Shown here: piece after piece, positions 1 to 64,000 of the stretch
How the letters are laid out: every line of letters starts with the position of its first letter
Numbering within the stretch: the stretch's first letter is position 1
Origin: a virus
UHGV virus genome: UHGV-1374697
DNA length: 64,000 nt
Direction: 5' to 3' (one strand)
Translations under genes and position numbers: made by a program
The notes under the pieces: model-generated
The model's database searches: none
Told to the model about the DNA's origin: nothing
What the model saw: only the letters and a program-made list of their open reading frames with translations

Positions 1-7
1 AACAGAT

Positions 8-580
8 ATGAAACCTATCGCACTCGCTCAACAAATCATGCTCCTTCATTCTTGGACTAGAAATAATGAGGGAAGCACCGGGGAACTTTGGGATACTATT
101 ATCCTTCCCACCAAGACTAAATCTGAACTCTATATTCCCCGGAACCCGGAGGCTGACAATCTCCAATCCGTGCGGACTAAGTTCCTGATTGAAGCCTTCG
201 GAATCGGCAAGGTAATCATGACAGACACTCACTTCATCGTCCGCACACTTTATGACCCAAAGGCGTATGAGAACCACACGGTGCGCATCCTCCGGCTAAA
301 CGCGCCAGAGACGCGGCGTGGCAAGGATTGCACGTATGCCACCGAAATAAATTTCGGAGGACATTACACCATTCGATATAGCGAAACCCTTTACGACGCT
401 ATGTTTAAGGCCCACCCCTCGCTAGTCCTCTCTGCCAAGATGGGCTTCCCCTTAGCAGTCGAAGGCACTCCGATTTTGACGATGGCTCCCGACTACATGC
501 GGCTGAACATGGGGGACCTGACCAATGAGGAAATCCTCTCACTCCACAAGAGTTCCTTCCAATGCAATTTGAGAGTTTAA
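8..580 (+). CDS. hypothetical protein, possibly staphylococcal-nuclease (SNase)-like
   Basis: Motifs IMTDTHF and RILRLNAPETRRGKD resemble the SNase GDT and (I/V)DAPE calcium-site motifs. Weak resemblance, by eye only. Confidence 0.3.
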   Translation: MKPIALAQQIMLLHSWTRNNEGSTGELWDTIILPTKTKSELYIPRNPEADNLQSVRTKFLIEAFGIGKVIMTDTHFIVRTLYDPKAYENHTVRILRLNAPETRRGKDCTYATEINFGGHYTIRYSETLYDAMFKAHPSLVLSAKMGFPLAVEGTPILTMAPDYMRLNMGDLTNEEILSLHKSSFQCNLRV

Positions 581-694
581 CCCAACAATTTCTTGCACTC
601 CTTCGGGTTTCCCGTTTAACTCGGAAGATAATGCAGGAACAAAAAGAACAATACGAACGAAATCCAAAAAGTTATAACCACTTCTATCAAGAAT

Positions 695-1231
695 ATGTTA
701 GAACCCAAAGAATTAGAGAAATATATCGACGAGGACATCAACCCCGGTGACTACATTGTCAGAGAACTGGGTGGACAGTATTACGTGGGACAGGTAATCG
801 AACTTTCCCCGAACTTCTACAAATACAAGGTCATAAATGCTTTCCCTCCGGGTGAGGCAGTTGTCCGTCATGAAGAGGCAATCAAATGTTACCCTGCACC
901 TCTTCGGAAGTTTAAGGAGGGGGACGTGGTAATTTGTAGAGAACATATAGGTAAATGGACTGTAATGGAGGACGAGAAGGATTCCGTTCTTGTAGGTATT
1001 AAGGATAAATGTACAGGGACTATCAAAGCAGTAACCCCTGCCTCCCTCCTTCTCATCAGACCAATAGACCTGCATCATCGATTCAAATTTATCAACGGGG
1101 TTCTTTGGGACTTCAAGAAGAACCAGCCCGTACACATCGACCCTTCATGGGAGGGAACCACTGGAATGGAACGCCTCTGCAATCTTCTGAATGAAATAGT
1201 TAAAGACGAAAAGAAAGAGCTTGACAAGTAA
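695..1231 (+). CDS. hypothetical protein with two (F)KxGDxV SH3/KOW-like modules
   Basis: Long ORF in a tight co-directional operon. GDYIVRELGG and FKEGDVVICREHIGKW modules recur in other small proteins of this phage. Confidence 0.4.
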   Translation: MLEPKELEKYIDEDINPGDYIVRELGGQYYVGQVIELSPNFYKYKVINAFPPGEAVVRHEEAIKCYPAPLRKFKEGDVVICREHIGKWTVMEDEKDSVLVGIKDKCTGTIKAVTPASLLLIRPIDLHHRFKFINGVLWDFKKNQPVHIDPSWEGTTGMERLCNLLNEIVKDEKKELDK

Positions 1232-1249
1232 TAAATCCCAGAAAGAAGT

Positions 1250-1462
1250 ATGGACCCAGAATATGAATGCCCTCTGTGCGGAAGCCTCATGAGGCTAAGC
1301 AACGACGTCTGTTACTATGACAACTATGAACGGGAATGGAGACCCGCCCCTTATTGGGAATGCATAAGCTGTCCCCTCGCCACCTCTCCCCAATATAGCG
1401 AAGAGGACGCAAAGGACGAACTCCTTTCTCTGCTGTCACAATTTTCGCAACAATCTTCTTGA
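1250..1462 (+). CDS. small zinc-ribbon protein
   Basis: CPLCG...CYYD...WECISCP: two CxxC-type pairs in 70 aa. Preceded by the CTTGACAAGTAATAAA motif. Confidence 0.45.
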   Translation: MDPEYECPLCGSLMRLSNDVCYYDNYEREWRPAPYWECISCPLATSPQYSEEDAKDELLSLLSQFSQQSS

Positions 1463-1495
1463 CAAGTAATAAAACCCAGATACTATTATCCGTAC

Positions 1496-2095
1496 ATGAA
1501 TACCACAGAACCAAACGAATTGAGCCTCGACAATATTCAGGAAGAGGTAGCCCGCATTCTCACCGAACCGAAGTCTATCGTGTTGAAGGAAAGACTGCAA
1601 CGGGAGTGGGATGCAGTCCCTACCTTCAACCTGCCCCTCGACGCGCCCGCGGATGCGGTTGCCGAGAAGGCTCTTGAACTGGGTGACTACGCCGCCAACA
1701 TCTTTGATATTGAACCCCCGCCGCTGGCGGGAGTTCAGTTCATCATGGCAGAAGTCGCCGAGAACCTCGTCACTGTGAAGGAATACATTGCCTTTATGCA
1801 GGAGCTTGAGAACCCCGGCAAGGCGTGCAATATCTTTACAGATTCCCACGTTATGATTAAGGCACTCGTCCTCTTCATGGCCATTCACCTCTTGGTAGCG
1901 TATGCTAGTCAGAACGACCCGGACCGCATTGATGAAGAGAAGGGAGGCATCTCCGCATTCCGTCTCTTCTCCGTGGCGAGCAATGTAATTTCCATGAACC
2001 TGATGGAACAATCCACTCTTACCTTCGTAGATAAGTCGGAGCTTGCCGAGAAGGAAGCTAACGCCCGTAAAATTATTCTGCCCCATGAGGCATAA
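1496..2095 (+). CDS. hypothetical protein
   Basis: 199-aa ORF, preceded by the CTTGACAAGTAATAAAA motif at ~1450. Confidence 0.45.
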   Translation: MNTTEPNELSLDNIQEEVARILTEPKSIVLKERLQREWDAVPTFNLPLDAPADAVAEKALELGDYAANIFDIEPPPLAGVQFIMAEVAENLVTVKEYIAFMQELENPGKACNIFTDSHVMIKALVLFMAIHLLVAYASQNDPDRIDEEKGGISAFRLFSVASNVISMNLMEQSTLTFVDKSELAEKEANARKIILPHEA

Positions 2096-2097
2096 AG

Positions 2098-2357
2098 CAA
2101 TGGAAACGACTAGTGAACAGGAAGATTATCGTATAATTGCCCGTGCCCTGCTTGAACGTGTATGCCATCGCGCATGTCGGCAAGCAGAGATATATAGGGC
2201 AGAACCAACAAAGAAGGAGTACCTTCACATGATAATGATTTTACTTCAGGTTCCTTACCCGGAAACATGTCAAAAAACCGTAGAGAAAGAGCTTGACAGA
2301 ATCATTAGCGAAGGTATCATACACGTCGGAAAGGAAGACGACAATGGAGATAGGTAA
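2098..2357 (+). CDS. hypothetical small protein (internal-Met start of ORF 2043..2357)
   Basis: ORF in frame after the stop of the upstream gene; overlaps the ligase start by 14 bp. Confidence 0.3.
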
Positions 2358-4341
2358 TCCTAAAAACATGAGCGTGAAGGAGTTGGAGGAAGCGATTGCA
2401 TTCTTCAATAGCTCCTACTACAATGAGGGGAAGACCCTCATTCCCGACACGGTTTACGATACTCTGGTTGAAGAACTGCGTTCCCGTTCCCCGGAATCCA
2501 AGGAACTCGATAGTCTTGGGGACGACGTACAACGGGGAGCCAAGACCTTCCGGCATCCTAATCCCGTCCTGTCTCTCGCCAAGATTCATGAGGGCAAGGA
2601 CGGAATTGGTATGGACCAGCTTCGCGGCTGGATTGCCGGACGTGATGTCGTGGTTGAACCGAAGTATGATGGCCTCACCCTCGTTCTGTACATTGAAAAG
2701 GGGCGGCTCGTCAAGGCTGTTACCCGTGGCAACGGAACCGAGGGGGAAGTAATCCCCCTTGATAAGGTTCTCTACATGGTCCCGCCAAGTTATGGCAATT
2801 ACACGGGAGCTATCCGTGGGGAAGTGGTTGTGGCTAAGAGCAACGAGGGGCAGGTGGAAAGCATGGGGTACTCCAACCTCCGCGCCTGTGCCGTCGGTCA
2901 ACTCCGCAACAATAAGCTCAAGTGGTCTGACTGGCTCATTACCTTCATCCCGTTCGATGCAAGTCCCTTCCCGGAGGGTGTTGAATCCCGCATGGAACTG
3001 CGTGGATGGCTGATGGAAATGTTTGACCTCGTAACTCTCCCCAATGAATGGCCAGAAGGCGAAGCTCTGACGGATGAATACATCCGGGACATGGCCAAGT
3101 ACCTGCGCGACGACATCGCATATCCTACTGATGGTATTGTGTTTAAGTTGAACCAGAAGAATGCTATTGCCGCGGCGGGAGAGGCTACCGCCCATCACCC
3201 GAAGGATGCTGTAGCCTTTAAGTTCAACCCGCAGGGCGTAGAGACTACCCTTCGCGATGTCATTTGGCAAGTAGGAAGGACAGGGGTATTAACTCCGGTT
3301 GCTGTCTTCGATACGGTGAAGATTGGTGGAACCAACGTTTCCCGTGCTACCCTCTCCAATGTGGCTAATGCGGCATCCTTCCACATTGGTGATACCGTGG
3401 AGGTGGTTAAGGCAGGGGAGATTATTCCGTACATCCGCAAGGTTCGCGGCTGTGACAATACGGTTTCCGTTGTCCCTCTGACCTGCCCCTGTTGTGGCTC
3501 CACGTTATTCCCTTGTGACCTCAACATCTTCTGTACCAATCCGTTGTGCAGGGATAAGGTAGCGGCCAAGCTGGAATACGCATGCGGTAAGAACGCACTG
3601 GACATCGATGGCATGGGACTTGTATTCTCACGTATGATTGCAGACAAACTGCTCGCCGGGGAGAATGATGTAGAGCCTCCGACCGCAGAAACTGCTTACC
3701 TCCACCACCCGTTCCTGCTTCTCATGTCCGGCACGATGGACAATCTCATCAACGGAATCCCCGGAACCCAAGGGTACAGAGGATTCCTTGAAATCGTGGA
3801 GGAACGGAAGCACCATGCAACCCTTGCTCAATGGATTACTGCAATGGAGATTCCCCATGTCGGTTGCACCCGTGCGGAAAGTCTCTCCTATGCTTACCCC
3901 AATCTCTACTCTTTCCTCACTCTCTTCCCCGAAGATTTAAGGAACAAGCGTCATGCGGAGTTCGGCCCTCTGATGACCGAGGCAATTCTGAATTACATGG
4001 AGACCGTGCCAACGTGGAACGAGATGACGGCAATGGTTATGACAGGGGATATTCCCAATGCCGAGGGCAATGTTCCCAAGAGCACCGCGTTGCGGGGAGT
4101 AAACTTCGTCATCACGGGAACCCTGTCCCAGCCTCGCCATGTATATAACCTGCTCGTTCAGGACATGGGAGGCACGGTCAAGGAGAACGTGTCAAGGAAG
4201 ACCAACTACCTTGTTGTCGGTAAGGAACCGGGGGAGCACAAGCAAAAGATTGCGAGGCTCCATAAGATTCCTTCAATTACAGAAGAAGAATTTATGCAAA
4301 TGATTAACCCTTCAATTACGAATGAAGAAAATTCTCACTGA
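2344..4341 (+). CDS. ligA: NAD-dependent DNA ligase (LigA-like)
   Basis: N-terminal Ia-like region (SVKELEEAIAFFNSSYYNEG...YDTLVEEL); adenylation motif EPKYDGLTLVLY (KxDG); zinc-finger CPCCGS...CTNPLC; C-terminal BRCT-like VNFVITGTL...YLVVGKEPG. ORF-track start 2293; likely true start Met 2344 or 2368. Confidence 0.85.
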   Translation: MEIGNPKNMSVKELEEAIAFFNSSYYNEGKTLIPDTVYDTLVEELRSRSPESKELDSLGDDVQRGAKTFRHPNPVLSLAKIHEGKDGIGMDQLRGWIAGRDVVVEPKYDGLTLVLYIEKGRLVKAVTRGNGTEGEVIPLDKVLYMVPPSYGNYTGAIRGEVVVAKSNEGQVESMGYSNLRACAVGQLRNNKLKWSDWLITFIPFDASPFPEGVESRMELRGWLMEMFDLVTLPNEWPEGEALTDEYIRDMAKYLRDDIAYPTDGIVFKLNQKNAIAAAGEATAHHPKDAVAFKFNPQGVETTLRDVIWQVGRTGVLTPVAVFDTVKIGGTNVSRATLSNVANAASFHIGDTVEVVKAGEIIPYIRKVRGCDNTVSVVPLTCPCCGSTLFPCDLNIFCTNPLCRDKVAAKLEYACGKNALDIDGMGLVFSRMIADKLLAGENDVEPPTAETAYLHHPFLLLMSGTMDNLINGIPGTQGYRGFLEIVEERKHHATLAQWITAMEIPHVGCTRAESLSYAYPNLYSFLTLFPEDLRNKRHAEFGPLMTEAILNYMETVPTWNEMTAMVMTGDIPNAEGNVPKSTALRGVNFVITGTLSQPRHVYNLLVQDMGGTVKENVSRKTNYLVVGKEPGEHKQKIARLHKIPSITEEEFMQMINPSITNEENSH

Positions 4342-4651
4342 ATTTACCCGTAACCCCTTCACCTGTCGCCTCATTTTCCGTGAGGCTGGCGTTGCCATCT
4401 ATGAGCTAACCCATAAAGGAAGCGGGAAGGTAAACAATTATGAGGTTGTCATCGTCCGTCAGCACAAAGCGGACAATGATTTCATCAAGGTTAAAGCCGG
4501 AGATGAATACCTCCCCAGCACCAGTGAGTGGGGCCAGTATGGATGGACATTCCCCACTCTTGAACTCGCAAACTACAAAGCCAAACATTTAATTCATGAA
4601 CGTTCAACAAAGAAACTTCTCTTGACAGGCGATAAAATTCTGATAAGATAA
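4322..4651 (+). CDS. hypothetical protein
   Basis: 109-aa ORF overlapping the ligase stop. No HuH/Y1 transposase motifs, so not a TnpA. Confidence 0.4.
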   Translation: MKKILTEFTRNPFTCRLIFREAGVAIYELTHKGSGKVNNYEVVIVRQHKADNDFIKVKAGDEYLPSTSEWGQYGWTFPTLELANYKAKHLIHERSTKKLLLTGDKILIR

Positions 4652-4664
4652 CGCCATCTCAACA

Positions 4665-5876
4665 ATGTTCCAGTCCCACAAAGTAAGACTAAAACCGAAT
4701 AAAGCGCAAGCCGAGTTCTTTCGTCAGAACTTTGGCGCGGCTCGGTTTATCTACAACTGGGGACTGGAACAACTCATAAAGCATTGGGAAGAGAATAAGG
4801 ATAAGGAAAAGAAGGACAGGGAAAAGCGGCCGACGGCCTTTGACCTGAATAAGAAGCTAATCCATTTGAAGAACACGGATGAGAAATATGCGTGGCTAAA
4901 GGATGTGGATTCTCGAATCCTTCCCTTTACTCTTGCAAACCTCGACGATGCTTTCAAGAAATTCTTTACCGGACAAGCAAAGTATCCGAAGTTCAAAAGC
5001 AAGAGAGATAGTAGGCAATCATACTCCACTAAAACGCCTTCCTATCCTAGGCTCAAGGATAGTAACCACATTCTTCTTCCAAAGATAGGCTCTGTTAAAT
5101 TCTACAACAGGAACTATCTTCCGAAGGTAGAATACAAACGTGCGACAATTAGCACAGACGGAGATTATATCTACTGTTCTGTCCTCTTTGATGCTTCTCC
5201 AAAAGAGTTACCTGCTCCTATTCATGAATCCGTAGGTATTGACCTCGGAGTTAAGACTGCGGTTACTACCTCACACGGTACAACCTTTCACCTTAAACGG
5301 AATCGTAGAGTGGAACGCAGATTGAAACGAGCACAACGAATTGTATCTCGTCGGAAGAAGGATTCACGGAGAAGGCTTAAGGCTCGCAAACGTCTGCGCA
5401 TCCTATATCGTAAAATTTCCAACCAGCGAAACGACTTCATAAATAAAACCACCTCCACTCTTGTTAGCGAGAACCAAGTAATAAGAATGGAAGACCTCAA
5501 TACGAAGGGGATGATGAAGAACCATCACCTCGCCGCAAGTATCGCGCACGCTAGTTTCTTTGAGATTAAGCGACAATTATCATACAAGTGCGAATGGTAT
5601 GAACGTTCCCTTCAACTGGTCTCTCGGTTTTATCCTTCATCCCAACTTTGCTCACACTGTGGTGCGCGGAATAAGGAGATGAAGAATTTGAATAGACGAA
5701 CATTTGTTTGTCATACTTGCGGATTTAGTCTTGACCGAGACGTAAATGCCGCTATAAACATCGATAACTTCTGTACCCACGGGGAGTGGGAAACAGGCAG
5801 AAGTTCTGCCAACGACCGTGGAGATTCGAGTTCCACAAAAAGGAGATATTCTCTTTCTAGTGTAGCGAATCGTTGA
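4665..5876 (+). CDS. tnpB: TnpB-like RNA-guided endonuclease (IS200/IS605 OrfB family), no adjacent tnpA
   Basis: RuvC-I GIDLGVKTAV; RuvC-II RMEDLNTKGM; C-terminal zinc finger CSHCG...CHTCG followed by RuvC-III DRDVNAAINI; N-terminal KVRLKPNKAQAEFF typical of OrfB. Confidence 0.85.
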   Translation: MFQSHKVRLKPNKAQAEFFRQNFGAARFIYNWGLEQLIKHWEENKDKEKKDREKRPTAFDLNKKLIHLKNTDEKYAWLKDVDSRILPFTLANLDDAFKKFFTGQAKYPKFKSKRDSRQSYSTKTPSYPRLKDSNHILLPKIGSVKFYNRNYLPKVEYKRATISTDGDYIYCSVLFDASPKELPAPIHESVGIDLGVKTAVTTSHGTTFHLKRNRRVERRLKRAQRIVSRRKKDSRRRLKARKRLRILYRKISNQRNDFINKTTSTLVSENQVIRMEDLNTKGMMKNHHLAASIAHASFFEIKRQLSYKCEWYERSLQLVSRFYPSSQLCSHCGARNKEMKNLNRRTFVCHTCGFSLDRDVNAAINIDNFCTHGEWETGRSSANDRGDSSSTKRRYSLSSVANR

Positions 5877-5904
5877 AGCGGTAATTATAGAAACACACAC
5901 AAAC

Positions 5905-6600
5905 ATGACCAAAGTAAAGTATATAAACCCCAACGTTCTCTGGATAAATCAGGAAGTCACACTTCCGCTAACTAAATCAGTAATAGATAAACAGGTTGAG
6001 GCCGCAGAGATAATGGGTCGTATCTGCTATAAAAGCGAACCGAAGGGCGACCCCATTGCGTTTCTCTCCCGTATCATTAACCGCGGACATGAAAGTGTCA
6101 TCGAGCATATCAATATTCCCGCAGTCCTCCTGACGGACAGGGCAGTGACACATCAGTTGGTGCGACACAGGCATGCCGTTTTTTCCCAAGAAAGCCAACG
6201 CTATGTCAACTACTCCCGGAAGGGAATCATTTGCTTCACCCGTCCGCAGTTCTTTAACGACGAGAAGGTTGACCCGAAGACCATTGAAGAGTTTAAGGAT
6301 ACCTGCCAGAACCTTGCGGAGAAGTACGTGGAACTTATCCAAGGAGGACTGCCTCCCGAAGAAGCGCGGGGGTTGCTTCCGAACTGTACGGCTACGGTGA
6401 TTGGCGTGACTGCTAACCTCCGTGAGTGGAGGCACATCTTCCGTATGCGATTGGACGGCGCGGCCCAGCCACAAATCCGTGCGCTCCTTCTGGCCCTCCG
6501 GCAAAAGATGGAATTGAAGTACGACCTCGCATGGGCATTCAAGGACATCCCCGTTGATACTAACCGACTTCATTCCGTTCCAGAACTATGGGCAAAATAA
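5905..6600 (+). CDS. thyX: flavin-dependent thymidylate synthase ThyX
   Basis: ThyX signature RHRHAVFSQESQRY (RHRx7SxR) and HESVIEH motif. Confidence 0.9.
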   Translation: MTKVKYINPNVLWINQEVTLPLTKSVIDKQVEAAEIMGRICYKSEPKGDPIAFLSRIINRGHESVIEHINIPAVLLTDRAVTHQLVRHRHAVFSQESQRYVNYSRKGIICFTRPQFFNDEKVDPKTIEEFKDTCQNLAEKYVELIQGGLPPEEARGLLPNCTATVIGVTANLREWRHIFRMRLDGAAQPQIRALLLALRQKMELKYDLAWAFKDIPVDTNRLHSVPELWAK

Positions 6601-7193
6601 GTCTCAAGAAGTATCGGGAACAGATGGCGGCCAACATGAAACACCCTTGTGGGAAGCGTCGAAGAGGAAGGTTTAAGTGCAAGAAATATGGAGATAAATT
6701 TTACTGGTATCGAGATAGCCCCGCGGAGCAAAAGAAGTTCTTGAGGGAGACAAAAGCTAACAAGCTTCGGTCTCGCATCATGCCTGAACATAAGCAACTT
6801 ATCCATGCCTCTCTCCGGTCGAAGAAACAACTGACCGAGGAACAACTAACCTATGGTCGCATCCTTGCATCCAATAAAATATCTACTGGTGCAGTTGGAG
6901 AAACTACCCCAGATGAAATCCCTAGCTGGATTAAGGGGGACAACTCCTTTTTCTTCCAGTTTAAATTTCATGGCTATTTCATCAACAGTAAAGTTCCTGT
7001 GGCTCTTGTTGGAAGTTCCTCTGCGGCTCTGGAAATATGCAGGAAGGCGTACAAGTTCGCACGGAGAATTACAAGGAAGTGGACAGTCAAAGAAGGATGT
7101 TTAACTCTACCCTCTCCCCGCCTCTTCGTCATAGCTAAGATGTCTATTCGCAAATATATCAACAAACAAATTTACAAGCACCTCACCAAATAG
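6588..7193 (+). CDS. hypothetical basic protein
   Basis: 201-aa Lys/Arg-rich ORF overlapping thyX by 13 bp. Confidence 0.4.
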   Translation: MGKISLKKYREQMAANMKHPCGKRRRGRFKCKKYGDKFYWYRDSPAEQKKFLRETKANKLRSRIMPEHKQLIHASLRSKKQLTEEQLTYGRILASNKISTGAVGETTPDEIPSWIKGDNSFFFQFKFHGYFINSKVPVALVGSSSAALEICRKAYKFARRITRKWTVKEGCLTLPSPRLFVIAKMSIRKYINKQIYKHLTK

Positions 7194-7194
7194 T

Positions 7195-7701
7195 ATGCAC
7201 GCTCACGAAGCAATCAACGCAATCGTTTCAACCAAGGTAAACTCACAGGCTTTCCCCGACCTGCCGGAAGGAAAGGAATCCATGAACGATGCCGTCAACC
7301 ACCCGAAGCATTACACCTCCCACCCCAGCGGAATCGAGACCATAGAAATTACTGGCAAGCTTCCCTTCGCGTTAGGGAACGCCGTCAAGTATTTGATGCG
7401 GTCACAGTACAAGAAGGACCGTATTGAAGACCTCAAGAAAGCACGGTGGTATCTCGAATACCACGCTAAGCACTGGTCCAAGGTGTTCGAAACCTTTGAC
7501 CTTTACCTTATCCTTGAACAGTTCAGGCGTACAGTCATGAGCCATAGCTACCAACGTAGCCCCGAAGATTCCATTCTGGTACGGCTCTTCTATATCTGGG
7601 CGCATGATAAGTTGGTTGAGGTAAACCCCGCATCGGAATTGCAACGATGTATCGGCGAGATTACCCAGCTAATAGAATCCCTCGAAGCGAAACAGAACTA
7701 A
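7195..7701 (+). CDS. hypothetical phage protein with NHPKHY motif (DUF3310-like, recalled from memory)
   Basis: AVNHPKHYT...GIETIEI resembles the conserved NHPxHY core of a phage-restricted family. Family assignment unverified. Confidence 0.4.
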   Translation: MHAHEAINAIVSTKVNSQAFPDLPEGKESMNDAVNHPKHYTSHPSGIETIEITGKLPFALGNAVKYLMRSQYKKDRIEDLKKARWYLEYHAKHWSKVFETFDLYLILEQFRRTVMSHSYQRSPEDSILVRLFYIWAHDKLVEVNPASELQRCIGEITQLIESLEAKQN

Positions 7702-7709
7702 AACAAAAA

Positions 7710-7738
7710 CCCCGGAAGGTATTTCCTTCCGGGGTTTT
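7710..7738. terminator. bidirectional rho-independent terminator between convergent gene blocks
   Basis: Perfect 10-bp stem CCCCGGAAGG/CCTTCCGGGG with loop TATTT. Flanked by an A-run upstream and TTTT downstream, so it works on either strand. Confidence 0.6.
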
Positions 7739-7824
7739 CGCTTAGAACCCAAACAACTTACAGTCCAAACAGAATGATGTCGTTGCGGATTCTTTATACC
7801 ATGCAGTACCTATGATGTCAATAC

Positions 7825-8205
7825 CTAACTGACAGGAACTTCGTTTTTCTCAATGCTCGCCATCAGTTCGGCGAGCTTTTTCTTTTTGGTTTCGAGTTGT
7901 TGTTCGAGCCTCTCTATCTCTTCGACGTAATCGTGGCACGCATGCTTGGCCGCGTCCTGATAGGTGAGGAAGACAGTGTGGTTGAGATAGCCATTATCTA
8001 TGGTTCTGAATCGGTGGTTGATGTATTCGATTCTGACACGAGAAACGAAACATTCGAAGGCGACATCAGATACTTCAACGGCTCTCACTGTGGGCATGCC
8101 ACCGCAATGTACGTTAATGAACACCGTGCATCCCTTATACAGGGGGAGCTTGCTAGCTTCTTCTGCTGTGAATATTGAGTTCATACGGAGGGAAGTATGT
8201 ATCAA
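7825..8205 (-). CDS. hypothetical protein with C-terminal coiled coil
   Basis: 126-aa ORF; EEIERLEQQLETKKKKLAELMASIEK heptads. Confidence 0.4.
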   Translation of the reverse strand: MIHTSLRMNSIFTAEEASKLPLYKGCTVFINVHCGGMPTVRAVEVSDVAFECFVSRVRIEYINHRFRTIDNGYLNHTVFLTYQDAAKHACHDYVEEIERLEQQLETKKKKLAELMASIEKNEVPVS

Positions 8206-8224
8206 CTTGAAATAATGTCAAGGA

Positions 8225-8830
8225 CTATTTTAGCCAGCAGTCAGATTCAATATCGAAGTGAGCCTTTACTGACAGGTCGCAACCACATAAGGTACAATAG
8301 AGAGGGGCCGCCCCATCAGTCAGGTCCGCAAGCCCGGAAATTTTTTCCTTGAGGAATTTGCGGCCAGCTCCTTCGGCTCCACATGTGGCGCACCCCTGCT
8401 TCTCTAAATCCGGAGGAGGCGTAGAGGTAGCATAAGGACAGGAGGCGCAGATAGCATAGCGGCGGCGAGCTTCTGCCTCATCTACAAACCTGTGTCCCCG
8501 TCGATACCAGAGAACCATAGTTCCGAAGAAGGCCAATATCTTCTTGGCACTCATGGGTTCATACTCCTTCCATTCAATTCCCTTATCTCCGCAGGTGGTG
8601 CAGTACTGGGGAGGGAGAGAAGCGCAAAGCTCTGATTCAAAGAGCGCAACCTGAAAGGGTTCTCCGTTATTCATGAAGAGACGGGCGACTGATTTGCGGA
8701 GTTGTTCCAGTGAACCCGCGGAAACCTTGGTTCCCTTGAGCCTGACACTCATGGATTCAGGGACAATAAACTTCCAGCCTCCCGGAGGGGTGGCCATAAT
8801 ATGATTGGGTACTATACGAAAAGAGGGCAT
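8225..8830 (-). CDS. cysteine-rich hypothetical protein
   Basis: 201 aa with ~13 Cys including CTTCG, CATCG, CTLCGC pairs. Immediately downstream of the giant ORF. Confidence 0.45.
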   Translation of the reverse strand: MPSFRIVPNHIMATPPGGWKFIVPESMSVRLKGTKVSAGSLEQLRKSVARLFMNNGEPFQVALFESELCASLPPQYCTTCGDKGIEWKEYEPMSAKKILAFFGTMVLWYRRGHRFVDEAEARRRYAICASCPYATSTPPPDLEKQGCATCGAEGAGRKFLKEKISGLADLTDGAAPLYCTLCGCDLSVKAHFDIESDCWLK

Positions 8831-8881
8831 GGGAGAATTATATCTCCCATGCCCCCGAAGGTCAAGGATATAAACAGAGGA

Positions 8882-11800
8882 CTACTGCTTCATCCGATTA
8901 TGAATTTCCTCCGCACTCAATGCCCCGTCAATCTGAATGCTACCCTTCCTCATGAGGTTGATAATGAGTTTCTTCTGCTCTTCGATTAGGCGTTTGCCCT
9001 CGTCCGTGGTATTAGACTTCTGCAATTCGCGGTTGAGCTTCGCGATAGCCTCACGTCCTGCTTGCGGGCTGATGATGTAGGGCATGATGCCTTTCATGGC
9101 CGCGCCGTAGGTCTTGGCACTCATACCGGAACTCTCAATCGCGGAAGCCAGAACTTCCTTCCGCAGAGCGGGGTCAAGCATGTTTGTAATTTCCGTAACA
9201 AACCGGACACTATTGACTAGCTTGGTGAAATTCTTCACGGCATCCGCGGTTTCCGCGGCTTCCATAGATTCCACATCCACCCCGGATTCCATTCTCTTGT
9301 AGAAGTCCGGACGAAGGACGCTCATTCGCTTCGACTTAGTGACCGCCGCGTTGGCATTCTTTAACCCGGCGGCAAGGGCTTCGGTCAAATCCTTCGGACG
9401 ACGGAGGCCCGCACCCAAGGTCTGTAACCCGTATGCCGCGGCACTCATGTCGGGCGTATCACTAAACATTTGTTTACCAGACTTGACTGCCCAGCCGTAG
9501 ACGGGAATCTTTTTATTGGCAACCGTCGCGAATCGTTCAAGGACTTGCCATGTATGTCCACTGCCGAACGAGGGGTTCAGCCCTGCGGCCAACAGGATTG
9601 CGTTGCCGACTGCCGGGAGAACGTTGACACTTTCATCACCGGAGAGGCTATGCTTGTAATTGAAGTCTTCCTCATTAAACAATTCAGTAGCTGTGTTCAG
9701 AAGGAGGGATTCTTCAAGCACCGTATTTTCCAGCAGGTTTTTCAGTTCGGCAACCTTGTTCATCCCCCACTTGTCCACATCCATATCCATGAAGAGGCTG
9801 GGCAGGGTTTTGGCTAACACCCTGATGGTCTTGAACGGGTTCATGTATTCAAGGTTCAAATACTCGAACTCATGTCGCTTCATATCTATGATGCCAATCA
9901 AGTCCCCGAACTTATCATAGTCAGGAATTAGCCCACTATCTGCCAGCTTCCTCATGACTTCCGCGTCGTCAATGATTTTACGGTCATCGTCATCTCCCAA
10001 GACACTGGCGATAATCTGTCGGGCAACCCAGGAAGAGACCGCAGAGGTTGCAGAAATAGTTCCAAAGGAACCCGCGGCACGAAGGATAGCGCGTCCCAAG
10101 AGGTAAGCCCCCTCCTTCTTCATGCCGTTATTGATAGCCCACACACCGTCTACCCCTTCACCTATGGCGTGGCCAAGGTTGTAGGCTACAGACTGGAAGG
10201 TATGGTACTGGAACATGAAGAACGGAGCCGCAACTATATTCAGGGTTTTCACCCACGAAGGAGTACGCGAACCCGTGGGGAGCAAGCTCTTCACCATGTG
10301 GGCAGTATACCTGTCCACATAAGCATCCCAACTCTGGGTAGTCTGGCTCGCGTCAAGGAGTATCTGGTCCCGCGCATTGGGGTTGTCCTTGCCCATCGCC
10401 CGCGCCAGTTGTACCTTTAATTGGGTATCGGCAATCGCTCTCTGGTTAGTGAAGAGAACAATCTTGGCCGCCGCGTCCGGCAAGCCATAGGCGAAGGACA
10501 TCGTTTTGATGGGCCATGCTACGACTTTGCCCGCCATCTTGGCGGCATCCTTAGCCACCTCGCCCTTCGTCCGTTCCTGTTTCTCGTTCAGAGCTTCGGC
10601 CAGTTTGAAGAAGGAATCCTCATTCACTTCTTCAAATTCTCCTGCCATCTTACTGAACTCGTCAGACTTCCAGACGTTGCGCAGGAACTCCCCTTGACCT
10701 GCGTCCAGCAGACCAAGCTCTTGCCAGTAGCGAATCTTCTCGTTGTACCTGTCTTCCGCGGCCAGCAGTCTATCCGCGGAAGCCTGTGAAGCAAGGTCCT
10801 TGCCCTGTGATAGCCGCCGTAGCTTACGCAACTGGACCCAGTCCCCGACAAGGTTTGCGATGTCTTTACTCCCCGTGAATGGAAGTGCACCCGCATGGGT
10901 CATTTGAGCTACTGTACCATATAAGTTACGTAACGTGGAATTAGGGCTCGCTATTAAGACAGAAAGGTTAGCCAAGCCACCCGCCTTACTCCACCATCCT
11001 TGCCCCTTGCCGGACTTCTGCCAGTACTCGCGGACCTTCTTATAGTCATCCGTCCTGCTATTCAGGATGTCGTCGCTCGGCCTATAGATGTGGTAGATGG
11101 CATCAGCTACATCCTTGTCGGCGTACATTCCGTTCAACGCATTCTTCGTATTCTTCAAGGAGATTTCCACCATGTCCGAGGTACGGTTTGTGGAATTCGG
11201 GGGTACGACCACACCCTGCGCTTTCAGTACGGAGGCATACTCGTCAGCAAGCAACTGGTTCACGGCAATCTTCGACTGCATGGATAGGGTATTCTGCAAT
11301 GTCCCAATGGCGTCCCCAATGGTGAGGTCGCTAAGTTCATACATAGCTTTCCTCTGCCATTCGGGCAAGCGTTTCCGCTGGGCCAGCGCATCTTCATTCG
11401 TCCTCTTCTTGGACAGAACTTCGTCAATGGCCTTCATGGCATCGTTCACCGCAAGACGGGAGAGTTCCGGATACTGCAACACTTTCAAGTCGGTAGCGGA
11501 GATGACGTTGCCCATATTGTTCGCCCTCATGAGAATGCCCGCCTGACCCCGGAGAAGATTGAGCGTCTTGTCCAGTCGTTCTGCGGCATTCATATCAGGC
11601 GTGTTCCATATCTGGTCGATGGCCGAAGTCGGGATAGTGGGGATGGCCTTGTTCACTTCGGAAGCCACGGATGCCGGGGATTCAAGACTGCCGATTTTGT
11701 CCGCAATCGTTTCTCCCGGAAGGTCGGAGAAGACTTCGGCGAGGAAACTATCTCTGGCATTCCTGTCCAGAGTTTCCTTCGTCTCTGTCATCTTTGACTT

Positions 11801-14800
11801 CGTGCGATAGTCTGCCTGTGCTATCATGCTCATGGCCTTATCATATATGGCACTGATGTTATGGCCATCTCGCAGGTCTGCAAGCATTTGAACCGCGCCG
11901 AAGTTGTTCTGAATGAAGTCCAGAATTTCCCTGTTCCTGTAGTTCTTGGCTACACCTTCGAACAGGAGTTTATAATTCGCGGAGGCTCTCGGTGGAGCGG
12001 ATACCAGCGGAAGTTTCAACTCGTCGTGGAGCGCGGCCAATGCCTGCATGTTGTCCAGCACTTGGCTTACGTTTTCGGATAGTTCTCTCTGGTGCGCTTC
12101 GGCATGAGAGATTGCGGCTTCCTGCAACAGTTTCGTCAGACCGTCGTATTTCTGCGCCAGTTCTCCGTTGGGGTTTGCGATGATGTCCTTCATCGTCCGG
12201 GTGAAGTCTCCGGCATGGCGTCCTACGGCCATGTAGGTGCGATGAAGATAATTCATCTCCGCGGCGTTGTCAGCCATGCGGCTATCTCCAATGAGCTTGG
12301 CAATAGAGATTTGCGTTGCGGCAATTTCTTTACGGGAATCGGCGATGACATTGTGGACCAGTTGACCTACAACCCCCTGTGACAGAAGCCACTGTTCAGC
12401 GGCATCCCGCTTAGCCATATACTCCGCTTGTTTTTGACGGCGTGCATTGAGGATAGCGTTGTCCCGTTTCAGCCACACGGAACCGGCAGGGGTAGCTACG
12501 CCAGCGCGAGTTACACCCGCCTTCTTTGTTGCGGCGTAGAAATCCTCCTTGGCTTCCCGGATGATTTGTTTAGCTTCGGCCCGTGCCTTAGCGATGTCCT
12601 GAATCATAGGAGCGATGGCGGGATGGTTTGTACTCTCCGCATAGAGATAGTCATTGCGAAGGTTGGACCACCTGTCCAGAAGTTCATCCATAGAGAAGGG
12701 ACTATCCACCTCGTTAATCATATCCGCGAGATAGTTTTGCGTGTCGCGGGCAAGGCCAAAGTAGGTGGCTTCCAGATTGGCATTCCCCGTCGCGGAGATA
12801 CGAGAGCCAAGGTCGGAGAGCGATTTGTGAATCTGCTGGGAGAGCATGGGGAGAGCTACCTGCTTGTCCAGCATGGCTCCATATCCCTTGCCGCTCATGT
12901 CTTTAATCCGGCGCATCATGTCGTTGATTTCCAATCGCCCTTCACTATTAAGCGCAAGGGAGTTAGCCAGACGCACCGCTTCCGCGTGCCTATTGACGGC
13001 ATCGGTGACGGTCTTCTTAGCCAACGCGATACGGAAGTCGCGGGTCTGTTCATGCTGACGAACTTCTGCTTGAGCCTCTGCGTTAATGCGTGCAACGGTT
13101 TCAGGGTCAATGTCGTTGTCCATATTCCCTGACATGTCGAGAATGGACTTGCTCCATTTCTTTCGCGTAGCGGCATCCCAGCCCAGATTATCCGCACGGC
13201 GTTGAAGCATATCGCCGATTTTGTCAATGCGTTTAATACTGCGTTCATACGCCGCATTCACGTTTGCCATTTGTTCCAGCACAATCAGCTTCTGTTCCTC
13301 GGACTTAACATTGATGCCAGCCTTGTCCCAGTTCTTGGTTACACCCAGCCATCCGTTCTTAATACTAGTTACCCAGTTCCCGGCATTCGTGCCAATGATT
13401 TCTGCGCCAAGGCCGAAGGACAATCTCCGGGTCATGTCAGTCTCATAGGCCATCGGGTTAAAATAATCTACCCCGTTGCCCATAGTATAATCCGTATCGT
13501 CTACCTTCCACGACGGAGTGCGAGGCATATCGAACCACTTGCCGGGGGTCATGTCCGCGACGCGGGCCACATAGGAATCCCATTCAGCCGCGCGTTCTGC
13601 GGCGGTGGTTCCGTCCATATCGTCCGCAGTTTGTCGCACGTCCCTAATCAAATCCTTAAGCCATTCGACGAGGCGCACATGAATAGGCTTCCGGCCTCCC
13701 GCCGCTTCGGCATAGCGAGCCAAATCCGTGATGGTGATATTGTCTCCGCTAGCTTCCGCTACCATGAAGTTCATGACAGGATTGGAGAACGCGACACTGG
13801 CAAATTCGTCCGGGCCGCGGAGACCATAGTTGAGGTCGGAAGCGAGCGCGGCGATGGCATTCATCTCATTGATGTCCACGCTAGCGTCATACATAGCGGA
13901 GAGACTATCGACAATGTTGTTGTAGTTCTCTGCAATCGCGCTTCTAATCCTATCCATCCGCTGGGAATAGTCCGTGTTGGTGGTACGAAGATGACGGTCA
14001 ATGAGGTGGATGACTTCGTGTAGTACCGTTCCCGTTACGCTTTCAATCGGGTTATCCCGGTTCACGTACAGGTCAATGACACCGCCGACAAGCTTCCCGT
14101 CCGTGCCGTTCATGTAGGTGATACTGGCAGGGGAAGAGATGTTCGCCGGGGCATTGGTTGCACGGATAGCAACATCCAAACCAGCGGCATGCAGTGCGCG
14201 GAGCACTCCATCAATGGCCGCGGCCTGTGCGGGGGAGGCATTAACTTGAAGGTCCGAAAGGATGCCGTAGGCATTTGCGCCAGTCCCATCCGTCGGGAGA
14301 TTGAGAGCGGAGACCTTGTCTCCCCACTTGGTGCTGGGTGTCCCTCCCTCGCCCGTGTTGTACATGCTTGCGTGCGGAGCGATGACAATGGTTTCTCCCG
14401 TGTTGCTGGTAATCATGGGGGCGTTAATCCCGGTCATCTCGTTCAGGGAGACGAGCTTCGCGCCGCGCTCCAATGGCGTACCATAGGAGAGCCACGCACC
14501 AGTATTACTATCGAACGAGGCGATTGCCGCATCCATGTTATCCACAGTTTCCACGGAACTGGGGGTAACTACTCCCGTCTCTACCATAGCGGCAACGGGG
14601 GCAATAGCATTGTCCCTCTCCTTCCGGGCAATAGCTACCGGGGATTCCTTGGGTTCCGCGGTAGCCGTGGTAGCCGTGGTAGCCGTGGGTTCCGTCAATC
14701 CGTTAATAACGTTAATGGCGGCATCAAGGTCCTCGTCCCCTGTAGTAATGATGGACAGGTCGTCGTCTACTTCGATAACCTGAACCCGGTCTCCCATAGC

Positions 14801-17800
14801 ATCAAGGGCTTCGGACAACATGGTGCGCATGGTGTCGAGGTTTTCCTTATTTGGGAATGACAGGGTATTGGGCAGGTCGTTAATGGCTTCTGCCATGAAT
14901 GAGCTTGCCGCGGCACTGCCCTCATAGGTATATATTTCGGAGGCCCGTTCCACTAGGTTGCGGAACTGGGTGAAGTTGCTGATGCCCATACGGGTTGCTC
15001 CTTCCACCCACGCCTTGCGGGTTTCATCGGAGACTGCCAGACTTTCATGGGCAATGGATTTGTCCACCCATTCGCGGGCAACTTCCGCGGCATCCCCCTT
15101 CTCCCCGGCAATCTCGATAACCTTCTTTCCGGTTTCTACCAAGCTTTCTGGTACGTTGTTTTTGGTAATGGCTTTGCCCGTTTCCTCGATGATGTTGCTC
15201 GCATCTTTCGTAATATCCGGTAGCATGGAAGTAGCATCCTTTACATCTAGGGTGGGAACGGCTTCGGTTTGGAAACGTATGTTCCCTTCACCAGCTAAGT
15301 GGCTACCAACGTAGCCGCCGATACCACCAAGGAAAGCAATCTTCATGCCTGTGCTAATCACTTGGTCAGTAGTGGCAATAGAGGATTCGGAGATTTCTCC
15401 GTTCTTCACCAGTTCGGTAAACGCCCACTCTTGGAATTCGTCTGTCAGTTCTTCGGTGGCTCCTTCCACTACGGCCTTGCTCGTGCTGTACAGATAGGAA
15501 GCAACGGCAAACGTCTTTTCCTTCGTGTTCATCTCCTTAAATGGCTTGCTTCTCCATCCGGCAATCTTCCGTTCAAGGGTTTGGAATGGAGATTGACCGC
15601 GAAGGTTTTTAGCCCCAATAATCTTACGCATGTAGGAATCCATACCTGCGCGGTTGTTGATGAGAGTACTACCAGTAGATACGAGAGCCGCGCCAAAGAG
15701 GGCACGCATGTTAGCAATGCTCTGTGCCCTGTTCAAGTTCTCGGCAGTCGGTTCCTTCCCTTCCATCTCCCTATCATAAATGGTATAGAAGATGTCGGAG
15801 TAAGCATTCGGTGCAACCTGCGAGATGATGCTAAGATTTACCCCGGCTCCGGCTCCTGCCCGTTCGAGGTTCAACGCCGCAAGGTTGTCAAGGTTGCGCT
15901 GAATAGTTCCACTCAAACGTCCCGCCAATCCCGGACGGGCGGCAGGGACAAGAGCTTCGGCCCGCTTCGCTACAACGTTAGCCGTTGCCTTCATGAATTT
16001 ATTGAGCGCGGTACGTTCCAGTGCACGGCCAGCGAGGCCGCCAACTTTACCAGCCCCCGCGGTTGCTACCATTTGGTAGCCGAGGTTAGCGATTTCCGCA
16101 GTATAGTCCGCAAGGATATTGCCTCGAACCAACTCGGCTTCTGCTTCCTGTTTTTTGTTCAGCTGGTCCCAGAGGGTGCGGGTATGTTCCATCGCCGCAC
16201 GACTGCCAACTGCATTCTGTGCAAAGAGAAGAGCACCATAGGCGGTACTTGTCCCAAGGTCGATTGCCTTGTGCGTACCTATCTGTAACCCGCGGAGAAC
16301 AGAGTTGATGGTGTCTTGCCCTTTCTCCTGCCATGCGGAGAGGATGTCCTCGTCGCTCTTGCCCGCTTCCTTCTGTTCGTTGTAAAAATTCTTGAAGGAA
16401 AGGTGCTTGTCCAGATGCTTCATGGATTCAGTCAAGATAGGGTTGAACTGCAAGCCGGAGCCAAGCCACGTATCGCGAAGCGTCCCCAGCGTCTCGTCCA
16501 ATGCAATGTTGTCCTTCACAAGTTCCTGTGCGGATTTCTTGCGGAGGTTCTGGAACTTCTCAATGGTGCGATTGATGAGACCTTCGTCCGCGCCACTAGC
16601 ACGGAGAGCCTCAATGCTCTGGTCCATCAGCTTATCATTGTAGAGAGCATTGGGGTTCAGTTCGAGTGTGGCGTTCGTATCAACTTCCTTGGTGTGCGGG
16701 TTGTACACAAAGAGACTGCCACGGCCTACGCCCAAGTCACCCATGCGTGCGGCATGGGAGAGGGAGTTGAGGGCATCGCGAGTACTTTCAATATGGTACT
16801 GGTCCATGTACTCCTTCAACCTCTCCGGTCCGACTTCAAAGGATGGGCCGCCCGGCATGCCATACCACCATGTGCCACGCTTCGTTCCCTTCCTCCATTC
16901 CATCAAACTCATTGGGTCAGCGTACTTACCCACACTATTATCCGGTTGGAAGGTAAGTACGTCCGCAATTTGTCCCGCCGTGCTTCGGTAGTTAGCCAGT
17001 GCGCCTTTGACTGCATCCATGAGAGTGCCTTTCGGCGTGGCTTTGGCGGTATAGTCCTGAATCAGTTTGGTTACTCCCGCTTGGCGCAGGGCAGATTTTG
17101 GAACCCCCGGAAACCTTGTGGCCACGGCTTCCAGTATAGCCTCACTCATGCCAATCTGTTCGGGGTTTTCGACGGTCAGAGGGCGGTCCTTCTGGCGGTG
17201 AACTTCCTCGGCAATGACCTTTGCCCGTGCACGTATTGCGTCCATGTCAGCACCGGGGACTAAAGACAGAAGGGCAGAGGCCGCGGCCTCTGGATTGAGA
17301 AGCGCGTCGCGAAGTTCGAGATAGGGAAGGCCAGTGTAGTCCTCTTCGAGGCGTCTTACGATTTTGTCGGCTGTTTCTATCTGTTCACGAATCCTATCCT
17401 CAACAGGTTTTTCTTTTTTTGAAATGAGTTTTGCTTGGTCTGTATGGAGTTGTTTCGCATATGCGGTAGCAGATTCCGGGGAATCGAAAACTCCTAGATG
17501 CTTCCCTGTTTTTCGGAATTGTTCTATTGCTTCCTTTTCCGTTAAAAGTCTTCCATCTTCGGATACTGTGGGAATAAGGTATTCTTTATCATCAACCCCT
17601 ATGGACATAGACCGTACCGTACTCACGGAACCATCAGGGTTTTTAACTTGAGGGCGTTGATTCAAATCGAGATTACCTGCCTCCACCATACCAGAGATGT
17701 CGGTCAAAGCCCGATTTCCCGATATATAACTACCACTGTTCCGGGAAAGGTAATCCCCGTAGTCGCGGACAAGTTGGAACATTTTGCTGGGAGACTTGGA

Positions 17801-18808
17801 AAGGTTGGCGAGTTCAGCAAAAACATTCCCAGTAAATGAAGGTGCTGAATCAGAGAATTCGCCAACGCCAAGCTCCCCCACGCTCGTTTGGCTGGGGGTT
17901 TTCTTCTGCAAGCCCTCTGTCGAAGCGGCCCGGTATTTGTTGTAGAGAGACTTCGCGGCTCGGTAGTTGTCAATGTCTTCGCGCCTAATCGTATTGATGA
18001 CGCTTTCTATTTCTTCTGCGGTGTAAGCAATAGGTGCGGTCTCGATGGCTTGCGCCGTAGGTTTACCAGACACAACATCTAGATTCGAGTTGAGGTAATC
18101 CTTCCGGGCCTTTTCCATTGTGTTTGCAATGGATTTGGCCACCGCCTTTGCGTCCCGGTTTCTGTCCGCGGCAATGGCGAGGAACTTTTCCGTTACCACG
18201 GGGTTCCCATCTTCTCCACTTCCGAAGCCAGAGCGGGATAAGAAGGCGGGGTGCGTAGGCGTAAGCTCGGAAGAAGACACAACGGTAATTCCCGTATTGT
18301 TGGCAAGCTTCTTAAGGGCCTCACTATCGCCGCGGGAAGCGGCCTTCAAATCAACCAGCGCATCTTCGCCGCGGTCTACGTAATCTTTCGCGTCATCAAT
18401 CTCGACGAAGTTGAATCCACGGTTTCCACGGTTCAAGACACCGAGGGCTTTCTGCTCTTCCGCGGCTTGCCATCCGGCTTCCGTATGCGCCCTGCTCTTC
18501 TTGTCCCATTCCGCTTCATTTGCATCCTTGGCTTTCTGTGCCTGTTCCTTCTCAAAGTCATCGACAGACTTAAAGAGGAAGGTGTCATAGTCTGCGGTCG
18601 CCGTCGCTCCCTTCTCGGCACGGGTCTGTCTCTTTTCCGCTAACCTTTGCTCGCGGTCCAGTGCTTTCTGTTCTCGGTCCTGCTGTTTCTGCGCTTGCGT
18701 CTCTTGCCACGCGGCGTGCCTTTCTGCGGCACGTGATTCACGCGCGATACTACTTCCCGACGTCGGAGTGAAGTCGGACATATTGGCGGTACTAAAATCG
18801 ATGGCCAT
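8882..18808 (-). CDS. giant multidomain virion/ejection (polyvalent-type) protein, 3308 aa
   Basis: Uninterrupted 9.9-kb ORF. HExxH zincin-like motif (TVLHEVIHLID); hydrophobic channel-like segments near the C-terminus; long coiled-coil N-terminus; sits in the structural block. No RNAP DxDGD motif found. Confidence 0.7.
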   Translation of the reverse strand: MAIDFSTANMSDFTPTSGSSIARESRAAERHAAWQETQAQKQQDREQKALDREQRLAEKRQTRAEKGATATADYDTFLFKSVDDFEKEQAQKAKDANEAEWDKKSRAHTEAGWQAAEEQKALGVLNRGNRGFNFVEIDDAKDYVDRGEDALVDLKAASRGDSEALKKLANNTGITVVSSSELTPTHPAFLSRSGFGSGEDGNPVVTEKFLAIAADRNRDAKAVAKSIANTMEKARKDYLNSNLDVVSGKPTAQAIETAPIAYTAEEIESVINTIRREDIDNYRAAKSLYNKYRAASTEGLQKKTPSQTSVGELGVGEFSDSAPSFTGNVFAELANLSKSPSKMFQLVRDYGDYLSRNSGSYISGNRALTDISGMVEAGNLDLNQRPQVKNPDGSVSTVRSMSIGVDDKEYLIPTVSEDGRLLTEKEAIEQFRKTGKHLGVFDSPESATAYAKQLHTDQAKLISKKEKPVEDRIREQIETADKIVRRLEEDYTGLPYLELRDALLNPEAAASALLSLVPGADMDAIRARAKVIAEEVHRQKDRPLTVENPEQIGMSEAILEAVATRFPGVPKSALRQAGVTKLIQDYTAKATPKGTLMDAVKGALANYRSTAGQIADVLTFQPDNSVGKYADPMSLMEWRKGTKRGTWWYGMPGGPSFEVGPERLKEYMDQYHIESTRDALNSLSHAARMGDLGVGRGSLFVYNPHTKEVDTNATLELNPNALYNDKLMDQSIEALRASGADEGLINRTIEKFQNLRKKSAQELVKDNIALDETLGTLRDTWLGSGLQFNPILTESMKHLDKHLSFKNFYNEQKEAGKSDEDILSAWQEKGQDTINSVLRGLQIGTHKAIDLGTSTAYGALLFAQNAVGSRAAMEHTRTLWDQLNKKQEAEAELVRGNILADYTAEIANLGYQMVATAGAGKVGGLAGRALERTALNKFMKATANVVAKRAEALVPAARPGLAGRLSGTIQRNLDNLAALNLERAGAGAGVNLSIISQVAPNAYSDIFYTIYDREMEGKEPTAENLNRAQSIANMRALFGAALVSTGSTLINNRAGMDSYMRKIIGAKNLRGQSPFQTLERKIAGWRSKPFKEMNTKEKTFAVASYLYSTSKAVVEGATEELTDEFQEWAFTELVKNGEISESSIATTDQVISTGMKIAFLGGIGGYVGSHLAGEGNIRFQTEAVPTLDVKDATSMLPDITKDASNIIEETGKAITKNNVPESLVETGKKVIEIAGEKGDAAEVAREWVDKSIAHESLAVSDETRKAWVEGATRMGISNFTQFRNLVERASEIYTYEGSAAASSFMAEAINDLPNTLSFPNKENLDTMRTMLSEALDAMGDRVQVIEVDDDLSIITTGDEDLDAAINVINGLTEPTATTATTATAEPKESPVAIARKERDNAIAPVAAMVETGVVTPSSVETVDNMDAAIASFDSNTGAWLSYGTPLERGAKLVSLNEMTGINAPMITSNTGETIVIAPHASMYNTGEGGTPSTKWGDKVSALNLPTDGTGANAYGILSDLQVNASPAQAAAIDGVLRALHAAGLDVAIRATNAPANISSPASITYMNGTDGKLVGGVIDLYVNRDNPIESVTGTVLHEVIHLIDRHLRTTNTDYSQRMDRIRSAIAENYNNIVDSLSAMYDASVDINEMNAIAALASDLNYGLRGPDEFASVAFSNPVMNFMVAEASGDNITITDLARYAEAAGGRKPIHVRLVEWLKDLIRDVRQTADDMDGTTAAERAAEWDSYVARVADMTPGKWFDMPRTPSWKVDDTDYTMGNGVDYFNPMAYETDMTRRLSFGLGAEIIGTNAGNWVTSIKNGWLGVTKNWDKAGINVKSEEQKLIVLEQMANVNAAYERSIKRIDKIGDMLQRRADNLGWDAATRKKWSKSILDMSGNMDNDIDPETVARINAEAQAEVRQHEQTRDFRIALAKKTVTDAVNRHAEAVRLANSLALNSEGRLEINDMMRRIKDMSGKGYGAMLDKQVALPMLSQQIHKSLSDLGSRISATGNANLEATYFGLARDTQNYLADMINEVDSPFSMDELLDRWSNLRNDYLYAESTNHPAIAPMIQDIAKARAEAKQIIREAKEDFYAATKKAGVTRAGVATPAGSVWLKRDNAILNARRQKQAEYMAKRDAAEQWLLSQGVVGQLVHNVIADSRKEIAATQISIAKLIGDSRMADNAAEMNYLHRTYMAVGRHAGDFTRTMKDIIANPNGELAQKYDGLTKLLQEAAISHAEAHQRELSENVSQVLDNMQALAALHDELKLPLVSAPPRASANYKLLFEGVAKNYRNREILDFIQNNFGAVQMLADLRDGHNISAIYDKAMSMIAQADYRTKSKMTETKETLDRNARDSFLAEVFSDLPGETIADKIGSLESPASVASEVNKAIPTIPTSAIDQIWNTPDMNAAERLDKTLNLLRGQAGILMRANNMGNVISATDLKVLQYPELSRLAVNDAMKAIDEVLSKKRTNEDALAQRKRLPEWQRKAMYELSDLTIGDAIGTLQNTLSMQSKIAVNQLLADEYASVLKAQGVVVPPNSTNRTSDMVEISLKNTKNALNGMYADKDVADAIYHIYRPSDDILNSRTDDYKKVREYWQKSGKGQGWWSKAGGLANLSVLIASPNSTLRNLYGTVAQMTHAGALPFTGSKDIANLVGDWVQLRKLRRLSQGKDLASQASADRLLAAEDRYNEKIRYWQELGLLDAGQGEFLRNVWKSDEFSKMAGEFEEVNEDSFFKLAEALNEKQERTKGEVAKDAAKMAGKVVAWPIKTMSFAYGLPDAAAKIVLFTNQRAIADTQLKVQLARAMGKDNPNARDQILLDASQTTQSWDAYVDRYTAHMVKSLLPTGSRTPSWVKTLNIVAAPFFMFQYHTFQSVAYNLGHAIGEGVDGVWAINNGMKKEGAYLLGRAILRAAGSFGTISATSAVSSWVARQIIASVLGDDDDRKIIDDAEVMRKLADSGLIPDYDKFGDLIGIIDMKRHEFEYLNLEYMNPFKTIRVLAKTLPSLFMDMDVDKWGMNKVAELKNLLENTVLEESLLLNTATELFNEEDFNYKHSLSGDESVNVLPAVGNAILLAAGLNPSFGSGHTWQVLERFATVANKKIPVYGWAVKSGKQMFSDTPDMSAAAYGLQTLGAGLRRPKDLTEALAAGLKNANAAVTKSKRMSVLRPDFYKRMESGVDVESMEAAETADAVKNFTKLVNSVRFVTEITNMLDPALRKEVLASAIESSGMSAKTYGAAMKGIMPYIISPQAGREAIAKLNRELQKSNTTDEGKRLIEEQKKLIINLMRKGSIQIDGALSAEEIHNRMKQ

Positions 18809-18835
18809 GTTTGTTGAGTATTAGTATAATAAGTT

Positions 18836-18879
18836 TGCCCCACTCATGTGGGTCTTCAACATCCTATCATGAGTGGGGC
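18836..18879 (-). promoter_or_regulatory. 12-bp-stem hairpin in the intergenic region upstream of the giant ORF
   Basis: GCCCCACTCATG...CATGAGTGGGGC with a 20-nt loop. A CTTGACC motif lies just upstream on the minus strand. Confidence 0.3.
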
Positions 18880-18910
18880 GAGGGTCAAGTGAAATATTAA
18901 TTATGACAAT

Positions 18911-20068
18911 TTATTTTCGGAAGTCCAAGTGAGTGAACTCCGGTCCCTTCATCAGTTCAGTGTAGAGGGTGAGCCTCGCTTGCGGGTCTTTCTTCCGCAG
19001 GGCCTGATACAGGGCGTACTGGCGGGCGAAGCGGGGGTCCCGGATGTTGAGCCGATTCCTGAACATGTTGCTAAGTTCCTTTATTTTGGCTCGTTCCAAT
19101 TTTTCGAGGGTCTTAATCTCCTTGCCATACTTTTCCGGCTGGGCATACATGGTTCGGACGCGGAGGTATGTTTGCGCCTGTGCTCTTGCTTCGGGACTGG
19201 CCGTATCATCCCTCAAGGTTCGTAGCATATTCTCGGCAGTTCCAGTACCCGCAGTCGTCGGGACGCTCGTGGGTACGGGAGCATTGCCAGAGGGGAGAGC
19301 AGAGGCGGGGAACCTAGAGCCGGAGGGGGCGGCAGTGGTTCCCGCCGCTGGTGTGGCAGTGGTGGTTCCCGCGGTAGCTCCCGCGGCGGTTCCCGCGGCG
19401 GGCGCATTCTTGGTCCGGCTCTCTACAAACTTGCTATATATCGCGTTCCTCTGCGCTTCCGGCATGGACATAAATACCTTGTACTTCTCCGGGCCAAGCA
19501 TCTTCTCCGCATGTGCATAGAACCCAGCCGTGGAGGTGTCGGGGCTAGCGGTTGGAGCGGAAGCCGTCGCTTGCCGGGGCGTAGCCGTCGCTTGCGTCGG
19601 CATAGTCGGAGATATGACGGGCATCAATCCCCTGCTTATGTTCTGGTCCACGCCACGAAGCATGAGCCTGTCCTCCGCAGAGAGTTTCCCCGCCGCGGCT
19701 TGTTGCATGCCCGCCGCATAGGTTGCCCGTTGCTGGGCGGCGTAGGCCGCGCTGTTGGGGTCGACCGCTCCGGGCGTTGCTGGTTCAGTAATCCCCCGCC
19801 CATAGGGACTAGGAGACTGGGCCGCCGCGGGAGCCGCGGATGCCGGGGGATTCTTGATGCCGTGGTTACTATTGGCCGCGGCGATGGTGTTCATCTCCTT
19901 CGCGTCGACGGGTTTGTTCGGGTCGTTGTTATTCATTGGACGGAGGGGGATGTCGGGGTTCGTCTTCGGAAGCACCTCGTCCATCGTCTTCTGCTTAATG
20001 GACTTGGCGGCGGGGATACCCCCGCGCGCGCTCGTCTCACTGGATATATCTGTTCTCTTGGTTGGCAT
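18911..20068 (-). CDS. low-complexity Ala/Thr/Pro/Gly-rich virion-associated protein
   Basis: 385-aa ORF with AAGTAAGATAGTTTATPAAGTTAAP tracts. Confidence 0.45.
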   Translation of the reverse strand: MPTKRTDISSETSARGGIPAAKSIKQKTMDEVLPKTNPDIPLRPMNNNDPNKPVDAKEMNTIAAANSNHGIKNPPASAAPAAAQSPSPYGRGITEPATPGAVDPNSAAYAAQQRATYAAGMQQAAAGKLSAEDRLMLRGVDQNISRGLMPVISPTMPTQATATPRQATASAPTASPDTSTAGFYAHAEKMLGPEKYKVFMSMPEAQRNAIYSKFVESRTKNAPAAGTAAGATAGTTTATPAAGTTAAPSGSRFPASALPSGNAPVPTSVPTTAGTGTAENMLRTLRDDTASPEARAQAQTYLRVRTMYAQPEKYGKEIKTLEKLERAKIKELSNMFRNRLNIRDPRFARQYALYQALRKKDPQARLTLYTELMKGPEFTHLDFRK

Positions 20069-20073
20069 TGGAG

Positions 20074-20817
20074 TTACATAAGGTTAAGTCCGGGGCACTG
20101 CATGATGCCGCCGTTCTGAATAATGTTCGGAGCCTGATACGTGCCCTGACGATATTTGCGCAGGTGGTCGTTCAGGTATTTGACGGCAAGGCCGTAGCTG
20201 TCCGTCCCCATTTGGGTATTGCCCTGCTCGTTATAGACCACGGCCAGCATCATCGCCTTCAATGCAGGAAGACATCCGGGGTAGATACGAACCTCCTTGT
20301 CCTCCCATGCCGCGTCATCATAAATGTTAAGGGACAGGCCGCGCAATGCGCACCGTGCCGAAACCGTCATGACGTTGCTCGCGGGGTTGTCGTTGATGCC
20401 GTTACTGCCCGACAGGACAGAATAGGTGCGGAGGTTCTGTTCATTCAGCCCCATGTCCAGCATGATAGCATGATAGCCGCTATCGTGCTTGGGATATTCG
20501 GAACGGAACCAAGTATTGCTTTCGAACATGGCCCGGTCAATGATGTGGTATTTCTTGCCACTGGGCGACCATGCCTCGACAATACTATCATACTCTTCGG
20601 GCAGGGAGATAGAACCCCCGCGAGGGATTCCTTCAAAGTCCAAGGTATCCACGGAATCCGGGGATACCGTGGCCTCATTGAGCAGGAGGTTCTGCGCTTC
20701 CTTCAATATGCGACGGAAGTCAACATTGGACTTTGACGGAGGCTGGTTTGTAATGAGCATGCAAAGCTCGTCACAAACATTGCGATAGGTCAAATAGGAT
20801 TTGGTAACGAATGCCAT
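20074..20817 (-). CDS. hypothetical structural protein
   Basis: 247-aa ORF tightly packed between virion genes. Confidence 0.4.
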   Translation of the reverse strand: MAFVTKSYLTYRNVCDELCMLITNQPPSKSNVDFRRILKEAQNLLLNEATVSPDSVDTLDFEGIPRGGSISLPEEYDSIVEAWSPSGKKYHIIDRAMFESNTWFRSEYPKHDSGYHAIMLDMGLNEQNLRTYSVLSGSNGINDNPASNVMTVSARCALRGLSLNIYDDAAWEDKEVRIYPGCLPALKAMMLAVVYNEQGNTQMGTDSYGLAVKYLNDHLRKYRQGTYQAPNIIQNGGIMQCPGLNLM

Positions 20818-20821
20818 AAGT

Positions 20822-23779
20822 TTAACTGGGTGGATAAATGGTTACTTTCTTGCACATCATGCCCCCGTTCCACGGTGATGCGTAATAGGAGGTCACAGGT
20901 TTCCAATCTGTGTGGGTAGTCCCCGGAAAGTTCATATTAAACCCGCCGGGAAGCCACTTGGCGTCCTGACTGCCAACGGTTACTGATATAGTCAGCGGGC
21001 CGTGGAGGCATGCGGGCAGACGGTAATCGCAAAGCGGCGAAGAGAAATACCCACTGTTCGTCGTGAACTGTACCGACGTCCCAAGGCCCCAGCCTTTAGG
21101 CCACGTGCCATCGGGGGAGAAGGCTTCCTCTACCACGGCGGTGCAGGGGCCGGAGTAACTGTCCCGCATCATCTTGGTCTGCGGGAAGTACTTGCCCTCC
21201 TGTCTGCCGGAGAGGTCGGGCCTTGTATCCCACGGAATCCAATTAACCGAACCGAACACGGCGGGGAAACTGTAGTTCATTGTCGTGGTATATTTTTTGT
21301 AGTACCCGATTCCCGGAACCTGCATGTAACTATCTACGGCGTAACAGGGGTTCACCCACTGGCGCAGGACGACGCGCGAAAGCTTACCACCCGTCGCGAC
21401 CTTCTTAAAGGTAGACCCTGTAAGGTCGCACAGGGTAAGATTAAATTGGAAATAGGGGAACTTTTGTCCGCTGTAGGATAGCGTCAGTTTATTGACTACC
21501 GCCGCATTGAGAACATAATCCCCGGCATGGTATTCCTGCTTGACGGCACGGGTGTTCTGAACCGTAAGAACCTTTTGCGTATCTAGGTCTACAGTTTCTA
21601 CGGCAATGTCGAATGCCTTCTCCCCGTTAATCAGAATGGGAATAGTGCCATTGATTGCAGACCCTTTGGGATTAGCTATGACTACTAGGTTAAGCCACCC
21701 ATTGGTAATGTCCAGATACGCCCCCTGTATCCCGGAAGGAAGAGACCCTACGGAGAACATCATTTCAGAAGTATACGAAGCGTCGCGTTGCCTGAAGCTA
21801 GTACCTTGGAGCAGTCCTACGGGGAAGGTCCAAGTTTCGTCCGCAACAATTTCAGCATACAGGGTGGACTGAATAATAGCCTCCATATCTGCCTTAACCT
21901 GTCCGTCTTCGGTGTACCACGGACCTTGTGGGGTGATGGAGAAGTATGCGTAGTCAAGCTGGAATGTTCCCGGCGAATAGGACGTAGGATAGCTGTTCTG
22001 AATATATACGTTCCACCATCGTTTATTGCGGAAATAGATGCCGAAATTTCCTCCCCTGTCAGCGTGAGAACTATTGAGCTGACCCTTAATAATCCCGCTA
22101 ATGCCCATAAAACCTTGGTACTCCGGATAGTTAGGGTCGTTCATGCCATAGTTCAAATAGGGAATGCCCAGTATCTCGGTAGGGGTTACGGAATCTTCTT
22201 GAACCGTCAGTTCCCAAGATTCCACATTTTCAATCGTGGTCCACTTCGTGTCTGGGACGGTGACGGGAACCAGAGTAACAGGTTCCTCCAGCTTCCGGGC
22301 ATAGTAGGCATTACCCACGGCATCCGTGTATTTGGTGAATCCTTCCTTCTGCCAATCAGTATCGAAGTCAGTGCTCGGTTCGTGCACAATCTTCCGCAGT
22401 ACAGGATAGACCTGATTGGTTATCCTATCGAACGAGGATTCCCAGAATTCATCAATCTGGTCGTAGGTGGTGCAACTCTTTCGCGTTTCCTTGTGGCTAT
22501 ATCCTTCATGTACTACCACAGAGGAATCTACACGCCATTGGCTACAGTTCTCGCCGGGGTCGGGAGGGTCAATCGCAGGGACATCGCCGTTCGCTGTCCA
22601 GTCAACGGACTGGCTAGTCGTCACGGTTGTGTTGATGCACCGGACAAAACGGGAATCCGGGTTACAACAATTACCGGAGAGGCTGTTCTGTTCCTCTTTC
22701 TCCGCAATGTTACTGTTCCGTTTGTACATAGATACAAGGGTGTACATCTGCGTACTCGGATAACTGCCCTTGTCCCAGCCAGCACTAACGGGTTTATTGT
22801 CCAGTTCAAGGAGGGGCATGTGAGGAATGCGGGCCTGTCCCGGTTCCTTCCCTCCACCGTCGACAGGCCAAAGCGGCGCGGCCCAGACCTCCCTCGATAA
22901 CTTAATTGCAGTCTGCGCCACCCATTCAGATTCGGGCAGGGCTGTTCCCGGACCGCCTTCATCCCACACCGTATCTCCCTTCTGCCAAATGTTATAAGGG
23001 ACGAACTCTTTAACCACCGGGCCGGGCAGGGTTTTATACACACGGATGACCTTACGAAAGTACTTGCGCAGGTGTTCCTCTTCGAACTGGGCTACTTCTT
23101 CATATACCAGCTGGGCATCATATGCCGTGTAGAAATGCTGGTCATAGAAGTCAGGGTCAAGCTTTTCGTTGCTGGGGTCAAACGAGCCAAGGGGGAGCGG
23201 GGCATACGCGGAATCCGTGGGTTCCACCCATTCCCGTGTAATCTCGTAGAAGTCCTTCAACTCTTCCGTGTCTGCATCCGGCCCCATGAACTTACCCGTA
23301 GCGGCAGTATCTTTCAACGTATAGCCGTCACGGATTTTCTTCATGTCCTGAATGTTATATCGGAACTGCTGTTCCGGCGGGACCATGTAGTAGAAACGAT
23401 AAACGTGCTGTCTCGCCGCCTCATTGACGGGTTCGACATGCACGAGAACTGCATCCCGCATGAACGGGAGGAAGGTCGTACCTGCGGTGGGTACGAACGG
23501 GGTTCCCAATTCAATGGTAATCTCGCTGGGATTCTTGGCAATCCTCTCAACGAAGAACATCACGTTCTTTACCACAGGAGTGGGAAAGTTAATTATCGGC
23601 TCACCCATTGGCCTGTCAGGACTGAACCCATTGCGCCACGAGGAATCCGTGGTTCCAATGGGTATCGTCGGAGGCTGTGGGTTGGAGGCCGGAGTGTTAG
23701 GAATTAAGGCCATGTATATTGGTTTGATAGAACGGCATGATTGCACCGGGAAGCGGGGGTGTCCACAACATGTGCACAT
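20822..23779 (-). CDS. large structural protein (tail or tail-tip candidate)
   Basis: 985-aa ORF in the structural operon. Call rests on size and position only. Confidence 0.45.
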   Translation of the reverse strand: MCTCCGHPRFPVQSCRSIKPIYMALIPNTPASNPQPPTIPIGTTDSSWRNGFSPDRPMGEPIINFPTPVVKNVMFFVERIAKNPSEITIELGTPFVPTAGTTFLPFMRDAVLVHVEPVNEAARQHVYRFYYMVPPEQQFRYNIQDMKKIRDGYTLKDTAATGKFMGPDADTEELKDFYEITREWVEPTDSAYAPLPLGSFDPSNEKLDPDFYDQHFYTAYDAQLVYEEVAQFEEEHLRKYFRKVIRVYKTLPGPVVKEFVPYNIWQKGDTVWDEGGPGTALPESEWVAQTAIKLSREVWAAPLWPVDGGGKEPGQARIPHMPLLELDNKPVSAGWDKGSYPSTQMYTLVSMYKRNSNIAEKEEQNSLSGNCCNPDSRFVRCINTTVTTSQSVDWTANGDVPAIDPPDPGENCSQWRVDSSVVVHEGYSHKETRKSCTTYDQIDEFWESSFDRITNQVYPVLRKIVHEPSTDFDTDWQKEGFTKYTDAVGNAYYARKLEEPVTLVPVTVPDTKWTTIENVESWELTVQEDSVTPTEILGIPYLNYGMNDPNYPEYQGFMGISGIIKGQLNSSHADRGGNFGIYFRNKRWWNVYIQNSYPTSYSPGTFQLDYAYFSITPQGPWYTEDGQVKADMEAIIQSTLYAEIVADETWTFPVGLLQGTSFRQRDASYTSEMMFSVGSLPSGIQGAYLDITNGWLNLVVIANPKGSAINGTIPILINGEKAFDIAVETVDLDTQKVLTVQNTRAVKQEYHAGDYVLNAAVVNKLTLSYSGQKFPYFQFNLTLCDLTGSTFKKVATGGKLSRVVLRQWVNPCYAVDSYMQVPGIGYYKKYTTTMNYSFPAVFGSVNWIPWDTRPDLSGRQEGKYFPQTKMMRDSYSGPCTAVVEEAFSPDGTWPKGWGLGTSVQFTTNSGYFSSPLCDYRLPACLHGPLTISVTVGSQDAKWLPGGFNMNFPGTTHTDWKPVTSYYASPWNGGMMCKKVTIYPPS

Positions 23780-24209
23780 GTCCGTTCAACGTTAATTGCA
23801 TTGGTTCTCCCCGCTGAAAACTTACTGTTTCGCCCCGATAATAGGTGCGGTTTGTTCTCCTGTCAATAACATATCCTCGTATGACAAGTAATTTATGGCT
23901 TCTCTCCGCGTCAATGATTCTTGGCAGTTGAACTTCTTCACGAGTTTTAACCTGTGTAACCGAAGAGGTAAGGGTTTCTCCGTCATAACGAATTCCTACT
24001 TTCCCTCGTAAAAAATAGGCCCATTGGTTTCGGGGCAGTTTTAGCTCACCCTCGCGACCAAGAGGAAGGGAGGCATAGAACCGATTCCTTGAGCGGAGTT
24101 TTTCAGTACACGCACGGATGCTTTCCTGTAATTGATTAAGATTCCGAGACAACTCGTTTTCGAGTTGTTCCTGCTCGGGGCTTTTTCGGAACAGATTGAA
24201 TAGTTTCAT
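23697..24209 (-). CDS. hypothetical protein (lysis-cassette neighbourhood)
   Basis: 170-aa ORF overlapping the next ORF by 74 bp. Confidence 0.3.
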   Translation of the reverse strand: MKLFNLFRKSPEQEQLENELSRNLNQLQESIRACTEKLRSRNRFYASLPLGREGELKLPRNQWAYFLRGKVGIRYDGETLTSSVTQVKTREEVQLPRIIDAERSHKLLVIRGYVIDRRTNRTYYRGETVSFQRGEPMQLTLNGHVHMLWTPPLPGAIMPFYQTNIHGLNS

Positions 24210-24558
24210 TTCTGTCGGAGGGGGGTGTATCTTGTTGCGAGATAGCGCAGAAGGCGCGGTCGATTATCTCTTCATGGTCGCTTCGTAGATTGTCTATTTT
24301 TCCATGTAATTGGTCTAGAGAATCATCCAACTCGGATATAACTCTTAGAGCTTCTTGCAATAATATGAGAAAGGACTTCTCCTTGTCAAGACTAAACTCT
24401 ATCTTTTTTGAGAGGTACTTATATGCCAGCTTTACTGCCACGTAAATAACTCCCACAAATACGAGATATGCGGGAGACATTTCATCGACGATACGAGTGA
24501 GAAACAATGCCCACACGTTGCCGTCAGTAGCATTAAGCTGTGCGATGAAATTAAACAT
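24136..24558 (-). CDS. single-pass membrane protein (holin or spanin candidate)
   Basis: One hydrophobic helix AYLVFVGVIYVAVKLAY followed by a coiled coil. Lies directly downstream of the PG-binding protein. Confidence 0.35.
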   Translation of the reverse strand: MFNFIAQLNATDGNVWALFLTRIVDEMSPAYLVFVGVIYVAVKLAYKYLSKKIEFSLDKEKSFLILLQEALRVISELDDSLDQLHGKIDNLRSDHEEIIDRAFCAISQQDTPPSDRNETIQSVPKKPRAGTTRKRVVSES

Positions 24559-24625
24559 GGCGGCAAGGAATTACCTCACCGCCATGTTAGCATTTGGGAT
24601 TTAATGGGTCAAGGAAATTCCCCGC

Positions 24626-25387
24626 TTATTTCCTTGACAACAGAGTTAGGGCGTAAGCATGTCGCGCATTGCATCGGTTGGACCAGCCGGAGAGAAACTT
24701 CGCCTTCACTGGATTGGCCCTTACAATGGAACAGTAGCGGGCACGACAAGCACGGTCCAGCGAATCGAGAACTTCCTTTTCATCCCATGATTGAATGGCG
24801 TCTGTCCATTTGGCTTGAGTATTTTTCCCCCACTTGCCATCAATACCAATGTCGAGCATGCGCTGGACGACCTTAGTCGTTCCCGCCACGCCCATGTTGA
24901 AGGTCATGTCACGAAGCATGAACTCAATGGCGTAGCATCCTGCAACTCCCTTGGCAACCAGTGGTTCCGTATTGGCGAGAACATAGCGGAGGCATTCATC
25001 CCATGCCGCATCCCTGTCGCCCCGGTCCATCATGGATTTGATTAGATTGAATTCCTTGGGTTCAATCCCATCACAGATACCGGCAATCTCCCACTTGCCG
25101 CCGCCATCACCCGAGGGGAGGCGAGTTACGCGCAGAGAATCGGGACCTGTAATCTTGTAGTCCTCCATGTTGAGAATCTTCTTTGCCATGTCCTTGCGGA
25201 CAAGCTCGGCCGGAGGTTCCACGGGACCCGCGGATACCGGGGAATCGTTGGGTTGTTCATCGGGTTCCACGGAAACCGTGGGTTGTATCTTCTTCCATAT
25301 AGCATCAATGGTCTTATCACCAAGGATACCGTCGGGTGAAGTTCCCGCCCACTTCTGTATTTCCTTTATCTTGTCTTTCCTTGTCAT
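24626..25387 (-). CDS. peptidoglycan-binding-domain protein, putative endolysin
   Basis: N-terminal PG_binding_1-like repeat WAGTSPDGILGDKTIDAIWKK. The catalytic domain is not recognised. Confidence 0.45.
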   Translation of the reverse strand: MTRKDKIKEIQKWAGTSPDGILGDKTIDAIWKKIQPTVSVEPDEQPNDSPVSAGPVEPPAELVRKDMAKKILNMEDYKITGPDSLRVTRLPSGDGGGKWEIAGICDGIEPKEFNLIKSMMDRGDRDAAWDECLRYVLANTEPLVAKGVAGCYAIEFMLRDMTFNMGVAGTTKVVQRMLDIGIDGKWGKNTQAKWTDAIQSWDEKEVLDSLDRACRARYCSIVRANPVKAKFLSGWSNRCNARHAYALTLLSRK

Positions 25388-25833
25388 CGGTTTCTTTCTA
25401 CTTTGATTCCGTCTGGGGTTAGCTTCCCCATTGAGATTTGAAGATTAATAATGTTAGCCATCGACCGGGCTATCTCTTCGCCCCATTGCTTGAAATGAAG
25501 AGTGCCCAACGGGGTGGGGATTTCGTGAGTAATGCTTGCGACAACGTAGCCATCCAACATAACCCGAATTATATTCGAGCATACTTTTTCTACCTTGGCT
25601 TCCGTGGGTACGAGTTCGATTTCATACCACATGACCTCCTGTATCTCTTCATCTTCATCCCCTTGCGGGTAATGGACACGAACGACGCCAGCATCATCCT
25701 CGTCGGACACTACCCGAAGGATAGAATCGACGGGGATGCTATCTCCACAGGTCCCACATCTCCCCGTATCTACTCTGCGAACGATGTTGCCGTACTTAAA
25801 TCTGCTCTTACCTTTTCCGGGCTCTACTTTCAT
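25384..25833 (-). CDS. hypothetical protein (paralog of 25830..26300)
   Basis: Shares RFKYGNIVRRVDTGR and WYEIELV motifs with the neighbouring ORF. Confidence 0.45.
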   Translation of the reverse strand: MKVEPGKGKSRFKYGNIVRRVDTGRCGTCGDSIPVDSILRVVSDEDDAGVVRVHYPQGDEDEEIQEVMWYEIELVPTEAKVEKVCSNIIRVMLDGYVVASITHEIPTPLGTLHFKQWGEEIARSMANIINLQISMGKLTPDGIKVERNR

Positions 25834-26300
25834 TTCTTTTCTTTTTCGTTTATATCAGGTAATATGACATGCTCGTTAAGGTCCTCAACGATTTGATTAG
25901 CCCAGTCCACTACTTCCTCGCACATATCGACCTCTTGGTCGCCCAGCCGGTACTTGGTAGGTATGCGGAGAACGGGCTGATAGTTGAAGAGGATGATAGC
26001 CTCGTCCCGTGTGTATCGGACGAAGACTTCATGTTTGGTCTCTTCCACTAGCTCAAACTCGTAGAAGGGATACCACTTCCCTTCGTTGTCCTCGGTCTTG
26101 ACAAGGATGCAGTGGTTCCTATCTTCTCCGCCTTGAACATACGCTAAGGAACCCTCCGCTAGGCTCTCCCATATTTCTGGATGCCTTCCTGTGTTGATGA
26201 ACCGAACAAGGTCTCCCTTTTTGAATCTGCGCTTATCTGTCATTGATGTTGTTCCTTTTCGACGAAGGTAATCCCCGTGTCGGATTCTTCCGTCGTGCAT
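25830..26300 (-). CDS. hypothetical protein (paralog of 25384..25833)
   Basis: RFKKGDLVRFINTGR ... WYPFYEFELV. 4-bp overlaps with both neighbours. Confidence 0.45.
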   Translation of the reverse strand: MHDGRIRHGDYLRRKGTTSMTDKRRFKKGDLVRFINTGRHPEIWESLAEGSLAYVQGGEDRNHCILVKTEDNEGKWYPFYEFELVEETKHEVFVRYTRDEAIILFNYQPVLRIPTKYRLGDQEVDMCEEVVDWANQIVEDLNEHVILPDINEKEKK

Positions 26301-26488
26301 TTCTTAATCTTGTCACGAAGTTCGATTGCCATTTTGAGGGCACAGTCCCTTGTCGGAAGTCCCTTCTCATCCTCGCTCCTGTGATAGGGGAACATAGCGA
26401 TACGGTAGTTTCGATGAATCACCGCAATGATTCCTGCTCGCGGGTATTCCATTAAGAAGGTTTCCAGTAGATATTTATCGTTGGTCAT
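26240..26488 (-). CDS. small-protein family member 6 (divergent) of the tandem paralog array
   Basis: Conserved core AMFPYH...GLPTRDCALKMAIELRDKI aligns with the YC...TKKQAKKLADKLARKI core of the other members. Confidence 0.5.
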   Translation of the reverse strand: MTNDKYLLETFLMEYPRAGIIAVIHRNYRIAMFPYHRSEDEKGLPTRDCALKMAIELRDKIKKCTTEESDTGITFVEKEQHQ

Positions 26489-26723
26489 TGTTGTTCCTTT
26501 CCCGTTTAACGAGTTTAAATCCTTTTTTGGTTTCGATAATCATGCTCTTGTCAATTTTGCGGACTAGCTTCTCGGTCAGCTTCTTGGCTTGCTTCTTGGT
26601 GAAATGTCCTTCCTCGCCTTCCGTGCAATAGTAAAAGGCGGCAACGCAACAGTTTTCAAGCATGACCCGGAAAAATCCGGCAACGGGGTCATCTACGGTG
26701 GTAATATTTAGAGTGTCAGTCAT
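26475..26723 (-). CDS. small-protein family member 5
   Basis: MTDTLNITTVDDP...GFFRV...CCVAAFYYC...FTKKQAKKLTEKLVRKI. N-terminal 24 nt identical to member 3. Confidence 0.55.
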   Translation of the reverse strand: MTDTLNITTVDDPVAGFFRVMLENCCVAAFYYCTEGEEGHFTKKQAKKLTEKLVRKIDKSMIIETKKGFKLVKRERNNNDQR

Positions 26724-26952
26724 TAGTATTGTTCCTTTTAAGTTTGATTCCCATCTTTGTTTCTATGACCGTGCTCTTCTCAATTTTGCGGGCGAGCTTG
26801 TCAGCTAGTTTCTTAGCTTGCTTCTTGGTGAAGAAGCCACTTTCCTCTGCCACGCAATAGTTGAAAACGGCGACGCAACTTCCCATGTGCTTGACGCGGA
26901 ACATTCCGCTAGTAGGGAGGTCATAAATACGGGTATCTGAATCGTTATTCAT
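26716..26952 (-). CDS. small-protein family member 4
   Basis: GMFRV...CVAVFNYC...FTKKQAKKLADKLARKIEKS. 8-bp overlaps with neighbours. Confidence 0.55.
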   Translation of the reverse strand: MNNDSDTRIYDLPTSGMFRVKHMGSCVAVFNYCVAEESGFFTKKQAKKLADKLARKIEKSTVIETKMGIKLKRNNTND

Positions 26953-27181
26953 TGATGTTGTTCCTTTCCAATTTGATTCCCTTTTCGGTTTCGATAATCA
27001 TGCTCTTCTCGATTTTGCGGGCGAGCTTGTCGGCTAGTTTCTTAGCTTGCTTCTTGGTGAAGAAGCCACTATCATCTTTCACGCAATAGTAAAAGGTGGC
27101 AACGCAACAGTTTTCAAGCAGGACCCAGAAAAATCCGATATCGGGGTCATCTATGGTGGTAATATTTAGAGTGTCAGTCAT
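26945..27181 (-). CDS. small-protein family member 3
   Basis: MTDTLNITTIDDP...CCVATFYYC...FTKKQAKKLADKLARKIEKS. Confidence 0.55.
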   Translation of the reverse strand: MTDTLNITTIDDPDIGFFWVLLENCCVATFYYCVKDDSGFFTKKQAKKLADKLARKIEKSMIIETEKGIKLERNNINE

Positions 27182-27413
27182 CGATGTTGAAAATGATTTG
27201 GTTAAGTGATACTCCCTCGATGGTACAAACTGTCCCTCTGCTAACTATGTAGCGGGCAATCTTCGTTGCCAGTTTCTTTGCGGAATCTCGTGTCATATAT
27301 CCTTGTTCACCAGAGCCTGTGCAGTAAAGAAAATCTGCAATGACACTTCCACAGTGAGTTACTCGGAAGAATCCAAATCCTTTGTCTTCTAAAATAGCTA
27401 CTTTGTCGTTCAT
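27174..27413 (-). CDS. small-protein family member 2
   Basis: GFFRVTHCGSVIADFLYC...MTRDSAKKLATKIARYI. Confidence 0.5.
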   Translation of the reverse strand: MNDKVAILEDKGFGFFRVTHCGSVIADFLYCTGSGEQGYMTRDSAKKLATKIARYIVSRGTVCTIEGVSLNQIIFNIDD

Positions 27414-27416
27414 GGT

Positions 27417-27671
27417 TTATTCGTCTTTGATTGTACAGTCCGTCGGGTAAAGGTCAATGCCCCTTTCTGTCATAACAGGATTCGTGTGGATGAGATGGCG
27501 AGCAACCATCTTCGCCATTTCTATAGCCCTTTCGCGCGTGGGATAACACTGTTCCTTCTCGTCTCCCTCCCGACAATAGTTAAAGATGGCAAAGGTATCT
27601 CCATCATATTTCACCTTGAGGATTCCTACTCTCTTATTATCTACAATACTAATCTCGTTGGTCTTCTCCAT
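27417..27671 (-). CDS. small-protein family member 1 (most divergent)
   Basis: GILKVKYDGDTFAIFNYC...PTRERAIEMAKMVARHL. Confidence 0.5.
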   Translation of the reverse strand: MEKTNEISIVDNKRVGILKVKYDGDTFAIFNYCREGDEKEQCYPTRERAIEMAKMVARHLIHTNPVMTERGIDLYPTDCTIKDE

Positions 27672-27675
27672 TGGT

Positions 27676-28179
27676 CTATGCGTTTGCGGTTTCTATTTTT
27701 GAGGGGTCGCCGGGAATGGCAATCTCCCAACAGAAGGAGGCGATGAAATCGTTGCGAAGAGTTACCTCTTCTCCGACTTTATACCATCCATCGGGAAGGA
27801 GATAATCCCTCTTCATATCAATGGCGGCTCCTGCCTCTATTGGTTCCAACGCCATGAAACGGTAGTCCCATTCGCCGCTCTCGGTCTTGAACGATTGCAG
27901 GATGAACCAAGGAGTAACGTCGGCATCTCCATCCTCGGTTTCCTCCCCAGTAGGCGTTCCTACGACGCGGGCACAATAACCGTTCCTCATGTTCTCCAAG
28001 GCAACCCCGAAGGGCAGGTTGAAGTGAGAGAGGGAATAGGCAATAACGCCCCATGTCAAGGACCGGGCGCGGGAGCAAACCCCGTCAAGCCTTGGAAGTA
28101 CCGTGGCTATTACTTCGGGGTTGCTCTCCGGGCCGTCGGAACAAAGAAAAAATTCTCGGACGCGAGTTGTTGTAGGCAT
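27676..28179 (-). CDS. hypothetical protein
   Basis: 167-aa ORF in the co-directional operon. Confidence 0.4.
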   Translation of the reverse strand: MPTTTRVREFFLCSDGPESNPEVIATVLPRLDGVCSRARSLTWGVIAYSLSHFNLPFGVALENMRNGYCARVVGTPTGEETEDGDADVTPWFILQSFKTESGEWDYRFMALEPIEAGAAIDMKRDYLLPDGWYKVGEEVTLRNDFIASFCWEIAIPGDPSKIETANA

Positions 28180-28187
28180 GGGTTCTA

Positions 28188-28559
28188 TTAGACGTAATTG
28201 TTCAGTAGTCCGTAAATCTTTTGGGCACTCTGCTCGAAGTCCTCTGCCAGTTTCCTTAGCGCGGGTTCATTCCCGGCAATGGTGTAGAGGTAGGGAACGA
28301 TGTCATGTAGGATGACATTTCTGTACAGGATAATGCAATTAGTAGAAGTATCGGGCAACACGGGACGCACCAACATGGGCTTTACCTTCCAGTCGCGGCC
28401 ATGTAGTCCGAGATAGGTTTCAATGAAACTGTCGGCAATGCCGCCCAATTCTTCTACCGCATCATCGTATCGTTCATGATGGAATCCACTACTTGTCTGG
28501 TAATGGAGGACCTTCAGGACGGGGTAGAGTTGCAGGATGTGGGATAAATCTAATTGCAT
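28188..28559 (-). CDS. hypothetical protein
   Basis: 123-aa ORF. Confidence 0.4.
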   Translation of the reverse strand: MQLDLSHILQLYPVLKVLHYQTSSGFHHERYDDAVEELGGIADSFIETYLGLHGRDWKVKPMLVRPVLPDTSTNCIILYRNVILHDIVPYLYTIAGNEPALRKLAEDFEQSAQKIYGLLNNYV

Positions 28560-28561
28560 GG

Positions 28562-29014
28562 TTAGATGATTTGAAGTGTGAAGGGGAAGGTGCGGGTCCA
28601 GTCAACCGTATTGGAGAACTCAACAGTCATCCAGTAGGTCCCGGCAGGATATTCGTCAGAATCTAATTCAAAGATGTCCGTAGGAAGGATAATGGTGTCA
28701 GCAGTGCCTCCGGGTTTCTCCGGGGACGTCATGCCAGACGCGACTGTCTTCCATACAGGCAAGGCTCCGGCGTTGAGCGGGGCTAACTGAATCTTCCATG
28801 TAAAGGGGTTTGACAGGGAGATGTTGCCAAGAAGAGCCGAGGCATGGGAGAAATTAAACCAGATGTCTCCCTTAAATCCCGCACCAAGAGGGAGGATAAG
28901 AGAGGACATTCCATGCTGAACTTCCAACGTGGGATTTACGCTTACCTGTTCGTAGTTCGCCTTGCGAATGAACTGTCCGAGGCTTCCGTCAAAATATAAT
29001 TGGTTGGTATTCAT
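28562..29014 (-). CDS. hypothetical protein
   Basis: 150-aa ORF. Confidence 0.4.
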   Translation of the reverse strand: MNTNQLYFDGSLGQFIRKANYEQVSVNPTLEVQHGMSSLILPLGAGFKGDIWFNFSHASALLGNISLSNPFTWKIQLAPLNAGALPVWKTVASGMTSPEKPGGTADTIILPTDIFELDSDEYPAGTYWMTVEFSNTVDWTRTFPFTLQII

Positions 29015-29028
29015 GGTGTGAATGAAGA

Positions 29029-29706
29029 TTAAATATTCTGTTTGGGTTTGTCAACATTAATCTGCACGCGGCGCGGATAATCCGCGGAGCATGGGGCGGT
29101 GCTTGCGCTCTTTTCCCAGCCGCGTTTCACGGCAATGTCGAGAACCTCCTTGTCGTATTGGTAGTCGAGGCTCACTCCGAAGTGTCCAGCGAACGCGTCA
29201 TGATAGACATAATAGATATTTCTCATCTTCTTAATGGCTTTCAGGTCGCTATCGTGCCGGAACCCCCACACACTACCATCAACTATGCTGGTCCATGCAG
29301 GGTAGTCTTCGATGTTCGTCCGCTTCATTCCCATGTATGCGGAGATGAAGATGACATCCTTCTCGGTAGCTATCTGGCTAGCCATAACGTCGAGAAGGTC
29401 CGCTTCGCGCACCGGGCATTGAGTATCGAGCACCATGATGTCCATTCCCGCATGCTCCGCGGCGATGGAGAGGATGGCTTCATCGGGTGCGTCAGGGACG
29501 CGGGCAACGTTCAGCCCCTCCGCTTTGCCCCATGAAAGAACGCCAAGGTCCTCGGACATGACGGTAATGCGCTCGCCGGGGATGTGCAGGGATTTAAGAT
29601 AATTGACCGTGTAATGGATTAGGTTTGATTCCCTCTCCGGCCAATGAAGGGAGGGGTTATACGCGCTAATGATGTAATGGAAGTTATTGTCCATGCCCGC
29701 CATCAT
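29029..29706 (-). CDS. possible glycosyltransferase (GT-A-like), weak
   Basis: N-terminal YIISAYNPS resembles the GT2 IIPxYN element; MVLDTQ could be a DxD-like site. Weak. Confidence 0.3.
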   Translation of the reverse strand: MMAGMDNNFHYIISAYNPSLHWPERESNLIHYTVNYLKSLHIPGERITVMSEDLGVLSWGKAEGLNVARVPDAPDEAILSIAAEHAGMDIMVLDTQCPVREADLLDVMASQIATEKDVIFISAYMGMKRTNIEDYPAWTSIVDGSVWGFRHDSDLKAIKKMRNIYYVYHDAFAGHFGVSLDYQYDKEVLDIAVKRGWEKSASTAPCSADYPRRVQINVDKPKQNI

Positions 29707-29758
29707 ACACAGGAGAAGATTCTGGTCAAGAAATTTTTAATTGGTATGACACAACGGA

Positions 29759-29816
29759 GAACCCACGGAACCCATTGTGACCGTTTGGCCGTGGGTTCCG
29801 TGGGTTCCGTGGGAGT
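29759..29816. repeat. inverted tandem copies of the 9-mer GAACCCACG forming a 13-bp-stem hairpin; likely terminator plus regulatory site
   Basis: GAACCCACGGAACCCA (29759-29774) on plus; CCGTGGGTTCCGTGGGTTCCGTGGG (29791-29815) is its reverse complement. Followed on the minus strand by AAAAATTTCTTGACC. Confidence 0.45.
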
Positions 29817-29865
29817 TTAACGTCCTGACATTTCGATGTACGAAATCGATAAGCCAGTTGTACTG

Positions 29866-30618
29866 CTACATTGAATTGTCAGAAGGAAAGACACATTCAC
29901 GTAACTCCTTCATGGCTAATGCCCTAAGTCTTCTCGGCTTGAAGGAGGGCATAACCATACCGAAGGTGACCACGGAAAAGTGTTTATACTTTTCCGGGGT
30001 TACGGTGAAGCTCATCCAGTTCCATGCAGTCCATCTCGCCGAAGGGGTCGATGGCGTCCAAGGAAACTCTTTAAGAATGTTTTCCTCTCCCACGATAGTG
30101 GAAGCCAGTCGATATATCTCTAAATCTTCCGGAGCCGTTTCTGACCAATCTGTCCAAGACAAAGATTTCTGAAATGCTTGCTTTGCCAGCTTCCCCGTCA
30201 TGGCATAACATGTTCCGTGTATATAGTAAATGTTCTTCCATGCAGTATAGCGTGAGCTACATCCAGCCATGCTCTTCCCCTGCGCTAGCATGTCTTCAAT
30301 CCAGTCCGCAGACAGAAGACAAGTATCGGAATCTAGCTTTATCACAATGTCCTCGTCTCCAACATCTTGTGCTAGGTAGGAGAGGATGCCTCGCACACAT
30401 TCGGGACCGTTAAGATTTCCCCTTCGATTAAATTGGCTTCGCTCATAATGTGTGGCTCCCGCTTGTAGGAACTGGGTTTCTGCGCCTTCCGTACACGGGG
30501 AATTTCCATCATCGACTACAGTAATAACTGCATGAGGGAGAGTTTTTCTCGCGCAACGTACACATTCCAGCGCATCTGGCTGGTCTCTTCTGTAAGTGAA
30601 TATATAGATGTAAGTCAT
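29866..30618 (-). CDS. family-2 (GT-A fold) glycosyltransferase
   Basis: AVITVVDDGNS (hhhVDDGS nucleotide-binding motif) and IKLDSDTCLL (DxD). Confidence 0.55.
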   Translation of the reverse strand: MTYIYIFTYRRDQPDALECVRCARKTLPHAVITVVDDGNSPCTEGAETQFLQAGATHYERSQFNRRGNLNGPECVRGILSYLAQDVGDEDIVIKLDSDTCLLSADWIEDMLAQGKSMAGCSSRYTAWKNIYYIHGTCYAMTGKLAKQAFQKSLSWTDWSETAPEDLEIYRLASTIVGEENILKEFPWTPSTPSARWTAWNWMSFTVTPEKYKHFSVVTFGMVMPSFKPRRLRALAMKELRECVFPSDNSM

Positions 30619-30630
30619 GGGGGTGGGGGT

Positions 30631-31233
30631 TTAAGCAGGACCAAAGACAAATTCAGAACCAATGAATACGGCTCCTCTGTGTAATTGCTGAATGTACCCG
30701 TTGGTTCCTTTTCGAGTTCGAGCTACGGGAAGAGAAAAGAAGGCATCCGGCGATGGCACACTACTTACCATAGACAGACCATAATCATCTCTATTGACGT
30801 TAAGATACCATATAATATCATCATCAAGGGGCGCCCTTTCTCCGCTTGCTACGGGGTGTAAATTTCCGGGAGCACCACCTATGTTAAAAACTGCGCTTCC
30901 AGATACAATAACCCCGGCCACAAACATGACCGCCGCGTTAGGTCCGGAATCCGTTGGGTTATACACGATGGAGAACATGCTCTCTTCCCGGTTGCGCATG
31001 AGGGGGTCATCATTATATACCGGGGTATGGAACGTCCCTATATCACTATCCCCATAGACAGGGGCAATCGGGTCCGGCATTGAATCAAACGGCGGGGCCT
31101 CATTAAACATCTCCGTACCCACGGGAACCGAGGGTACGGGATGATTAAAGAGGTCAGGAGCTTGTGGAATCTCTTGATACTCTTCTGCCATATTATTTAC
31201 AGAATTCCTTGCTGGGAATGATGACAGGAGCAA
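30631..31233 (-). CDS. hypothetical protein
   Basis: 200-aa ORF. Confidence 0.4.
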   Translation of the reverse strand: MLLSSFPARNSVNNMAEEYQEIPQAPDLFNHPVPSVPVGTEMFNEAPPFDSMPDPIAPVYGDSDIGTFHTPVYNDDPLMRNREESMFSIVYNPTDSGPNAAVMFVAGVIVSGSAVFNIGGAPGNLHPVASGERAPLDDDIIWYLNVNRDDYGLSMVSSVPSPDAFFSLPVARTRKGTNGYIQQLHRGAVFIGSEFVFGPA

Positions 31234-31627
31234 CCTCGCTCTTGGGCTGTTCCTGCGTAAAGGTCAACCTTCCGGGGCTAACAATTACACAAGATTCTCC
31301 ATTGCAGATAACTGCACGGTCCTTACTCACATCCGCGTAGGTGCAACTACTCTGCCCCAATGCTCCAAACATGGCTAAAGCTCCAAGGGCGGCACTAATA
31401 ATCCCGGAGATGATAGTCTTGTACTTGCCGGGTACGCCAAGCTGGACACAGTACTTCGCCGTCAGCTGGGCAAAGATGTCAGCCTCTCCCTTGATTAGTT
31501 TGCCCGCCATGTTCATGTAGGGCTTTTTCTTTACCGCGGTGAGCTGGTCCCACGGGGTTGGAAGTTCGGCCATGCTATAGAGCTTGGCCGCGACTTCTGC
31601 CTGTTCATTGAGATTATTCTTTTCCAT
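31193..31627 (-). CDS. small membrane protein
   Basis: Hydrophobic segment IISGIISAALGALAMFGALG. Confidence 0.4.
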   Translation of the reverse strand: MEKNNLNEQAEVAAKLYSMAELPTPWDQLTAVKKKPYMNMAGKLIKGEADIFAQLTAKYCVQLGVPGKYKTIISGIISAALGALAMFGALGQSSCTYADVSKDRAVICNGESCVIVSPGRLTFTQEQPKSEVAPVIIPSKEFCK

Positions 31628-31632
31628 GTTGA

Positions 31633-31986
31633 TTAGATTGTTTGTGGCCGGAAGATGTCACGACAGAAAGTGATACCTTTCGGAGTTAGTTTACTTTTAG
31701 TCTGTCTCCTCGACCCCCTCACTCCCTCGTATTCAATATACCCTTTTTCTTCCAGCTTGCGCAGGATAGAGTAAAGAGAAGATATGGGGATGCGAGTGCT
31801 CTCACTTATTGTAGGATTCTCATGTTTCTGCTCGAAGCCATTGGCGTGCATGTACAGAAGAACACGAACATAGTCGAGAGGGAGCGAAGGGTCAAGAAGG
31901 TCAATATTCAGAAGGAGACCGAGCAAGGCTCGCTGATTGCTCTGGCCCTTCTGTATGGTTCTGGTTGTGGAGTAGGTCGTTCTCAT
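31633..31986 (-). CDS. winged-helix transcriptional regulator (PadR/MarR-like)
   Basis: ISESTRIPISSLYSILRKLEEKGYIEYEG, a wHTH recognition helix plus wing. Confidence 0.5.
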   Translation of the reverse strand: MRTTYSTTRTIQKGQSNQRALLGLLLNIDLLDPSLPLDYVRVLLYMHANGFEQKHENPTISESTRIPISSLYSILRKLEEKGYIEYEGVRGSRRQTKSKLTPKGITFCRDIFRPQTI

Positions 31987-32459
31987 ACGTCAGAGCTATC
32001 TAAACCTAAATGGGACAACAAGTCAACTATGTTGTACGCAAATCGTGTTCTACGCCCGCGAGGGTCACTATCATCACGATACCGTACACGTTGAACTTTG
32101 CCCCGCTTGAAGAGGGTGGTCAGATACGCAGGGGACTTTAGTCCCGTAGATTCCAATGCGGTAGCTACATCAACGTACCCTTCCGGGATATTGTCATATA
32201 GGCCTTTGACCTGCATCTGAATATATTCATTGGCTCCTTCCCCTTCCCAGTACATGGTATGCCCACAACGAACGTGTTTGACCTTCAATCGGTTCAGGGC
32301 GTGAATTACCCACACGGAGCTTCTCCCAATTTTATCGGCAATCTCCCCGGTGGCAATGTAGCCCTTCGGTATGTTCTTTACCGGGGGAGTACTATGCCGT
32401 GGCCTCCGTGGATGTTTCAATCCGGGATGGACGATTAGTCCTCTACTGTTCTTCTTCAT
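31983..32459 (-). CDS. putative HTH DNA-binding protein
   Basis: YIATGEIADKIGRSSVWVIHALNRLK helix-turn-helix-like segment. Confidence 0.35.
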   Translation of the reverse strand: MKKNSRGLIVHPGLKHPRRPRHSTPPVKNIPKGYIATGEIADKIGRSSVWVIHALNRLKVKHVRCGHTMYWEGEGANEYIQMQVKGLYDNIPEGYVDVATALESTGLKSPAYLTTLFKRGKVQRVRYRDDSDPRGRRTRFAYNIVDLLSHLGLDSSDV

Positions 32460-32546
32460 GCAGGGGTAAAGTCGTTGTCGTTATTGTTCTCGATGATGTA
32501 GTAGAAGAGAATACCGAGAAGAAATCCGATTAGTGTGTACATACGT

Positions 32547-32777
32547 TTAGCGTGAGAGTTTCGTTGCATGGTTCAATGCGTCATTGGGAATTAGGAGAAT
32601 TTCATCCGCGGTCGTATATCCACCGTTATATGGTACGACGAAGGAGAATCCATCCGCGATGAGCTTGTCGATAAGCTCTGTGTCCGAGAGGATAGCAAGG
32701 AGAGCTGGGGACATGAGTTTCTCTCCCAGAAGGAAGTTACGCAGTTGTTTAATTTGTCCAATGTATGGTAGGTTCAT
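32547..32777 (-). CDS. hypothetical small protein
   Basis: 76-aa ORF. Confidence 0.3.
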   Translation of the reverse strand: MNLPYIGQIKQLRNFLLGEKLMSPALLAILSDTELIDKLIADGFSFVVPYNGGYTTADEILLIPNDALNHATKLSR

Positions 32778-32874
32778 GAGATAAAATGTTATGCGGCGAG
32801 GTCTCCCTCCGCGATTAGTATTGAGTTAATGGGGAGGACGAATCCTCCCCCGCTAATGGTTGTCCAGTGAGCGT

Positions 32875-34011
32875 TCATTTTTCTTGGGACTTCATAGTTA
32901 ATACGAAGCTATTCCAGCGGGCTACCGCTTCTTCGCGAGTGCGGCCATGAATGGAAATGCTATGAGGAAGAAGCTTGGCCCCGTTGCAGACGACATAGCA
33001 ATGTTCCTCTCCGGGATAGATGGTTTCCCCCACGACCTCCGGGATTTCTCCACAGTAGGGGCAGGGTCGAGGATGGGCATTGCGTTCATTCACGAACCGG
33101 AGTGCCGCTTGCTTCACTCTTTCGGCAAACATATCAACAATATGCTTCGGCACAATGTGCTTCAGCACAATTCCTTCGTCCCCGGAATCCGTGGCTTCCT
33201 CGTAGTTCAGGAGATGGCCCAGCCCTTCGTCGAAACAGGAGAGACAGGGTTCCACAGATTTGTCCAGATTTTTGTACTTACATGTATCACATGTGGGTCT
33301 CATGATGGTCTCTTCCCCATCCTTGTCCTCCGCTTCTTCATATTCCGGGTACTCAATTCCCCGCTCCCGTCGGCAATGTGAGCATGGAGGATTGCAACGG
33401 AGGTTATCCCGGTGAGTGCAAGTATTGCACGGTTCGATGACATCGTCGTTCTCGTCCGTACCTTCGGCACATGGGGTTGCCTCGTCGGGAGTGTAGTTAT
33501 CATACCAGTTGCAGGAGTGACAGGGTTCCACAGACCTATCCAGATTTTTGTACTTACAGGTGTCACAGGTCCGCTTCAACAATTCTTCTTCCTGCTTCCT
33601 CCGCGCAGATTCATCTGGGGTATAATTCTGATAGCCGTTGCAGGAGATGCAGGGTTCCTCTTCGATAGATACCCCCTTATGTTTACATGTCAGACAGGTA
33701 GGACCAGCCATCTCGGCTTCCCTCTGCTTTATCACTTCCCGCTTCATCATCTCCATCTCTACCAATTTGTTGGTATCGGAGGTGAAGCTGGGAAGTCCGG
33801 GAGTGAGAGCACACTTCCGGCAAGGGGATTGCACTATCGGGACATCGCGGAATTTGCAGAGGGAGCACCTCCGTGCATCCTCGCTTGCCGCGGTGTCCGT
33901 CGCTTGCGTGGATTCAAAGTGGCTAAAGTCCTTGTCGCAGGAAGCACAGGGTTCCGCGGTTTCGGGGAGGTGGCTGTATTTGCAGGTCCAACAATTTGGT
34001 TCGTCGGTCAT
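32875..34011 (-). CDS. poly-zinc-ribbon protein (seven CxxC-Xn-CxxC units)
   Basis: Repeated units such as CDTCKYKNLDRSVEPCHSC and CLTCKHKGVSIEEEPCISC. Matching ~50-bp DNA-level internal repeats at ~33250 and ~33522. Confidence 0.55.
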   Translation of the reverse strand: MTDEPNCWTCKYSHLPETAEPCASCDKDFSHFESTQATDTAASEDARRCSLCKFRDVPIVQSPCRKCALTPGLPSFTSDTNKLVEMEMMKREVIKQREAEMAGPTCLTCKHKGVSIEEEPCISCNGYQNYTPDESARRKQEEELLKRTCDTCKYKNLDRSVEPCHSCNWYDNYTPDEATPCAEGTDENDDVIEPCNTCTHRDNLRCNPPCSHCRRERGIEYPEYEEAEDKDGEETIMRPTCDTCKYKNLDKSVEPCLSCFDEGLGHLLNYEEATDSGDEGIVLKHIVPKHIVDMFAERVKQAALRFVNERNAHPRPCPYCGEIPEVVGETIYPGEEHCYVVCNGAKLLPHSISIHGRTREEAVARWNSFVLTMKSQEK

Positions 34012-34129
34012 TTTCTTTTGATGTATTTCTTAATGGTTTCGATTACCCACAGGGTGAATAGGGCGAGGGCGCACAGAGCAATAGCACCCCATGCGAGGAT
34101 GTCAGTAATACCAACAAATATTGTCATGG

Positions 34130-34591
34130 TTAGTCGATTAGTTTAAGGTCAAAGAACATAACGGTGTTGAAGTAGTTAGTGGTCACTCCATCGATAGCTA
34201 CCCAGCCGTCGCTGTCTTCATCATCGTAAACCGCGTACTCCTGATAGGGCATAGGCTCTTCATCGTAGCTTACCCAGCCACGAGGAACGAATTGTACCCT
34301 ATCCCCTCTCTTGAACGGTCGCCGGGGTTTGGCGGCGTTAGTGCAACCAGCGCGGACAGATTCTTCTGGCGCATCTAGAATTTCTTCCATCTGGTTAGCA
34401 GAGGCCCACTCCGCTAATCCTCCCGAATAGCGTACCTTGTACGGGTAGGAAGAACGTTCGTTGTCGATTTCCACGACGCGACCGCAAGGGCCGCCGTTGA
34501 CGCGGACAATCATTCCGAGTTTTACTTCGTTCGTCATGATTAGAATTTGATGTTTGGGTATTCGCGGTAAAGTCGATAGCGGGTCATCCAT
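34130..34591 (-). CDS. hypothetical protein with FKRGDRVQF KOW/SH3-like module
   Basis: 153-aa ORF. Confidence 0.4.
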   Translation of the reverse strand: MDDPLSTLPRIPKHQILIMTNEVKLGMIVRVNGGPCGRVVEIDNERSSYPYKVRYSGGLAEWASANQMEEILDAPEESVRAGCTNAAKPRRPFKRGDRVQFVPRGWVSYDEEPMPYQEYAVYDDEDSDGWVAIDGVTTNYFNTVMFFDLKLID

Positions 34592-35001
34592 ATGTAGATT
34601 CCCACAGTTACATAGTTAGCGAGCACGATAAGGAAGAATCCTTCGGCAAGCCACGCAGTGATGATTGAGAGAACGAGCAAGAAGGGGGCAGGAAGAATGG
34701 AGAGGCACTCCACAATGATGGCTACAATCGTTCCAACTACTCCTGCGATAGTCCACAGGATAGAAGTATTAAAGATGTGGTCATACATTGCTTTCATTTC
34801 TCTACGCTCGTAGAGCGTATATCCTCCTCCCCTCGTCCGGTAGCTATTGGTCTCGATGCCAATGAGCTTCCAGTGAGCTTTCAGTCTCTCGGCCATCTTG
34901 GTGAGGGCAGTACCTCCTAAGCCGCGGAGAGCTACACCCGCAAGCGCGAAAAGGCCCGCAAGCGCGAAGTATTGTGTGGTTGATAGATGCAATGCGTTCA
35001 T
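34540..35001 (-). CDS. polytopic membrane protein
   Basis: Three to four hydrophobic helices. Confidence 0.45.
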   Translation of the reverse strand: MNALHLSTTQYFALAGLFALAGVALRGLGGTALTKMAERLKAHWKLIGIETNSYRTRGGGYTLYERREMKAMYDHIFNTSILWTIAGVVGTIVAIIVECLSILPAPFLLVLSIITAWLAEGFFLIVLANYVTVGIYIWMTRYRLYREYPNIKF

Positions 35002-35019
35002 GATTGTTCTCCTTCATGG

Positions 35020-35442
35020 TTACTCGGCTTGCTCCATTCCCCACGGCCATTCAACTATCCTGCCGGGTTCAATGCTTCGTCCGTCTTCCAACAGGATGCG
35101 CATGGAGACACGGGTTCTTCCTGCAACGATTCCAGTATGCCGACGGAACATACCGTCGAAGTACTGGATTTCGTCACCGGGTTGAAGACGCAGAACCGGA
35201 GGGAGTTCTTCAATAAACTGGCGGGCGGTAAGCCATGCCTTTTCCTTCGCCTCTTCATAATCGTCACTGTCATCTCCCAGCACCGCTAATTCGCAACTCA
35301 TACACTCTACGAACACGTAGTTGCCGCGATGTGCTTCTCTCAATAGGCCGCCGCAGATTGGGCAGAACAGTTGAGGAGGTCCCTCTTCCTCTGGGAATAC
35401 TTCGTCAATAGTAATCTGTTTGGTGTTTGATGTCTTGGACAT
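35020..35442 (-). CDS. zinc-ribbon protein
   Basis: CPICGG...CMSCE. Preceded by the CTTGACAAATAATAAAA motif. Confidence 0.45.
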   Translation of the reverse strand: MSKTSNTKQITIDEVFPEEEGPPQLFCPICGGLLREAHRGNYVFVECMSCELAVLGDDSDDYEEAKEKAWLTARQFIEELPPVLRLQPGDEIQYFDGMFRRHTGIVAGRTRVSMRILLEDGRSIEPGRIVEWPWGMEQAE

Positions 35443-35495
35443 GCCACCACCATATAATAATTTTATTATTTGTCAAGAAATTATTTCAATAAAAA

Positions 35496-35519
35496 TCCCC
35501 GGAGGGATTACCCTCCGGG
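35496..35519 (-). terminator. rho-independent terminator, followed by a CTTGACAA promoter motif
   Basis: CCCCGGAGGG-ATTA-CCCTCCGGGG followed on the minus strand by ATTTTTATT. The stem sequence is nearly the same as the 7710 terminator. Confidence 0.55.
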
Positions 35520-35580
35520 GCGATGTGCTACTTGCGCTTCCAGCCAAGTAAGTCAAGAAGTTCGAGTAAGCTCATGATTA

Positions 35581-35973
35581 TCATCCTTTTGTGAAGAAGT
35601 TAAAGAAGGATAGTGTACCACTATCGGTGAGTACGAACTGGGGATATTGGTCAGGGGTAAATATTTTTGTACCCCCGGAATCCCCGGTAGCCTCGACAGT
35701 CAGAAGGACTGCGGGCACATTGTCCGTCGGGCTGGAAGGGGATGGAATATCTCCCAATCGTGCCCAAACTTGGCACGCTTGCCACTGTTCGTCAAGAGCG
35801 GCAATGGCCTCGATAGCCTTAACCATTGCAGGTATCTGCTCCTTCGGCAACGTGGTCTCGTTGTATTGGTCAAGGTGCGTAAAGCCCAGTGCGTCCGCGT
35901 AGATTACGCTCATAATGAGCTTTGTCCAGTCGCCGGGCTGTGGGAATTGAATTTGTATTTCTGCGTTGTTCAT
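35581..35973 (-). CDS. hypothetical protein
   Basis: 130-aa ORF. Confidence 0.4.
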   Translation of the reverse strand: MNNAEIQIQFPQPGDWTKLIMSVIYADALGFTHLDQYNETTLPKEQIPAMVKAIEAIAALDEQWQACQVWARLGDIPSPSSPTDNVPAVLLTVEATGDSGGTKIFTPDQYPQFVLTDSGTLSFFNFFTKG

Positions 35974-38126
35974 GCCTGTTCAATGGGGATGTTAATATCT
36001 TCGAAATCCGTGGTTTCCTCGGATTCAATGGCACTGACGGCCATTGCTTCCATTGCGTAATAGGTGGGATTGGTCATTCCATTGGCATAAAGATGCCGTG
36101 TGCCCGTACCCACGTCAGCTGAAAGGGCGTATGTTTTCTCATTGCGTGCGTCAATAATCAGGGTGCTTACGCCCGTTCCTGCCTCGAAATTGATGAAGCC
36201 GCGGAGAGAAGCTATCTTGAACAGGGTATTGGTACTGCCGCCTCCCAGCTCCATATAAAGAGCCGCCTTTTCCTCTCGCTCTTCTAGGTCCGGTGGTCCG
36301 CTCTGCATGTAAATAAGCCTGTTCAACCCGGATGGCATCAGCTCATTCAACCCCAATGGAAGAAATACGGTTGTCGTCTTCACCTGCCAGTGACCTACGG
36401 ATTTTACATAAAAGATTTCTCTCACTCTGATTGCATACCCTTTGCGGTCAGTATCGTAAGGAGTATTGATGGTAACATCAATGATTTCCCCGTAGTTGAT
36501 GGCCAGATTGGCTCCCGGAATCATGGAATAAGAATCCATCGTCAACCCGGTTCTGTTGGTTTTCGAACCACGGCCTATGCCAAAAGTAAATTTAGCGAAG
36601 GTTGTCGCGTTGACCGCAAGGGAAAATCCGCACACGGAACTGTAATTAAATTGACCGTTAGGCCCTATCAGGGGGACAATCGCTGTCCCATACGCATTGG
36701 AATCGGCAGAAGCCGCGCCCACTGAAAATCTCTGCATCAACCCGGTAAGAGTACCTTTGGAAGCTTTAGAGATGGAACCCGTGACTGTGATTGAACCGGA
36801 ATTAAGGTATATAGGCTGAACCAACGCCGACATAGCACCGGCCAATCCCAACGCATAAAAGCGATTAACCGCGCCCGTATCCATCGGTGCACCTACAGTC
36901 AGAGGGATGTTAATCCCGGCGTTGGCATTGGGGGTTTTGCTGAATGTAAAAGTCCCGGTCACGTTAGTAAAGCCACCAAGATGGACATCAGCATAGAACA
37001 AAGACATTCCATAATGGTTTTCCTGTTTGTTGAACCAAAGGTTCCCAGCCCCATCAATGGCCATTGACCTATCGTTGATGTTATTGGGGTCAGTAACGGA
37101 GAGACTCCCGTTGGATTCTTCGTAGAGTATGCAACGGGTAGGACCGCTCTCCTTGCCGAAGAGGATGCACTTCATCCTCTCGCCAGAGGCGGCAATGAAG
37201 CTAATAACTTCATCAAAAGTGGTAGGGTCTTGGAACTTGACAGGAATCGCAACGTCCATGTGGGAAGCGTTCGTCCCCTCAATGACTGCGGCTCCATTAC
37301 CATCCCCGTGAAGTTTCACTGCGTCTGCCCCCTGTCCGAGAACTAGAGGAACTTCGTTACCGAGAACTACTCCTGCCGTGTTGGTGAAATTCCATGCCCC
37401 GGTGATATTCTGGTCTAGGGAGGGGTCAAACCCCGCACCCTCACCGGAGCCTAAACTAAAATTTCGGATAGAGACGAAGAAGTCCGCTTCTTCAATCGTA
37501 CTGCCGATAGAAAGAATTGCGGAAGTTTCAGTTGCCACAAAGACCAGCTGGGCAGTAGTCTTGCCGCCAGCGAGGAAGGCCTTAGGATTGTTGTCAGCTC
37601 CTACGCTAAAAAGCGCATAGCTGAATTCCGGATTAGGCTTCGTTTCCATCAAGCCGCCCAAGTCAGGATGTACATTGATGGAGTAAAGCTTACCACTTTC
37701 GAGATTGGAGATTTTGTAGAAACCCTCGGAGACAGGGCCATCACCGTCCAGCGGGAGGGCCTGATACTCTTGGTCGTAGTTGAAGCCCAACGGGTGAAGA
37801 GCAATCGTTGCGTGTGCGCTCTCAACCGAAGCATTCTTATCCTGTGCGTTAGTGGGGACGACGAAGTACTTACCGTTGGGAGATGCAATCTCAATCACCT
37901 GTCCCGCGACCGAACCATTGATGACGAACTGTTCCGGCGTAATGTTGGACCACAGTTCGTCAGTAGGAGCGGTAGCGGAAAGCTTGAAGAGACAGGGAGA
38001 ACTGGAAGCAAGAAGCCACGCGGTGTGCGTGTCGGCATCGCCCAGCTTATAGGTTACGCCCGGCGTAATAGGAGAGCCGTTGACGTAATTTTCAATTTGG
38101 ATTTCAGAAGAACGTTTACGTGCCAT
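35970..38126 (-). CDS. large structural protein (tail fiber or receptor-binding candidate)
   Basis: 718 aa, Gly/Asn/Thr/Ser-rich beta-rich composition. Call rests on position and size. Confidence 0.4.
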   Translation of the reverse strand: MARKRSSEIQIENYVNGSPITPGVTYKLGDADTHTAWLLASSSPCLFKLSATAPTDELWSNITPEQFVINGSVAGQVIEIASPNGKYFVVPTNAQDKNASVESAHATIALHPLGFNYDQEYQALPLDGDGPVSEGFYKISNLESGKLYSINVHPDLGGLMETKPNPEFSYALFSVGADNNPKAFLAGGKTTAQLVFVATETSAILSIGSTIEEADFFVSIRNFSLGSGEGAGFDPSLDQNITGAWNFTNTAGVVLGNEVPLVLGQGADAVKLHGDGNGAAVIEGTNASHMDVAIPVKFQDPTTFDEVISFIAASGERMKCILFGKESGPTRCILYEESNGSLSVTDPNNINDRSMAIDGAGNLWFNKQENHYGMSLFYADVHLGGFTNVTGTFTFSKTPNANAGINIPLTVGAPMDTGAVNRFYALGLAGAMSALVQPIYLNSGSITVTGSISKASKGTLTGLMQRFSVGAASADSNAYGTAIVPLIGPNGQFNYSSVCGFSLAVNATTFAKFTFGIGRGSKTNRTGLTMDSYSMIPGANLAINYGEIIDVTINTPYDTDRKGYAIRVREIFYVKSVGHWQVKTTTVFLPLGLNELMPSGLNRLIYMQSGPPDLEEREEKAALYMELGGGSTNTLFKIASLRGFINFEAGTGVSTLIIDARNEKTYALSADVGTGTRHLYANGMTNPTYYAMEAMAVSAIESEETTDFEDINIPIEQA

Positions 38127-38143
38127 GATAGTAAAAATTTGGG

Positions 38144-38186
38144 GCTGAACCCATAGAAGTTTAGCTCATGAGTTCAGCCCCGTCAA
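38144..38186 (-). terminator. hairpin terminator candidate
   Basis: GGGGCTGAAC...GTTCAGCCCC 10-bp stem, followed on the minus strand by AAATTTTTAC. Confidence 0.35.
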
Positions 38187-38200
38187 GGTTTAATTGTTGG

Positions 38201-39172
38201 TTATGCGATATTTCCAACGAAGGTAATCACCGCAGTCCCTTTAAAGGTCCCGGCATCACCGCCCGTAGGAATCTGGAACGAGGCAACGGCGGCTCGCTGT
38301 CCCGCACCAAGAGCTGTTCCCTGTGAAAAGATAAGAGTTCCTCGAAGGTTCTTACCAGTCACAATACCCTGCGTGGCCGTGAGAGGAAGAAGACCTTGCG
38401 CCCCTGCTTCCCCAACTACGTTGGTAAGGACTACGTTCTGGTTCTGGATAGTGATGTTGCCATCGTATTGGAATTCAGGTGCGTCGGCTTCGGTCACGAA
38501 GTCCACGCGGTAATATCCGGCAGGGGTAGGACCTACAAGAGCTACGTCGGAAACGGTGTCCGAAAGGGTCGTAAGCTGGGGAGCGGTAAGACCCTCAATC
38601 CCCTGCGCGGCTACGATGTCAACGTTAGCCTTTACTGCTCCATCTACGTACACCCACGCTTTCGTACCGGTGGAAGTGAAACGAGTGGTCCCTGCGGCAG
38701 TTACAAACGGAGGTTCTTCTATTGCGTCTGCAATGGTATCTCCTGTCTTGACAAATACGGTTACAGGGACTTCCGCACTTACTTTCAATTCATACCCCGT
38801 ATCTGCGACTAAATCACCGATACTATACCACTTGTCAGGTGATAAGTCTGCGGGAAGAGTTGCTTCTTCGGGAGCCGGAATTTGGTCAGCCTTCATAGTC
38901 AAGGTAATCTCCGCGCCCTCAAGGGCATCGATGCGGAGGTAAGCGTTAGTCTGACCACCCTCCGTCGCGAAGTAGAAAGCACGGCCAGAAAGATACCCTT
39001 CGGCTTCCACCTGCTCCAACGCTTCATCTTTCGCGATGACCACATGCGGGCACTTGGTAGACGTGACAATAAACTTATACCGAGTAGCCTCGGTCAGTCC
39101 GGTAAGCTGATAGATTTGCCCGCGAGCGATAGTTGCATTCTCTGCGGGAATGGGAAGATTTACTACTGCCAT
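38201..39172 (-). CDS. structural protein
   Basis: 323-aa ORF in the head-proximal block. Confidence 0.4.
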   Translation of the reverse strand: MAVVNLPIPAENATIARGQIYQLTGLTEATRYKFIVTSTKCPHVVIAKDEALEQVEAEGYLSGRAFYFATEGGQTNAYLRIDALEGAEITLTMKADQIPAPEEATLPADLSPDKWYSIGDLVADTGYELKVSAEVPVTVFVKTGDTIADAIEEPPFVTAAGTTRFTSTGTKAWVYVDGAVKANVDIVAAQGIEGLTAPQLTTLSDTVSDVALVGPTPAGYYRVDFVTEADAPEFQYDGNITIQNQNVVLTNVVGEAGAQGLLPLTATQGIVTGKNLRGTLIFSQGTALGAGQRAAVASFQIPTGGDAGTFKGTAVITFVGNIA

Positions 39173-39177
39173 AATTA

Positions 39178-39693
39178 TTATTCGTTAAGAGTTGCTACTG
39201 TTTTAGCTTGATGAATAAGGGGAGTTAAAGTTATTCCCCTATTCACAGGGATGTGCGCAGTATCTGACGCAGGGATAATAATATCTCCATCATTCACTAA
39301 TACACTTTGAACACTATTTTCAACATCAATACCGAAGTAAAGAACTTCGGGTTGATTAGTGGGAATAGACACCAAGTGCTTAACTCCCATAGCTACGGGA
39401 ATTGCTTGCACCGCCAGAGGTGTTGCGGCACGGACTTCTAGGGTTAATACGGTCCCCGAAAGAGATTCCGTAACAGTTAAATCCCCGGCGGCTTTGAGAT
39501 GTGCTTTGAACTCCCGGTTTACGAGGGAAGAACCTTCGGCAAGGGTCTTCTCGTCCTCCGTCAGTTTGACGACAGGAACTCCCCTATCACTGGTGATAGT
39601 AATAAGAAAGTCTCCTTCCTCGCTGGGAATGAGCGTATTCTCAACTCCTGATTCGAGGACAACTGGTTCTGTAGTGGGAACGTCGATTTCCAT
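39178..39693 (-). CDS. structural protein
   Basis: 171-aa ORF. Confidence 0.4.
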   Translation of the reverse strand: MEIDVPTTEPVVLESGVENTLIPSEEGDFLITITSDRGVPVVKLTEDEKTLAEGSSLVNREFKAHLKAAGDLTVTESLSGTVLTLEVRAATPLAVQAIPVAMGVKHLVSIPTNQPEVLYFGIDVENSVQSVLVNDGDIIIPASDTAHIPVNRGITLTPLIHQAKTVATLNE

Positions 39694-39707
39694 ACTAGTT
39701 AAAAAGG

Positions 39708-40010
39708 TTATGCTCCAAAGCCAGAGGCGATAATAGAACCAATGTCGGCTCCTTCTGCCAGTTCTTCGGCTTCTTCGGTTTCGGTTTCCTGTTTGGGAGA
39801 TTCGGTTTCTTCTTCTTCTTCGGAGTTATCGTCGCTATCATCGTCACCTATTTCTTGGTCCTCGATAGAAACAATCTCAATAGATTTGCCGTCATCTGAA
39901 ACAACGCCAACTCCCATGAGCTGAACATCATCCCCCGGTTTAAGGTCTCCAAATTTTTCAGGGTCATACGTAATCTTCATGCAGATAAAAATTGAGGCGA
40001 GCGGGTTCAT
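39708..40010 (-). CDS. small acidic protein with C-terminal GADIGSIIASGFGA tail
   Basis: 100-aa ORF with an Asp/Glu-rich tract. The C-terminal glycine motif is shared with the scaffold-like protein. Confidence 0.45.
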   Translation of the reverse strand: MNPLASIFICMKITYDPEKFGDLKPGDDVQLMGVGVVSDDGKSIEIVSIEDQEIGDDDSDDNSEEEEETESPKQETETEEAEELAEGADIGSIIASGFGA

Positions 40011-40022
40011 CCCGCCCGCCTC
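39994..40022 (-). terminator. rho-independent terminator immediately after the MCP gene
   Basis: GAGGCGGGCGGG-ATGAA-CCCGCTCGCCTC followed by AATTTTTATC on the minus strand. The distal arm overlaps the first codons of the next ORF. Confidence 0.5.
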
Positions 40023-40046
40023 GGTTTAAGGGTTATAGGTTTAGGC

Positions 40047-41303
40047 TTAGAGGCCAGATACTACCGCAGGGGTACTTACCAGAGAGCCAACGGGCTTACC
40101 GTCAGCACCGACGAGTTCGCGGCCAGCGGTCGTGCGAATGTGTCGGATGACTACACCGTGACGCGGGAAGACAGGCATCGGAGCGGCAGAAAGTGTCGCG
40201 ATGAACAGGCCCTGCGTACCCATGTAGTTACCGCCGTTGTCCTTGTTGTTCACCCAAGTCAGCTCACCAGCGTAAGTCACAGGGTCCCACTTGGCCTGAC
40301 CGTAGGCAGACACCGGACGAGGAACGAGGGACTTGTACACGTCCTTCACAAAGATAATCGTATCTTCGTAGGGGGCGTTCATGTACGCGGGGTTCGGCAC
40401 ATAGCGGTTACCAACAGTCGTTTCCACCTTGATATACTGGGGAACTTCCACCCACTTCTGACCAGTCGGCTTGCTGTCGTCGAAGGTGTAGCGGGGGTTC
40501 ATGTTGTCCACGATGTAGGTAAAGCCCTTGTACGTCCACTTCACGCCCAGCTGACGCAGGAGAGTAGCATCCTTGCCTTCCGCGGCCTCTGCGAAGTTCC
40601 AGTCCTTGCGGATAACTTCGTTGTGACGCAGGATGAAGTCCACGGTGTCCTTAGACGTGTAAGCCAAGAAGACAGGGGAACCTTGGTCCATCAGAGCGGC
40701 AGATTCGCCAGCACCTTCATTGATGAGCAACTGCCAAGCTTGGTTCATCAGGTCATCATTCAGCGCGGCTTCGGGCTTAACTTCCGGCATGGAGTTAATA
40801 TCGTTGCTCACGACATCAAGACCAACTACACCCGCCTTCGTGGGGATGAGTTTGTAGCTGGCGATTTTGATGTAGCTCTCACGGTAGAAGCGAGACCAAG
40901 TATTACCGACGGCACGGACCAACTGCTTCACCACATTCTCGGCCTGTTGCTTAGCTTGCCAAGACTGACGCATGCGGAGTACGTCCAGTTTCTGGGAGGC
41001 AAGCCTCGTGATGAAGCGGCTGTAGGAGTATTCCGTAGCCCCCGTATCATTTACCGTAATCGGAATCTGGTCAGAGGTGGAATCGAGGTTAATGTTCATC
41101 CATTCGGGACGGGGGTCCGTAGCACCGAAGGTTGCGATACGCCCGGAATCACCAACACCATCGGTCCATTCTCCCGTCATAATCATCTGGGAGTTCCACG
41201 GAGAAGTACGAGCAAAGGTGCTGAACATGTTGGCGTTAAGAAGGTTGGTCATCGTGACCAGCTTCAATTCTTGGGCCTGAATTTCGTTAGGAGTAGTAGC
41301 CAT
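40047..41303 (-). CDS. major capsid protein (putative)
   Basis: 418-aa ORF directly downstream of the scaffold-like protein. It has its own 5' UTR and a strong downstream terminator, in the canonical portal-scaffold-MCP order. Confidence 0.5.
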   Translation of the reverse strand: MATTPNEIQAQELKLVTMTNLLNANMFSTFARTSPWNSQMIMTGEWTDGVGDSGRIATFGATDPRPEWMNINLDSTSDQIPITVNDTGATEYSYSRFITRLASQKLDVLRMRQSWQAKQQAENVVKQLVRAVGNTWSRFYRESYIKIASYKLIPTKAGVVGLDVVSNDINSMPEVKPEAALNDDLMNQAWQLLINEGAGESAALMDQGSPVFLAYTSKDTVDFILRHNEVIRKDWNFAEAAEGKDATLLRQLGVKWTYKGFTYIVDNMNPRYTFDDSKPTGQKWVEVPQYIKVETTVGNRYVPNPAYMNAPYEDTIIFVKDVYKSLVPRPVSAYGQAKWDPVTYAGELTWVNNKDNGGNYMGTQGLFIATLSAAPMPVFPRHGVVIRHIRTTAGRELVGADGKPVGSLVSTPAVVSGL

Positions 41304-41515
41304 TTGTAAATTAAATTTGGTTTAATTTGCAACGCCTAGTACTCTTTGGAAGAATTTGTTTTGGGGTCTTACGCGGTCATGGCAGGGTCAGGACCAAGAA
41401 TTTTCACACCTGCATAAAGGTTTGTTTTGGTTTGCTCGCGGGAAAGCAAGAATGGGACACCGCATTTGATGCCCCATTCTTGTCATAAAATTACCAGTAT
41501 GTCAAGGATTATTTA

Positions 41516-42727
41516 TCATAATCCAAAGGCACTACCAATAATGTCCCCGACTGCGGTCGGCCCAGCGGGCGGCTGGGTCTCTGGGGCTTCAGGGCTACCA
41601 CCGTTAGCGGAGGGGCGGGCCTTGCGGAGTTTGGCCACCTTCACGTTGAGAGCCTCAATCGTTGCCCTCGCGTCTGCCAATTCCTTGACCATGAGTTCCG
41701 CAAGTGCTCCATCCATGAAGGAACCATTATTTATCTTGTGGGCAAGATGGCGGGCATGCTTCACATTCTCTTCGGTAATCTCCGTGGTCATGCCCAGTTC
41801 CTTGGCGCGTTCCTTCATCGCTTCCAATGTGTAGTTATCGAGATTGACGGTGTAGGTCCCGGCCTCCGACTTGCCACCGCGGCTAGCCTTCAACTCTTCC
41901 ACATACTTGTCGGCTTCGGCCTGATAGTTTCCGTGGGCGACAATGGCCGCGTCGCGGACCTTAGCCATGCGGACAAATTTGAACACGGCAGAATCGCTAA
42001 TGCCCAGTTCCTTCCCAATGGCCTCATACGCTTCTTCGCGGTCGTACTCGTCGAGGTCGGGATTAAGGGCAACTTCATTCAGCTTGTCCATGTCCAGAGA
42101 TGCACCAGAGGCGCGGGCAATCTCCGCAAGTTTGGCGTTGGCCTTATTATACGGGGCAGTTACATTGGTCTTGTATTCTTCGGTTGCGGTGAAGGCATAG
42201 CCGCGTACAATCTCGCGCAGAGATTCAAGCTCTTCATTGTTGGGAGAGGATTTACCCGCTTCTTCCAGCTTGGCCTTCAAGTCCGCGATTTCTTTCTTCG
42301 CGCCCCTTAACTGGACGCGCATCTCGGCGAATGCCTTGCTCGCGGCCTTGCTCGCTTTCTGTTCCTTAGGACTATTGTTCTGTTCCTCCTCGTTGTTCTG
42401 TTCCTCTTCATTGTTCTGTTCCTCTTCATTGTTCTGTTCCTCGTCATCCCCGGATTCCGTGGTATCACCGTTGTTCTGTTCATCGTCAACGACGGTTCCC
42501 GTGGTATTGACTACTTCATCATCCGCGATGCGGGGACCAGCGTTCGGCATGACTACCGTACCGTCCGGGGATTCAATGGGAGCCGTGGGGTTAGCGGGAT
42601 TGGTGGGTTGAGTGGAATCCGTGGGTTCCGGGGCGAACAGGGTCTGTTCAAAAATGTTATGTATGTCGTTGTGAATAGCACCATCTATGATGCCCTCCGC
42701 TACTGCGGGAATATTTACGTTGTCCAT
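41516..42727 (-). CDS. scaffolding-like protein
   Basis: Acidic repeats (EEQNNEEEQNN x4), long coiled-coil region, C-terminal AVGDIIGSAFGL. Sits between portal and MCP. Confidence 0.5.
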   Translation of the reverse strand: MDNVNIPAVAEGIIDGAIHNDIHNIFEQTLFAPEPTDSTQPTNPANPTAPIESPDGTVVMPNAGPRIADDEVVNTTGTVVDDEQNNGDTTESGDDEEQNNEEEQNNEEEQNNEEEQNNSPKEQKASKAASKAFAEMRVQLRGAKKEIADLKAKLEEAGKSSPNNEELESLREIVRGYAFTATEEYKTNVTAPYNKANAKLAEIARASGASLDMDKLNEVALNPDLDEYDREEAYEAIGKELGISDSAVFKFVRMAKVRDAAIVAHGNYQAEADKYVEELKASRGGKSEAGTYTVNLDNYTLEAMKERAKELGMTTEITEENVKHARHLAHKINNGSFMDGALAELMVKELADARATIEALNVKVAKLRKARPSANGGSPEAPETQPPAGPTAVGDIIGSAFGL

Positions 42728-42734
42728 TTATGTA

Positions 42735-43052
42735 TTACCTGTTGGGTGAAAGTGAGTTAATCCAAGCGTTACGCTCGGTCATGGGATGATTCATCATAGT
42801 TACCGGGGATTCGGTTTCTTCATTCTCTTCGGCCAGATTGAAGAGAGCGGCGATAACGGATTTAGCCCCTGCCGCGAAAGCTCCGTTCAATGCGGCGGCT
42901 TCCATTGTGGGCTGTAATGTCGCATTGAGTTTTGACTGAACAATGCAGAGAGCTTCTTCCATTACCGGGTCATGCAGGAGTTCAGCAAGGCGGCCAGTCG
43001 CCGCCTTGTTGCTTTTGAACCCTTCGACAGTGTAGGTAGGAACTGCCTTCAT
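42735..43052 (-). CDS. hypothetical head-module protein
   Basis: 105-aa ORF between portal and scaffold; overlaps the portal stop by 4 bp. Confidence 0.35.
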   Translation of the reverse strand: MKAVPTYTVEGFKSNKAATGRLAELLHDPVMEEALCIVQSKLNATLQPTMEAAALNGAFAAGAKSVIAALFNLAEENEETESPVTMMNHPMTERNAWINSLSPNR

Positions 43053-45319
43053 CGTGCACCTCCCAGCGATTGAGCCGCTTTAGCGTTGGCTTCTACGGCG
43101 TTACGAGTAATCTCGGCATCCTGCTTTTCCTTAGCCAACTGGATTTCAGCTTCCGTCTTCATGCGCTTCAATTCAATTTCGGCTTCGGCTTTCATCTGTT
43201 CAGGAGTAGGTCCTTCTTGGGGAGCCGCTTCTTCGTTCTGTTGCATCGCTTCCAAGGCCCGCATGCCGTTGGTAATAACCTCGTTGCACCTCTTGACCAG
43301 TTTCTCGTACTGTTCAAATTCGGGGACAACTTCCTTGGCGGCCTGCAAATAGTCCATGTGTCCTGCCAACTGGGCGACCAGAAGCTGTAGAGGTTGAGCT
43401 AGCTGGGCCATCTCTTCGGGTTCCAGCTGTGCGTCCGGTAGCATGGACATGATGAAGTTGGCATGCACTTCCGCGTGCGTCCTGTGGTCCTCGTTCGGCA
43501 TAACCGGAACTTCCTGCCCTGCCATGAGCTGGTTGTTCTGGATGGATGCGATAGAGGCGGCCACGGTTTCGGACGGGTTGGGGTCATCCTTCAACGGCAT
43601 GAACAACTGTGCGGTGCGTCCGTTCGTTTCATTGGCAATGGCCATGCGGATGAGACGTTCCTGCCCAGCTCGTGGCATGAACTGCATGTAGTTGAGACAC
43701 TGACGGAGAGCCATCGTGCGGCGAACCTTACTGCCCGCACCGATAGGCGGGAGAGCGGTAACGCTGTCAAGGTCGATAGCGAAGAAGGCCTCCCTTGGCA
43801 CACCTGCTTCGTCCAGACGTTGGAGCATGCGTTCACGTTCCTTAAACCCGCCAATCCCTTCATCGTAGTCCTTGCGGATGATGCGGCGAACGATTTCACG
43901 GAGAAGGATGGTCATGTGCTCCAAGAGCATATCCATGATGTTATTGCTGACCTTGCTCGCATTGCCCATACGGATTTCAGCTTCCAGCTGGGTGCGGCCC
44001 ATGCCTCCATCAGCATTCACGTCAATCTCGCCCAAGCGTTCCCGGATTTGGTTCTGCAAGAATGCGAGGGGAGTTCCGGCAACCTGTTGCAGATTCGGCA
44101 CGGGATTAGGAACCACTTGCGTTGACGGGTCCAAAATGGTATAGGCCCCCATCGGGTTCACCATTGCGGAGAGACGGGAGGTTTCATTGGTGGCAGAGAC
44201 GTTTAACGCCATGCCGAGGAACGCCGCGTCCGTCGCTTGGTTCATCAACTTGTCAATGACACGAGTGTGGGGCAGGAGGTCATTCCCATATCCGCGAAGG
44301 GCATGAATATCTCCATTGGTGCTACTGCCCAGCGGGAAGAGGACGAACGCTTCTTCCATAGAGTTGTAGGCTCCTTCCTTGGTGTAGAGGAACTTGGTGT
44401 CATCTACATCGCGGTTCTGGTCACGCTTCACATCCTGACCATTGCCGCCGCTTCCGTTGACGAAGAAGATGGAGTGAGTAACCGTACCGTTGAATTCGCG
44501 AACCCACATGTGGGCAATCGGAATACTGGTTCCAATTACGTCGGTCAGGGTGTAGTCTCCGTTTTTGAGCATCTTCTCGGTCTCCCAAGAAATGCGCTGG
44601 GGCTGTACCGTCTGATTGTAACTACAGGTCTTCAACACCTTCATGACCTCTTCCACATCCCAGCCAGCTTCCCTTGCGGTCTGCGGGTCACGAATGAAAT
44701 CGTAGAGTTCATGGGCACGAAGGGTACGAGTAGCAAACACAACCTCAAGGGTGCTACTGTCCGGCTTAACCTTTCGCTCGAAGGCAAACTCGTTCAGACT
44801 GCCCGCCTTGAAGTACCAAGTGTCGGGGTCCTCAAAGTAGGCAAGGCCGAAGCCGTGGAAGGAGAAGTTGTGAAGAAGGTCTGTCATGATGGAAGTGAAT
44901 CCCGGCATGGACTTGACCATCTTCGTCACCTCGGTGGAAAGGATGTCTGAATAAATGGGGCGACGAGCATTATCTCCGAAGGTGGTTTGCACCGAAACAA
45001 GTTCGGGGTTATCCCACACTTCGCGGAGGCTAGCCGCCACCTTTTCACGAACAATCCGCATCGTGCGGAAGTTGTAGTTGGTTCGATAATTCTGACCAAC
45101 TGCGGAAAGGGCCATTGGGTCATACGGGCGTTGTCCGTCCAGCTCTGCCTGTGCCTCTGTCCTCGCTTGCATGGATAGCTGGTCAGCGGTGAGACAGAAG
45201 TAGAGCATGGCGCGGGCTTGGTCAGCGGTCGGAACCCTTCGCTTGAGAAGGGTTCCGTTCTCGTCAACCACGCCAATAACCCCCGGACCTACGGGAGCAT
45301 TTGCGTCTGGTTTCGGCAT
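43049..45319 (-). CDS. portal protein (putative)
   Basis: 756 aa, located between the terminase region and the scaffold/MCP. Call rests on size and synteny only. Confidence 0.5.
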   Translation of the reverse strand: MPKPDANAPVGPGVIGVVDENGTLLKRRVPTADQARAMLYFCLTADQLSMQARTEAQAELDGQRPYDPMALSAVGQNYRTNYNFRTMRIVREKVAASLREVWDNPELVSVQTTFGDNARRPIYSDILSTEVTKMVKSMPGFTSIMTDLLHNFSFHGFGLAYFEDPDTWYFKAGSLNEFAFERKVKPDSSTLEVVFATRTLRAHELYDFIRDPQTAREAGWDVEEVMKVLKTCSYNQTVQPQRISWETEKMLKNGDYTLTDVIGTSIPIAHMWVREFNGTVTHSIFFVNGSGGNGQDVKRDQNRDVDDTKFLYTKEGAYNSMEEAFVLFPLGSSTNGDIHALRGYGNDLLPHTRVIDKLMNQATDAAFLGMALNVSATNETSRLSAMVNPMGAYTILDPSTQVVPNPVPNLQQVAGTPLAFLQNQIRERLGEIDVNADGGMGRTQLEAEIRMGNASKVSNNIMDMLLEHMTILLREIVRRIIRKDYDEGIGGFKERERMLQRLDEAGVPREAFFAIDLDSVTALPPIGAGSKVRRTMALRQCLNYMQFMPRAGQERLIRMAIANETNGRTAQLFMPLKDDPNPSETVAASIASIQNNQLMAGQEVPVMPNEDHRTHAEVHANFIMSMLPDAQLEPEEMAQLAQPLQLLVAQLAGHMDYLQAAKEVVPEFEQYEKLVKRCNEVITNGMRALEAMQQNEEAAPQEGPTPEQMKAEAEIELKRMKTEAEIQLAKEKQDAEITRNAVEANAKAAQSLGGAR

Positions 45320-45324
45320 ATCTA

Positions 45325-46215
45325 CTATTTGTCAATTTCGTCTTCACCCTCAACCGCGTCAGCCTTCATGGCTTTCTTGGTCTTGGACTTCACAGGAGAA
45401 GGTGTAGCAACTTTCACGCTCGGTGTCAAGTCCTCAACGTTCCTCAAGTCTTCGCGAGCCTTTGTAGCTCCACCGACTTGCTCGGACTGTCCCATCATAT
45501 TGACAGATTCCGCTTTGAAGCTGGCGATAGATACCTCGGCAGGGGTTGTTACCGTCACCTCGCCAAGAACTTGGGGAAGCTTAAAGTTGTCCGCGTCAGG
45601 GATTTCACCGACAGTGATGAGGTCGTCCCAGTTCTCCACGTTGAAACACTTCTCGGTCAGCACCTTATCGAGGAAGAGACGGAAATGCTGGGAGATGGTG
45701 ACGTAGGGAACTCGCTGTGGATAGAGTTTCGCCAGCTGACTGGACATGACGAAAGTTCCATCCACGGTATGAGATTCATAAGAGTTCTCGGTGGCAGGAA
45801 TCGTAAAATACTTGCCCGCAATAACCGGAGCCTTCTTGCGATAGAACGTTGCATCCAGCGTATCAATCGCGCCGGGCTTAAACTTTTCATTGCCGCGTTC
45901 GGAAACCCAAATGATAGCTCGTTCGTCCGGCGCGTTCTCGTAAGCCAGAGCCTGTTGCAGTCGGGCGAAGAGATGAGTAACGAGAGCGTAATTATCCGTG
46001 ACAGGGGTCAGCAACTCAATCGTGCGAAGGTCCCGGAACTGATTCTTCAAGATTTTAATCATGGGTTCAGCGGCGGCCTTGGCCCGGTAAGGGAGCAGGA
46101 GCCAAACATCGTGGTCGCCACGGCTGGAAGCCGCAACGCTGTCAATGAGGTTCTGTGCAATGTTCGCGCCGTTGATGAGGACGCGAGGTTCACAAGGGAT
46201 TGCTATTGTAGCCAT
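45325..46215 (-). CDS. hypothetical protein
   Basis: 296-aa ORF. Confidence 0.4.
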   Translation of the reverse strand: MATIAIPCEPRVLINGANIAQNLIDSVAASSRGDHDVWLLLPYRAKAAAEPMIKILKNQFRDLRTIELLTPVTDNYALVTHLFARLQQALAYENAPDERAIIWVSERGNEKFKPGAIDTLDATFYRKKAPVIAGKYFTIPATENSYESHTVDGTFVMSSQLAKLYPQRVPYVTISQHFRLFLDKVLTEKCFNVENWDDLITVGEIPDADNFKLPQVLGEVTVTTPAEVSIASFKAESVNMMGQSEQVGGATKAREDLRNVEDLTPSVKVATPSPVKSKTKKAMKADAVEGEDEIDK

Positions 46216-46221
46216 TGTCGT

Positions 46222-46713
46222 TTATTTTGTTTTAGTTGCTTTGAGGGCGCGGCGTTCAGCCTGTATGCCCAAGGATGTGTCCGCTTGAGGCGGCAGGATA
46301 TTGAATGCCCATTCAGTTACCAACTGCTGGAAGAGATACCAGCGGAAGTAGAGCTGGGATTCGACGAGAGGCTCATACATTAGATAGGAGAAGAAGGGGT
46401 ACTTTCGAGGACTGCCCAGATTTAATCTGTAAGGCTCGAGGTGGGGGGCTTCCGAACTATTCGAGAATATCTTTGTCCGAAAGTATTTAGGACGCACCCC
46501 ATGTACGGGGTCGACGTCTTTGAACGCCATCACATGGGTTGGATTCGCTCTGTCTGGGTAGGGGTGCATGACCTCGCCACGTGTAGGCGCGAGCCTTGCG
46601 GTATTTCCATTTACCCACGCAAGGTAGTAGGCACGGTATCTCCATGCTTTTCCCCACACCTCCTTATCCCGTGCTACCTCATGGAAGACGGTGGCGTTTT
46701 CGCTAATTGCCAT
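46222..46713 (-). CDS. hypothetical protein
   Basis: 163-aa ORF. Confidence 0.4.
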   Translation of the reverse strand: MAISENATVFHEVARDKEVWGKAWRYRAYYLAWVNGNTARLAPTRGEVMHPYPDRANPTHVMAFKDVDPVHGVRPKYFRTKIFSNSSEAPHLEPYRLNLGSPRKYPFFSYLMYEPLVESQLYFRWYLFQQLVTEWAFNILPPQADTSLGIQAERRALKATKTK

Positions 46714-47464
46714 ACTCCGTGGTCCCTTTCAGGTTTTTATCCTCTTGTGCGTCCGCAAGGTAGTTGACGAAGTTAATGAAGGTAGCCGCGTCGAATTCGG
46801 GCAGTTCGTTTTTGTAACTGGCGTATGCGCTCGTATTGGCCATAGGAATTGCGGGCCACGGTTTATATACGTTGGTCAACTTCTCGGCAATGTCGCGCAG
46901 GAACTGGCTGTACTCTTCTGATGGAGCCACGAGGGAGAGGAAAGCATCCGGATGTTCGGGATTGTCCGAAGTCTCTACCTCCCGGTCAAACGTCAGCGGG
47001 TCGTCCGCGTATTCGACATGGGAGAGTTTGGCGTTGTACTTTCTTGTTCTCTTGAGGCTCTTCTTATACTTCTTCGCATGTTCACGAAGCTTGTCAAGGT
47101 CGTCGAGCCACATAGGAACCTGTTGCCACCACGAGCGCATAGCCTCGACGCGTAAGCGAATGAGATAGGCTGAACGCATGATTTGGGTCAGGCATCCGCA
47201 ATGGTAGTGTGTGCGCGTTAAATGTTTGTGGTTCATCGTGACCACATTCCCGCATGCACATTGCGCGACATACGGATATCGGACATCGTGGGAGTACCCG
47301 ATAACTGTTAGAATCCCCTGACTATGACCAACAGGCAACGGTTCATCATCCGTCCCCATATAATCGGGGAACGTTTCTGGGGTCTTCACTTCCTCCGGCA
47401 AGTTCATGAGAGCTACCGGGGTCCAACGACGGAATACTTCCTGAATGTTTTCGGGTTTGGACAT
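46703..47464 (-). CDS. possible HNH-type endonuclease
   Basis: AQCACGNVVTMNHKHLTRTHYHCGC, a Cys/His cluster resembling an HNH zinc finger. Has its own TTGACA-N16-TATATT promoter-like element at 47471-47498. Confidence 0.35.
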   Translation of the reverse strand: MSKPENIQEVFRRWTPVALMNLPEEVKTPETFPDYMGTDDEPLPVGHSQGILTVIGYSHDVRYPYVAQCACGNVVTMNHKHLTRTHYHCGCLTQIMRSAYLIRLRVEAMRSWWQQVPMWLDDLDKLREHAKKYKKSLKRTRKYNAKLSHVEYADDPLTFDREVETSDNPEHPDAFLSLVAPSEEYSQFLRDIAEKLTNVYKPWPAIPMANTSAYASYKNELPEFDAATFINFVNYLADAQEDKNLKGTTEYGN

Positions 47465-47500
47465 GACCTCAATATAGAAGAAAAAAGAATCTTGTCAAGT

Positions 47501-48160
47501 TTATTTAGTGTCTTCTTCGGGCTTTTCGCCCTTCTTCTTGAGCTTCAAGGTGATGGTACGGGCCGCGCTTCCTTCTTCCAGTTCAGGGCGAGTGCCATCC
47601 TTGTTCAGAGTTACTGGTCCACCCTGCAATCCCATCTGTGTCACTATCTCGGTTTGTTCCAGCTCGAACTGCTGGATGACCTGTGACAGTAGGTCCATGT
47701 CGCGCTTCGCAATCGCTTCGTTAAACTTCTCCCACAGACCGTGGCTTCGCTCCATGATAGAGAGGAAGAGAGGTACATCCTTAATTGATTGTATCTCTGC
47801 GTCGGCCATGAAGGAAGCGACACGGGAGAATCCACTGTTCATCAGTTCTTTGTACTGGCTACTCATGGATTCAACGATGTCAAGCTCTATCTTCGTCCTC
47901 GCCTCTTGGCGTTGGAGGATGCGTGCCTGTGTGTTCTGTGTGTACGTATTGAGAAGTTCATTGCGGATAGCCAGTTCCTCCTTCGAGAGTTGGACGCTAT
48001 CAACAATCTTATCAACACGTTCACGGGGGAGGCCAGTAACTTCCGAGATGACAGGAACCGGGGTCCCTGCCTTGTACATCTCAATGGCCTTCCTTATAAC
48101 GGTGTTCTCGTTAGTGATTGGTTTGGGGGTGGCTATCTTTGCGGCGGCTCTTAGGTCCAT
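47501..48160 (-). CDS. HTH plus coiled-coil protein, small-terminase candidate
   Basis: N-terminal HTH-like VISEVTGLPRERVDKIV then coiled coil. Adjacent to terminase large subunit (TerL) with a 10-bp overlap. Confidence 0.3.
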   Translation of the reverse strand: MDLRAAAKIATPKPITNENTVIRKAIEMYKAGTPVPVISEVTGLPRERVDKIVDSVQLSKEELAIRNELLNTYTQNTQARILQRQEARTKIELDIVESMSSQYKELMNSGFSRVASFMADAEIQSIKDVPLFLSIMERSHGLWEKFNEAIAKRDMDLLSQVIQQFELEQTEIVTQMGLQGGPVTLNKDGTRPELEEGSAARTITLKLKKKGEKPEEDTK

Positions 48161-49986
48161 AGCATGTTCATTGCGGCGGTTACGTCGGAGGCAAAGGTGT
48201 CGCGGGCAGGAGCGGGGGCATTGCTGTCGTGGGTAAACCCTCCGAGATACCTGCCAATGTCTGCGGCTTCGATGTACGCAGTTCCGTCTTCGCGATATTT
48301 GATTACCTCTTGATGTTCTACCACCTTATGGTTCTGAATGTCAAGCCTAATCTTACCGAACTCCGGTCCCATGATTCCCCGGCACACGTGCACCAATAGT
48401 GCTAGTGCGTCCGCGTTGTCCGGGGATTTATGAATCCGTTTCTTCATGGCCGCCTTGGGTTCCACGGCAATTCGGGTTCCATTCATGGTGTAGAGCCGGG
48501 ATTTAAGCTCGACGATAGTTGTCGGGTCGAGGCCATAAAGTTGGCGAGCATTGATTGCCAGTTTCATACATCCCCAAAGCTCGGAGACCTTGTTGCTATA
48601 TTGCTGGCATGCCTCCTGATTCTGCAACAGGCCAATGGGCACTTTGCTCGCCATACCCGCGAAGCTGACCGTCTGGAAGTCCGTGCCAACGTGCTGGGCG
48701 AGGATGTCGATGAAACCAGTGCCTCCGGTTACGTCCACGGCAAGGTACTTACTGTCGACATTGTTAGCGCGGAGAATCTCTCCAACTTGCTGGGCGATGT
48801 CGAAGTTCCTTTGCTTCATCCGTTCCTTGTCGGACGTAGACTTCAACAGATAGGTACGGAACACCGCGCACGCCCAAAGCCCTTCAACCGTTCGTCCGAC
48901 TTTGGCGAGCTTCAAACATGACTGGTCACCGCCGTTGGTGTAGGCAGGGTCCAATCCTGCGATGGTAATCAACTCGCCGTCTCCCCAGACGGGCATGGCA
49001 TCCGCGCCACTGCCGTAAATTTCAGCCTCCGACATTAGCGAACCTTCTTCCGTATCATCTGAAAAGGTTGCCCGGTGGAACCGCATCACGAACGGACTAT
49101 TCTCCCCATATTGTTCAATCGTTTGCTGAACGATGTCCAACGGGGTGTAGAAGCTCCAATCCTCGCGGCCATATTTGATGCGGGGGTTTTGAGTGTTATC
49201 GAAGCGGATGTAAATCCCGTCCTTGGTCTCCCACTCGTATTCCTCAAAGATGTCAACGCTGTTCCACCCATCCTTGGGCATAGCCATAACACCAAAGGCA
49301 TCGGTGCGGCTCTTGGGGTTAGAGGCGGCCATCAGGGTAGGAGGCGTGTCCGCTCTGTTGGTGATGAGGTTGGTACGCCACACCTCGACGAGTTCAATCG
49401 GCAATTCGGAAAGCTCGTCGTAAAAGACGTGCATGTTCTTTGCCTTAATACCGATAAATCGGCTACTGGGGTCGCCGACGTTCGCGCAGGGGATAATGGA
49501 GATGCCGCGGGAATCGTCAATATCTCCGTCCTCGTTCACGCCTTTAATCTGTCCCTTGCCATCAACGAGCTTACCCGGAAATTCCTTGCGCCACAACCGT
49601 TTAATATCCTTGAAGATACGTTTCTTCGCACCTTCAATAGTAGTCGATGTGACTAGGCAAAGAGTATCGACGGGGTCGGCCAGATAGAAGAGCGTCGCCA
49701 TGATAGCCATAGATAATGACTTCCCAGAGGACGAGCCTCCACCCATGATGACCACATCATATTTGCACGCGGTTTCAATCATCCGTTCAATCCACGGTGT
49801 CCAGATAATGGGAGTAGGACTGCCCTTGTAATTCCACAGGAGGTTGATGGCGTTCTTAGCGTGTCCATACCTGCCCAGCCCTCCCTTCTCTTCGGGCCAT
49901 GCGTATTTGAAGCACCAGAGTTCGATGTCCAATTCCGAAACTCCGTACTCCCATTGTCGTCCATAGCGGGTAAAGTGTCTAGCCAT
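48151..49986 (-). CDS. terL: terminase large subunit
   Basis: Walker A VVIMGGGSSSGKS, Walker B MHVFYDELSE, C-terminal nuclease-domain Asp motif LAVDVTGGTGFID. Confidence 0.8.
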   Translation of the reverse strand: MARHFTRYGRQWEYGVSELDIELWCFKYAWPEEKGGLGRYGHAKNAINLLWNYKGSPTPIIWTPWIERMIETACKYDVVIMGGGSSSGKSLSMAIMATLFYLADPVDTLCLVTSTTIEGAKKRIFKDIKRLWRKEFPGKLVDGKGQIKGVNEDGDIDDSRGISIIPCANVGDPSSRFIGIKAKNMHVFYDELSELPIELVEVWRTNLITNRADTPPTLMAASNPKSRTDAFGVMAMPKDGWNSVDIFEEYEWETKDGIYIRFDNTQNPRIKYGREDWSFYTPLDIVQQTIEQYGENSPFVMRFHRATFSDDTEEGSLMSEAEIYGSGADAMPVWGDGELITIAGLDPAYTNGGDQSCLKLAKVGRTVEGLWACAVFRTYLLKSTSDKERMKQRNFDIAQQVGEILRANNVDSKYLAVDVTGGTGFIDILAQHVGTDFQTVSFAGMASKVPIGLLQNQEACQQYSNKVSELWGCMKLAINARQLYGLDPTTIVELKSRLYTMNGTRIAVEPKAAMKKRIHKSPDNADALALLVHVCRGIMGPEFGKIRLDIQNHKVVEHQEVIKYREDGTAYIEAADIGRYLGGFTHDSNAPAPARDTFASDVTAAMNMLWT

Positions 49987-49992
49987 AACAGG

Positions 49993-50508
49993 TCAAAGCC
50001 TTTCTATATCCCAGTTGTCGAGGGTCAGTGTGTGGTCGTCGTTCAGTTCCCGGTACGCGTACAATAGAATGAGAAGAGCGTCAGCGTTCTGTAGCGTCAC
50101 CTTCGCGCCGGGGAAGTTCTCCATCGCGATGCGTTTCAGGTTGTTCTTCCACCGGGTCCTGTCACGGGCGGTCAGGCCCGTATCATACGCGCCAACGGCA
50201 CGCATCCATACGATTGGGGAAACCTTTGTGACGGTGTACCCCGCCGCCGCGGCGTAACCGAGGACCTTCCCGGTTGCCTCTCCCAATACGCCACTACTTC
50301 TCGGATTGGACACCTTGCCACCTCCGCTCATGGCATAGCTCATCTTCTCAATGTACATGATACGATGACGGCTACGTGGCAGTTTGTTCAATATGATTTC
50401 CAGTTCCCTTTCGTCCTCTGGCATGTGCTTTATCCAGATTTTCTTGCTCCGGGTGTCCGCGAGTACGAGGGCTCCGTGGGTTCCGGGGTCACAACCAATA
50501 ATCTGCAT
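49993..50508 (-). CDS. RuvC-like Holliday-junction resolvase
   Basis: N-terminal IIGCDPGTHGALVLA (catalytic Asp), IEKMSY (Glu), C-terminal NADALLIL. Confidence 0.6.
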   Translation of the reverse strand: MQIIGCDPGTHGALVLADTRSKKIWIKHMPEDERELEIILNKLPRSRHRIMYIEKMSYAMSGGGKVSNPRSSGVLGEATGKVLGYAAAAGYTVTKVSPIVWMRAVGAYDTGLTARDRTRWKNNLKRIAMENFPGAKVTLQNADALLILLYAYRELNDDHTLTLDNWDIERL

Positions 50509-50513
50509 GACAG

Positions 50514-50542
50514 ACTATACTGGATAAATCCCTACTAGTCAA
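50514..50542 (-). promoter_or_regulatory. sigma70-like promoter TTGACT-N17-TATAGT, 5 nt upstream of the RuvC/TerL operon ATG (leaderless-type)
   Basis: Read directly on the minus strand: CTTGACTAGTAGGGATTTATCCAGTATAGTCTGTCATG. Confidence 0.45.
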
Positions 50543-50557
50543 GCCGGAAAATAAGAC

Positions 50558-50580
50558 GGCCACCCCGGTATGGGATGGCC
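50558..50580 (-). terminator. hairpin terminator candidate
   Basis: GGCCACCCC-GGTAT-GGGATGGCC (8 of 9 bp pair), followed on the minus strand by GTCTTATTTTCC. Confidence 0.35.
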
Positions 50581-50650
50581 GAATGGAACGTGCTCCTTTT
50601 TTACCCGCAATGCGGTGCTACGGGATAAACCCGTCAGAGCCGGGAGGGGG

Positions 50651-51418
50651 TTACTTGGTCACGGCGGAAAGGAGGCCCATCTCTTGGATGGCTTCAACCT
50701 GACCTTCCACCGGGTGCGGTTTGAACTTGAGATACGCTTTGGCGTAGCTGTTCTTCCCGTCACGGGAGACGGCGCGTTGTGCGCCAATCTGCACACGGAA
50801 GGGCAGGGAGCCGAGCTTGTTCCCCTTCAACATCATGAACTGGATGAAGGGAGCACCAACGCCCGTGTACTGGTTACCTTCCGGGGTGTATCGTGCCAGC
50901 GTCCACTGGTCGCCCATGAAGTCAATGGTGAAGAGAGCGTCAAGGTCATCCTCGGTGGTACTTGCGTCCTTAATACCCTGCGGCTTCTTAACCAGTAGCC
51001 ACATGGCAAGGGCACGGTTGACCTGCGACTTGTCGAATCCTTCTGCTTCATACTCTTCCTTCGTATTCCACGTCTTAGCATATACGCCGGGCTGACGTTC
51101 GTTGTACGGGATGTATTCGCGGAAGAACTTACGAGCCTTCAATACGATACATTCAAGAGGATTATTGCGCTCGGCAACGACCAGACCGTTGAGAAGGAAC
51201 GCACCCAAACTGCCAATCGGTTCTTCCAGCTTAGCCTCATCGCAAGAGGCTTGCCACAGTTTGAGGTAAGGAATCTGGATATCCGAAGCGTCGGTCTCGC
51301 CCTCGAAGGAGTGGTATTCCGTAGCGGTTGCGAGTTGATTGGGTTCCGGGGTTCCCAGTTCCAATGCGTCTCCCGGGTCTATTCCTAAGGTTTCGTGTTC
51401 TGTTTTCTTAGTAGCCAT
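50651..51418 (-). CDS. hypothetical protein, possible single-strand annealing/recombination partner of the nuclease
   Basis: 255 aa, directly downstream of the Cas4-like nuclease. Assignment by context only. Confidence 0.3.
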   Translation of the reverse strand: MATKKTEHETLGIDPGDALELGTPEPNQLATATEYHSFEGETDASDIQIPYLKLWQASCDEAKLEEPIGSLGAFLLNGLVVAERNNPLECIVLKARKFFREYIPYNERQPGVYAKTWNTKEEYEAEGFDKSQVNRALAMWLLVKKPQGIKDASTTEDDLDALFTIDFMGDQWTLARYTPEGNQYTGVGAPFIQFMMLKGNKLGSLPFRVQIGAQRAVSRDGKNSYAKAYLKFKPHPVEGQVEAIQEMGLLSAVTK

Positions 51419-51527
51419 AGTATTCGTTTATTCTTGGTTTTGGGTTGAGGGCTTCTTTGGCGAGTGAACTACCCTCGGTAACTTCTCTGACGCGACTATA
51501 TCACAAGTTCGTGAGATGTCAAGAACT

Positions 51528-52742
51528 TTATTTGATTTTGAGCAAAGCCATCGCGCTCGTCACTTCTTTCACCACTCCAAGTTCTTGAAGCTCTTCGAGC
51601 AACGATTCCTTGGCTTCCTTCATCTCGGCACGTGTGGCTCCTTCAACTTTGTTTTTATCTACCACCATGTCAAGAAGCTTCGACACAGGAAGGCGGGAGA
51701 TGCTGTCCAGAATTTCCTCTGGGGAAATGTACTGCTCGACGTAGGCACGGAAGGCATCATTGTCCACCTTCACGGTATTGCCTCGCCGTGCATACTTCCA
51801 TCCGGGAACATCAACGCCGCAAGCGAAGAGGGTCTTGGCATAGTCCTTATGCACCTTGTTGGCCTCCGCGATAATGTTCGCAAAGGAAAGAAGGGAGCCA
51901 AGGGTTTCCGGGTTGTCCATCGCCGTACCGACGTTATCAATCATCCCTTCGGCTAGGTCCTTGTCCTTCAACACTTTGAGCGAGAAGTTACGGGCCATGC
52001 TAGTCACCTTCTTGCACTGGGCAAGCCGGGAACAGTAGGGGCAGACGTGCGGAGAGGATGAGTAGGCATAAGGATTCTCCGCATCACGGCAATGGCGGGC
52101 AATGACTGCGGACATGTTTCCCCTTGCGGTAGCTTCATCCATAGGGACGACAGACATATCCGTGGTGAACTTCGGCCCCTTACCATCACGGTAGAACGCC
52201 GCAATCTTCATGCTTTCGGTCTGGCTGGGCTGAACCACCGCGAGGATAATGCGCTTACATTCAGGGCGTTCTGCCATTTCCAGCAAACCGTAGTAGATGA
52301 ACTGGGTATTCTCGGCAGGGTCGGATACGGGGACCATCCCCATCTTGTAGTCAATAATCATGGAAGTATCACCATGCCGGACAAGAACGTCAGCCGTTCC
52401 GGTTTGTGCTTCATCGTCTGGGTTGAAGACGATTCCTTCAAACTTATGTTCCGGGAGTACTTCTACCTTGTCCGTTTGTACCTCGGTTGCGAAGATGGAC
52501 ATGAGCCTATCCACCATGTTGGATGCCGCAGTGTAGAGGATGTGTTCATGCTTGGTCAAAAGGGAATCTGGGTTCTTGGTTTCGAGGGCCGCGTGAACAC
52601 GGGTCCCAATGGCCGCCGGGGAGAAGTCATCCTCTTCTTCCTCTTTAGTCATGGGGCGTGGGACATATCCGGGACAGGTAGCGAGCAATGCCATCTTACT
52701 CGGACTATACTTACTATGAGTGTTGGTTTCGTTATTAGCCAT
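51528..52742 (-). CDS. PD-(D/E)xK nuclease, Cas4/RecB-like with Fe-S cysteines
   Basis: ADVLVRHGDTSMIIDYKMG (D ... D/ExK core); four Cys, one N-terminal (CPGY) and three C-terminal (CPYCSRLAQC). Confidence 0.6.
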   Translation of the reverse strand: MANNETNTHSKYSPSKMALLATCPGYVPRPMTKEEEEDDFSPAAIGTRVHAALETKNPDSLLTKHEHILYTAASNMVDRLMSIFATEVQTDKVEVLPEHKFEGIVFNPDDEAQTGTADVLVRHGDTSMIIDYKMGMVPVSDPAENTQFIYYGLLEMAERPECKRIILAVVQPSQTESMKIAAFYRDGKGPKFTTDMSVVPMDEATARGNMSAVIARHCRDAENPYAYSSSPHVCPYCSRLAQCKKVTSMARNFSLKVLKDKDLAEGMIDNVGTAMDNPETLGSLLSFANIIAEANKVHKDYAKTLFACGVDVPGWKYARRGNTVKVDNDAFRAYVEQYISPEEILDSISRLPVSKLLDMVVDKNKVEGATRAEMKEAKESLLEELQELGVVKEVTSAMALLKIK

Positions 52743-54090
52743 TTGATGTTAATGCGTTAAGACAAATTTCTTTTGTGTTGAGTGCTTGAATAATTCTTTC
52801 TTCCACCGTACCGGAGGCGGTCACGATGTATTGCAATGTGTGTGACTTTGCACCGAGGCGGGCGATACGTCCTTGTGCCTGAAGCAAATTGACAATGGCG
52901 AAGTCCGGCGAGATAAGTGCGGCGCGGGGGTGGCCTCCCTCGGTATCGTGAAGCGACACCCCAGTTCCTCCTGCACTAATCTGCACGAGAGCGAGAGGAA
53001 CTTCATTCCGTTGGAACTTGTCCACCTCTTCCTGTCGGTTCTTCCCGGTCACCGCTCCACTAATCTCGGAGTAGGGAACTGTTCTCCCCGATTTATTGTT
53101 AATGAGTTCCGAGAGTGTGGAGAGACTGTCGAGGAAAGACACGAAGATGGTGACGCTATATCCGCTGTCTAGAAGTTCAACTGCCTTCTCTGCCATCGTG
53201 GGGAGCTTAGCCAATTCAGATTGCTGGCGAAGCCGAAGGAGTTCAACGATAGCAGGAAGTTCGATTCCCTTCTCGTTAGCACGTTCGATGGACTGGTCCC
53301 ACGATTTGTCCAGCTTGTCAAGTGCTTTCTGTAATTGTTTAATCTCTTTCATACCTTTCATGTCCACGTCCACGGACAAGTATTCGATTCTATTCTCTGG
53401 GAAGAAAGTGTCAAGCTTTTCCTTGTCAATCTCTGTCATAACTCCCGCGGTGTAGAGCTTTTGTTTCAGGCCCTCCATCATAGCGTGGTTACGGGGGTTG
53501 AGCTTAAACTCGATGCCTCCCCAGAAGCAATCGGTGCATCCGTGCATACGTGCCCAGAGCCAGAACCCGCGCCGGGGGTCTTGAATCCACTTGGCATACG
53601 TCGCGGGAACGCTCATGTCAAGAGGGGAGACGAAGGGAGTGGCAGAGAGCATAATCGTTGGAAGCCTTTGATGAGCCGCAGTTAATGCCATGATGTTGCT
53701 TTGGCTACCATAGGTTTTGGCCTTATGGCTTTCATCAAGGACCAGCAAGGAATCGTCGGGAAGGGTCCAAGCCCCGAAGACTATCCGGGACTTGGGAACC
53801 TTTGTAGGGCGTTTGTAGTAGGAGGTACTTCCCCTGCGCACCTTCTCCCATGAGAGGACATCCACCGCGTCCGCTCCTTGCTGTTCAATCGCTCGCTTCC
53901 ATTGGGTCACTACGATGGCAGGGCAGACGACGAGAAGTCTCTTGCCCATAGCCTTCGCGGTTTCGATAGTAACCAATGTCTTCCCCGTACCCGTGCAGGA
54001 TTTATTAATCACGAAGCCATGCCGGGTAATTGCTTCCACCATATCATGGATGCAATCTTCTTGCGGAGGGAATGGAGTAAGTGCAACCAT
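52735..54090 (-). CDS. SF2 helicase (SNF2/DEAH-like)
   Basis: Motif I CTGTGKT, Ia VVCPAIVV, II LVLDESHKAK, III LSATP, VI QAQGRIARLG. Confidence 0.8.
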   Translation of the reverse strand: MVALTPFPPQEDCIHDMVEAITRHGFVINKSCTGTGKTLVTIETAKAMGKRLLVVCPAIVVTQWKRAIEQQGADAVDVLSWEKVRRGSTSYYKRPTKVPKSRIVFGAWTLPDDSLLVLDESHKAKTYGSQSNIMALTAAHQRLPTIMLSATPFVSPLDMSVPATYAKWIQDPRRGFWLWARMHGCTDCFWGGIEFKLNPRNHAMMEGLKQKLYTAGVMTEIDKEKLDTFFPENRIEYLSVDVDMKGMKEIKQLQKALDKLDKSWDQSIERANEKGIELPAIVELLRLRQQSELAKLPTMAEKAVELLDSGYSVTIFVSFLDSLSTLSELINNKSGRTVPYSEISGAVTGKNRQEEVDKFQRNEVPLALVQISAGGTGVSLHDTEGGHPRAALISPDFAIVNLLQAQGRIARLGAKSHTLQYIVTASGTVEERIIQALNTKEICLNALTSNG

Positions 54091-56144
54091 TATTTTCTGT
54101 ACTTGTCCATGATTTCAGGTTCGGCAAGGAGCGGAAGGGAAGAAGCCCACTGCGGAGTTTCTTCCATTATCTGTTCGATGCGCTGGGCGTATTCCTCGGC
54201 ACGGTCAGCCGGAACCATCACTACGGCTTCGTCATGTACGAGAAGGACAGGTTGCGCACCCTCTAATTCCTTGCACAGGCGATTGAACGTGCGGACCATG
54301 AGGTCACGTGCGATTGCCTGAATATTGTTGTTGCTAAGGAGGTTAGTATTGACAATGGAGGACTTGTATCCGAGGTCGACACATGTTGCGAAGTAGGGAC
54401 GGCGACCATCCTTCGGCTGAACCAGCTTCTTGTAACAGTTCCGATAATAAAGCTTCCGGCCAGAGGGAAGGGAGAGCGCAAAACTATGGGAGGGGGTACG
54501 ATAGCCACGAGCCGCTAATGCGTCCAACTCTCTCCACCATGCCACCACTTCTGGGCTACGACTGCGGTACATGTCCACAATCGCTTGGCACTGGTCCCTG
54601 TCCATTCCGGGGTTCGAGCGTTGAATAGCCTTCCATCCAGCACTAAAGCCGCAAGCAAGTACCCCAGCCTTCACATGCTGACGTAAATCCGCTTGCCCCG
54701 GAGTTTCCTTACAGTACTGTTTGAAGTCCTTAACGTCCGCGGGGATGAGGCCCCAGCCTTTCGCGTTAGCGGCATAGATGTCCTTCTCACCAGCACGGAG
54801 GGTGTCAAGAATTTTCTCCTGCCCACAGAGCCAAGCGGTCAGACGTGCTTCAATCCCTGCCCAGTCGCATACCACGAGCTTATACCCTTCCGGGGCCTGA
54901 ATGGCATTGCGCTGGCTAAAGCCCAAAACATCCTCACGGTTAAGCTGTTGCAGGTTCAGTTTATCGCCTCCGGCTGACCAGCGTCCCGTACTTGCGCCAC
55001 AATATGTCAGAGTATAGGGAAGCCGTTCCACTCCTTCATGGTCAGTATAGACGCGGGAAAGCATGCGCTCGGTAATACTAATCATGCGGTTTACGCTCCT
55101 GTATTTCCCAATAAGCGTTACCCACGGGACGAGATGGCCATACTCTTCCAGCCAGTCCGTAAATTTCTCACTGACCTTACTTGTCGTCTCCGGCGGCGGG
55201 ATGTTCAGCTCTTCACACGCTTTGTGTAATTGAGGAATTGAAAGTTTCTTTTCAAGTGGGATAGCTTCCTTGTAGTCCTCTTTCGCCTGATGGAGTTTCT
55301 CCAATCCGTCAAGAAGATACTGGCGGGAAGTAGGAACTCCGCGCCATCCCATGATGCAGGTATTGAGCCAACAGGCGCGTTCATCTTCCGGCCAGAAGTT
55401 CTTCATCTTGTCCCACACGGCGAGACAGTAGTAACTATCGCCCGCCACGTATTCCTTCATGTCGTCTGGGATGACTTCCATCTTGCGGAAATCAACGCCT
55501 TCGGCCTTGGCTCGGACTTCCTTGCTAATCTCTACTCCCCAAAGCTTTGCGACAATCTTGTCAAGAGAGCCATAGATGGCGAGATAGTTGGAAGCGGCGC
55601 GGGAACAGAGCCATGCCTTGAAGGGCGGCTGGAAGCTTGGCGTGCACGGGATGCCCTTGGACCCCGGCGCGTGCAATCCAAAGAGGTAAACGGCATAGTC
55701 GAAGCTGGCGTTAAACGCGACGAGGGTTTTGTCCTTCGTAGTTTTCTCCCAATCAAAATCCTTCGGATGTCCTACCCAGCAATACTTCCCGTCATAGACG
55801 GACATGATGTATGCGTCGAACCGTGGGTCCAGACAGTAGGAATGCGGGTCCATGAACTTGAGGGAATATTTCCCCTCATAATACGTTTCAAAGTCAACGG
55901 CAAGAGTATCACCTGTGAGTTTGGTCTGGTCGTCTGTAATCTCCATTTCATACCCCGGAATGCGAGGCAATGAAAATGATATAGGGTTCTTATCTATTTC
56001 TTCGTGCATTAGTGTTTGGGTGTATTTAGTTGTTCCTTCGCTTGCGCGTAGTATTCTTGTGGGGTGCTCATAGGAATTCCGGCGGTTCTGTCCTTCTTGT
56101 ACATCTTGACGGCACGGTTCATGTGGTTCACGACTTCCCGGCAT
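54090..56144 (-). CDS. polA: family-A DNA polymerase with 3'-5' exonuclease
   Basis: Exo I LAVDFETYY; Pol motif A LVVCDWAGIEARL (DYSQIELR-like); motif B RQHVKAGVLACGFSAG; motif C LLVHDEAVV. ORF start overlaps the upstream MazG ORF, so the true start is probably an internal Met. Confidence 0.85.
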   Translation of the reverse strand: MPGSREPHEPCRQDVQEGQNRRNSYEHPTRILRASEGTTKYTQTLMHEEIDKNPISFSLPRIPGYEMEITDDQTKLTGDTLAVDFETYYEGKYSLKFMDPHSYCLDPRFDAYIMSVYDGKYCWVGHPKDFDWEKTTKDKTLVAFNASFDYAVYLFGLHAPGSKGIPCTPSFQPPFKAWLCSRAASNYLAIYGSLDKIVAKLWGVEISKEVRAKAEGVDFRKMEVIPDDMKEYVAGDSYYCLAVWDKMKNFWPEDERACWLNTCIMGWRGVPTSRQYLLDGLEKLHQAKEDYKEAIPLEKKLSIPQLHKACEELNIPPPETTSKVSEKFTDWLEEYGHLVPWVTLIGKYRSVNRMISITERMLSRVYTDHEGVERLPYTLTYCGASTGRWSAGGDKLNLQQLNREDVLGFSQRNAIQAPEGYKLVVCDWAGIEARLTAWLCGQEKILDTLRAGEKDIYAANAKGWGLIPADVKDFKQYCKETPGQADLRQHVKAGVLACGFSAGWKAIQRSNPGMDRDQCQAIVDMYRSRSPEVVAWWRELDALAARGYRTPSHSFALSLPSGRKLYYRNCYKKLVQPKDGRRPYFATCVDLGYKSSIVNTNLLSNNNIQAIARDLMVRTFNRLCKELEGAQPVLLVHDEAVVMVPADRAEEYAQRIEQIMEETPQWASSLPLLAEPEIMDKYRK

Positions 56145-56392
56145 TTTTCGTTTGCGAGGAATATCCCATCCTCAAAGGAGAAACCTTCATCGCGCCCCGT
56201 AGCGGCTACTAGGCGCAATGCGAGAATGGCGATGTCGGTTGCCTCCTTTACGCGGTCCTCCGCGTCAGCTTCCCGGTATTCTTCAATCTCCCACAGAAGA
56301 TGGCGCAGGAGGTCAGCGGCTGATTCCTCTAATCCCATATAGGAGAAGTGGGAATCAACAGTTTGGGCGGCGATTGCAATTTCGTTGTACAT
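56009..56392 (-). CDS. MazG-like all-alpha NTP pyrophosphohydrolase
   Basis: LWEIEEYREADAEDRVKEATDIAILALRL (EExxE...E..D metal-binding helices). Confidence 0.55.
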   Translation of the reverse strand: MYNEIAIAAQTVDSHFSYMGLEESAADLLRHLLWEIEEYREADAEDRVKEATDIAILALRLVAATGRDEGFSFEDGIFLANEKCREVVNHMNRAVKMYKKDRTAGIPMSTPQEYYAQAKEQLNTPKH

Positions 56393-56395
56393 AGT

Positions 56396-56656
56396 TTAGC
56401 GTGATATGATTATGAAGAAGAGAGTGACCAATGTTGCGGAGAGGCCAAAGATATTGACGTTCATGTCCCGGTTACTCCGTTTCAATAGATGTGTGAGGGT
56501 GATGTAGATGAAGGACCACACCAACAGAACGATGAGGACGAGAATGAGCGAGAAGATGAGGGAGGCCAGTAGGGGCATACCATTGACCAGAAAGCCCATA
56601 GATAGGGAGAGGTAATAGATGCCCATGTAGGGGGATAATTCTGCTAGGTCTTTCAT
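56396..56656 (-). CDS. small membrane protein (two TM helices)
   Basis: LASLIFSLILVLIVLLVWSFIYI and LSATLVTLFFIIISR. Confidence 0.4.
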   Translation of the reverse strand: MKDLAELSPYMGIYYLSLSMGFLVNGMPLLASLIFSLILVLIVLLVWSFIYITLTHLLKRSNRDMNVNIFGLSATLVTLFFIIISR

Positions 56657-56658
56657 GA

Positions 56659-56979
56659 TTAGCTCTTCATCGCATTATAGAGGCAGAGTATAGGGACTAA
56701 GTAGAAACCAGCGGCGGCGACTGCCCCGAAAAAGAAAGAATCCTTCTTCGGAATGGAGTTCACCGTAACAACAAAGAGAATTTGAAGCACGTGACTGCCG
56801 AGTACCGCTAAGAAGCACGTCATCCACGAATATTCAGGAGAATACCCTTTAACCACTAGGGTAAGGACAAAGGGTATGAATGAGAGAACCGGAAGCATCT
56901 GCTCCAACGTGTCCTCGAGGTTTTCCCTAAATCTTTGAGAGTAGTCCATGTTTTCCAATGTCATAAGTCTTTTGGGCAT
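56659..56979 (-). CDS. small membrane protein (three TM helices)
   Basis: VLSFIPFVLTLVV, MTCFLAVLGSHVLQILFVV, FFFGAVAAAGFYLVPILCLY. Confidence 0.4.
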   Translation of the reverse strand: MPKRLMTLENMDYSQRFRENLEDTLEQMLPVLSFIPFVLTLVVKGYSPEYSWMTCFLAVLGSHVLQILFVVTVNSIPKKDSFFFGAVAAAGFYLVPILCLYNAMKS

Positions 56980-57120
56980 AAGAGGTTAGATTTATTGTCC
57001 GTTTCTTTGTAATAGCTCCACAGGTCTTTTGCGTATATGGAAGCCCCCTCGTAAATCAGGAGGAGCAGATTCACTATTCCAACAAATACTACAACTAAAA
57101 CTAAAATATCTTCCAACATA

Positions 57121-57432
57121 TTAATGAACAAGTTTATAGATTACCCATACCACAGGACGCACGATTACCATGTGGAAAAGTTGTTGAATATAGTGCAAGA
57201 GAAACAAAGAGCCTTTGTGTATCATGAATGGGACGAGCACCATAGGTATAAGTATGACCATAAAGCAGGCCTTGGCATAAAGAGACTCGTCTTTCAGGAA
57301 GATGAAGGCGCGGTACTGGCAATATAGAAACAATCCGGATACCAATATCGTCAAAGTGATAAGTGCTAGTTTGTCCTTCCCATCCCTCACCAAGCCGGTG
57401 AACCACGATTTCCATTCTTCTTTTGCTGTCAT
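57121..57432 (-). CDS. small membrane protein
   Basis: LALITLTILVSGLFLY, CFMVILIPMVLVPFMI, MVIVRPVVWVIY. A CTTGACAAAAAT motif lies ~100 bp upstream. Confidence 0.4.
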   Translation of the reverse strand: MTAKEEWKSWFTGLVRDGKDKLALITLTILVSGLFLYCQYRAFIFLKDESLYAKACFMVILIPMVLVPFMIHKGSLFLLHYIQQLFHMVIVRPVVWVIYKLVH

Positions 57433-57586
57433 GTTTGTTGCTTGTTTGCTTAGTTGTATTCTATGGGATTAGCGGAACGGGATTGGCCCCGCCCCGGAAT
57501 CCCGGTGACGAGGCCAATGTATCAAAGATTGGATTTTTGTCAAGAAGTTTTTAGAAGAAATTTTTGATGAAGTTGTAACTCGCTCA

Positions 57587-60532
57587 CTATCCTACGATTA
57601 CTTCTTGGCGTTGTTTGTCCTGTTCTTCCCATTCGGGGAAGTCCCGATACCAACGGGCCTTAGTACTGTCGCTTGCGTACTTGAGCCAGTCTTCTACATG
57701 GAGGAACCTCATGCGCCGTCTTCCTCCCGACACCTGTTTCGTTTTCCACCATGCTTCGTCTTGGAAGTAAGTGGTGATGGCGGTCTTGAACCCTGCGAGG
57801 GACTGACGCTTAGGAGCGTTAGCGGAACGCGGCTGGTCCGTCACCACCCCCGTATCTCGGATGGTGTAGAGAATATGCAGGAGAGCTTGCGGCCCCGTAT
57901 AGGTGATGGGAATATGCTTCCACAAAGGATTGCCCTCCTTATCCGTATCTATGTCCCAATCAACCGGACGAAGCTGGGTCACAAGGGATTCCTCCGCGGA
58001 TTCCCGCATGCCATACTTGGTGTTTATCTCTTGGGACTTCTGCACCACCATGCTTACAAGTTCGCTAACATCCTTGCTTAGCGAGTGGTAGTTCTCATAC
58101 ACCTGCGCCCATAGTTGCTGTATATCTATGGAATCACGAACCTTCTTCGCCGTAGCTAGGTCCCCTCCCATACTGCGGACATAAAGGACAGAGTAGCGGC
58201 GGTTCCCCGTGGCATCCGTCAGTGGGTTGGGGTCGTTGGACGTACCAATGAACACCGCCTTCGGCTTATACATCCGCTGGTCACGCTGGTATGCCGCACG
58301 GGTCTTGGCGGGCTGGATGTCAAGAGCATTCTTCACTTTGTTCGCGTCCTCCGGGTTAGAGAGGATTCGGTCAATCTCGTCCAGCTGGATAACATGGGTA
58401 CTGCTCTTCTGCACGATAGCATCCTTCTCATTATGGATGTCAAAGCTACTCGTGAAGCATCCGGGATAGTCGGCAAGGAGCTTAGAGGCCCAGTAAGATT
58501 TACCGCTACCTTGGCTACCAATGAAGATGGGGCAGAAGATGGGGCACATGTTATTAACATCTTCCATCGACTTCTCCATGTGGTCGAGGACGGTGTAGAG
58601 CCATGTACGAAGCACGAAGTCCAGCCACTCTTCTTCGGTATAGCCTTCCGGGGCCATGCCCTCTTCCAGTTCAAGAGTACGGATGTACTGCCCCACTCGG
58701 TCAATACCATCCCAAGGTTTTACGCACAAGGTGGATGCGAGGGGGTGGTAGAAGAAGTTGGTGGAGATACTGCGGAAGGTTGCGTCCAGTTCGTGTTGCA
58801 ATTTGGAGGTAGCCGTTCCTACTGCCAGATAGCTGGCCCACTTGCCCGCGATGTGGTTCACGAACTCCGGGTCGTAAGGATAGAGCCTTCGGCTCACGAG
58901 GTCCAGCACCAGTTTGGTCTCATTAGCTACATCGGTCACAATGCGGAGACCAATGGAGGCAAGAAGGAAGCTAACATTAACGAATGATACGGAAACGATG
59001 TCCTTCTTGGGGTCCTTCATGGGGAAGTCGAGAGTAGCCCAGCGTTCAGGTTTCTTTGCCTGATAAGCCTTCCCCTCCGGTAAGGGTCCGGTCTCGGCAA
59101 GGATTTTCTTTAGCTCTGCGTCGGGGTTATATATCTTATCCAGCAAGGATTCAGATTCAGCATCCGTAACCGGAGGGGTTATGGTGGCAATGTCTCTGTT
59201 CTCGATGTCCAGCACATACATGCGGAACAGGTCATTCATGCTCTTCACCTTCCGGTCCTTGTCTTGGCAGGAGCTATGGAGGCAATGGAACCATGAGGTA
59301 GATGGGAAGTCCCGGACAATGTTGAATTGCAGGTCACGGTCGGCACGGTGTCCCGTGCATACGCTTGCGCACGCGGGGCACATGCCGTACATGTGGTTCC
59401 CCTCCCAGCGCATTGCCCGGAAGCCCTCGGCCTGTTCGGCGTAGCCATTATCGTCCAGCCACTTGGGGAACTCGGAGATAAGAATGGGAAGCGGGTCCCG
59501 CTCGGTCAGGAGGTCATCCTCTGCCGCGGGAGCCACGGTTTCCTTGGTAGCCCGTTCGACCAGCTTGTCAAGGGAGGGCACGGTAAATACCTGCGGCGTA
59601 TCTTTATCCCGTTCCACCAACTCCCCGTGGTAGAGGAACTGCAACCGGGAGATGTCCTTACATGCGGGGTCGCAGGTCAGACCGGAGAGGTTGTACACTT
59701 GGTCCCACAGGTATTTGCAGATTAGCTGGTGGCGAGCCTGACGAATAGCCGCGACGTACTTGCCCATATCCGGGATATGGGAATCCGTGGAATCCGTGGA
59801 TTCCGGGGGTTCCGAGATGTTGAGAGCCTCGCGTGCCCGTTCATCGACTTGGACGAAGAACTTGAACCCGCCACTGGGGCTGACGTACCCGAACAAGTAA
59901 CCGGGCAAGTGGGAGAGCTTATCCTCGGCAATGCGTTTAAGTTCCTCCGTAGTGGCGGGGTTCGTATCTTCATCCTTCTTCTTTAGGTCAATGTCCAGAC
60001 CAATGATGCCGGAGTGGGACCAGAAGGAGATAGCCCGGCGCAATGCGGTACGCGGGTCAACGGTCTTCTTATTCTCGCCCAGCATAGATGGGACGGAATG
60101 GAAGATGACGGAAGGGATGAGGGCAGGAAGCGCGTTCTTGACCTTCACCTCGCCATCTGGGCTGTTCTCCTTCCATCGGGTATAGACCTTCTCATAGGCG
60201 GGAGCCAATGGCGCACGAAGTGGCCGCCCTGCCTGTTTATCGAGAAGGAGTGATAATTGGAGACTTGTCTTTAACCGCTCGTCCGCGATGTCGTTACTGC
60301 GGAGGAAGTTAATGAGACAGTCGATTGTAATTGCCTGTGGATTCTTCCCGCTTCCGGTAAAGACGCGAGGAGCGTTACTCCGCTCCAACAAATCCCAAGG
60401 CGTGGGGATTAGAGTAATGGATTGCATACTTTTATGAATGAGGCCGGTGGAGCGTGGACGGCGTAGTCCGCACCCTCGTGGCCTATGGTTTGAATTGCCG
60501 TCCGGAGGTCGAACGGTGTCCGAGGCTACCAC
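57587..60532 (-). CDS. bifunctional AEP primase (PrimPol-like) / SF3 (D5-like) helicase
   Basis: AEP motif I IIGLDIDLK; motif II-like SPSGGFKFF; zinc ribbon CPACASVC...HCLHSSC; SF3 Walker A FIGSQGSGKSY; Walker B HVIQLDEID. The annotated start is GTG, so the true start may be a downstream ATG. Confidence 0.8.
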   Translation of the reverse strand: MVASDTVRPPDGNSNHRPRGCGLRRPRSTGLIHKSMQSITLIPTPWDLLERSNAPRVFTGSGKNPQAITIDCLINFLRSNDIADERLKTSLQLSLLLDKQAGRPLRAPLAPAYEKVYTRWKENSPDGEVKVKNALPALIPSVIFHSVPSMLGENKKTVDPRTALRRAISFWSHSGIIGLDIDLKKKDEDTNPATTEELKRIAEDKLSHLPGYLFGYVSPSGGFKFFVQVDERAREALNISEPPESTDSTDSHIPDMGKYVAAIRQARHQLICKYLWDQVYNLSGLTCDPACKDISRLQFLYHGELVERDKDTPQVFTVPSLDKLVERATKETVAPAAEDDLLTERDPLPILISEFPKWLDDNGYAEQAEGFRAMRWEGNHMYGMCPACASVCTGHRADRDLQFNIVRDFPSTSWFHCLHSSCQDKDRKVKSMNDLFRMYVLDIENRDIATITPPVTDAESESLLDKIYNPDAELKKILAETGPLPEGKAYQAKKPERWATLDFPMKDPKKDIVSVSFVNVSFLLASIGLRIVTDVANETKLVLDLVSRRLYPYDPEFVNHIAGKWASYLAVGTATSKLQHELDATFRSISTNFFYHPLASTLCVKPWDGIDRVGQYIRTLELEEGMAPEGYTEEEWLDFVLRTWLYTVLDHMEKSMEDVNNMCPIFCPIFIGSQGSGKSYWASKLLADYPGCFTSSFDIHNEKDAIVQKSSTHVIQLDEIDRILSNPEDANKVKNALDIQPAKTRAAYQRDQRMYKPKAVFIGTSNDPNPLTDATGNRRYSVLYVRSMGGDLATAKKVRDSIDIQQLWAQVYENYHSLSKDVSELVSMVVQKSQEINTKYGMRESAEESLVTQLRPVDWDIDTDKEGNPLWKHIPITYTGPQALLHILYTIRDTGVVTDQPRSANAPKRQSLAGFKTAITTYFQDEAWWKTKQVSGGRRRMRFLHVEDWLKYASDSTKARWYRDFPEWEEQDKQRQEVIVG

Positions 60533-60564
60533 GGGTTCCGGGGGTTGTCAAGTAGAATCTACGA

Positions 60565-61090
60565 CCCTTAACAAGCATGTAACAAGCAAGATTTAGAGTA
60601 GTTGTTACGGTAAGTTATTGAGTATATACGACTTAACAACTATAACAAGCATAACAAGCAAAAACCGTAGTTAAACGTGTACGCACTCGTCCTCGTGCCG
60701 TATGGCGGTCGCGCTACGCGCTCCGCGAACCATGTTTTTATGATAGGGAAAGGGCTAACTCGGAAAGCGATTAAAACTGAATGAGTTAGCGTAACAACCT
60801 ATCAAAATCTCGATGTAAGATGTTAAGAGCCAAGTACTTAACAGCTGAAGCTCGAAAGAAGTTGTTACGCTGGGTCATTGATAATAAACGACTTAACAAC
60901 TATAACAAGCAAACAAGCAAATTCTACAGACTCTATATATGTGTATATAAGGCCTCCCCTATACCCCTCTTTTCTTATATAACTACTATTTTTGCTTGTT
61001 TTGGTTGTTATAGTTGTTAAACTATTAAAAAAGAAGGGGTTAGCGTAACAACTACTCTAAATCATGCTTGTTATAGGTTGTTAGTAGATG
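60565..61090. repeat. iteron cluster (AACAAGCA / GTAACAAC family) in direct and inverted orientation; candidate replication origin or packaging region
   Basis: ACGACTTAACAACTATAACAAGCA(T/A)AACAAGCAA occurs at 60628-60660 and 60888-60920. Inverted copy TTGCTTGTTTTGGTTGTTATAGTTGTTAA at 60993-61020. An inverted block at 61038-61082 mirrors 60571-60610. A GC-rich block (60677-60735) is embedded. Confidence 0.6.
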
Positions 61091-61387
61091 TTACAAGATT
61101 GAGAATGAACGGATTAAGAGAACAGCATTGGGCGTCAGCCACTTATGAGTATGGGGTTCTCCGGCTAAAGAAAAACCCTTCGGAAGCAGGACATGCCTAC
61201 CTCCGAAGGGCTACGCCTTGGGAACATCAACCTAGGAGATGGGTGACAGGAGGGCGTTGCTTCGAGTAGGACTTACCTACTACCTTACTGCCTACCCTCC
61301 ACGCGTTGCCCTCCTGTCTGGCCGTATAATACCAGCCCCATCGAAAAAGTCAAGACAATCCTCTGCCAATATGTTATTTTGTTATGC

Positions 61388-61403
61388 ACGCGTATATACG
61401 CGC
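61388..61403. promoter_or_regulatory. perfect 16-bp palindrome CGCGTATATACGCG (operator-like)
   Basis: Read directly; lies in the non-coding hub just upstream of direct repeat 1. Confidence 0.4.
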
Positions 61404-61437
61404 CCACATGTGTGTACGCCCCCTTTCCAAATCTCCT

Positions 61438-61504
61438 GAATTTAATCGAGCGTCCTACCCTAGAACGCGCCGCAACCCTCCCTCCGCTACAACTATCCAC
61501 CCGG
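61438..61504. repeat. 65-bp direct repeat, copy 1
   Basis: GAATTTAATCGAG(C/G)GTCCTACCCTAGAACGCGCC(G/A)CAACC...CCGCTA(C/T)AACTA(T/C)CC(A/G)CCCG, shared with 61916-61982. Confidence 0.5.
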
Positions 61505-61574
61505 ACCCCGTCCCCTCCTTCTACCCCGCCACACTGGATTAAATTCGTAAACGCGCCATCACACCAATTTCCTC

Positions 61575-61602
61575 TTGACTTTCTCCCCTGATGTGATATG
61601 TT
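61575..61602 (+). promoter_or_regulatory. sigma70-like promoter TTGACT-N16-TATGTT
   Basis: CCTCTTGACTTTCTCCCCTGATGTGATATGTTGC. No ORF follows within 60 codons. Confidence 0.45.
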
Positions 61603-61608
61603 GCACCT

Positions 61609-61770
61609 GTTCGCTCCGAACGGCAACCGAACCAGCTAAGCCCAATGCTTCTGGCTATCCCAAGCGGGGAATCCGCATGCCACAGGAGCGGACTAAACAC
61701 TCTCCTTTCTACAGGCATTTTCCATAGTTACGCCCGTGGGTAGTCTCGTCAAGCTACCTGCGGGCTTTTT
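61609..61770 (+). ncRNA. candidate ~160-nt small RNA bounded by promoter and intrinsic terminator
   Basis: Promoter at 61575-61602 and strong terminator at 61732-61770 on the same strand. No coding potential in between. The unit is flanked by 65-bp direct repeats. Confidence 0.35.
61732..61770 (+). terminator. rho-independent terminator
   Basis: GCCCGTGGGTAG-TCTCGTCAAG-CTACCTGCGGGC (12-bp stem including 2 G-U pairs) followed by TTTTTCTTTG. Confidence 0.55.
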
Positions 61771-61915
61771 CTTTGCCGCCAAATCCGCGAGAGCCGCTCC
61801 GTCGCATTATGCCCGCCGTGCGCAAATTTGGTCGATGGTAGTGCCCTATCTCCTGTTTCATGACTAATGTACCCACTCGCTACCTATACCCCGTCACACT
61901 CTTGTAAATTTGCCC

Positions 61916-61982
61916 GAATTTAATCGAGGGTCCTACCCTAGAACGCGCCACAACCGCTGGTCCGCTATAACTACCCGCCCGA
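61916..61982. repeat. 65-bp direct repeat, copy 2
   Basis: See copy 1. About 90% identical by eye. Confidence 0.5.
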
Positions 61983-62113
61983 AGAGTATGCCCGCCTTCT
62001 AGGTTGATACGTCCCCCCGTGGACTAGCCGCGTGTCGATTTTTCTTGACTAGGCGGGGATGGGGTGCAGACCAGATGAGGCTGAAACAGACCAGAGGTCA
62101 TGACCATCATGTT

Positions 62114-62131
62114 GAACCCACGGAACCCACG
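62114..62131 (+). repeat. tandem GAACCCACG 9-mers (GAACCCACGGAACCCACG) in non-coding DNA
   Basis: The first 16 nt (62114-62129, GAACCCACGGAACCCA) match 29759-29774. Lies between two TGTCGATTTTnCTTGAC promoter-like elements (62037-62051, 62176-62190). Confidence 0.45.
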
Positions 62132-62894
62132 CACCCCGCGAAGCGGCCATGACCATGTACCCACCCATGTACCCGCCGCATGTCGATTTTGCTTGACAAC
62201 CGACAACCGACATGCCCAGAAGGGTACTCCCTCCCCCGTACCCCACGGAAAAAATTTGACCCAACTATTTACTATGGGCCGCGTGCAACCCCGGAGCCTG
62301 GGAAACCGTGGTGGTGTTTGGATTTTCTTGGTATCCAATTTCCCCCTATACCTACGGAATCGGTGCATCACGGAACCTTTTTGCCTCTGATTGCACCGGG
62401 AACGGTATATCCCGGGGGGGCCTGCCTATCCCCCACATGCACCGGAATCGGTAAGATAGGCCACCGTGTTGCAACGGGAACGGTATACCACCTGCCCTGA
62501 ACTGCCACCGCCCCTGTCATGGGAACGGTACGCCATGCAACCCATTGAATCCTCGGAATCTGTTGCAACCGTCTGATGATAAGGAACTTATGGTATAAAG
62601 AGGTCTGTAGGTCTCCGGGGGAACCGAGGGTGCAATACCTGTTTCCCACTGACACCCTGATATGCGTAACTCGTTGATACTCTAGGCAATCCGCTTCCAT
62701 ACTTCGCATAATACATATAATGCAAAATCGCATTCCGGTTTTCCTACTAATCCGATAGGAATTGAAATTGAAGGTGCTGGAGAAGGCAGGAAAGGGGCAG
62801 GGTCTTGCCCTCAAATTGTTCAACTCTGGACGGGTTAAGTATCAACAACATATGAAGCATACCCTAGGGGGTATAGGTATCCTTCCCTCATTAA

Positions 62895-62913
62895 TAGTCA
62901 AATATTGGACTAA
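62895..62913. promoter_or_regulatory. operator-like imperfect palindrome TAGTCAAATATTGGACTA (second copy at 63045-63063)
   Basis: Half sites TAGTC/GACTA. Two copies 150 bp apart, immediately upstream of the 18-bp tandem array whose unit contains GGACTT. Confidence 0.4.
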
Positions 62914-63067
62914 TGGCTTTTACATTTTTGTAAAAGCCCTATATCTTGTATGTCAAATTGTCACACCCCTATATCTTGCGTACCTGTAGCGGTGCAATCG
63001 GCAGGCGGCCAGTCCTTGCGGTTTTGCCGTCAGATAGTCAAATATCGGACTATCTATCTTCAAAGAT

Positions 63068-63273
63068 TGTTAGACCGGACTTATAAAGTTAGGCTGGACT
63101 TAAAAGTTAGGCTGGACTTATAAAGTTAGACCGGACTTAATAAGTTAGGCTGGACTTATAAAGTTAGGCTGGACTTAAAAGTTAGGCTGGACTTATAAAG
63201 TTAGGCTGGACTTAAAAGTTAGTCCAAACTTAAAATGTTAGGCCGGACTTAATAAGTTAGACGGCACTTACAA
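63068..63273. repeat. tandem array, about 11 units of 18-19 bp (GTTAGGCTGGACTTAWAA)
   Basis: Units are contiguous and alternate ...TTATAAA / ...TTAAAA. No spacers, so not CRISPR. Confidence 0.7.
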
Positions 63274-63319
63274 GGGAGGAATGTTTAAGAATCCTTAATA
63301 GTTATGAATCCTTAACTAT

Positions 63320-63385
63320 CTTGAAGCCCTTGAAGCCCTTGAAGCCCTTGAAGCCCTTGAAGCCCTTGAAGCCGTTGAAGCCGCT
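63320..63385. repeat. 9-bp tandem repeat CTTGAAGCC x7
   Basis: Read directly; the last two units read GTTGAAGCC. Confidence 0.7.
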
Positions 63386-63487
63386 ATCCCACCACAACCG
63401 ATTGCCCGAAATTGTTCCATGTGGAACATTTTAAGGCCAAAAGATACCAAAAGAATACAAAAGAATCCCCTACACTATATATATAAA

Positions 63488-63533
63488 AGGGGAACCGGGG
63501 GAACCGGATACCGGGGGAACCGGGGGAACCGGG
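63488..63533. repeat. tandem GGGGGAACC(G) repeat, about 5 units
   Basis: GGGGAACCGGGGGAACCGGATACCGGGGGAACCGGGGGAACCGGG. Confidence 0.6.
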
Positions 63534-63714
63534 AATCATGGATACCGAAGGGTTGTATGACACAATTATAACACGCAGATAGTCAGCAGGTTACAACGCG
63601 CCGGAAAGAAAACCGCTTGACGCACCCGGCAATCATGTTAAATTGCAATCATCCAACGGGGAACAACCCCCGGACAATGAGAACACTAATTAAATAGATA
63701 GGAGACCACTAATC

Positions 63715-63999
63715 ATGATTATCAACATCATCATCAATCGCAGGTGCGGCCTCATTAACTATGACGCCGCTACACATCTTAAAGCTATCTATGACTACGC
63801 AACCGCCGCCGGACTGTCAGACCTAGCCCGTGCGTTGGATAGCGGAAAAGAAGCTGATGTTAAGGCCGCTCTCATGCACTATGTCATCAATGGGGGTTGC
63901 AACCCGGACATCCACCACTACAACATGTTTGACTTGTGCTTATTTATCAACCGGGTGCGGTGGACGGATGAAGAAGAAGAATCTGCTGATACTGAATGA
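63715..63999 (+). CDS. hypothetical protein, first gene of the rightward plus-strand block
   Basis: 94-aa ORF preceded by AGGAG 11 nt upstream, the only clear SD-like element noticed in the window. Confidence 0.4.
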   Translation: MIINIIINRRCGLINYDAATHLKAIYDYATAAGLSDLARALDSGKEADVKAALMHYVINGGCNPDIHHYNMFDLCLFINRVRWTDEEEESADTE

Positions 64000-64000
64000 T

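Follow-up and report, generated by a model that had tools for sequence, protein, structure and literature searches.

A recombining tandem array of small paralogous genes just upstream of the lysis genes in an uncultured human-gut phage lineage

Genes of the array and organization of the operon

The 64,000-nt stretch of viral DNA analyzed here (referred to as the window) carries six consecutive small genes, c1 to c6, between positions 26240 and 27671 of its minus strand (Table 1). All six open reading frames of 78–84 aa listed in the preliminary description are present at these coordinates and are paralogous. Their products are 25–73% identical in amino-acid sequence and can be aligned over their full length, with G16, V20, A28, F30, Y32, T42, A46, and G68, which lie in the hydrophobic core and the turns, invariant among the six and conserved in all subfamilies. 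A profile built from c1–c6 recovered 198 database proteins (best E 3e-42); the similarity is beyond chance, since the best 120 of these 198 matches all have E ≤ 6e-26. With their common orientation, adjacency, and homology, the six genes form a tandem paralogue array.

Table 1. Position and properties of the array genes, their neighbors, and the junction element (window coordinates).
Feature	Position	Strand	Description
u167	27676-28179	-	Conserved flank, upstream edge of the variable island; outside the family
c1	27417-27671	-	84 aa; family member; acidic, pI 5.4
c2	27174-27413	-	79 aa; family member; starts 3 nt past the c1 stop codon
c3	26945-27181	-	78 aa; central subgroup
c4	26716-26952	-	78 aa; central subgroup; basic, pI 9.6; copy used for the model
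c5	26475-26723	-	82 aa; central subgroup; pI 9.1
c6	26240-26488	-	82 aa; divergent; 14-nt overlap with c5, ATGA overlap with the next gene
d137	25830-26243	-	137 aa; true start is the ATG at 26243
d149	25384-25833	-	149 aa; paralogue of d137
Endolysin	24626-25387	-	PG_binding_1 and PG_binding_3 domains; PHROG 315; downstream edge of the island; 4-nt overlap with d149
Conserved 24-nt junction element	26945-26968, 26716-26739, 26236-26259		Coding strand AAAGGAACAAC..ATGA

The genes are tightly coupled. Four junctions overlap by 8, 8, 8, and 14 nt, as first described; only the c1/c2 junction needs correction: the two genes do not overlap by 3 bp but are separated by a 3-nt spacer (TAA ACC ATG). 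Coupling continues on both sides of the six genes, with 4-nt overlaps at c6/d137 (ATGA), d137/d149, and d149/endolysin and with intergenic distances of 2–14 nt among the four genes upstream, so that the whole region from about 29706 to 24626 makes up one tight operon. The promoter and terminator scan was uninformative except for one sigma-70-like site (29729–29702) at the 5′ end of u225, the 225-aa gene with which the operon begins. No RNA family was detected by an Rfam scan of the window. The junction sequence AAAGGAAC is a doubtful Shine-Dalgarno site, as similar motifs precede 11 of the 52 genes, no more than the 21% background, four of these 11 being the array junctions themselves.

Of the lysis genes reported beside the array, an endolysin just downstream was confirmed by both Pfam and PHROG; endolysin and holin-like genes adjoin the array. 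The glycosyltransferases said to lie upstream were not recovered: the neighboring open reading frames that we scanned gave no such Pfam or PHROG match and consist of unknowns, one winged-helix protein, and Lar-like zinc-ribbon proteins, the matches of the latter upstream in the window being weak. The u167 gene was considered as an additional family member and rejected.

The family does extend into the next two genes, which the preliminary description had overlooked. Residues 12–65 of d137 form an SH3/KOW-like barrel, and residues 73–125 (three strands, a hairpin, and a helix) are probably a truncated family domain. For d149, hhalign aligns residues 82–145 to the family profile (E 1.4e-4), the T..GIK(V/L)E motif is retained, and the 3′ end is similar at the DNA level to c3 and c4. 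Both d137 and d149 thus fuse an SH3/KOW-like N-terminal domain to a diverged copy of the family domain, which brings the locus to a total of seven to eight such domains.

Distribution, copy number, and mosaic copies

An exhaustive HMMER scan of 1.84 billion representative proteins yielded 23 family members, and the family clusters are annotated only as "hypothetical protein". All family matches that could be located are on human-gut contigs, mostly of about 70 kb, with two larger ones. A search of 185,579 species-representative bacterial and archaeal genomes turned up neither c4 nor any close relative. Among GenBank phages, there was no DNA match to the window and no match for c4, a 378-aa open reading frame, or the terminase, and the DNA polymerase A gave matches at no more than 27% identity. 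The array is carried by an uncultured human-gut phage lineage, in which it lies just upstream of the lysis genes. This phage is not LoVEphage, a temperate phage with genes in mixed orientation and nine tRNA genes; no tRNA gene is present in the window. The TnpB gene is uninformative on the bacterial host because even its best relatives share only 42% identity with it and are scattered across taxa.

The family is kept in related phages and forms arrays there too, a point for which the preliminary description had named a check. Among 61 complete arrays in related loci, the number of copies ranges from one to seven, at least 26 arrangements occur, and none of the members is present in all. At least one copy is kept at every related locus examined, these 61 included. 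The copy retained most widely is c2; c1 is present in most arrays, at an internal position in some, c3 is missing from many, and c6 is the last copy in most. No individual copy is indispensable. The flanks are much more uniform. Identity of u225 and u167 is 96–99% in nearly all loci of the 70-kb type and 89–94% in the few most divergent; for u167, it is 93–99% across the 70-kb-type loci that hold this gene complete. The two fused genes vary like the array (78–97% identity for d137 and 67–96% for d149). Short-read assembly could be behind part of the copy-number variation, although several array architectures recur in loci of different collections and samples and the longest exact match between array copies in the window is only 38 nt.

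Exchange between copies is visible within the window. We found c3 to be a c5/c4/c5 mosaic: its first 100 nt share about 91% identity with c5, nt 112–180 have two differences from c4, and nt 181–200 are again c5-like. The 5′ end said to be common to c3 and c5 is indeed shared, over 27 nt, and the mosaic bears out the proposal that some of the duplication or recombination is recent. Chimeric family proteins are also present in the database. Unequal recombination probably takes place at the 24-nt junction element, which encodes a (K/E)RNN tail and the next start codon. Copy-number polymorphism and a mosaic copy beside conserved flanks are the marks of a paralogue array shaped by unequal recombination, and homologous recombination between copies has here produced both the mosaics and the range of one to seven copies among genomes with near-identical flanks.

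Purifying selection acts on the copies, which are genuine protein-coding genes. Orthologue-group dN/dS is 0.31–0.42 in five groups and 0.74 in c5, the least constrained. As no group reaches a whole-gene dN/dS of 1, positive selection is not demonstrated.

Predicted fold and comparison with known domains

The family was described as unrecognized, and it remained so, with no match in Pfam, PHROG, NCBIfam, PDB-sequence, or BFVD searches. Scans of the six copies and their neighbors against Pfam, PHROGs, and NCBIfam returned no above-threshold match for the array family, the PDB sequence-profile search nothing below E 0.2, and the BFVD Foldseek search nothing below E 0.04. The AlphaFold model of c4 is confident (pLDDT 84, pTM 0.71) and has strands at residues 7–12, 17–22, and 25–31, a long helix at 43–59, and hairpin strands at 61–65 and 68–72. 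The beta-beta-alpha layout first suggested was therefore partly right; the model adds a third strand and a C-terminal hairpin to it. The array encodes a lineage-specific family of small soluble proteins with one compact predicted fold, in which an amphipathic helix lies between the three strands and the C-terminal hairpin.

The best fold match of the c4 model is AP2, a nucleic-acid-binding domain. AP2/ERF and integrase Arm-type domains have a three-stranded sheet packed on a helix. The array family differs from them in its extra N-terminal strand arrangement and its C-terminal hairpin, several of its members are acidic, and its profile has no significant similarity to these domains. Specifically, Pfam AP2 (PF00847) gave no match at E up to 1 among the 127 members scanned, and when the family alignment was compared by hhalign with five AP2 domains from the PDB, one column aligned (P 0.77). 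In AP2 domains, Arg and Trp residues on the exposed sheet face contact DNA, as in AtERF1. This pattern is absent from the array family, with no conserved basic residue at sheet positions 19, 21, 25, 29, and 31. The subfamilies differ at these positions (K, R, W, A, and others) as well as in parts of the helix and hairpin, and the isoelectric points of the array members range from 5.4 to 9.6.

Other candidate families fared no better. PF14657 (Arm-DNA-bind_4) was matched by 46 of the 127 members, with a best E of 0.013, but the matches shown cover only profile positions 23–46 and the two scores given for them (13.7 and 12.4 bits) are far under the 22.3-bit cut-off, which places the array proteins outside that family. 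A comparison by hhalign with one genuine Arm_4 member (P0248) was also negative (13 residues aligned, E 0.06). The double-stranded RNA-binding domain was rejected, as its alpha-beta-beta-beta-alpha topology with a conserved KKxAK helix start is not found here. The sole weak matches that cover nearly a full domain are to DUF6723, a Pfam family of unknown function and of similar length (73-position profile). They come from c1-type proteins only (eight members, best E 0.008), with c1 residues 13–63 aligned to profile positions 19–67, and their scores of about 12–17 bits are far under the gathering score of 27.

Based on the modeled fold, the array proteins might be small nucleic-acid-binding proteins of AP2/Arm-like fold, binding DNA or RNA of the phage or the host with differing sequence preferences and serving as regulators or architectural factors, perhaps to control late transcription or to organize the genome. 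AP2 as the best fold match favors this explanation, and we regard it as a serious though rather unlikely one.

Possible roles of the array

The genomic setting bears on a second explanation, that these are virion-associated or assembly accessory proteins: either chaperones or adaptors of receptor-binding proteins or internal proteins ejected with the DNA, the copy number tracking tail-fibre or host-range modules. The array sits inside a long same-strand operon, after the terminase gene and large unannotated open reading frames, presumed to be structural, with the lysis genes at the end, and it lies upstream of proteins of 985 and 3308 aa. In a 173-kb relative, a c1′-c2′-d137′ module follows a 116-aa open reading frame that is itself just downstream of a protein with BppL_N repeats, which is receptor-binding-like. 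All of this is in keeping with a virion or assembly role. However, each member is dispensable, and a range of one to seven copies between near-identical flanks would be unusual for stoichiometric structural parts. Moreover, no structural PHROG and no BFVD model matches any array member, and the members have no common N-terminal targeting peptide of the kind shared by the T4 internal proteins. A virion or assembly role thus appears unlikely.

Less likely still, and in our view improbable, is a third explanation, in which replication slippage or recombination has left a neutral or decaying array that now serves no function, or in which the array modulates lysis timing simply through its place beside the endolysin and holin-like genes: the copies are gained and lost freely, the c5 group is weakly constrained (dN/dS 0.74), and the array is coupled directly to the endolysin gene, but all six reading frames are intact, five orthologue groups are constrained, the predicted fold is confident with a core conserved between copies only 25% identical, every related locus examined retains a copy, and c1–c6, having no hydrophobic stretch of membrane-segment length in their sequences, are unlike holins or antiholins.

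Our preferred reading, held tentatively and at somewhat less than an even chance, is that the array is a recombination-driven set of interchangeable small binding proteins, putatively host-interaction or counter-defence factors. The paralogues would be interchangeable binding modules that present different surfaces on a common scaffold; their targets in the infected cell would vary and would most probably be factors or defence proteins of the host. The array may then work as a natural gene "accordion", its repertoire reshuffled by unequal crossing-over, and d137 and d149, in which this module is joined to an SH3/KOW-like domain, would form part of that functional set. The counter-defence or host-takeover role first suggested for the array is consistent with its copy-number dynamics and dispensable members; variable copy number is common for genes in phage-host conflict. 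The preferred reading also draws on the narrow distribution of the family, on the recombination between copies, on the diversified surface over a conserved core, and, from the gene neighborhood, on the weak Lar-like zinc-ribbon matches upstream and on a NADAR-domain gene near the family module in the 173-kb relative. Against this preferred reading stand the whole-gene dN/dS values below 1 and AP2 as the best fold match. The position in the operon also counts against counter-defence, since it suggests late expression and many counter-defence genes are expressed early. Sequence and structure comparisons with characterized anti-defence proteins (families in PHROGs, Pfam, and NCBIfam) gave no match.

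Two known systems offer analogies. Anti-defence genes are tandemly amplified in T4 (tifA) and T6 (SegB-driven) (PMC9391042, PMC13096335). As in our array, these are small accessory genes in tandem whose number is changed by recombination and whose copies are individually dispensable. The T-even repeats, however, are recent and almost identical and arose under laboratory selection against a defined defence system, whereas the array is old and diverged, occurs in natural populations, and belongs to an unrelated protein family of putative function. Similarly, polymorphic immunity-gene arrays such as the esaG strings of Firmicutes evolve by homologous recombination between paralogues (PMC9484751, PMC3482391). 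They too consist of non-identical small paralogues in variable number, with mosaics and deletions and with a diversified surface on a conserved scaffold, but they are bacterial, adjoin a toxin gene, and neutralize known toxins, while our array belongs to a phage genome of lytic type and lacks a recognizable toxin partner. Both precedents serve as analogy only.

A bolder form of the preferred reading, which we consider unlikely as a whole, would make the array a counter-defence or takeover cassette of widespread Bacteroidota-type gut phages. The sheet face of an AP2-like mini-scaffold, once nucleic-acid-binding, would have become a hypervariable protein-recognition surface, and the accordion of one to seven copies, together with the two SH3/KOW-fused copies, would tune which host defences or strains can be overcome.

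If the proteins turn out to be ordinary, for example, redundant DNA-binding proteins, the value of this work will lie in the annotation of a few hundred hypothetical proteins. The island is compact and delimited, with conserved flanks around one to seven genes of about 80 aa, and is easily tested by synthesis and expression. Phages of gut anaerobes are very hard to study, and if the array proteins are inhibitors or modulators, they would form a new family among the few known anti-defence or takeover factors of these phages. The array would then also be a natural case, in an abundant human-gut phage, of a repertoire changed by recombination within a tandem array.

The array and its operon

Six small paralogous genes, named c1 to c6 in coding-strand order, lie in tandem on the minus strand, and all were present at the positions proposed for them in the preliminary description. 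End-to-end alignment gave 25-73% amino-acid and 42-83% nucleotide identity, with G16, V20, A28, F30, Y32, the helix-capping Thr, an Ala within the helix and a Gly of the C-terminal hairpin invariant in all copies. Their products are small soluble proteins that share one fold, encoded in tandem and tightly coupled. Overlaps of 8 nt at c2/c3, c3/c4 and c4/c5 and of 14 nt at c5/c6 were as described; the fifth, put at 3 nt, is in fact a 3-nt spacer between c1 and c2 (TAA ACC ATG). The two copies noticed for their identical 5′ ends are c3 and c5, and the identity spans 27 nt.

Coupling extends to both sides of the array. An ATGA overlap joins c6 to the downstream gene d137, 4-nt overlaps (from ORF coordinates) follow between d137 and the next gene, d149, and between d149 and the endolysin gene, and the four genes upstream are 2-14 nt apart; c1-c6 are therefore embedded in one compact operon. 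The first gene of this operon encodes 225 aa, and at its 5′ end is a sigma-70-like site that adjoins a 160-nt upstream gap. The ORF in the d137 region was first listed from an ATG at 26300, but its homologues begin with MTDKRRFKKGD, so the real gene is the one in the table.

Shine-Dalgarno-like motifs precede 11 of 52 minus-strand gene starts (8225 to 60532), against a background of 21%, and are thus not enriched; four of the 11 are array junctions. A ribosome-binding role is therefore less likely for the junction sequence AAAGGAACAAC..ATGA than one in coding and recombination. The lack of enrichment also suggests a host not reliant on Shine-Dalgarno sequences, such as a member of the Bacteroidota. 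No RNA family was matched by an Rfam scan of the entire window, and no tRNA genes were found in it.

Features of the window and of the 173-kb contig L035
Feature	Coordinates	Strand	Remarks
c1	27417-27671	minus	84 aa
c2	27174-27413	minus	79 aa
c3	26945-27181	minus	78 aa
c4	26716-26952	minus	78 aa
c5	26475-26723	minus	82 aa
c6	26240-26488	minus	82 aa
d137	25830-26243		
d149	25384-25833		directly downstream of d137
Operon	~29706 to 24626		
Sigma-70-like site	29729-29702		
DUF5856-like gene	28188-28559	minus	~120 aa
378-aa ORF	32875-34011	minus	three internal 59-nt repeats (33236-33996)
140-aa ORF	35020-35442	minus	
3308-aa ORF	8882-18808	minus	
TnpB / IS605 OrfB gene	4665-5876	plus	complete
Nested inverted repeats	60580-61073		41 nt (90%) and 34 nt (94% complementarity); also 45-64-nt direct repeats
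89-nt direct repeat	61435-61523, 61913-62001		
Iteron-like array	63069-63292		~12 head-to-tail copies of an 18-19-nt unit, GTTAGGCTGGACTTA(T)AAA
9-nt repeats	63311-63391		eight copies of CTTGAAGCC
GGGGAACCG repeats	63489-63547		
GGAATCCGTGG motif, examples	59775-59820, 42600-42636, 25218-25245		9-nt-periodic
L035, DUF5856-like gene	7087-7452		
L035, NADAR-DUF488 fusion gene	8751-9917		

Recombination-driven gain, loss and mosaicism of copies

The six ORFs are genuine genes. A profile of the six copies matched 198 database proteins (top E 3e-42), the best 120 of them all at E ≤ 6e-26. With orthologues from related loci, dN/dS was 0.31-0.42 for c1, c2, c3, c4 and c6 and 0.74 for c5; each orthologue group is under purifying selection.

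The preliminary description had raised the question of arrays elsewhere, and a family HMM scan of related loci recovered 61 complete arrays in at least 26 arrangements. Copy number ranged from one to seven: one copy in one locus, two in five, three in six, four in 14, five in 13, six in 13 and seven in nine. The c3/c4/c5 subgroup expands and contracts among arrays, some carry an extra c1′ copy, and an arrangement with an internal c1 recurs (c2-c3-c4-c5-c1-c4′/c5′-c6). Every locus examined has at least one copy and no copy is universal, each individual member being dispensable. The upstream genes u225 and u167 (the latter not a family member) are 96-99% identical in nearly all loci of the 70-kb type (89-94% in the few most divergent), whereas d137 (78-97%) and d149 (67-96%) fall into distinct alleles. 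The variable island therefore comprises c1 through d149, with u167 on one side and the endolysin gene on the other.

Gain, loss and mosaicism of the copies are driven by recombination. For example, c3 shares ~91% identity with c5 over nt 1-100, has two differences from c4 within nt 112-180 and is c5-like again over nt 181-200. Final assembler k-mers are commonly longer than 38 nt. Since the longest exact matches between copies in the window are 38 nt and 27 nt, and identical architectures reappear in loci that come from separate collections and samples, most of the copy-number variation is probably real.

The finding is also somewhat larger than first described. The d137 and d149 proteins align over their whole length and have an N-terminal domain in common (BLASTP E 2e-7). 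A colinear match to the six-copy profile (hhalign E 1.4e-4) links the C-terminal half of d149 to the family, as does its retention of the family's T..GIK(V/L)E hairpin motif; the 3′ end of d149 resembles c3 and c4 at the DNA level (repeat families D3 and D4). An alignment of d137 and d149 matched the large family alignment at E 4e-4. Moreover, the database protein P0124 is an in-register chimera in which c1 is fused, inside the helix, to the C-terminus of d149, and further chimeras between copies exist among database proteins. Finally, some relatives have the barrel domain (the SH3/KOW-like N-terminal part of d137) called as an ORF of its own, 75 aa long, which appears as a half-length match to d137. 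On these grounds the locus carries seven secure family domains and probably an eighth, in d137.

Fold: conserved core, diversified surface

The AlphaFold2 model of c4, computed from an alignment of 127 sequences, is confident (mean pLDDT 84, pTM 0.71) and consists of strands 7-12, 17-22 and 25-31, a helix (43-59) and a hairpin (61-65 and 68-72). No model in Pfam, PHROG or NCBIfam was significant for the family, a sequence-profile search of the PDB returned nothing, and no match to the BFVD predicted viral structures was significant (best E 0.04). The integrase Arm-DNA-bind_4 model gave sub-threshold matches in 46 of the 127 members (best E 0.013), those with printed coordinates being confined to the 24-residue GFFTKKQAKKLA... 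segment. Compared directly by hhalign, the family did not match any of five PDB AP2 domains, and only 13 residues aligned with a genuine Arm_4 protein (E 0.06), a negative test of homology. Membership in the AP2, Arm or dsRBD families is not demonstrable; the family is an AP2-like mini-fold at most.

Conservation falls on residues of the core and the turns. Variable or subfamily-specific residues occupy alternate positions in strands 2 and 3 (19, 21, 25, 29 and 31) as well as some of the helix and hairpin, giving a diversified surface over a conserved core. If the conserved hydrophobic residues face the helix, as we infer, the exposed face of the sheet would be made up of these five positions; in AP2 domains that face bears the DNA-contacting Arg and Trp. 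That the copies are a set of nucleic-acid-binding proteins would agree with the AP2-like fold, with the basicity of the helix and with fusion to a KOW-like domain, but the profile tests were negative, some members are acidic (pI 5.4 to 9.6 across the paralogues) and the sheet face is not conserved; we regard this as unlikely.

Distribution, surroundings and possible role

This protein family is new and lineage-restricted. Only 23 of 1.84 billion cluster representatives were recovered in an exhaustive HMMER scan, neither c4 nor a close relative occurred among 185,579 bacterial and archaeal genomes that represent species, and all located homologues are on human-gut metagenome contigs, nearly all of 60-72 kb with a common gene order. 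The phage itself, to judge from its sequence, is one without a close cultured relative: its terminase had no tblastn match among GenBank phages, and its DNA polymerase A is at most 27% identical to theirs.

In addition to this polymerase, the window encodes a VapE-like primase/helicase, a DEAD-box helicase, a PD-(D/E)XK nuclease, the large terminase subunit and the endolysin, with an NAD-dependent ligase and TnpB on the opposite strand. The TnpB gene, opposite in strand to nearly all others, has HTH_OrfB_IS605, OrfB_IS605 and Cas12f1-like TNB domains; among bacteria and archaea, its closest relatives share only 42% identity with it and are scattered across taxa. No Pfam or PHROG model matched the 3308-aa ORF; by its size and its place behind lysis and tail-like genes it might be compared with the giant virion RNA polymerases known from N4-like and crAss-like phages. 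The iteron-like array is possibly a replication origin or an array of protein-binding sites, and the nested inverted repeats are non-coding, upstream of the VapE-like gene. The GGAATCCGTGG motif and its variants occur in 18 places, within many coding regions, and probably encode Pro/Thr/Glu-rich linkers on the minus strand.

The glycosyltransferases thought to precede the array were not found; the genes there encode one winged-helix protein, Lar-like zinc-ribbon proteins and otherwise unknowns. The 378-aa ORF weakly matches the Lar-like restriction-alleviation PHROG 599 and the 140-aa ORF matches the Pfam zinc-ribbon model Lar_restr_allev weakly and below threshold, making both possible anti-restriction genes.

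Diverged c1′-c2′-d137′ modules are carried by two larger contigs of 173 and 130 kb. In L035, the 173-kb contig, the neighbours are a BppL_N-repeat receptor-binding-like gene, a DUF5856-like gene and, ~2 kb downstream, the NADAR-DUF488 gene. NADAR enzymes reverse DNA ADP-ribosylation, and these surroundings may be a counter-defence neighbourhood. The DUF5856-like gene accompanies the family genes in L035 as well as in the 70-kb phages, and is absent from some 70-kb relatives; its matches, including PHROG 858 'starvation-inducible transcriptional regulator', are all below threshold. The receptor-binding-like neighbour and the operon position would suit virion or assembly accessory proteins, a role made improbable by the dispensability of the members and their varying copy number. 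A neutral duplication or a role in lysis timing is the least probable explanation.

Variable tandem arrays of small accessory paralogues are already known from phages, and the phenomenon seen here is of that kind. Anti-defence genes are tandemly amplified in T4 and T6 (PMC9391042, PMC13096335) and immunity-gene arrays evolve by recombination (PMC9484751); these are precedents for its behaviour, and it is in behaviour that the likeness to c1-c6 lies. We tentatively favour a reading in which the copies would be interchangeable binding modules whose partners vary, host proteins or defence proteins being the most plausible ones.

Follow-up and report, generated by a model that had tools for sequence, protein, structure and literature searches.

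What is encoded by a short stretch of phage DNA that carries a promoter and a terminator and, between them, no open reading frame (ORF) of appreciable length? This question is raised by the plus strand at positions 61575–61775 of the virus genome UHGV-1374697, which was analysed over a stretch of 64,000 nt (from here: the window). The window represents most of a phage genome of ~71 kb. One contig of 71,261 nt (JGI 3300045988, here L100) is the same genome, with its position 5337 corresponding to position 1 of the window (60 identical bases). Related contigs of 69–72 kb are frequent in the gut assemblies of IMG/VR and ENA, and all relatives originate from human-gut metagenomes.

The genes of this phage are arranged in two sets. 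The leftward set extends from 60427 down to ~7800 and comprises genes for primase-helicase, PolA, helicase, nuclease, terminase and structural proteins as well as an ORF of 3308 aa. The rightward genes begin at 63715, wrap around the window end and occupy window positions 1–7701 as well. Between the two sets lies a region of 3.3 kb (60428–63714) that is poor in ORFs and rich in repeats, and it is here that the unit is located. This noncoding control region adjoins the primase-helicase gene and contains iteron-like arrays, at a distance of at least 1.3 kb from the unit. Searches of INPHARED at the DNA level, for near and for distant relatives, returned no relative of the phage, and a search with the terminase protein returned no match. 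The primase and PolA proteins gave only matches of 24–29% identity to phages of many hosts, which permit no inference of the host, and a search for homologues of the phage TnpB followed by contig look-up revealed no host either. The Bacteroidota-type promoter motif TAnnTTTG was not enriched (28 observed versus 28.3 expected).

The anatomy of the unit is as follows.

61575–61602, plus strand: promoter found by consensus scan, −35 element TTGACT (61575–61580), 16-nt spacer, −10 element TATGTT (61597–61602)
61594–61595, plus strand: extended −10 TG, within the promoter spacer
61609–61772, plus strand: predicted transcript of ~164 nt; its 5′ end lies 7 nt downstream of the −10 hexamer and its 3′ end in the U-run
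61609–61693, plus strand: structured 5′ domain, according to the MFE structure of the majority allele
61609–61617 with 61685–61693, plus strand: P1
61622–61624 with 61679–61681, plus strand: P2
61632–61641 with 61647–61654, plus strand: hairpin P3
61663–61668 with 61672–61677, plus strand: hairpin P4
61694–61731, plus strand: single-stranded linker of ~38 nt between the 5′ domain and the terminator
61702–61711, plus strand: seed CTCCTTTCTA, within the linker
61732–61765, plus strand: terminator with a 13-bp stem (8 G-C pairs) and an 8-nt loop, followed by TTTTTCTTT/TTTTTCTTTG to 61775

The consensus scan recovered the near-consensus, sigma70-like promoter, TTGACT-N16-TATGTT, at the place where a sequence-only reading of the window had claimed it. 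The terminator claimed by the same reading was present as well, with a stem of 13 bp by pair count instead of the 12 bp given there. The predicted RNA 61609–61772 has an MFE of −58.9 kcal/mol (z = −3.5). Sigma-70-like sites numbered 8 in a region of 2.5 kb, compared to 2.9 ± 1.8 in shuffled sequences, and sites of the form TTGAC-N-TAnnnT numbered 26 in the whole window, compared to 5.7 ± 2.1 expected. These TTGAC/TAnnnT sites are co-oriented with the genes and occur mainly in intergenic gaps. Because they are both enriched and oriented with the genes, the promoter of the unit is taken to be of a type that the phage really uses. Expression of the RNA itself is inferred.

A protein product can be dismissed. 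As the sequence-only reading had noted, no ORF of 60 codons or more is located between promoter and terminator; the longest ones measure 50 aa on the plus and 59 aa on the minus strand and lack an SD sequence or start context, and downstream of the promoter there is no ORF of at least 50 codons. A 1-nt deletion in L043 and a change of ATG to AGG in L068, two of the relatives, disrupt the small ORFs on both strands, and a small protein was ruled out because of these two changes. Known RNA families were not recovered. Rfam 15 gave no match in the whole window at the gathering threshold and nothing covering the unit under permissive settings with E up to 10, while the homologue in the distant lineage L079 (see below) gave sub-threshold, chance-level matches only. 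No tRNA or tmRNA was found in the window by ARAGORN.

Is the unit conserved? Among close relatives, 60 loci from human-gut metagenomes were fetched, some of which represent the same contig from two collections; they comprise 29 different sequences across 224 nt, and the transcript occurs in 23 versions. The unit was present in every relative that reaches the region. The promoter is invariant or nearly so in the ~60 relatives, and the terminator is invariant except for one G-to-A change in one lineage. Lack of conservation of the promoter/terminator pair in related phages had been named beforehand as an outcome that would speak against an RNA gene, and the pair was conserved in all relatives.

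Twenty columns of the transcript are variable, 6 of them in hairpin P4, which alternates between GCAAG/CUUGC and GCGG(G)/(U)CCGC. In 8 of the 17 different sequences, two pairs are altered on both sides (A-U to G-C) and a G-C pair has become G-U. This G-U pair fits an RNA made from the plus strand. The variable columns outside P4 number 14, of which 13 fall on unpaired positions (Fisher p = 0.0035). Inside the lineage of the window, 34 of 39 pairs are invariant and hence uninformative, and the P4 change is effectively a single event shared by recombination. In the relatives L012/L013 the unit is 98% identical, compared to 67% for the primase and 55–70% for the flanks. High identity in L012 spans 61420–62100 and 62220–62500 and thus extends beyond the transcript; it may reflect constraint on a larger control block or else recent exchange or recombination.

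More distant homologues were reached via the primase, which is 49% identical in lineage L079, while that of lineage L082 is 36% identical to the L079 primase. In both lineages a unit is located in the same noncoding region and in unchanged orientation to the rightward genes. The promoters read TTGACA-18-TAGATT in L079 and TTGACA-17-TAAATT in L082, each with an extended TG, and are followed by ~115 nt of RNA and then by a terminator of 15–17 bp. The L079 unit stands opposite a convergent unit, not opposite genes. No similarity between the window unit and the distant units was detected by blastn; a covariance model built from window-type sequences found the L079 unit at E = 0.005. The units of the three lineages are strongly diverged and syntenic, and they share the order of promoter, domain, seed and terminator. 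In all three, the closing stem P1 begins at the seventh nucleotide downstream of the −10 hexamer, and its first five pairs are retained through compensatory and wobble changes (GUUCG/CGGAC in the window lineage, GGUUC/GGACC in L079 and GGUCC/GGGCC in L082). The terminator hairpin is retained with differing sequences in the three lineages, and between L079 and L082 it differs by two compensatory pairs and several wobble changes. Covariation consists of the two P4 pairs and of P1 across lineages, with only three lineages known and the window lineage nearly invariant. Pattern scans of IMG/VR revealed no additional lineages, and a genome scan for further units gave unrelated or chance matches only. 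One match of the genome scan was a conserved intergenic element of Planctomycetes that ends in GGACCACCTCCTTTCTA and belongs to no Rfam family.

The unit had been described as bracketed by direct repeats, with a palindrome just upstream. These elements are the following.

61389–61402, no strand assigned: perfect palindrome CGCGTATATACGCG, 14 bp
61435–61523, plus strand: left direct repeat, with GAATTTAATCG at 61438–61448; upstream of the promoter and outside the transcript
61537–61547, plus strand: inverted copy GATTAAATTCG of the 11-mer that opens both repeats, ~28 nt upstream of the −35 element
61913–62001, plus strand: right direct repeat; a second TTGACT element follows 42 nt further on, at 62044

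The repeats are real, with a lower identity than the ~90% over ~65 bp claimed for them: 61438–61504 and 61916–61982 agree at 56 of 67 positions (84%), with 38 of the first 40 nt identical, and similarity extends over 89 nt (61435–61523 and 61913–62001) at 79%. The palindrome is perfect over 14 bp, not 16, the flanking A and C being unpaired. The left repeat is kept in relatives of the window type and in L012. L079 and L082 have neither the direct repeats nor the GAATTTAATC motif. Since these distant lineages bear the RNA without the repeats, the repeats are not part of the RNA unit; moreover, the transcript 61609–61772 has no complementarity to them. Both repeats lie 42–51 nt upstream of a TTGACT element, which suggests that they represent an upstream promoter module of the window lineage and not a component of the RNA. 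A 10-mer of the inverted motif occurs in the 64-kb window only in the two repeats and in the inverted copy, and is invariant in relatives, and the motif (GATTAAATTCG and the 11-mer) is probably a protein-binding site. The palindrome is kept in close relatives and replaced in L012/L013; judged by this distribution, it is dispensable for the unit. The template and variable repeats of a diversity-generating retroelement were also considered for the two direct repeats. The differences between the repeats are not adenine-specific, the ORFs scanned yielded no reverse-transcriptase domain, and this assignment was ruled out.

The sequence-only reading had taken the locus for a dedicated sRNA gene in the phage control region. 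The core of this idea was supported by the conserved promoter/terminator pair, the compensatory changes, the noncoding nature and an accessible seed, whereas the repeats as part of the unit, a guide function and replication priming found no support. Judged from these sequence data, the unit is in our view likely to be the gene of a new phage sRNA.

What might this RNA do? A single long sequence block is shared by the three lineages, the 9-mer UCCUUUCUA, that is TCCTTTCTA at 61703–61711, which is invariant among them and single-stranded. The longest block common to the three kinds of transcript consists of UCCUUUCUA followed by YWGG; the block reads CUCUCCUUUCUACAGG in the window, CCCUCCUUUCUAUUGG in L079 and CUUCCUUUCUACUGG in L082. 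It is placed 85–95 nt from the 5′ end of the RNA and ~20 nt upstream of the terminator, and the predicted probability of being unpaired is 0.72–0.78 for the seed versus ~0.46 over the full RNA. The 16S rRNA of the B. subtilis type ends in 5′-GAUCACCUCCUUUCUA-3′ (PMC5427494). The seed is identical to this end, although the tail of the phage's own host may differ. Resemblance to the 16S tail continues beyond the core in the window, AACAC(U)CUCCUUUCUA, and in L079, GGACCCCCUCCUUUCUA, where 15 of 17 nt match GGAUCACCUCCUUUCUA. Outside the 9-mer this likeness differs among lineages and is lost in L082. A described phage RNA that mimics the 16S tail was not found in literature searches.

The motif UAGAAAG has been listed as a Bacillus-specific SD motif that pairs with the extreme 3′ end of the 16S rRNA (PMC5427494). 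The idea that UAGAAAG serves as SD sequence in this phage and the idea that the RNA mimics the 16S tail both depend on a host 16S tail that ends in ...CCUCCUUUCUA.

Inside the window, the start region of the first rightward gene is the sole candidate target.

63695–63717, plus strand: ribosome-binding region of the first rightward (early) gene, TAGATAGGAGAC, with the ATG at 63715; candidate target

This site pairs with the seed at 10 of 11 positions and takes 3rd place among 58 start regions; by duplex energy across the genome it is ordinary (rank 7042 of 42648). The sequence before the first rightward ATG is TAGATAGGAGA in the window (63715) and CCAGTAGAAAG in L079, and the first early gene of L082, where only three early genes are visible, is without the motif. 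The first rightward gene as the single target was rejected, as its site is absent in L082 and unexceptional in the genome-wide duplex scan. Because the single-target idea failed, the early block was analysed at the level of the motif instead. The plus-strand RNA was also compared with the neighbouring minus-strand unit (61353 to 61165), and the interaction was no better than in shuffles.

Most of the early block is located beyond the window end and was read from L100 and relatives, with the first ATG of each ORF taken as the gene start, which is a crude calling. The small rightward early genes share the sequence (A)UAGAAAG(A), starting 16–17 nt upstream of the ATG. An exact TAGAAAG at 16–17 nt before the ATG was present in 4 of the 5 first genes shown in L100, and exact copies were found in 5–6 of 12–13 early genes in each of L005, L010, L008, L006 and L002 and in 5 of 6 early genes in L079, compared to 2 of 54 genes in the leftward set and none of the 11 genes at window positions 1–7750. 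TAGAAAG occurs 7 times in the 64-kb window on both strands, one copy being the antisense of the seed, and is otherwise not enriched. The constant spacing of 16–17 nt fits a use of UAGAAAG as SD sequence. SD-like 4-mers precede 13 of 61 leftward genes, near the chance level estimated at about 0.22 per gene, and most of these genes are without SD. In at least 5 leftward genes the ATG follows 5–7 nt after a −10 hexamer, so that such genes would be leaderless.

Pairing of the seed with the early sites comprises 7 bp in the window lineage (median ~−8 kcal/mol) and 10–11 bp in L079. Duplexes with the seed are stronger at early than at leftward starts in the window type (p = 0.026–0.043), where 1 of 300 shuffled seeds did equally well, and in L079 (p = 0.009), where they reach −12.6 to −15.2 kcal/mol in 5 of 6 genes.

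From these findings we lean, with slightly better than even confidence, towards a trans-acting sRNA of ~165 nt that would compete with the 30S subunit at the RBS motif of the early genes and thereby lower the early block collectively. The sRNA would thus probably switch off translation of the phage's own early genes. The predicted start of the RNA at its sigma-70-type promoter coincides with the first base of the closing stem; a branched 5′ domain of ~85 nt is followed by the linker of ~38 nt presenting UCCUUUCUA and then by the terminator. The early genes from 63715 on would carry (A)UAGAAAG(A) as a non-canonical SD sequence that pairs with the extreme 3′ end of the 16S rRNA. Offering the same 16S-tail sequence, the sRNA would pair with the early sites and hence compete with 30S subunits, and its accumulation would lower translation of the entire early block, leaving the leaderless and SD-less leftward genes unaffected. 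The anatomy of the unit, its conservation and noncoding nature, the conserved and accessible seed, and the enrichment and placement of the seed's complement can be read from the sequence; pairing in vivo, the direction of the effect and its timing are what we infer here. Among the points that speak against such competition, the pairing with early sites in the window lineage is short (7 bp), the one site inside the window is ordinary by genome-wide duplex energy, the first early gene of L082 is without the motif, and the common RBS motif could exist just because it matches the host ribosome, with the seed having another target.

Such another target could be in the host. A genuine sRNA acting chiefly on host mRNAs, either as a general competitor for AGAAAGGAGG-type SD sequences or on one specific host gene, appears unlikely to us. 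As a general competitor it would stop translation in the host but not that of phage messages without SD sequence or leader. The identity of the seed with the 16S 3′ tail, including the match of 15 of 17 nt to GGAUCACCUCCUUUCUA in L079, points in this direction, as do the mostly SD-less leftward phage genes with at least five leaderless ones among them. Conservation of the 9-mer across lineages with primases of only 36–49% identity would also fit a conserved host target. However, titration of all host SD sites by one RNA is stoichiometrically demanding, the invariant UCCUUUCUA leaves out half of the CCUCC core, and the best-matching complement at a fixed position is found in the phage's own early genes. 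More speculative still, and somewhat less probable, is a free-standing copy of the anti-Shine-Dalgarno sequence as a global switch that would occupy all UAGAAAG/AGAAAGGAGG-type sites of both the phage early block and the host. Ribosomes would then remain available to those middle and late messages of the phage that have no leader or no SD sequence. If true, this would be an RNA counterpart of T4 RegA/RegB combined with host shut-off.

The RNA could, alternatively, be the leader or attenuator of the rightward operon, governing, through processive antitermination of the put kind or a switch dependent on a protein or ligand, read-through of its own terminator and with it transcription in the direction of the genes at 63715. 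Its orientation is that of the rightward genes, a structured RNA follows the promoter and precedes a terminator, and several more TTGAC promoter-like modules are located downstream. But ~1.9 kb of noncoding DNA with indel-variable segments separate the terminator from the next gene, the gene at 63715 has its own promoter (63617–63644), no alternative anti-terminator pairing is evident, and the L079 unit faces a convergent unit instead of genes. The conserved single-stranded 16S-like 9-mer is also left unexplained by an attenuator, and we give this reading little credence.

A control or origin element acting at the DNA level (protein sites, an origin promoter or a priming transcript), the RNA itself having no regulatory role, is judged slightly less credible again. 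The repeat-rich noncoding region of 3.3 kb beside the primase-helicase gene with its iteron-like arrays would suit such an element, the entire block 61420–62100 is conserved in L012 beyond the transcript, and the GAATTTAATC motifs resemble protein sites. Against it, the G-U pairs and compensatory changes fit an RNA read from the plus strand. All three lineages keep a terminator hairpin in spite of sequence differences, in all of them the stem begins exactly at the predicted start site, and the repeats are absent in the distant lineages that retain the unit. Moreover, a primer transcript is not expected to stop at a strong terminator after 160 nt. The replication-priming transcript proposed by the sequence-only reading found no support, given the same strong and conserved terminator at the end of the unit, and it would leave the conserved seed without a reason.

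It is very improbable that the RNA is a decoy or sponge for a protein that recognises the end of the 16S tail, such as Era, bS21, maturation RNases or toxins with a cleavage site near the anti-SD sequence; the resemblance to the 16S tail beyond the core in the window and L079 would be in line with it, yet this resemblance varies by lineage outside the 9-mer and is lost in L082, and a helix-45-like context is not evident. A guide or scaffold RNA for the phage TnpB nuclease, a protein of 403 aa encoded at 4665–5876 and the only RNA-guided nuclease to which the earlier suggestion of a guide-like RNA could refer, is extremely unlikely, given that guide RNAs of TnpB nucleases come from the tnpB 3′ end together with the neighbouring transposon end, that the unit is ~13 kb away from tnpB on the circle, that tnpB is mobile within the family and in relatives is located between the primase module and PolA while the position of the RNA unit is unchanged, and that the RNA ends in an invariant terminator and not in a variable guide.

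The unit is a well-bounded, conserved RNA gene in an abundant family of uncultured human-gut phages and is located outside the curated RNA families; a candidate seed and candidate targets are both legible in the sequence. To our knowledge, regulatory RNAs of phages have been described in a handful of cultured phages and act nearly always on a single gene. If the proposed mechanism is true, it would provide a simple, RNA-only timing of early-gene shut-off through competition for ribosomes and, in addition, would point to start-site selection via the extreme 16S 3′ end in the host.

The nearest described systems are c4 and sar, and functionally T4 RegA/RegB; none of them has a 16S-tail-like seed or a motif in many genes as target. 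The sRNAs c4 of P1/P7 and sar of P22 block translation around phage ribosome-binding sites and have unpaired pairing sequences (PMC12197685). The window RNA resembles them in being phage-encoded, putatively directed at ribosome-binding sites and equipped with an exposed pairing sequence, and shows no sequence or Rfam similarity to either. However, c4 is a processing product of the leader of its target operon and acts on one mRNA (icd-ant), and sar is a cis-antisense RNA, whereas the window RNA has a promoter and terminator of its own; ~2 kb separate it from the nearest candidate target, and the motif that it would address is shared by many genes.

With the CI RNA of phage P4 (seqB between the seqA and seqC repeats) the window shares an sRNA gene bracketed by two direct repeats. 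In the satellite phage P4, these repeats are the complementary targets of the CI RNA. A mechanism of the P4 CI or P1 c4 type with the flanking repeats as targets was rejected for the window, as there is no complementarity, the inverted 11-mer is outside the transcript and the repeats are absent in L079 and L082.

Functional analogues are the RegA and RegB proteins of phage T4, by which many early messages are shut off at once via their ribosome-binding sites. RegB cuts GGAG within early SD sequences. The T4 effectors are proteins, whereas the effector proposed here would be an RNA mimicking the part of the rRNA that pairs with the SD sequence. Among the sRNAs of Firmicutes, RsaE/RoxS and RNAIII are similar to the proposed sRNA in having multiple targets, an unpaired pyrimidine-rich motif directed against purine-rich ribosome-binding sites and an intrinsic terminator. 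They are, in contrast, chromosomal sRNAs of curated families, with UCCC-type motifs placed in loops. The window RNA matches none of these families, and its seed corresponds to the terminal 9–10 nt of the 16S rRNA and not to the CCUCC core. A further comparison is with the 16S 3′ tail itself. The window RNA is identical to the final 10 nt of the B. subtilis-type tail, CUCCUUUCUA, and has the same predicted partners (UAGAAAG...), but it offers this sequence outside the ribosome, within an RNA of 165 nt and between a branched domain and a terminator.

The seed RNA, a predicted non-coding transcript of about 165 nt from the plus strand, has a second small unit beside it on the minus strand. This unit and the other features of the window considered here are located as follows.

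4665-5876, plus strand: TnpB of 403 aa with an OrfB_IS605 and a Cas12f-like TNB domain
8882-18808, minus strand: ORF of 3308 aa
8830, 29706, 35442, 47464 and 50508, minus strand: gene starts with a sigma-70-like -10 hexamer ending 5-7 nt upstream of the ATG
61165-61353, minus strand: small unit bounded by a promoter and a terminator, divergent from the seed-RNA unit
62013-62049 and 62161-62197, partial inverted copy at 60543-60562: module GCCGC(G/A)TGTCGATTTTGCTTGAC, an upstream element plus -35 (in the distant lineage L079 at 4123-4808)
63069-63290, 63311-63391 and 63486-63535: three tandem arrays

The minus-strand unit is bounded by the promoter TTGACT-16-TATTAT plus TG (61353 to 61326) and a 17-bp terminator (61212 to 61174). 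Its predicted RNA of about 155 nt holds a perfect 11-bp stem, GACAGGAGGGC/GCCCUCCUGUC, and the unit folds with a z of -4.85 at -70.7 kcal/mol. Comparison of the window with L012, which together with L013 represents relatives with a 67% identical primase, revealed compensatory changes in the terminator (CCCUUCGG to CCCCGG...). A homologue of this terminator is also present in L079 and L082, two distant lineages with a diverged seed-RNA unit, where the two units are convergent rather than divergent.

The surrounding non-coding region is rich in repeats. There are just three copies of the 10-mer GAATTTAATC in the 64 kb: those at 61438 and 61916 open the two direct repeats flanking the seed-RNA unit, and an inverted one lies at 61537, a short distance before the sRNA promoter. 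None of the copies varies among the relatives. The 10-mer is probably bound by a regulator that acts on the sRNA promoter and its neighbour. Four copies of the GCCGC(G/A)TGTCGATTTTGCTTGAC module exist in L079, one of which is the seed RNA promoter; the copies in the window have no obvious -10. The segment between the two complete window copies (62053-62177) is indel-variable among relatives, and in L008 the module has collapsed to a single copy. Motifs of the type TAACAAC(TA)TAACAAGCA are densely packed, in direct and inverted copies, at 60560-61090, immediately upstream of the promoter (60551 to 60523) and coding sequence of the primase; the arms reach a length of 41 nt at 90% complementarity. 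This cluster, which is replaced by a gene for 315 aa in L012 and L013, looks like operators or iterons. Of the tandem arrays, in the order listed, the first repeats the 19-nt unit GTTAGGCTGGACTTATAAA about 12 times, the second contains the 9-mer CTTGAAGCC eight times and the third is built of GGGGAACCG repeats. The entire non-coding region of L079 is flanked by arrays of the 9-mer GGTTCCGTG, which form a perfect inverted repeat of 35 nt with 2.4 kb between its two arms. Such arrays, here and in L079, are possible origin or regulator sites.

The non-canonical ribosome-binding motif (A)UAGAAAG(A) is found at a fixed 16-17 nt upstream of the ATG in the rightward small-gene block, as compiled from window positions 63695-63717, the same genome beyond the window (L100 1-5336), the early blocks of L002, L005, L006, L008 and L010, and L079 1-3060. 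Most leftward genes lack an SD. This pattern points to translation initiation via the extreme 3′ end of 16S rRNA. For the five minus-strand genes listed, the short distance between the -10 hexamer and the ATG indicates that their mRNAs are probably leaderless.

A further free-standing sequence that resembles the 16S tail, and is not rRNA, was observed in four intergenic loci of Planctomycetes (L085, L086, L089 and L092). These share a conserved structured element ending CTGGCTA...GGACCACCTCCTTTCTA that matched no Rfam family, and its likeness to the 16S tail may be a coincidence imposed by the search pattern.

The majority of structural-region proteins had no Pfam or PHROG match, and the 3308-aa ORF none in PHROG; the phage is therefore distant from every described family. 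One contig of 219,338 nt (L095; ENA ERZ1314881 NODE_4) starts within the primase gene of this phage and runs on through its genes for replication. This contig may represent a prophage, related strains joined in a concatemer, or an assembly artefact, and it might reveal the host. The tnpB gene lies within a block of nucleotide-metabolism genes (NAD ligase, ThyX); in some relatives (L094-L097) it is instead located between the primase module and PolA and is partly truncated. TnpB is resident in the phage family at 75-100% identity, while its closest homologues beyond the family share at most 43% identity, the named ones including archaeal and cyanobacterial proteins.
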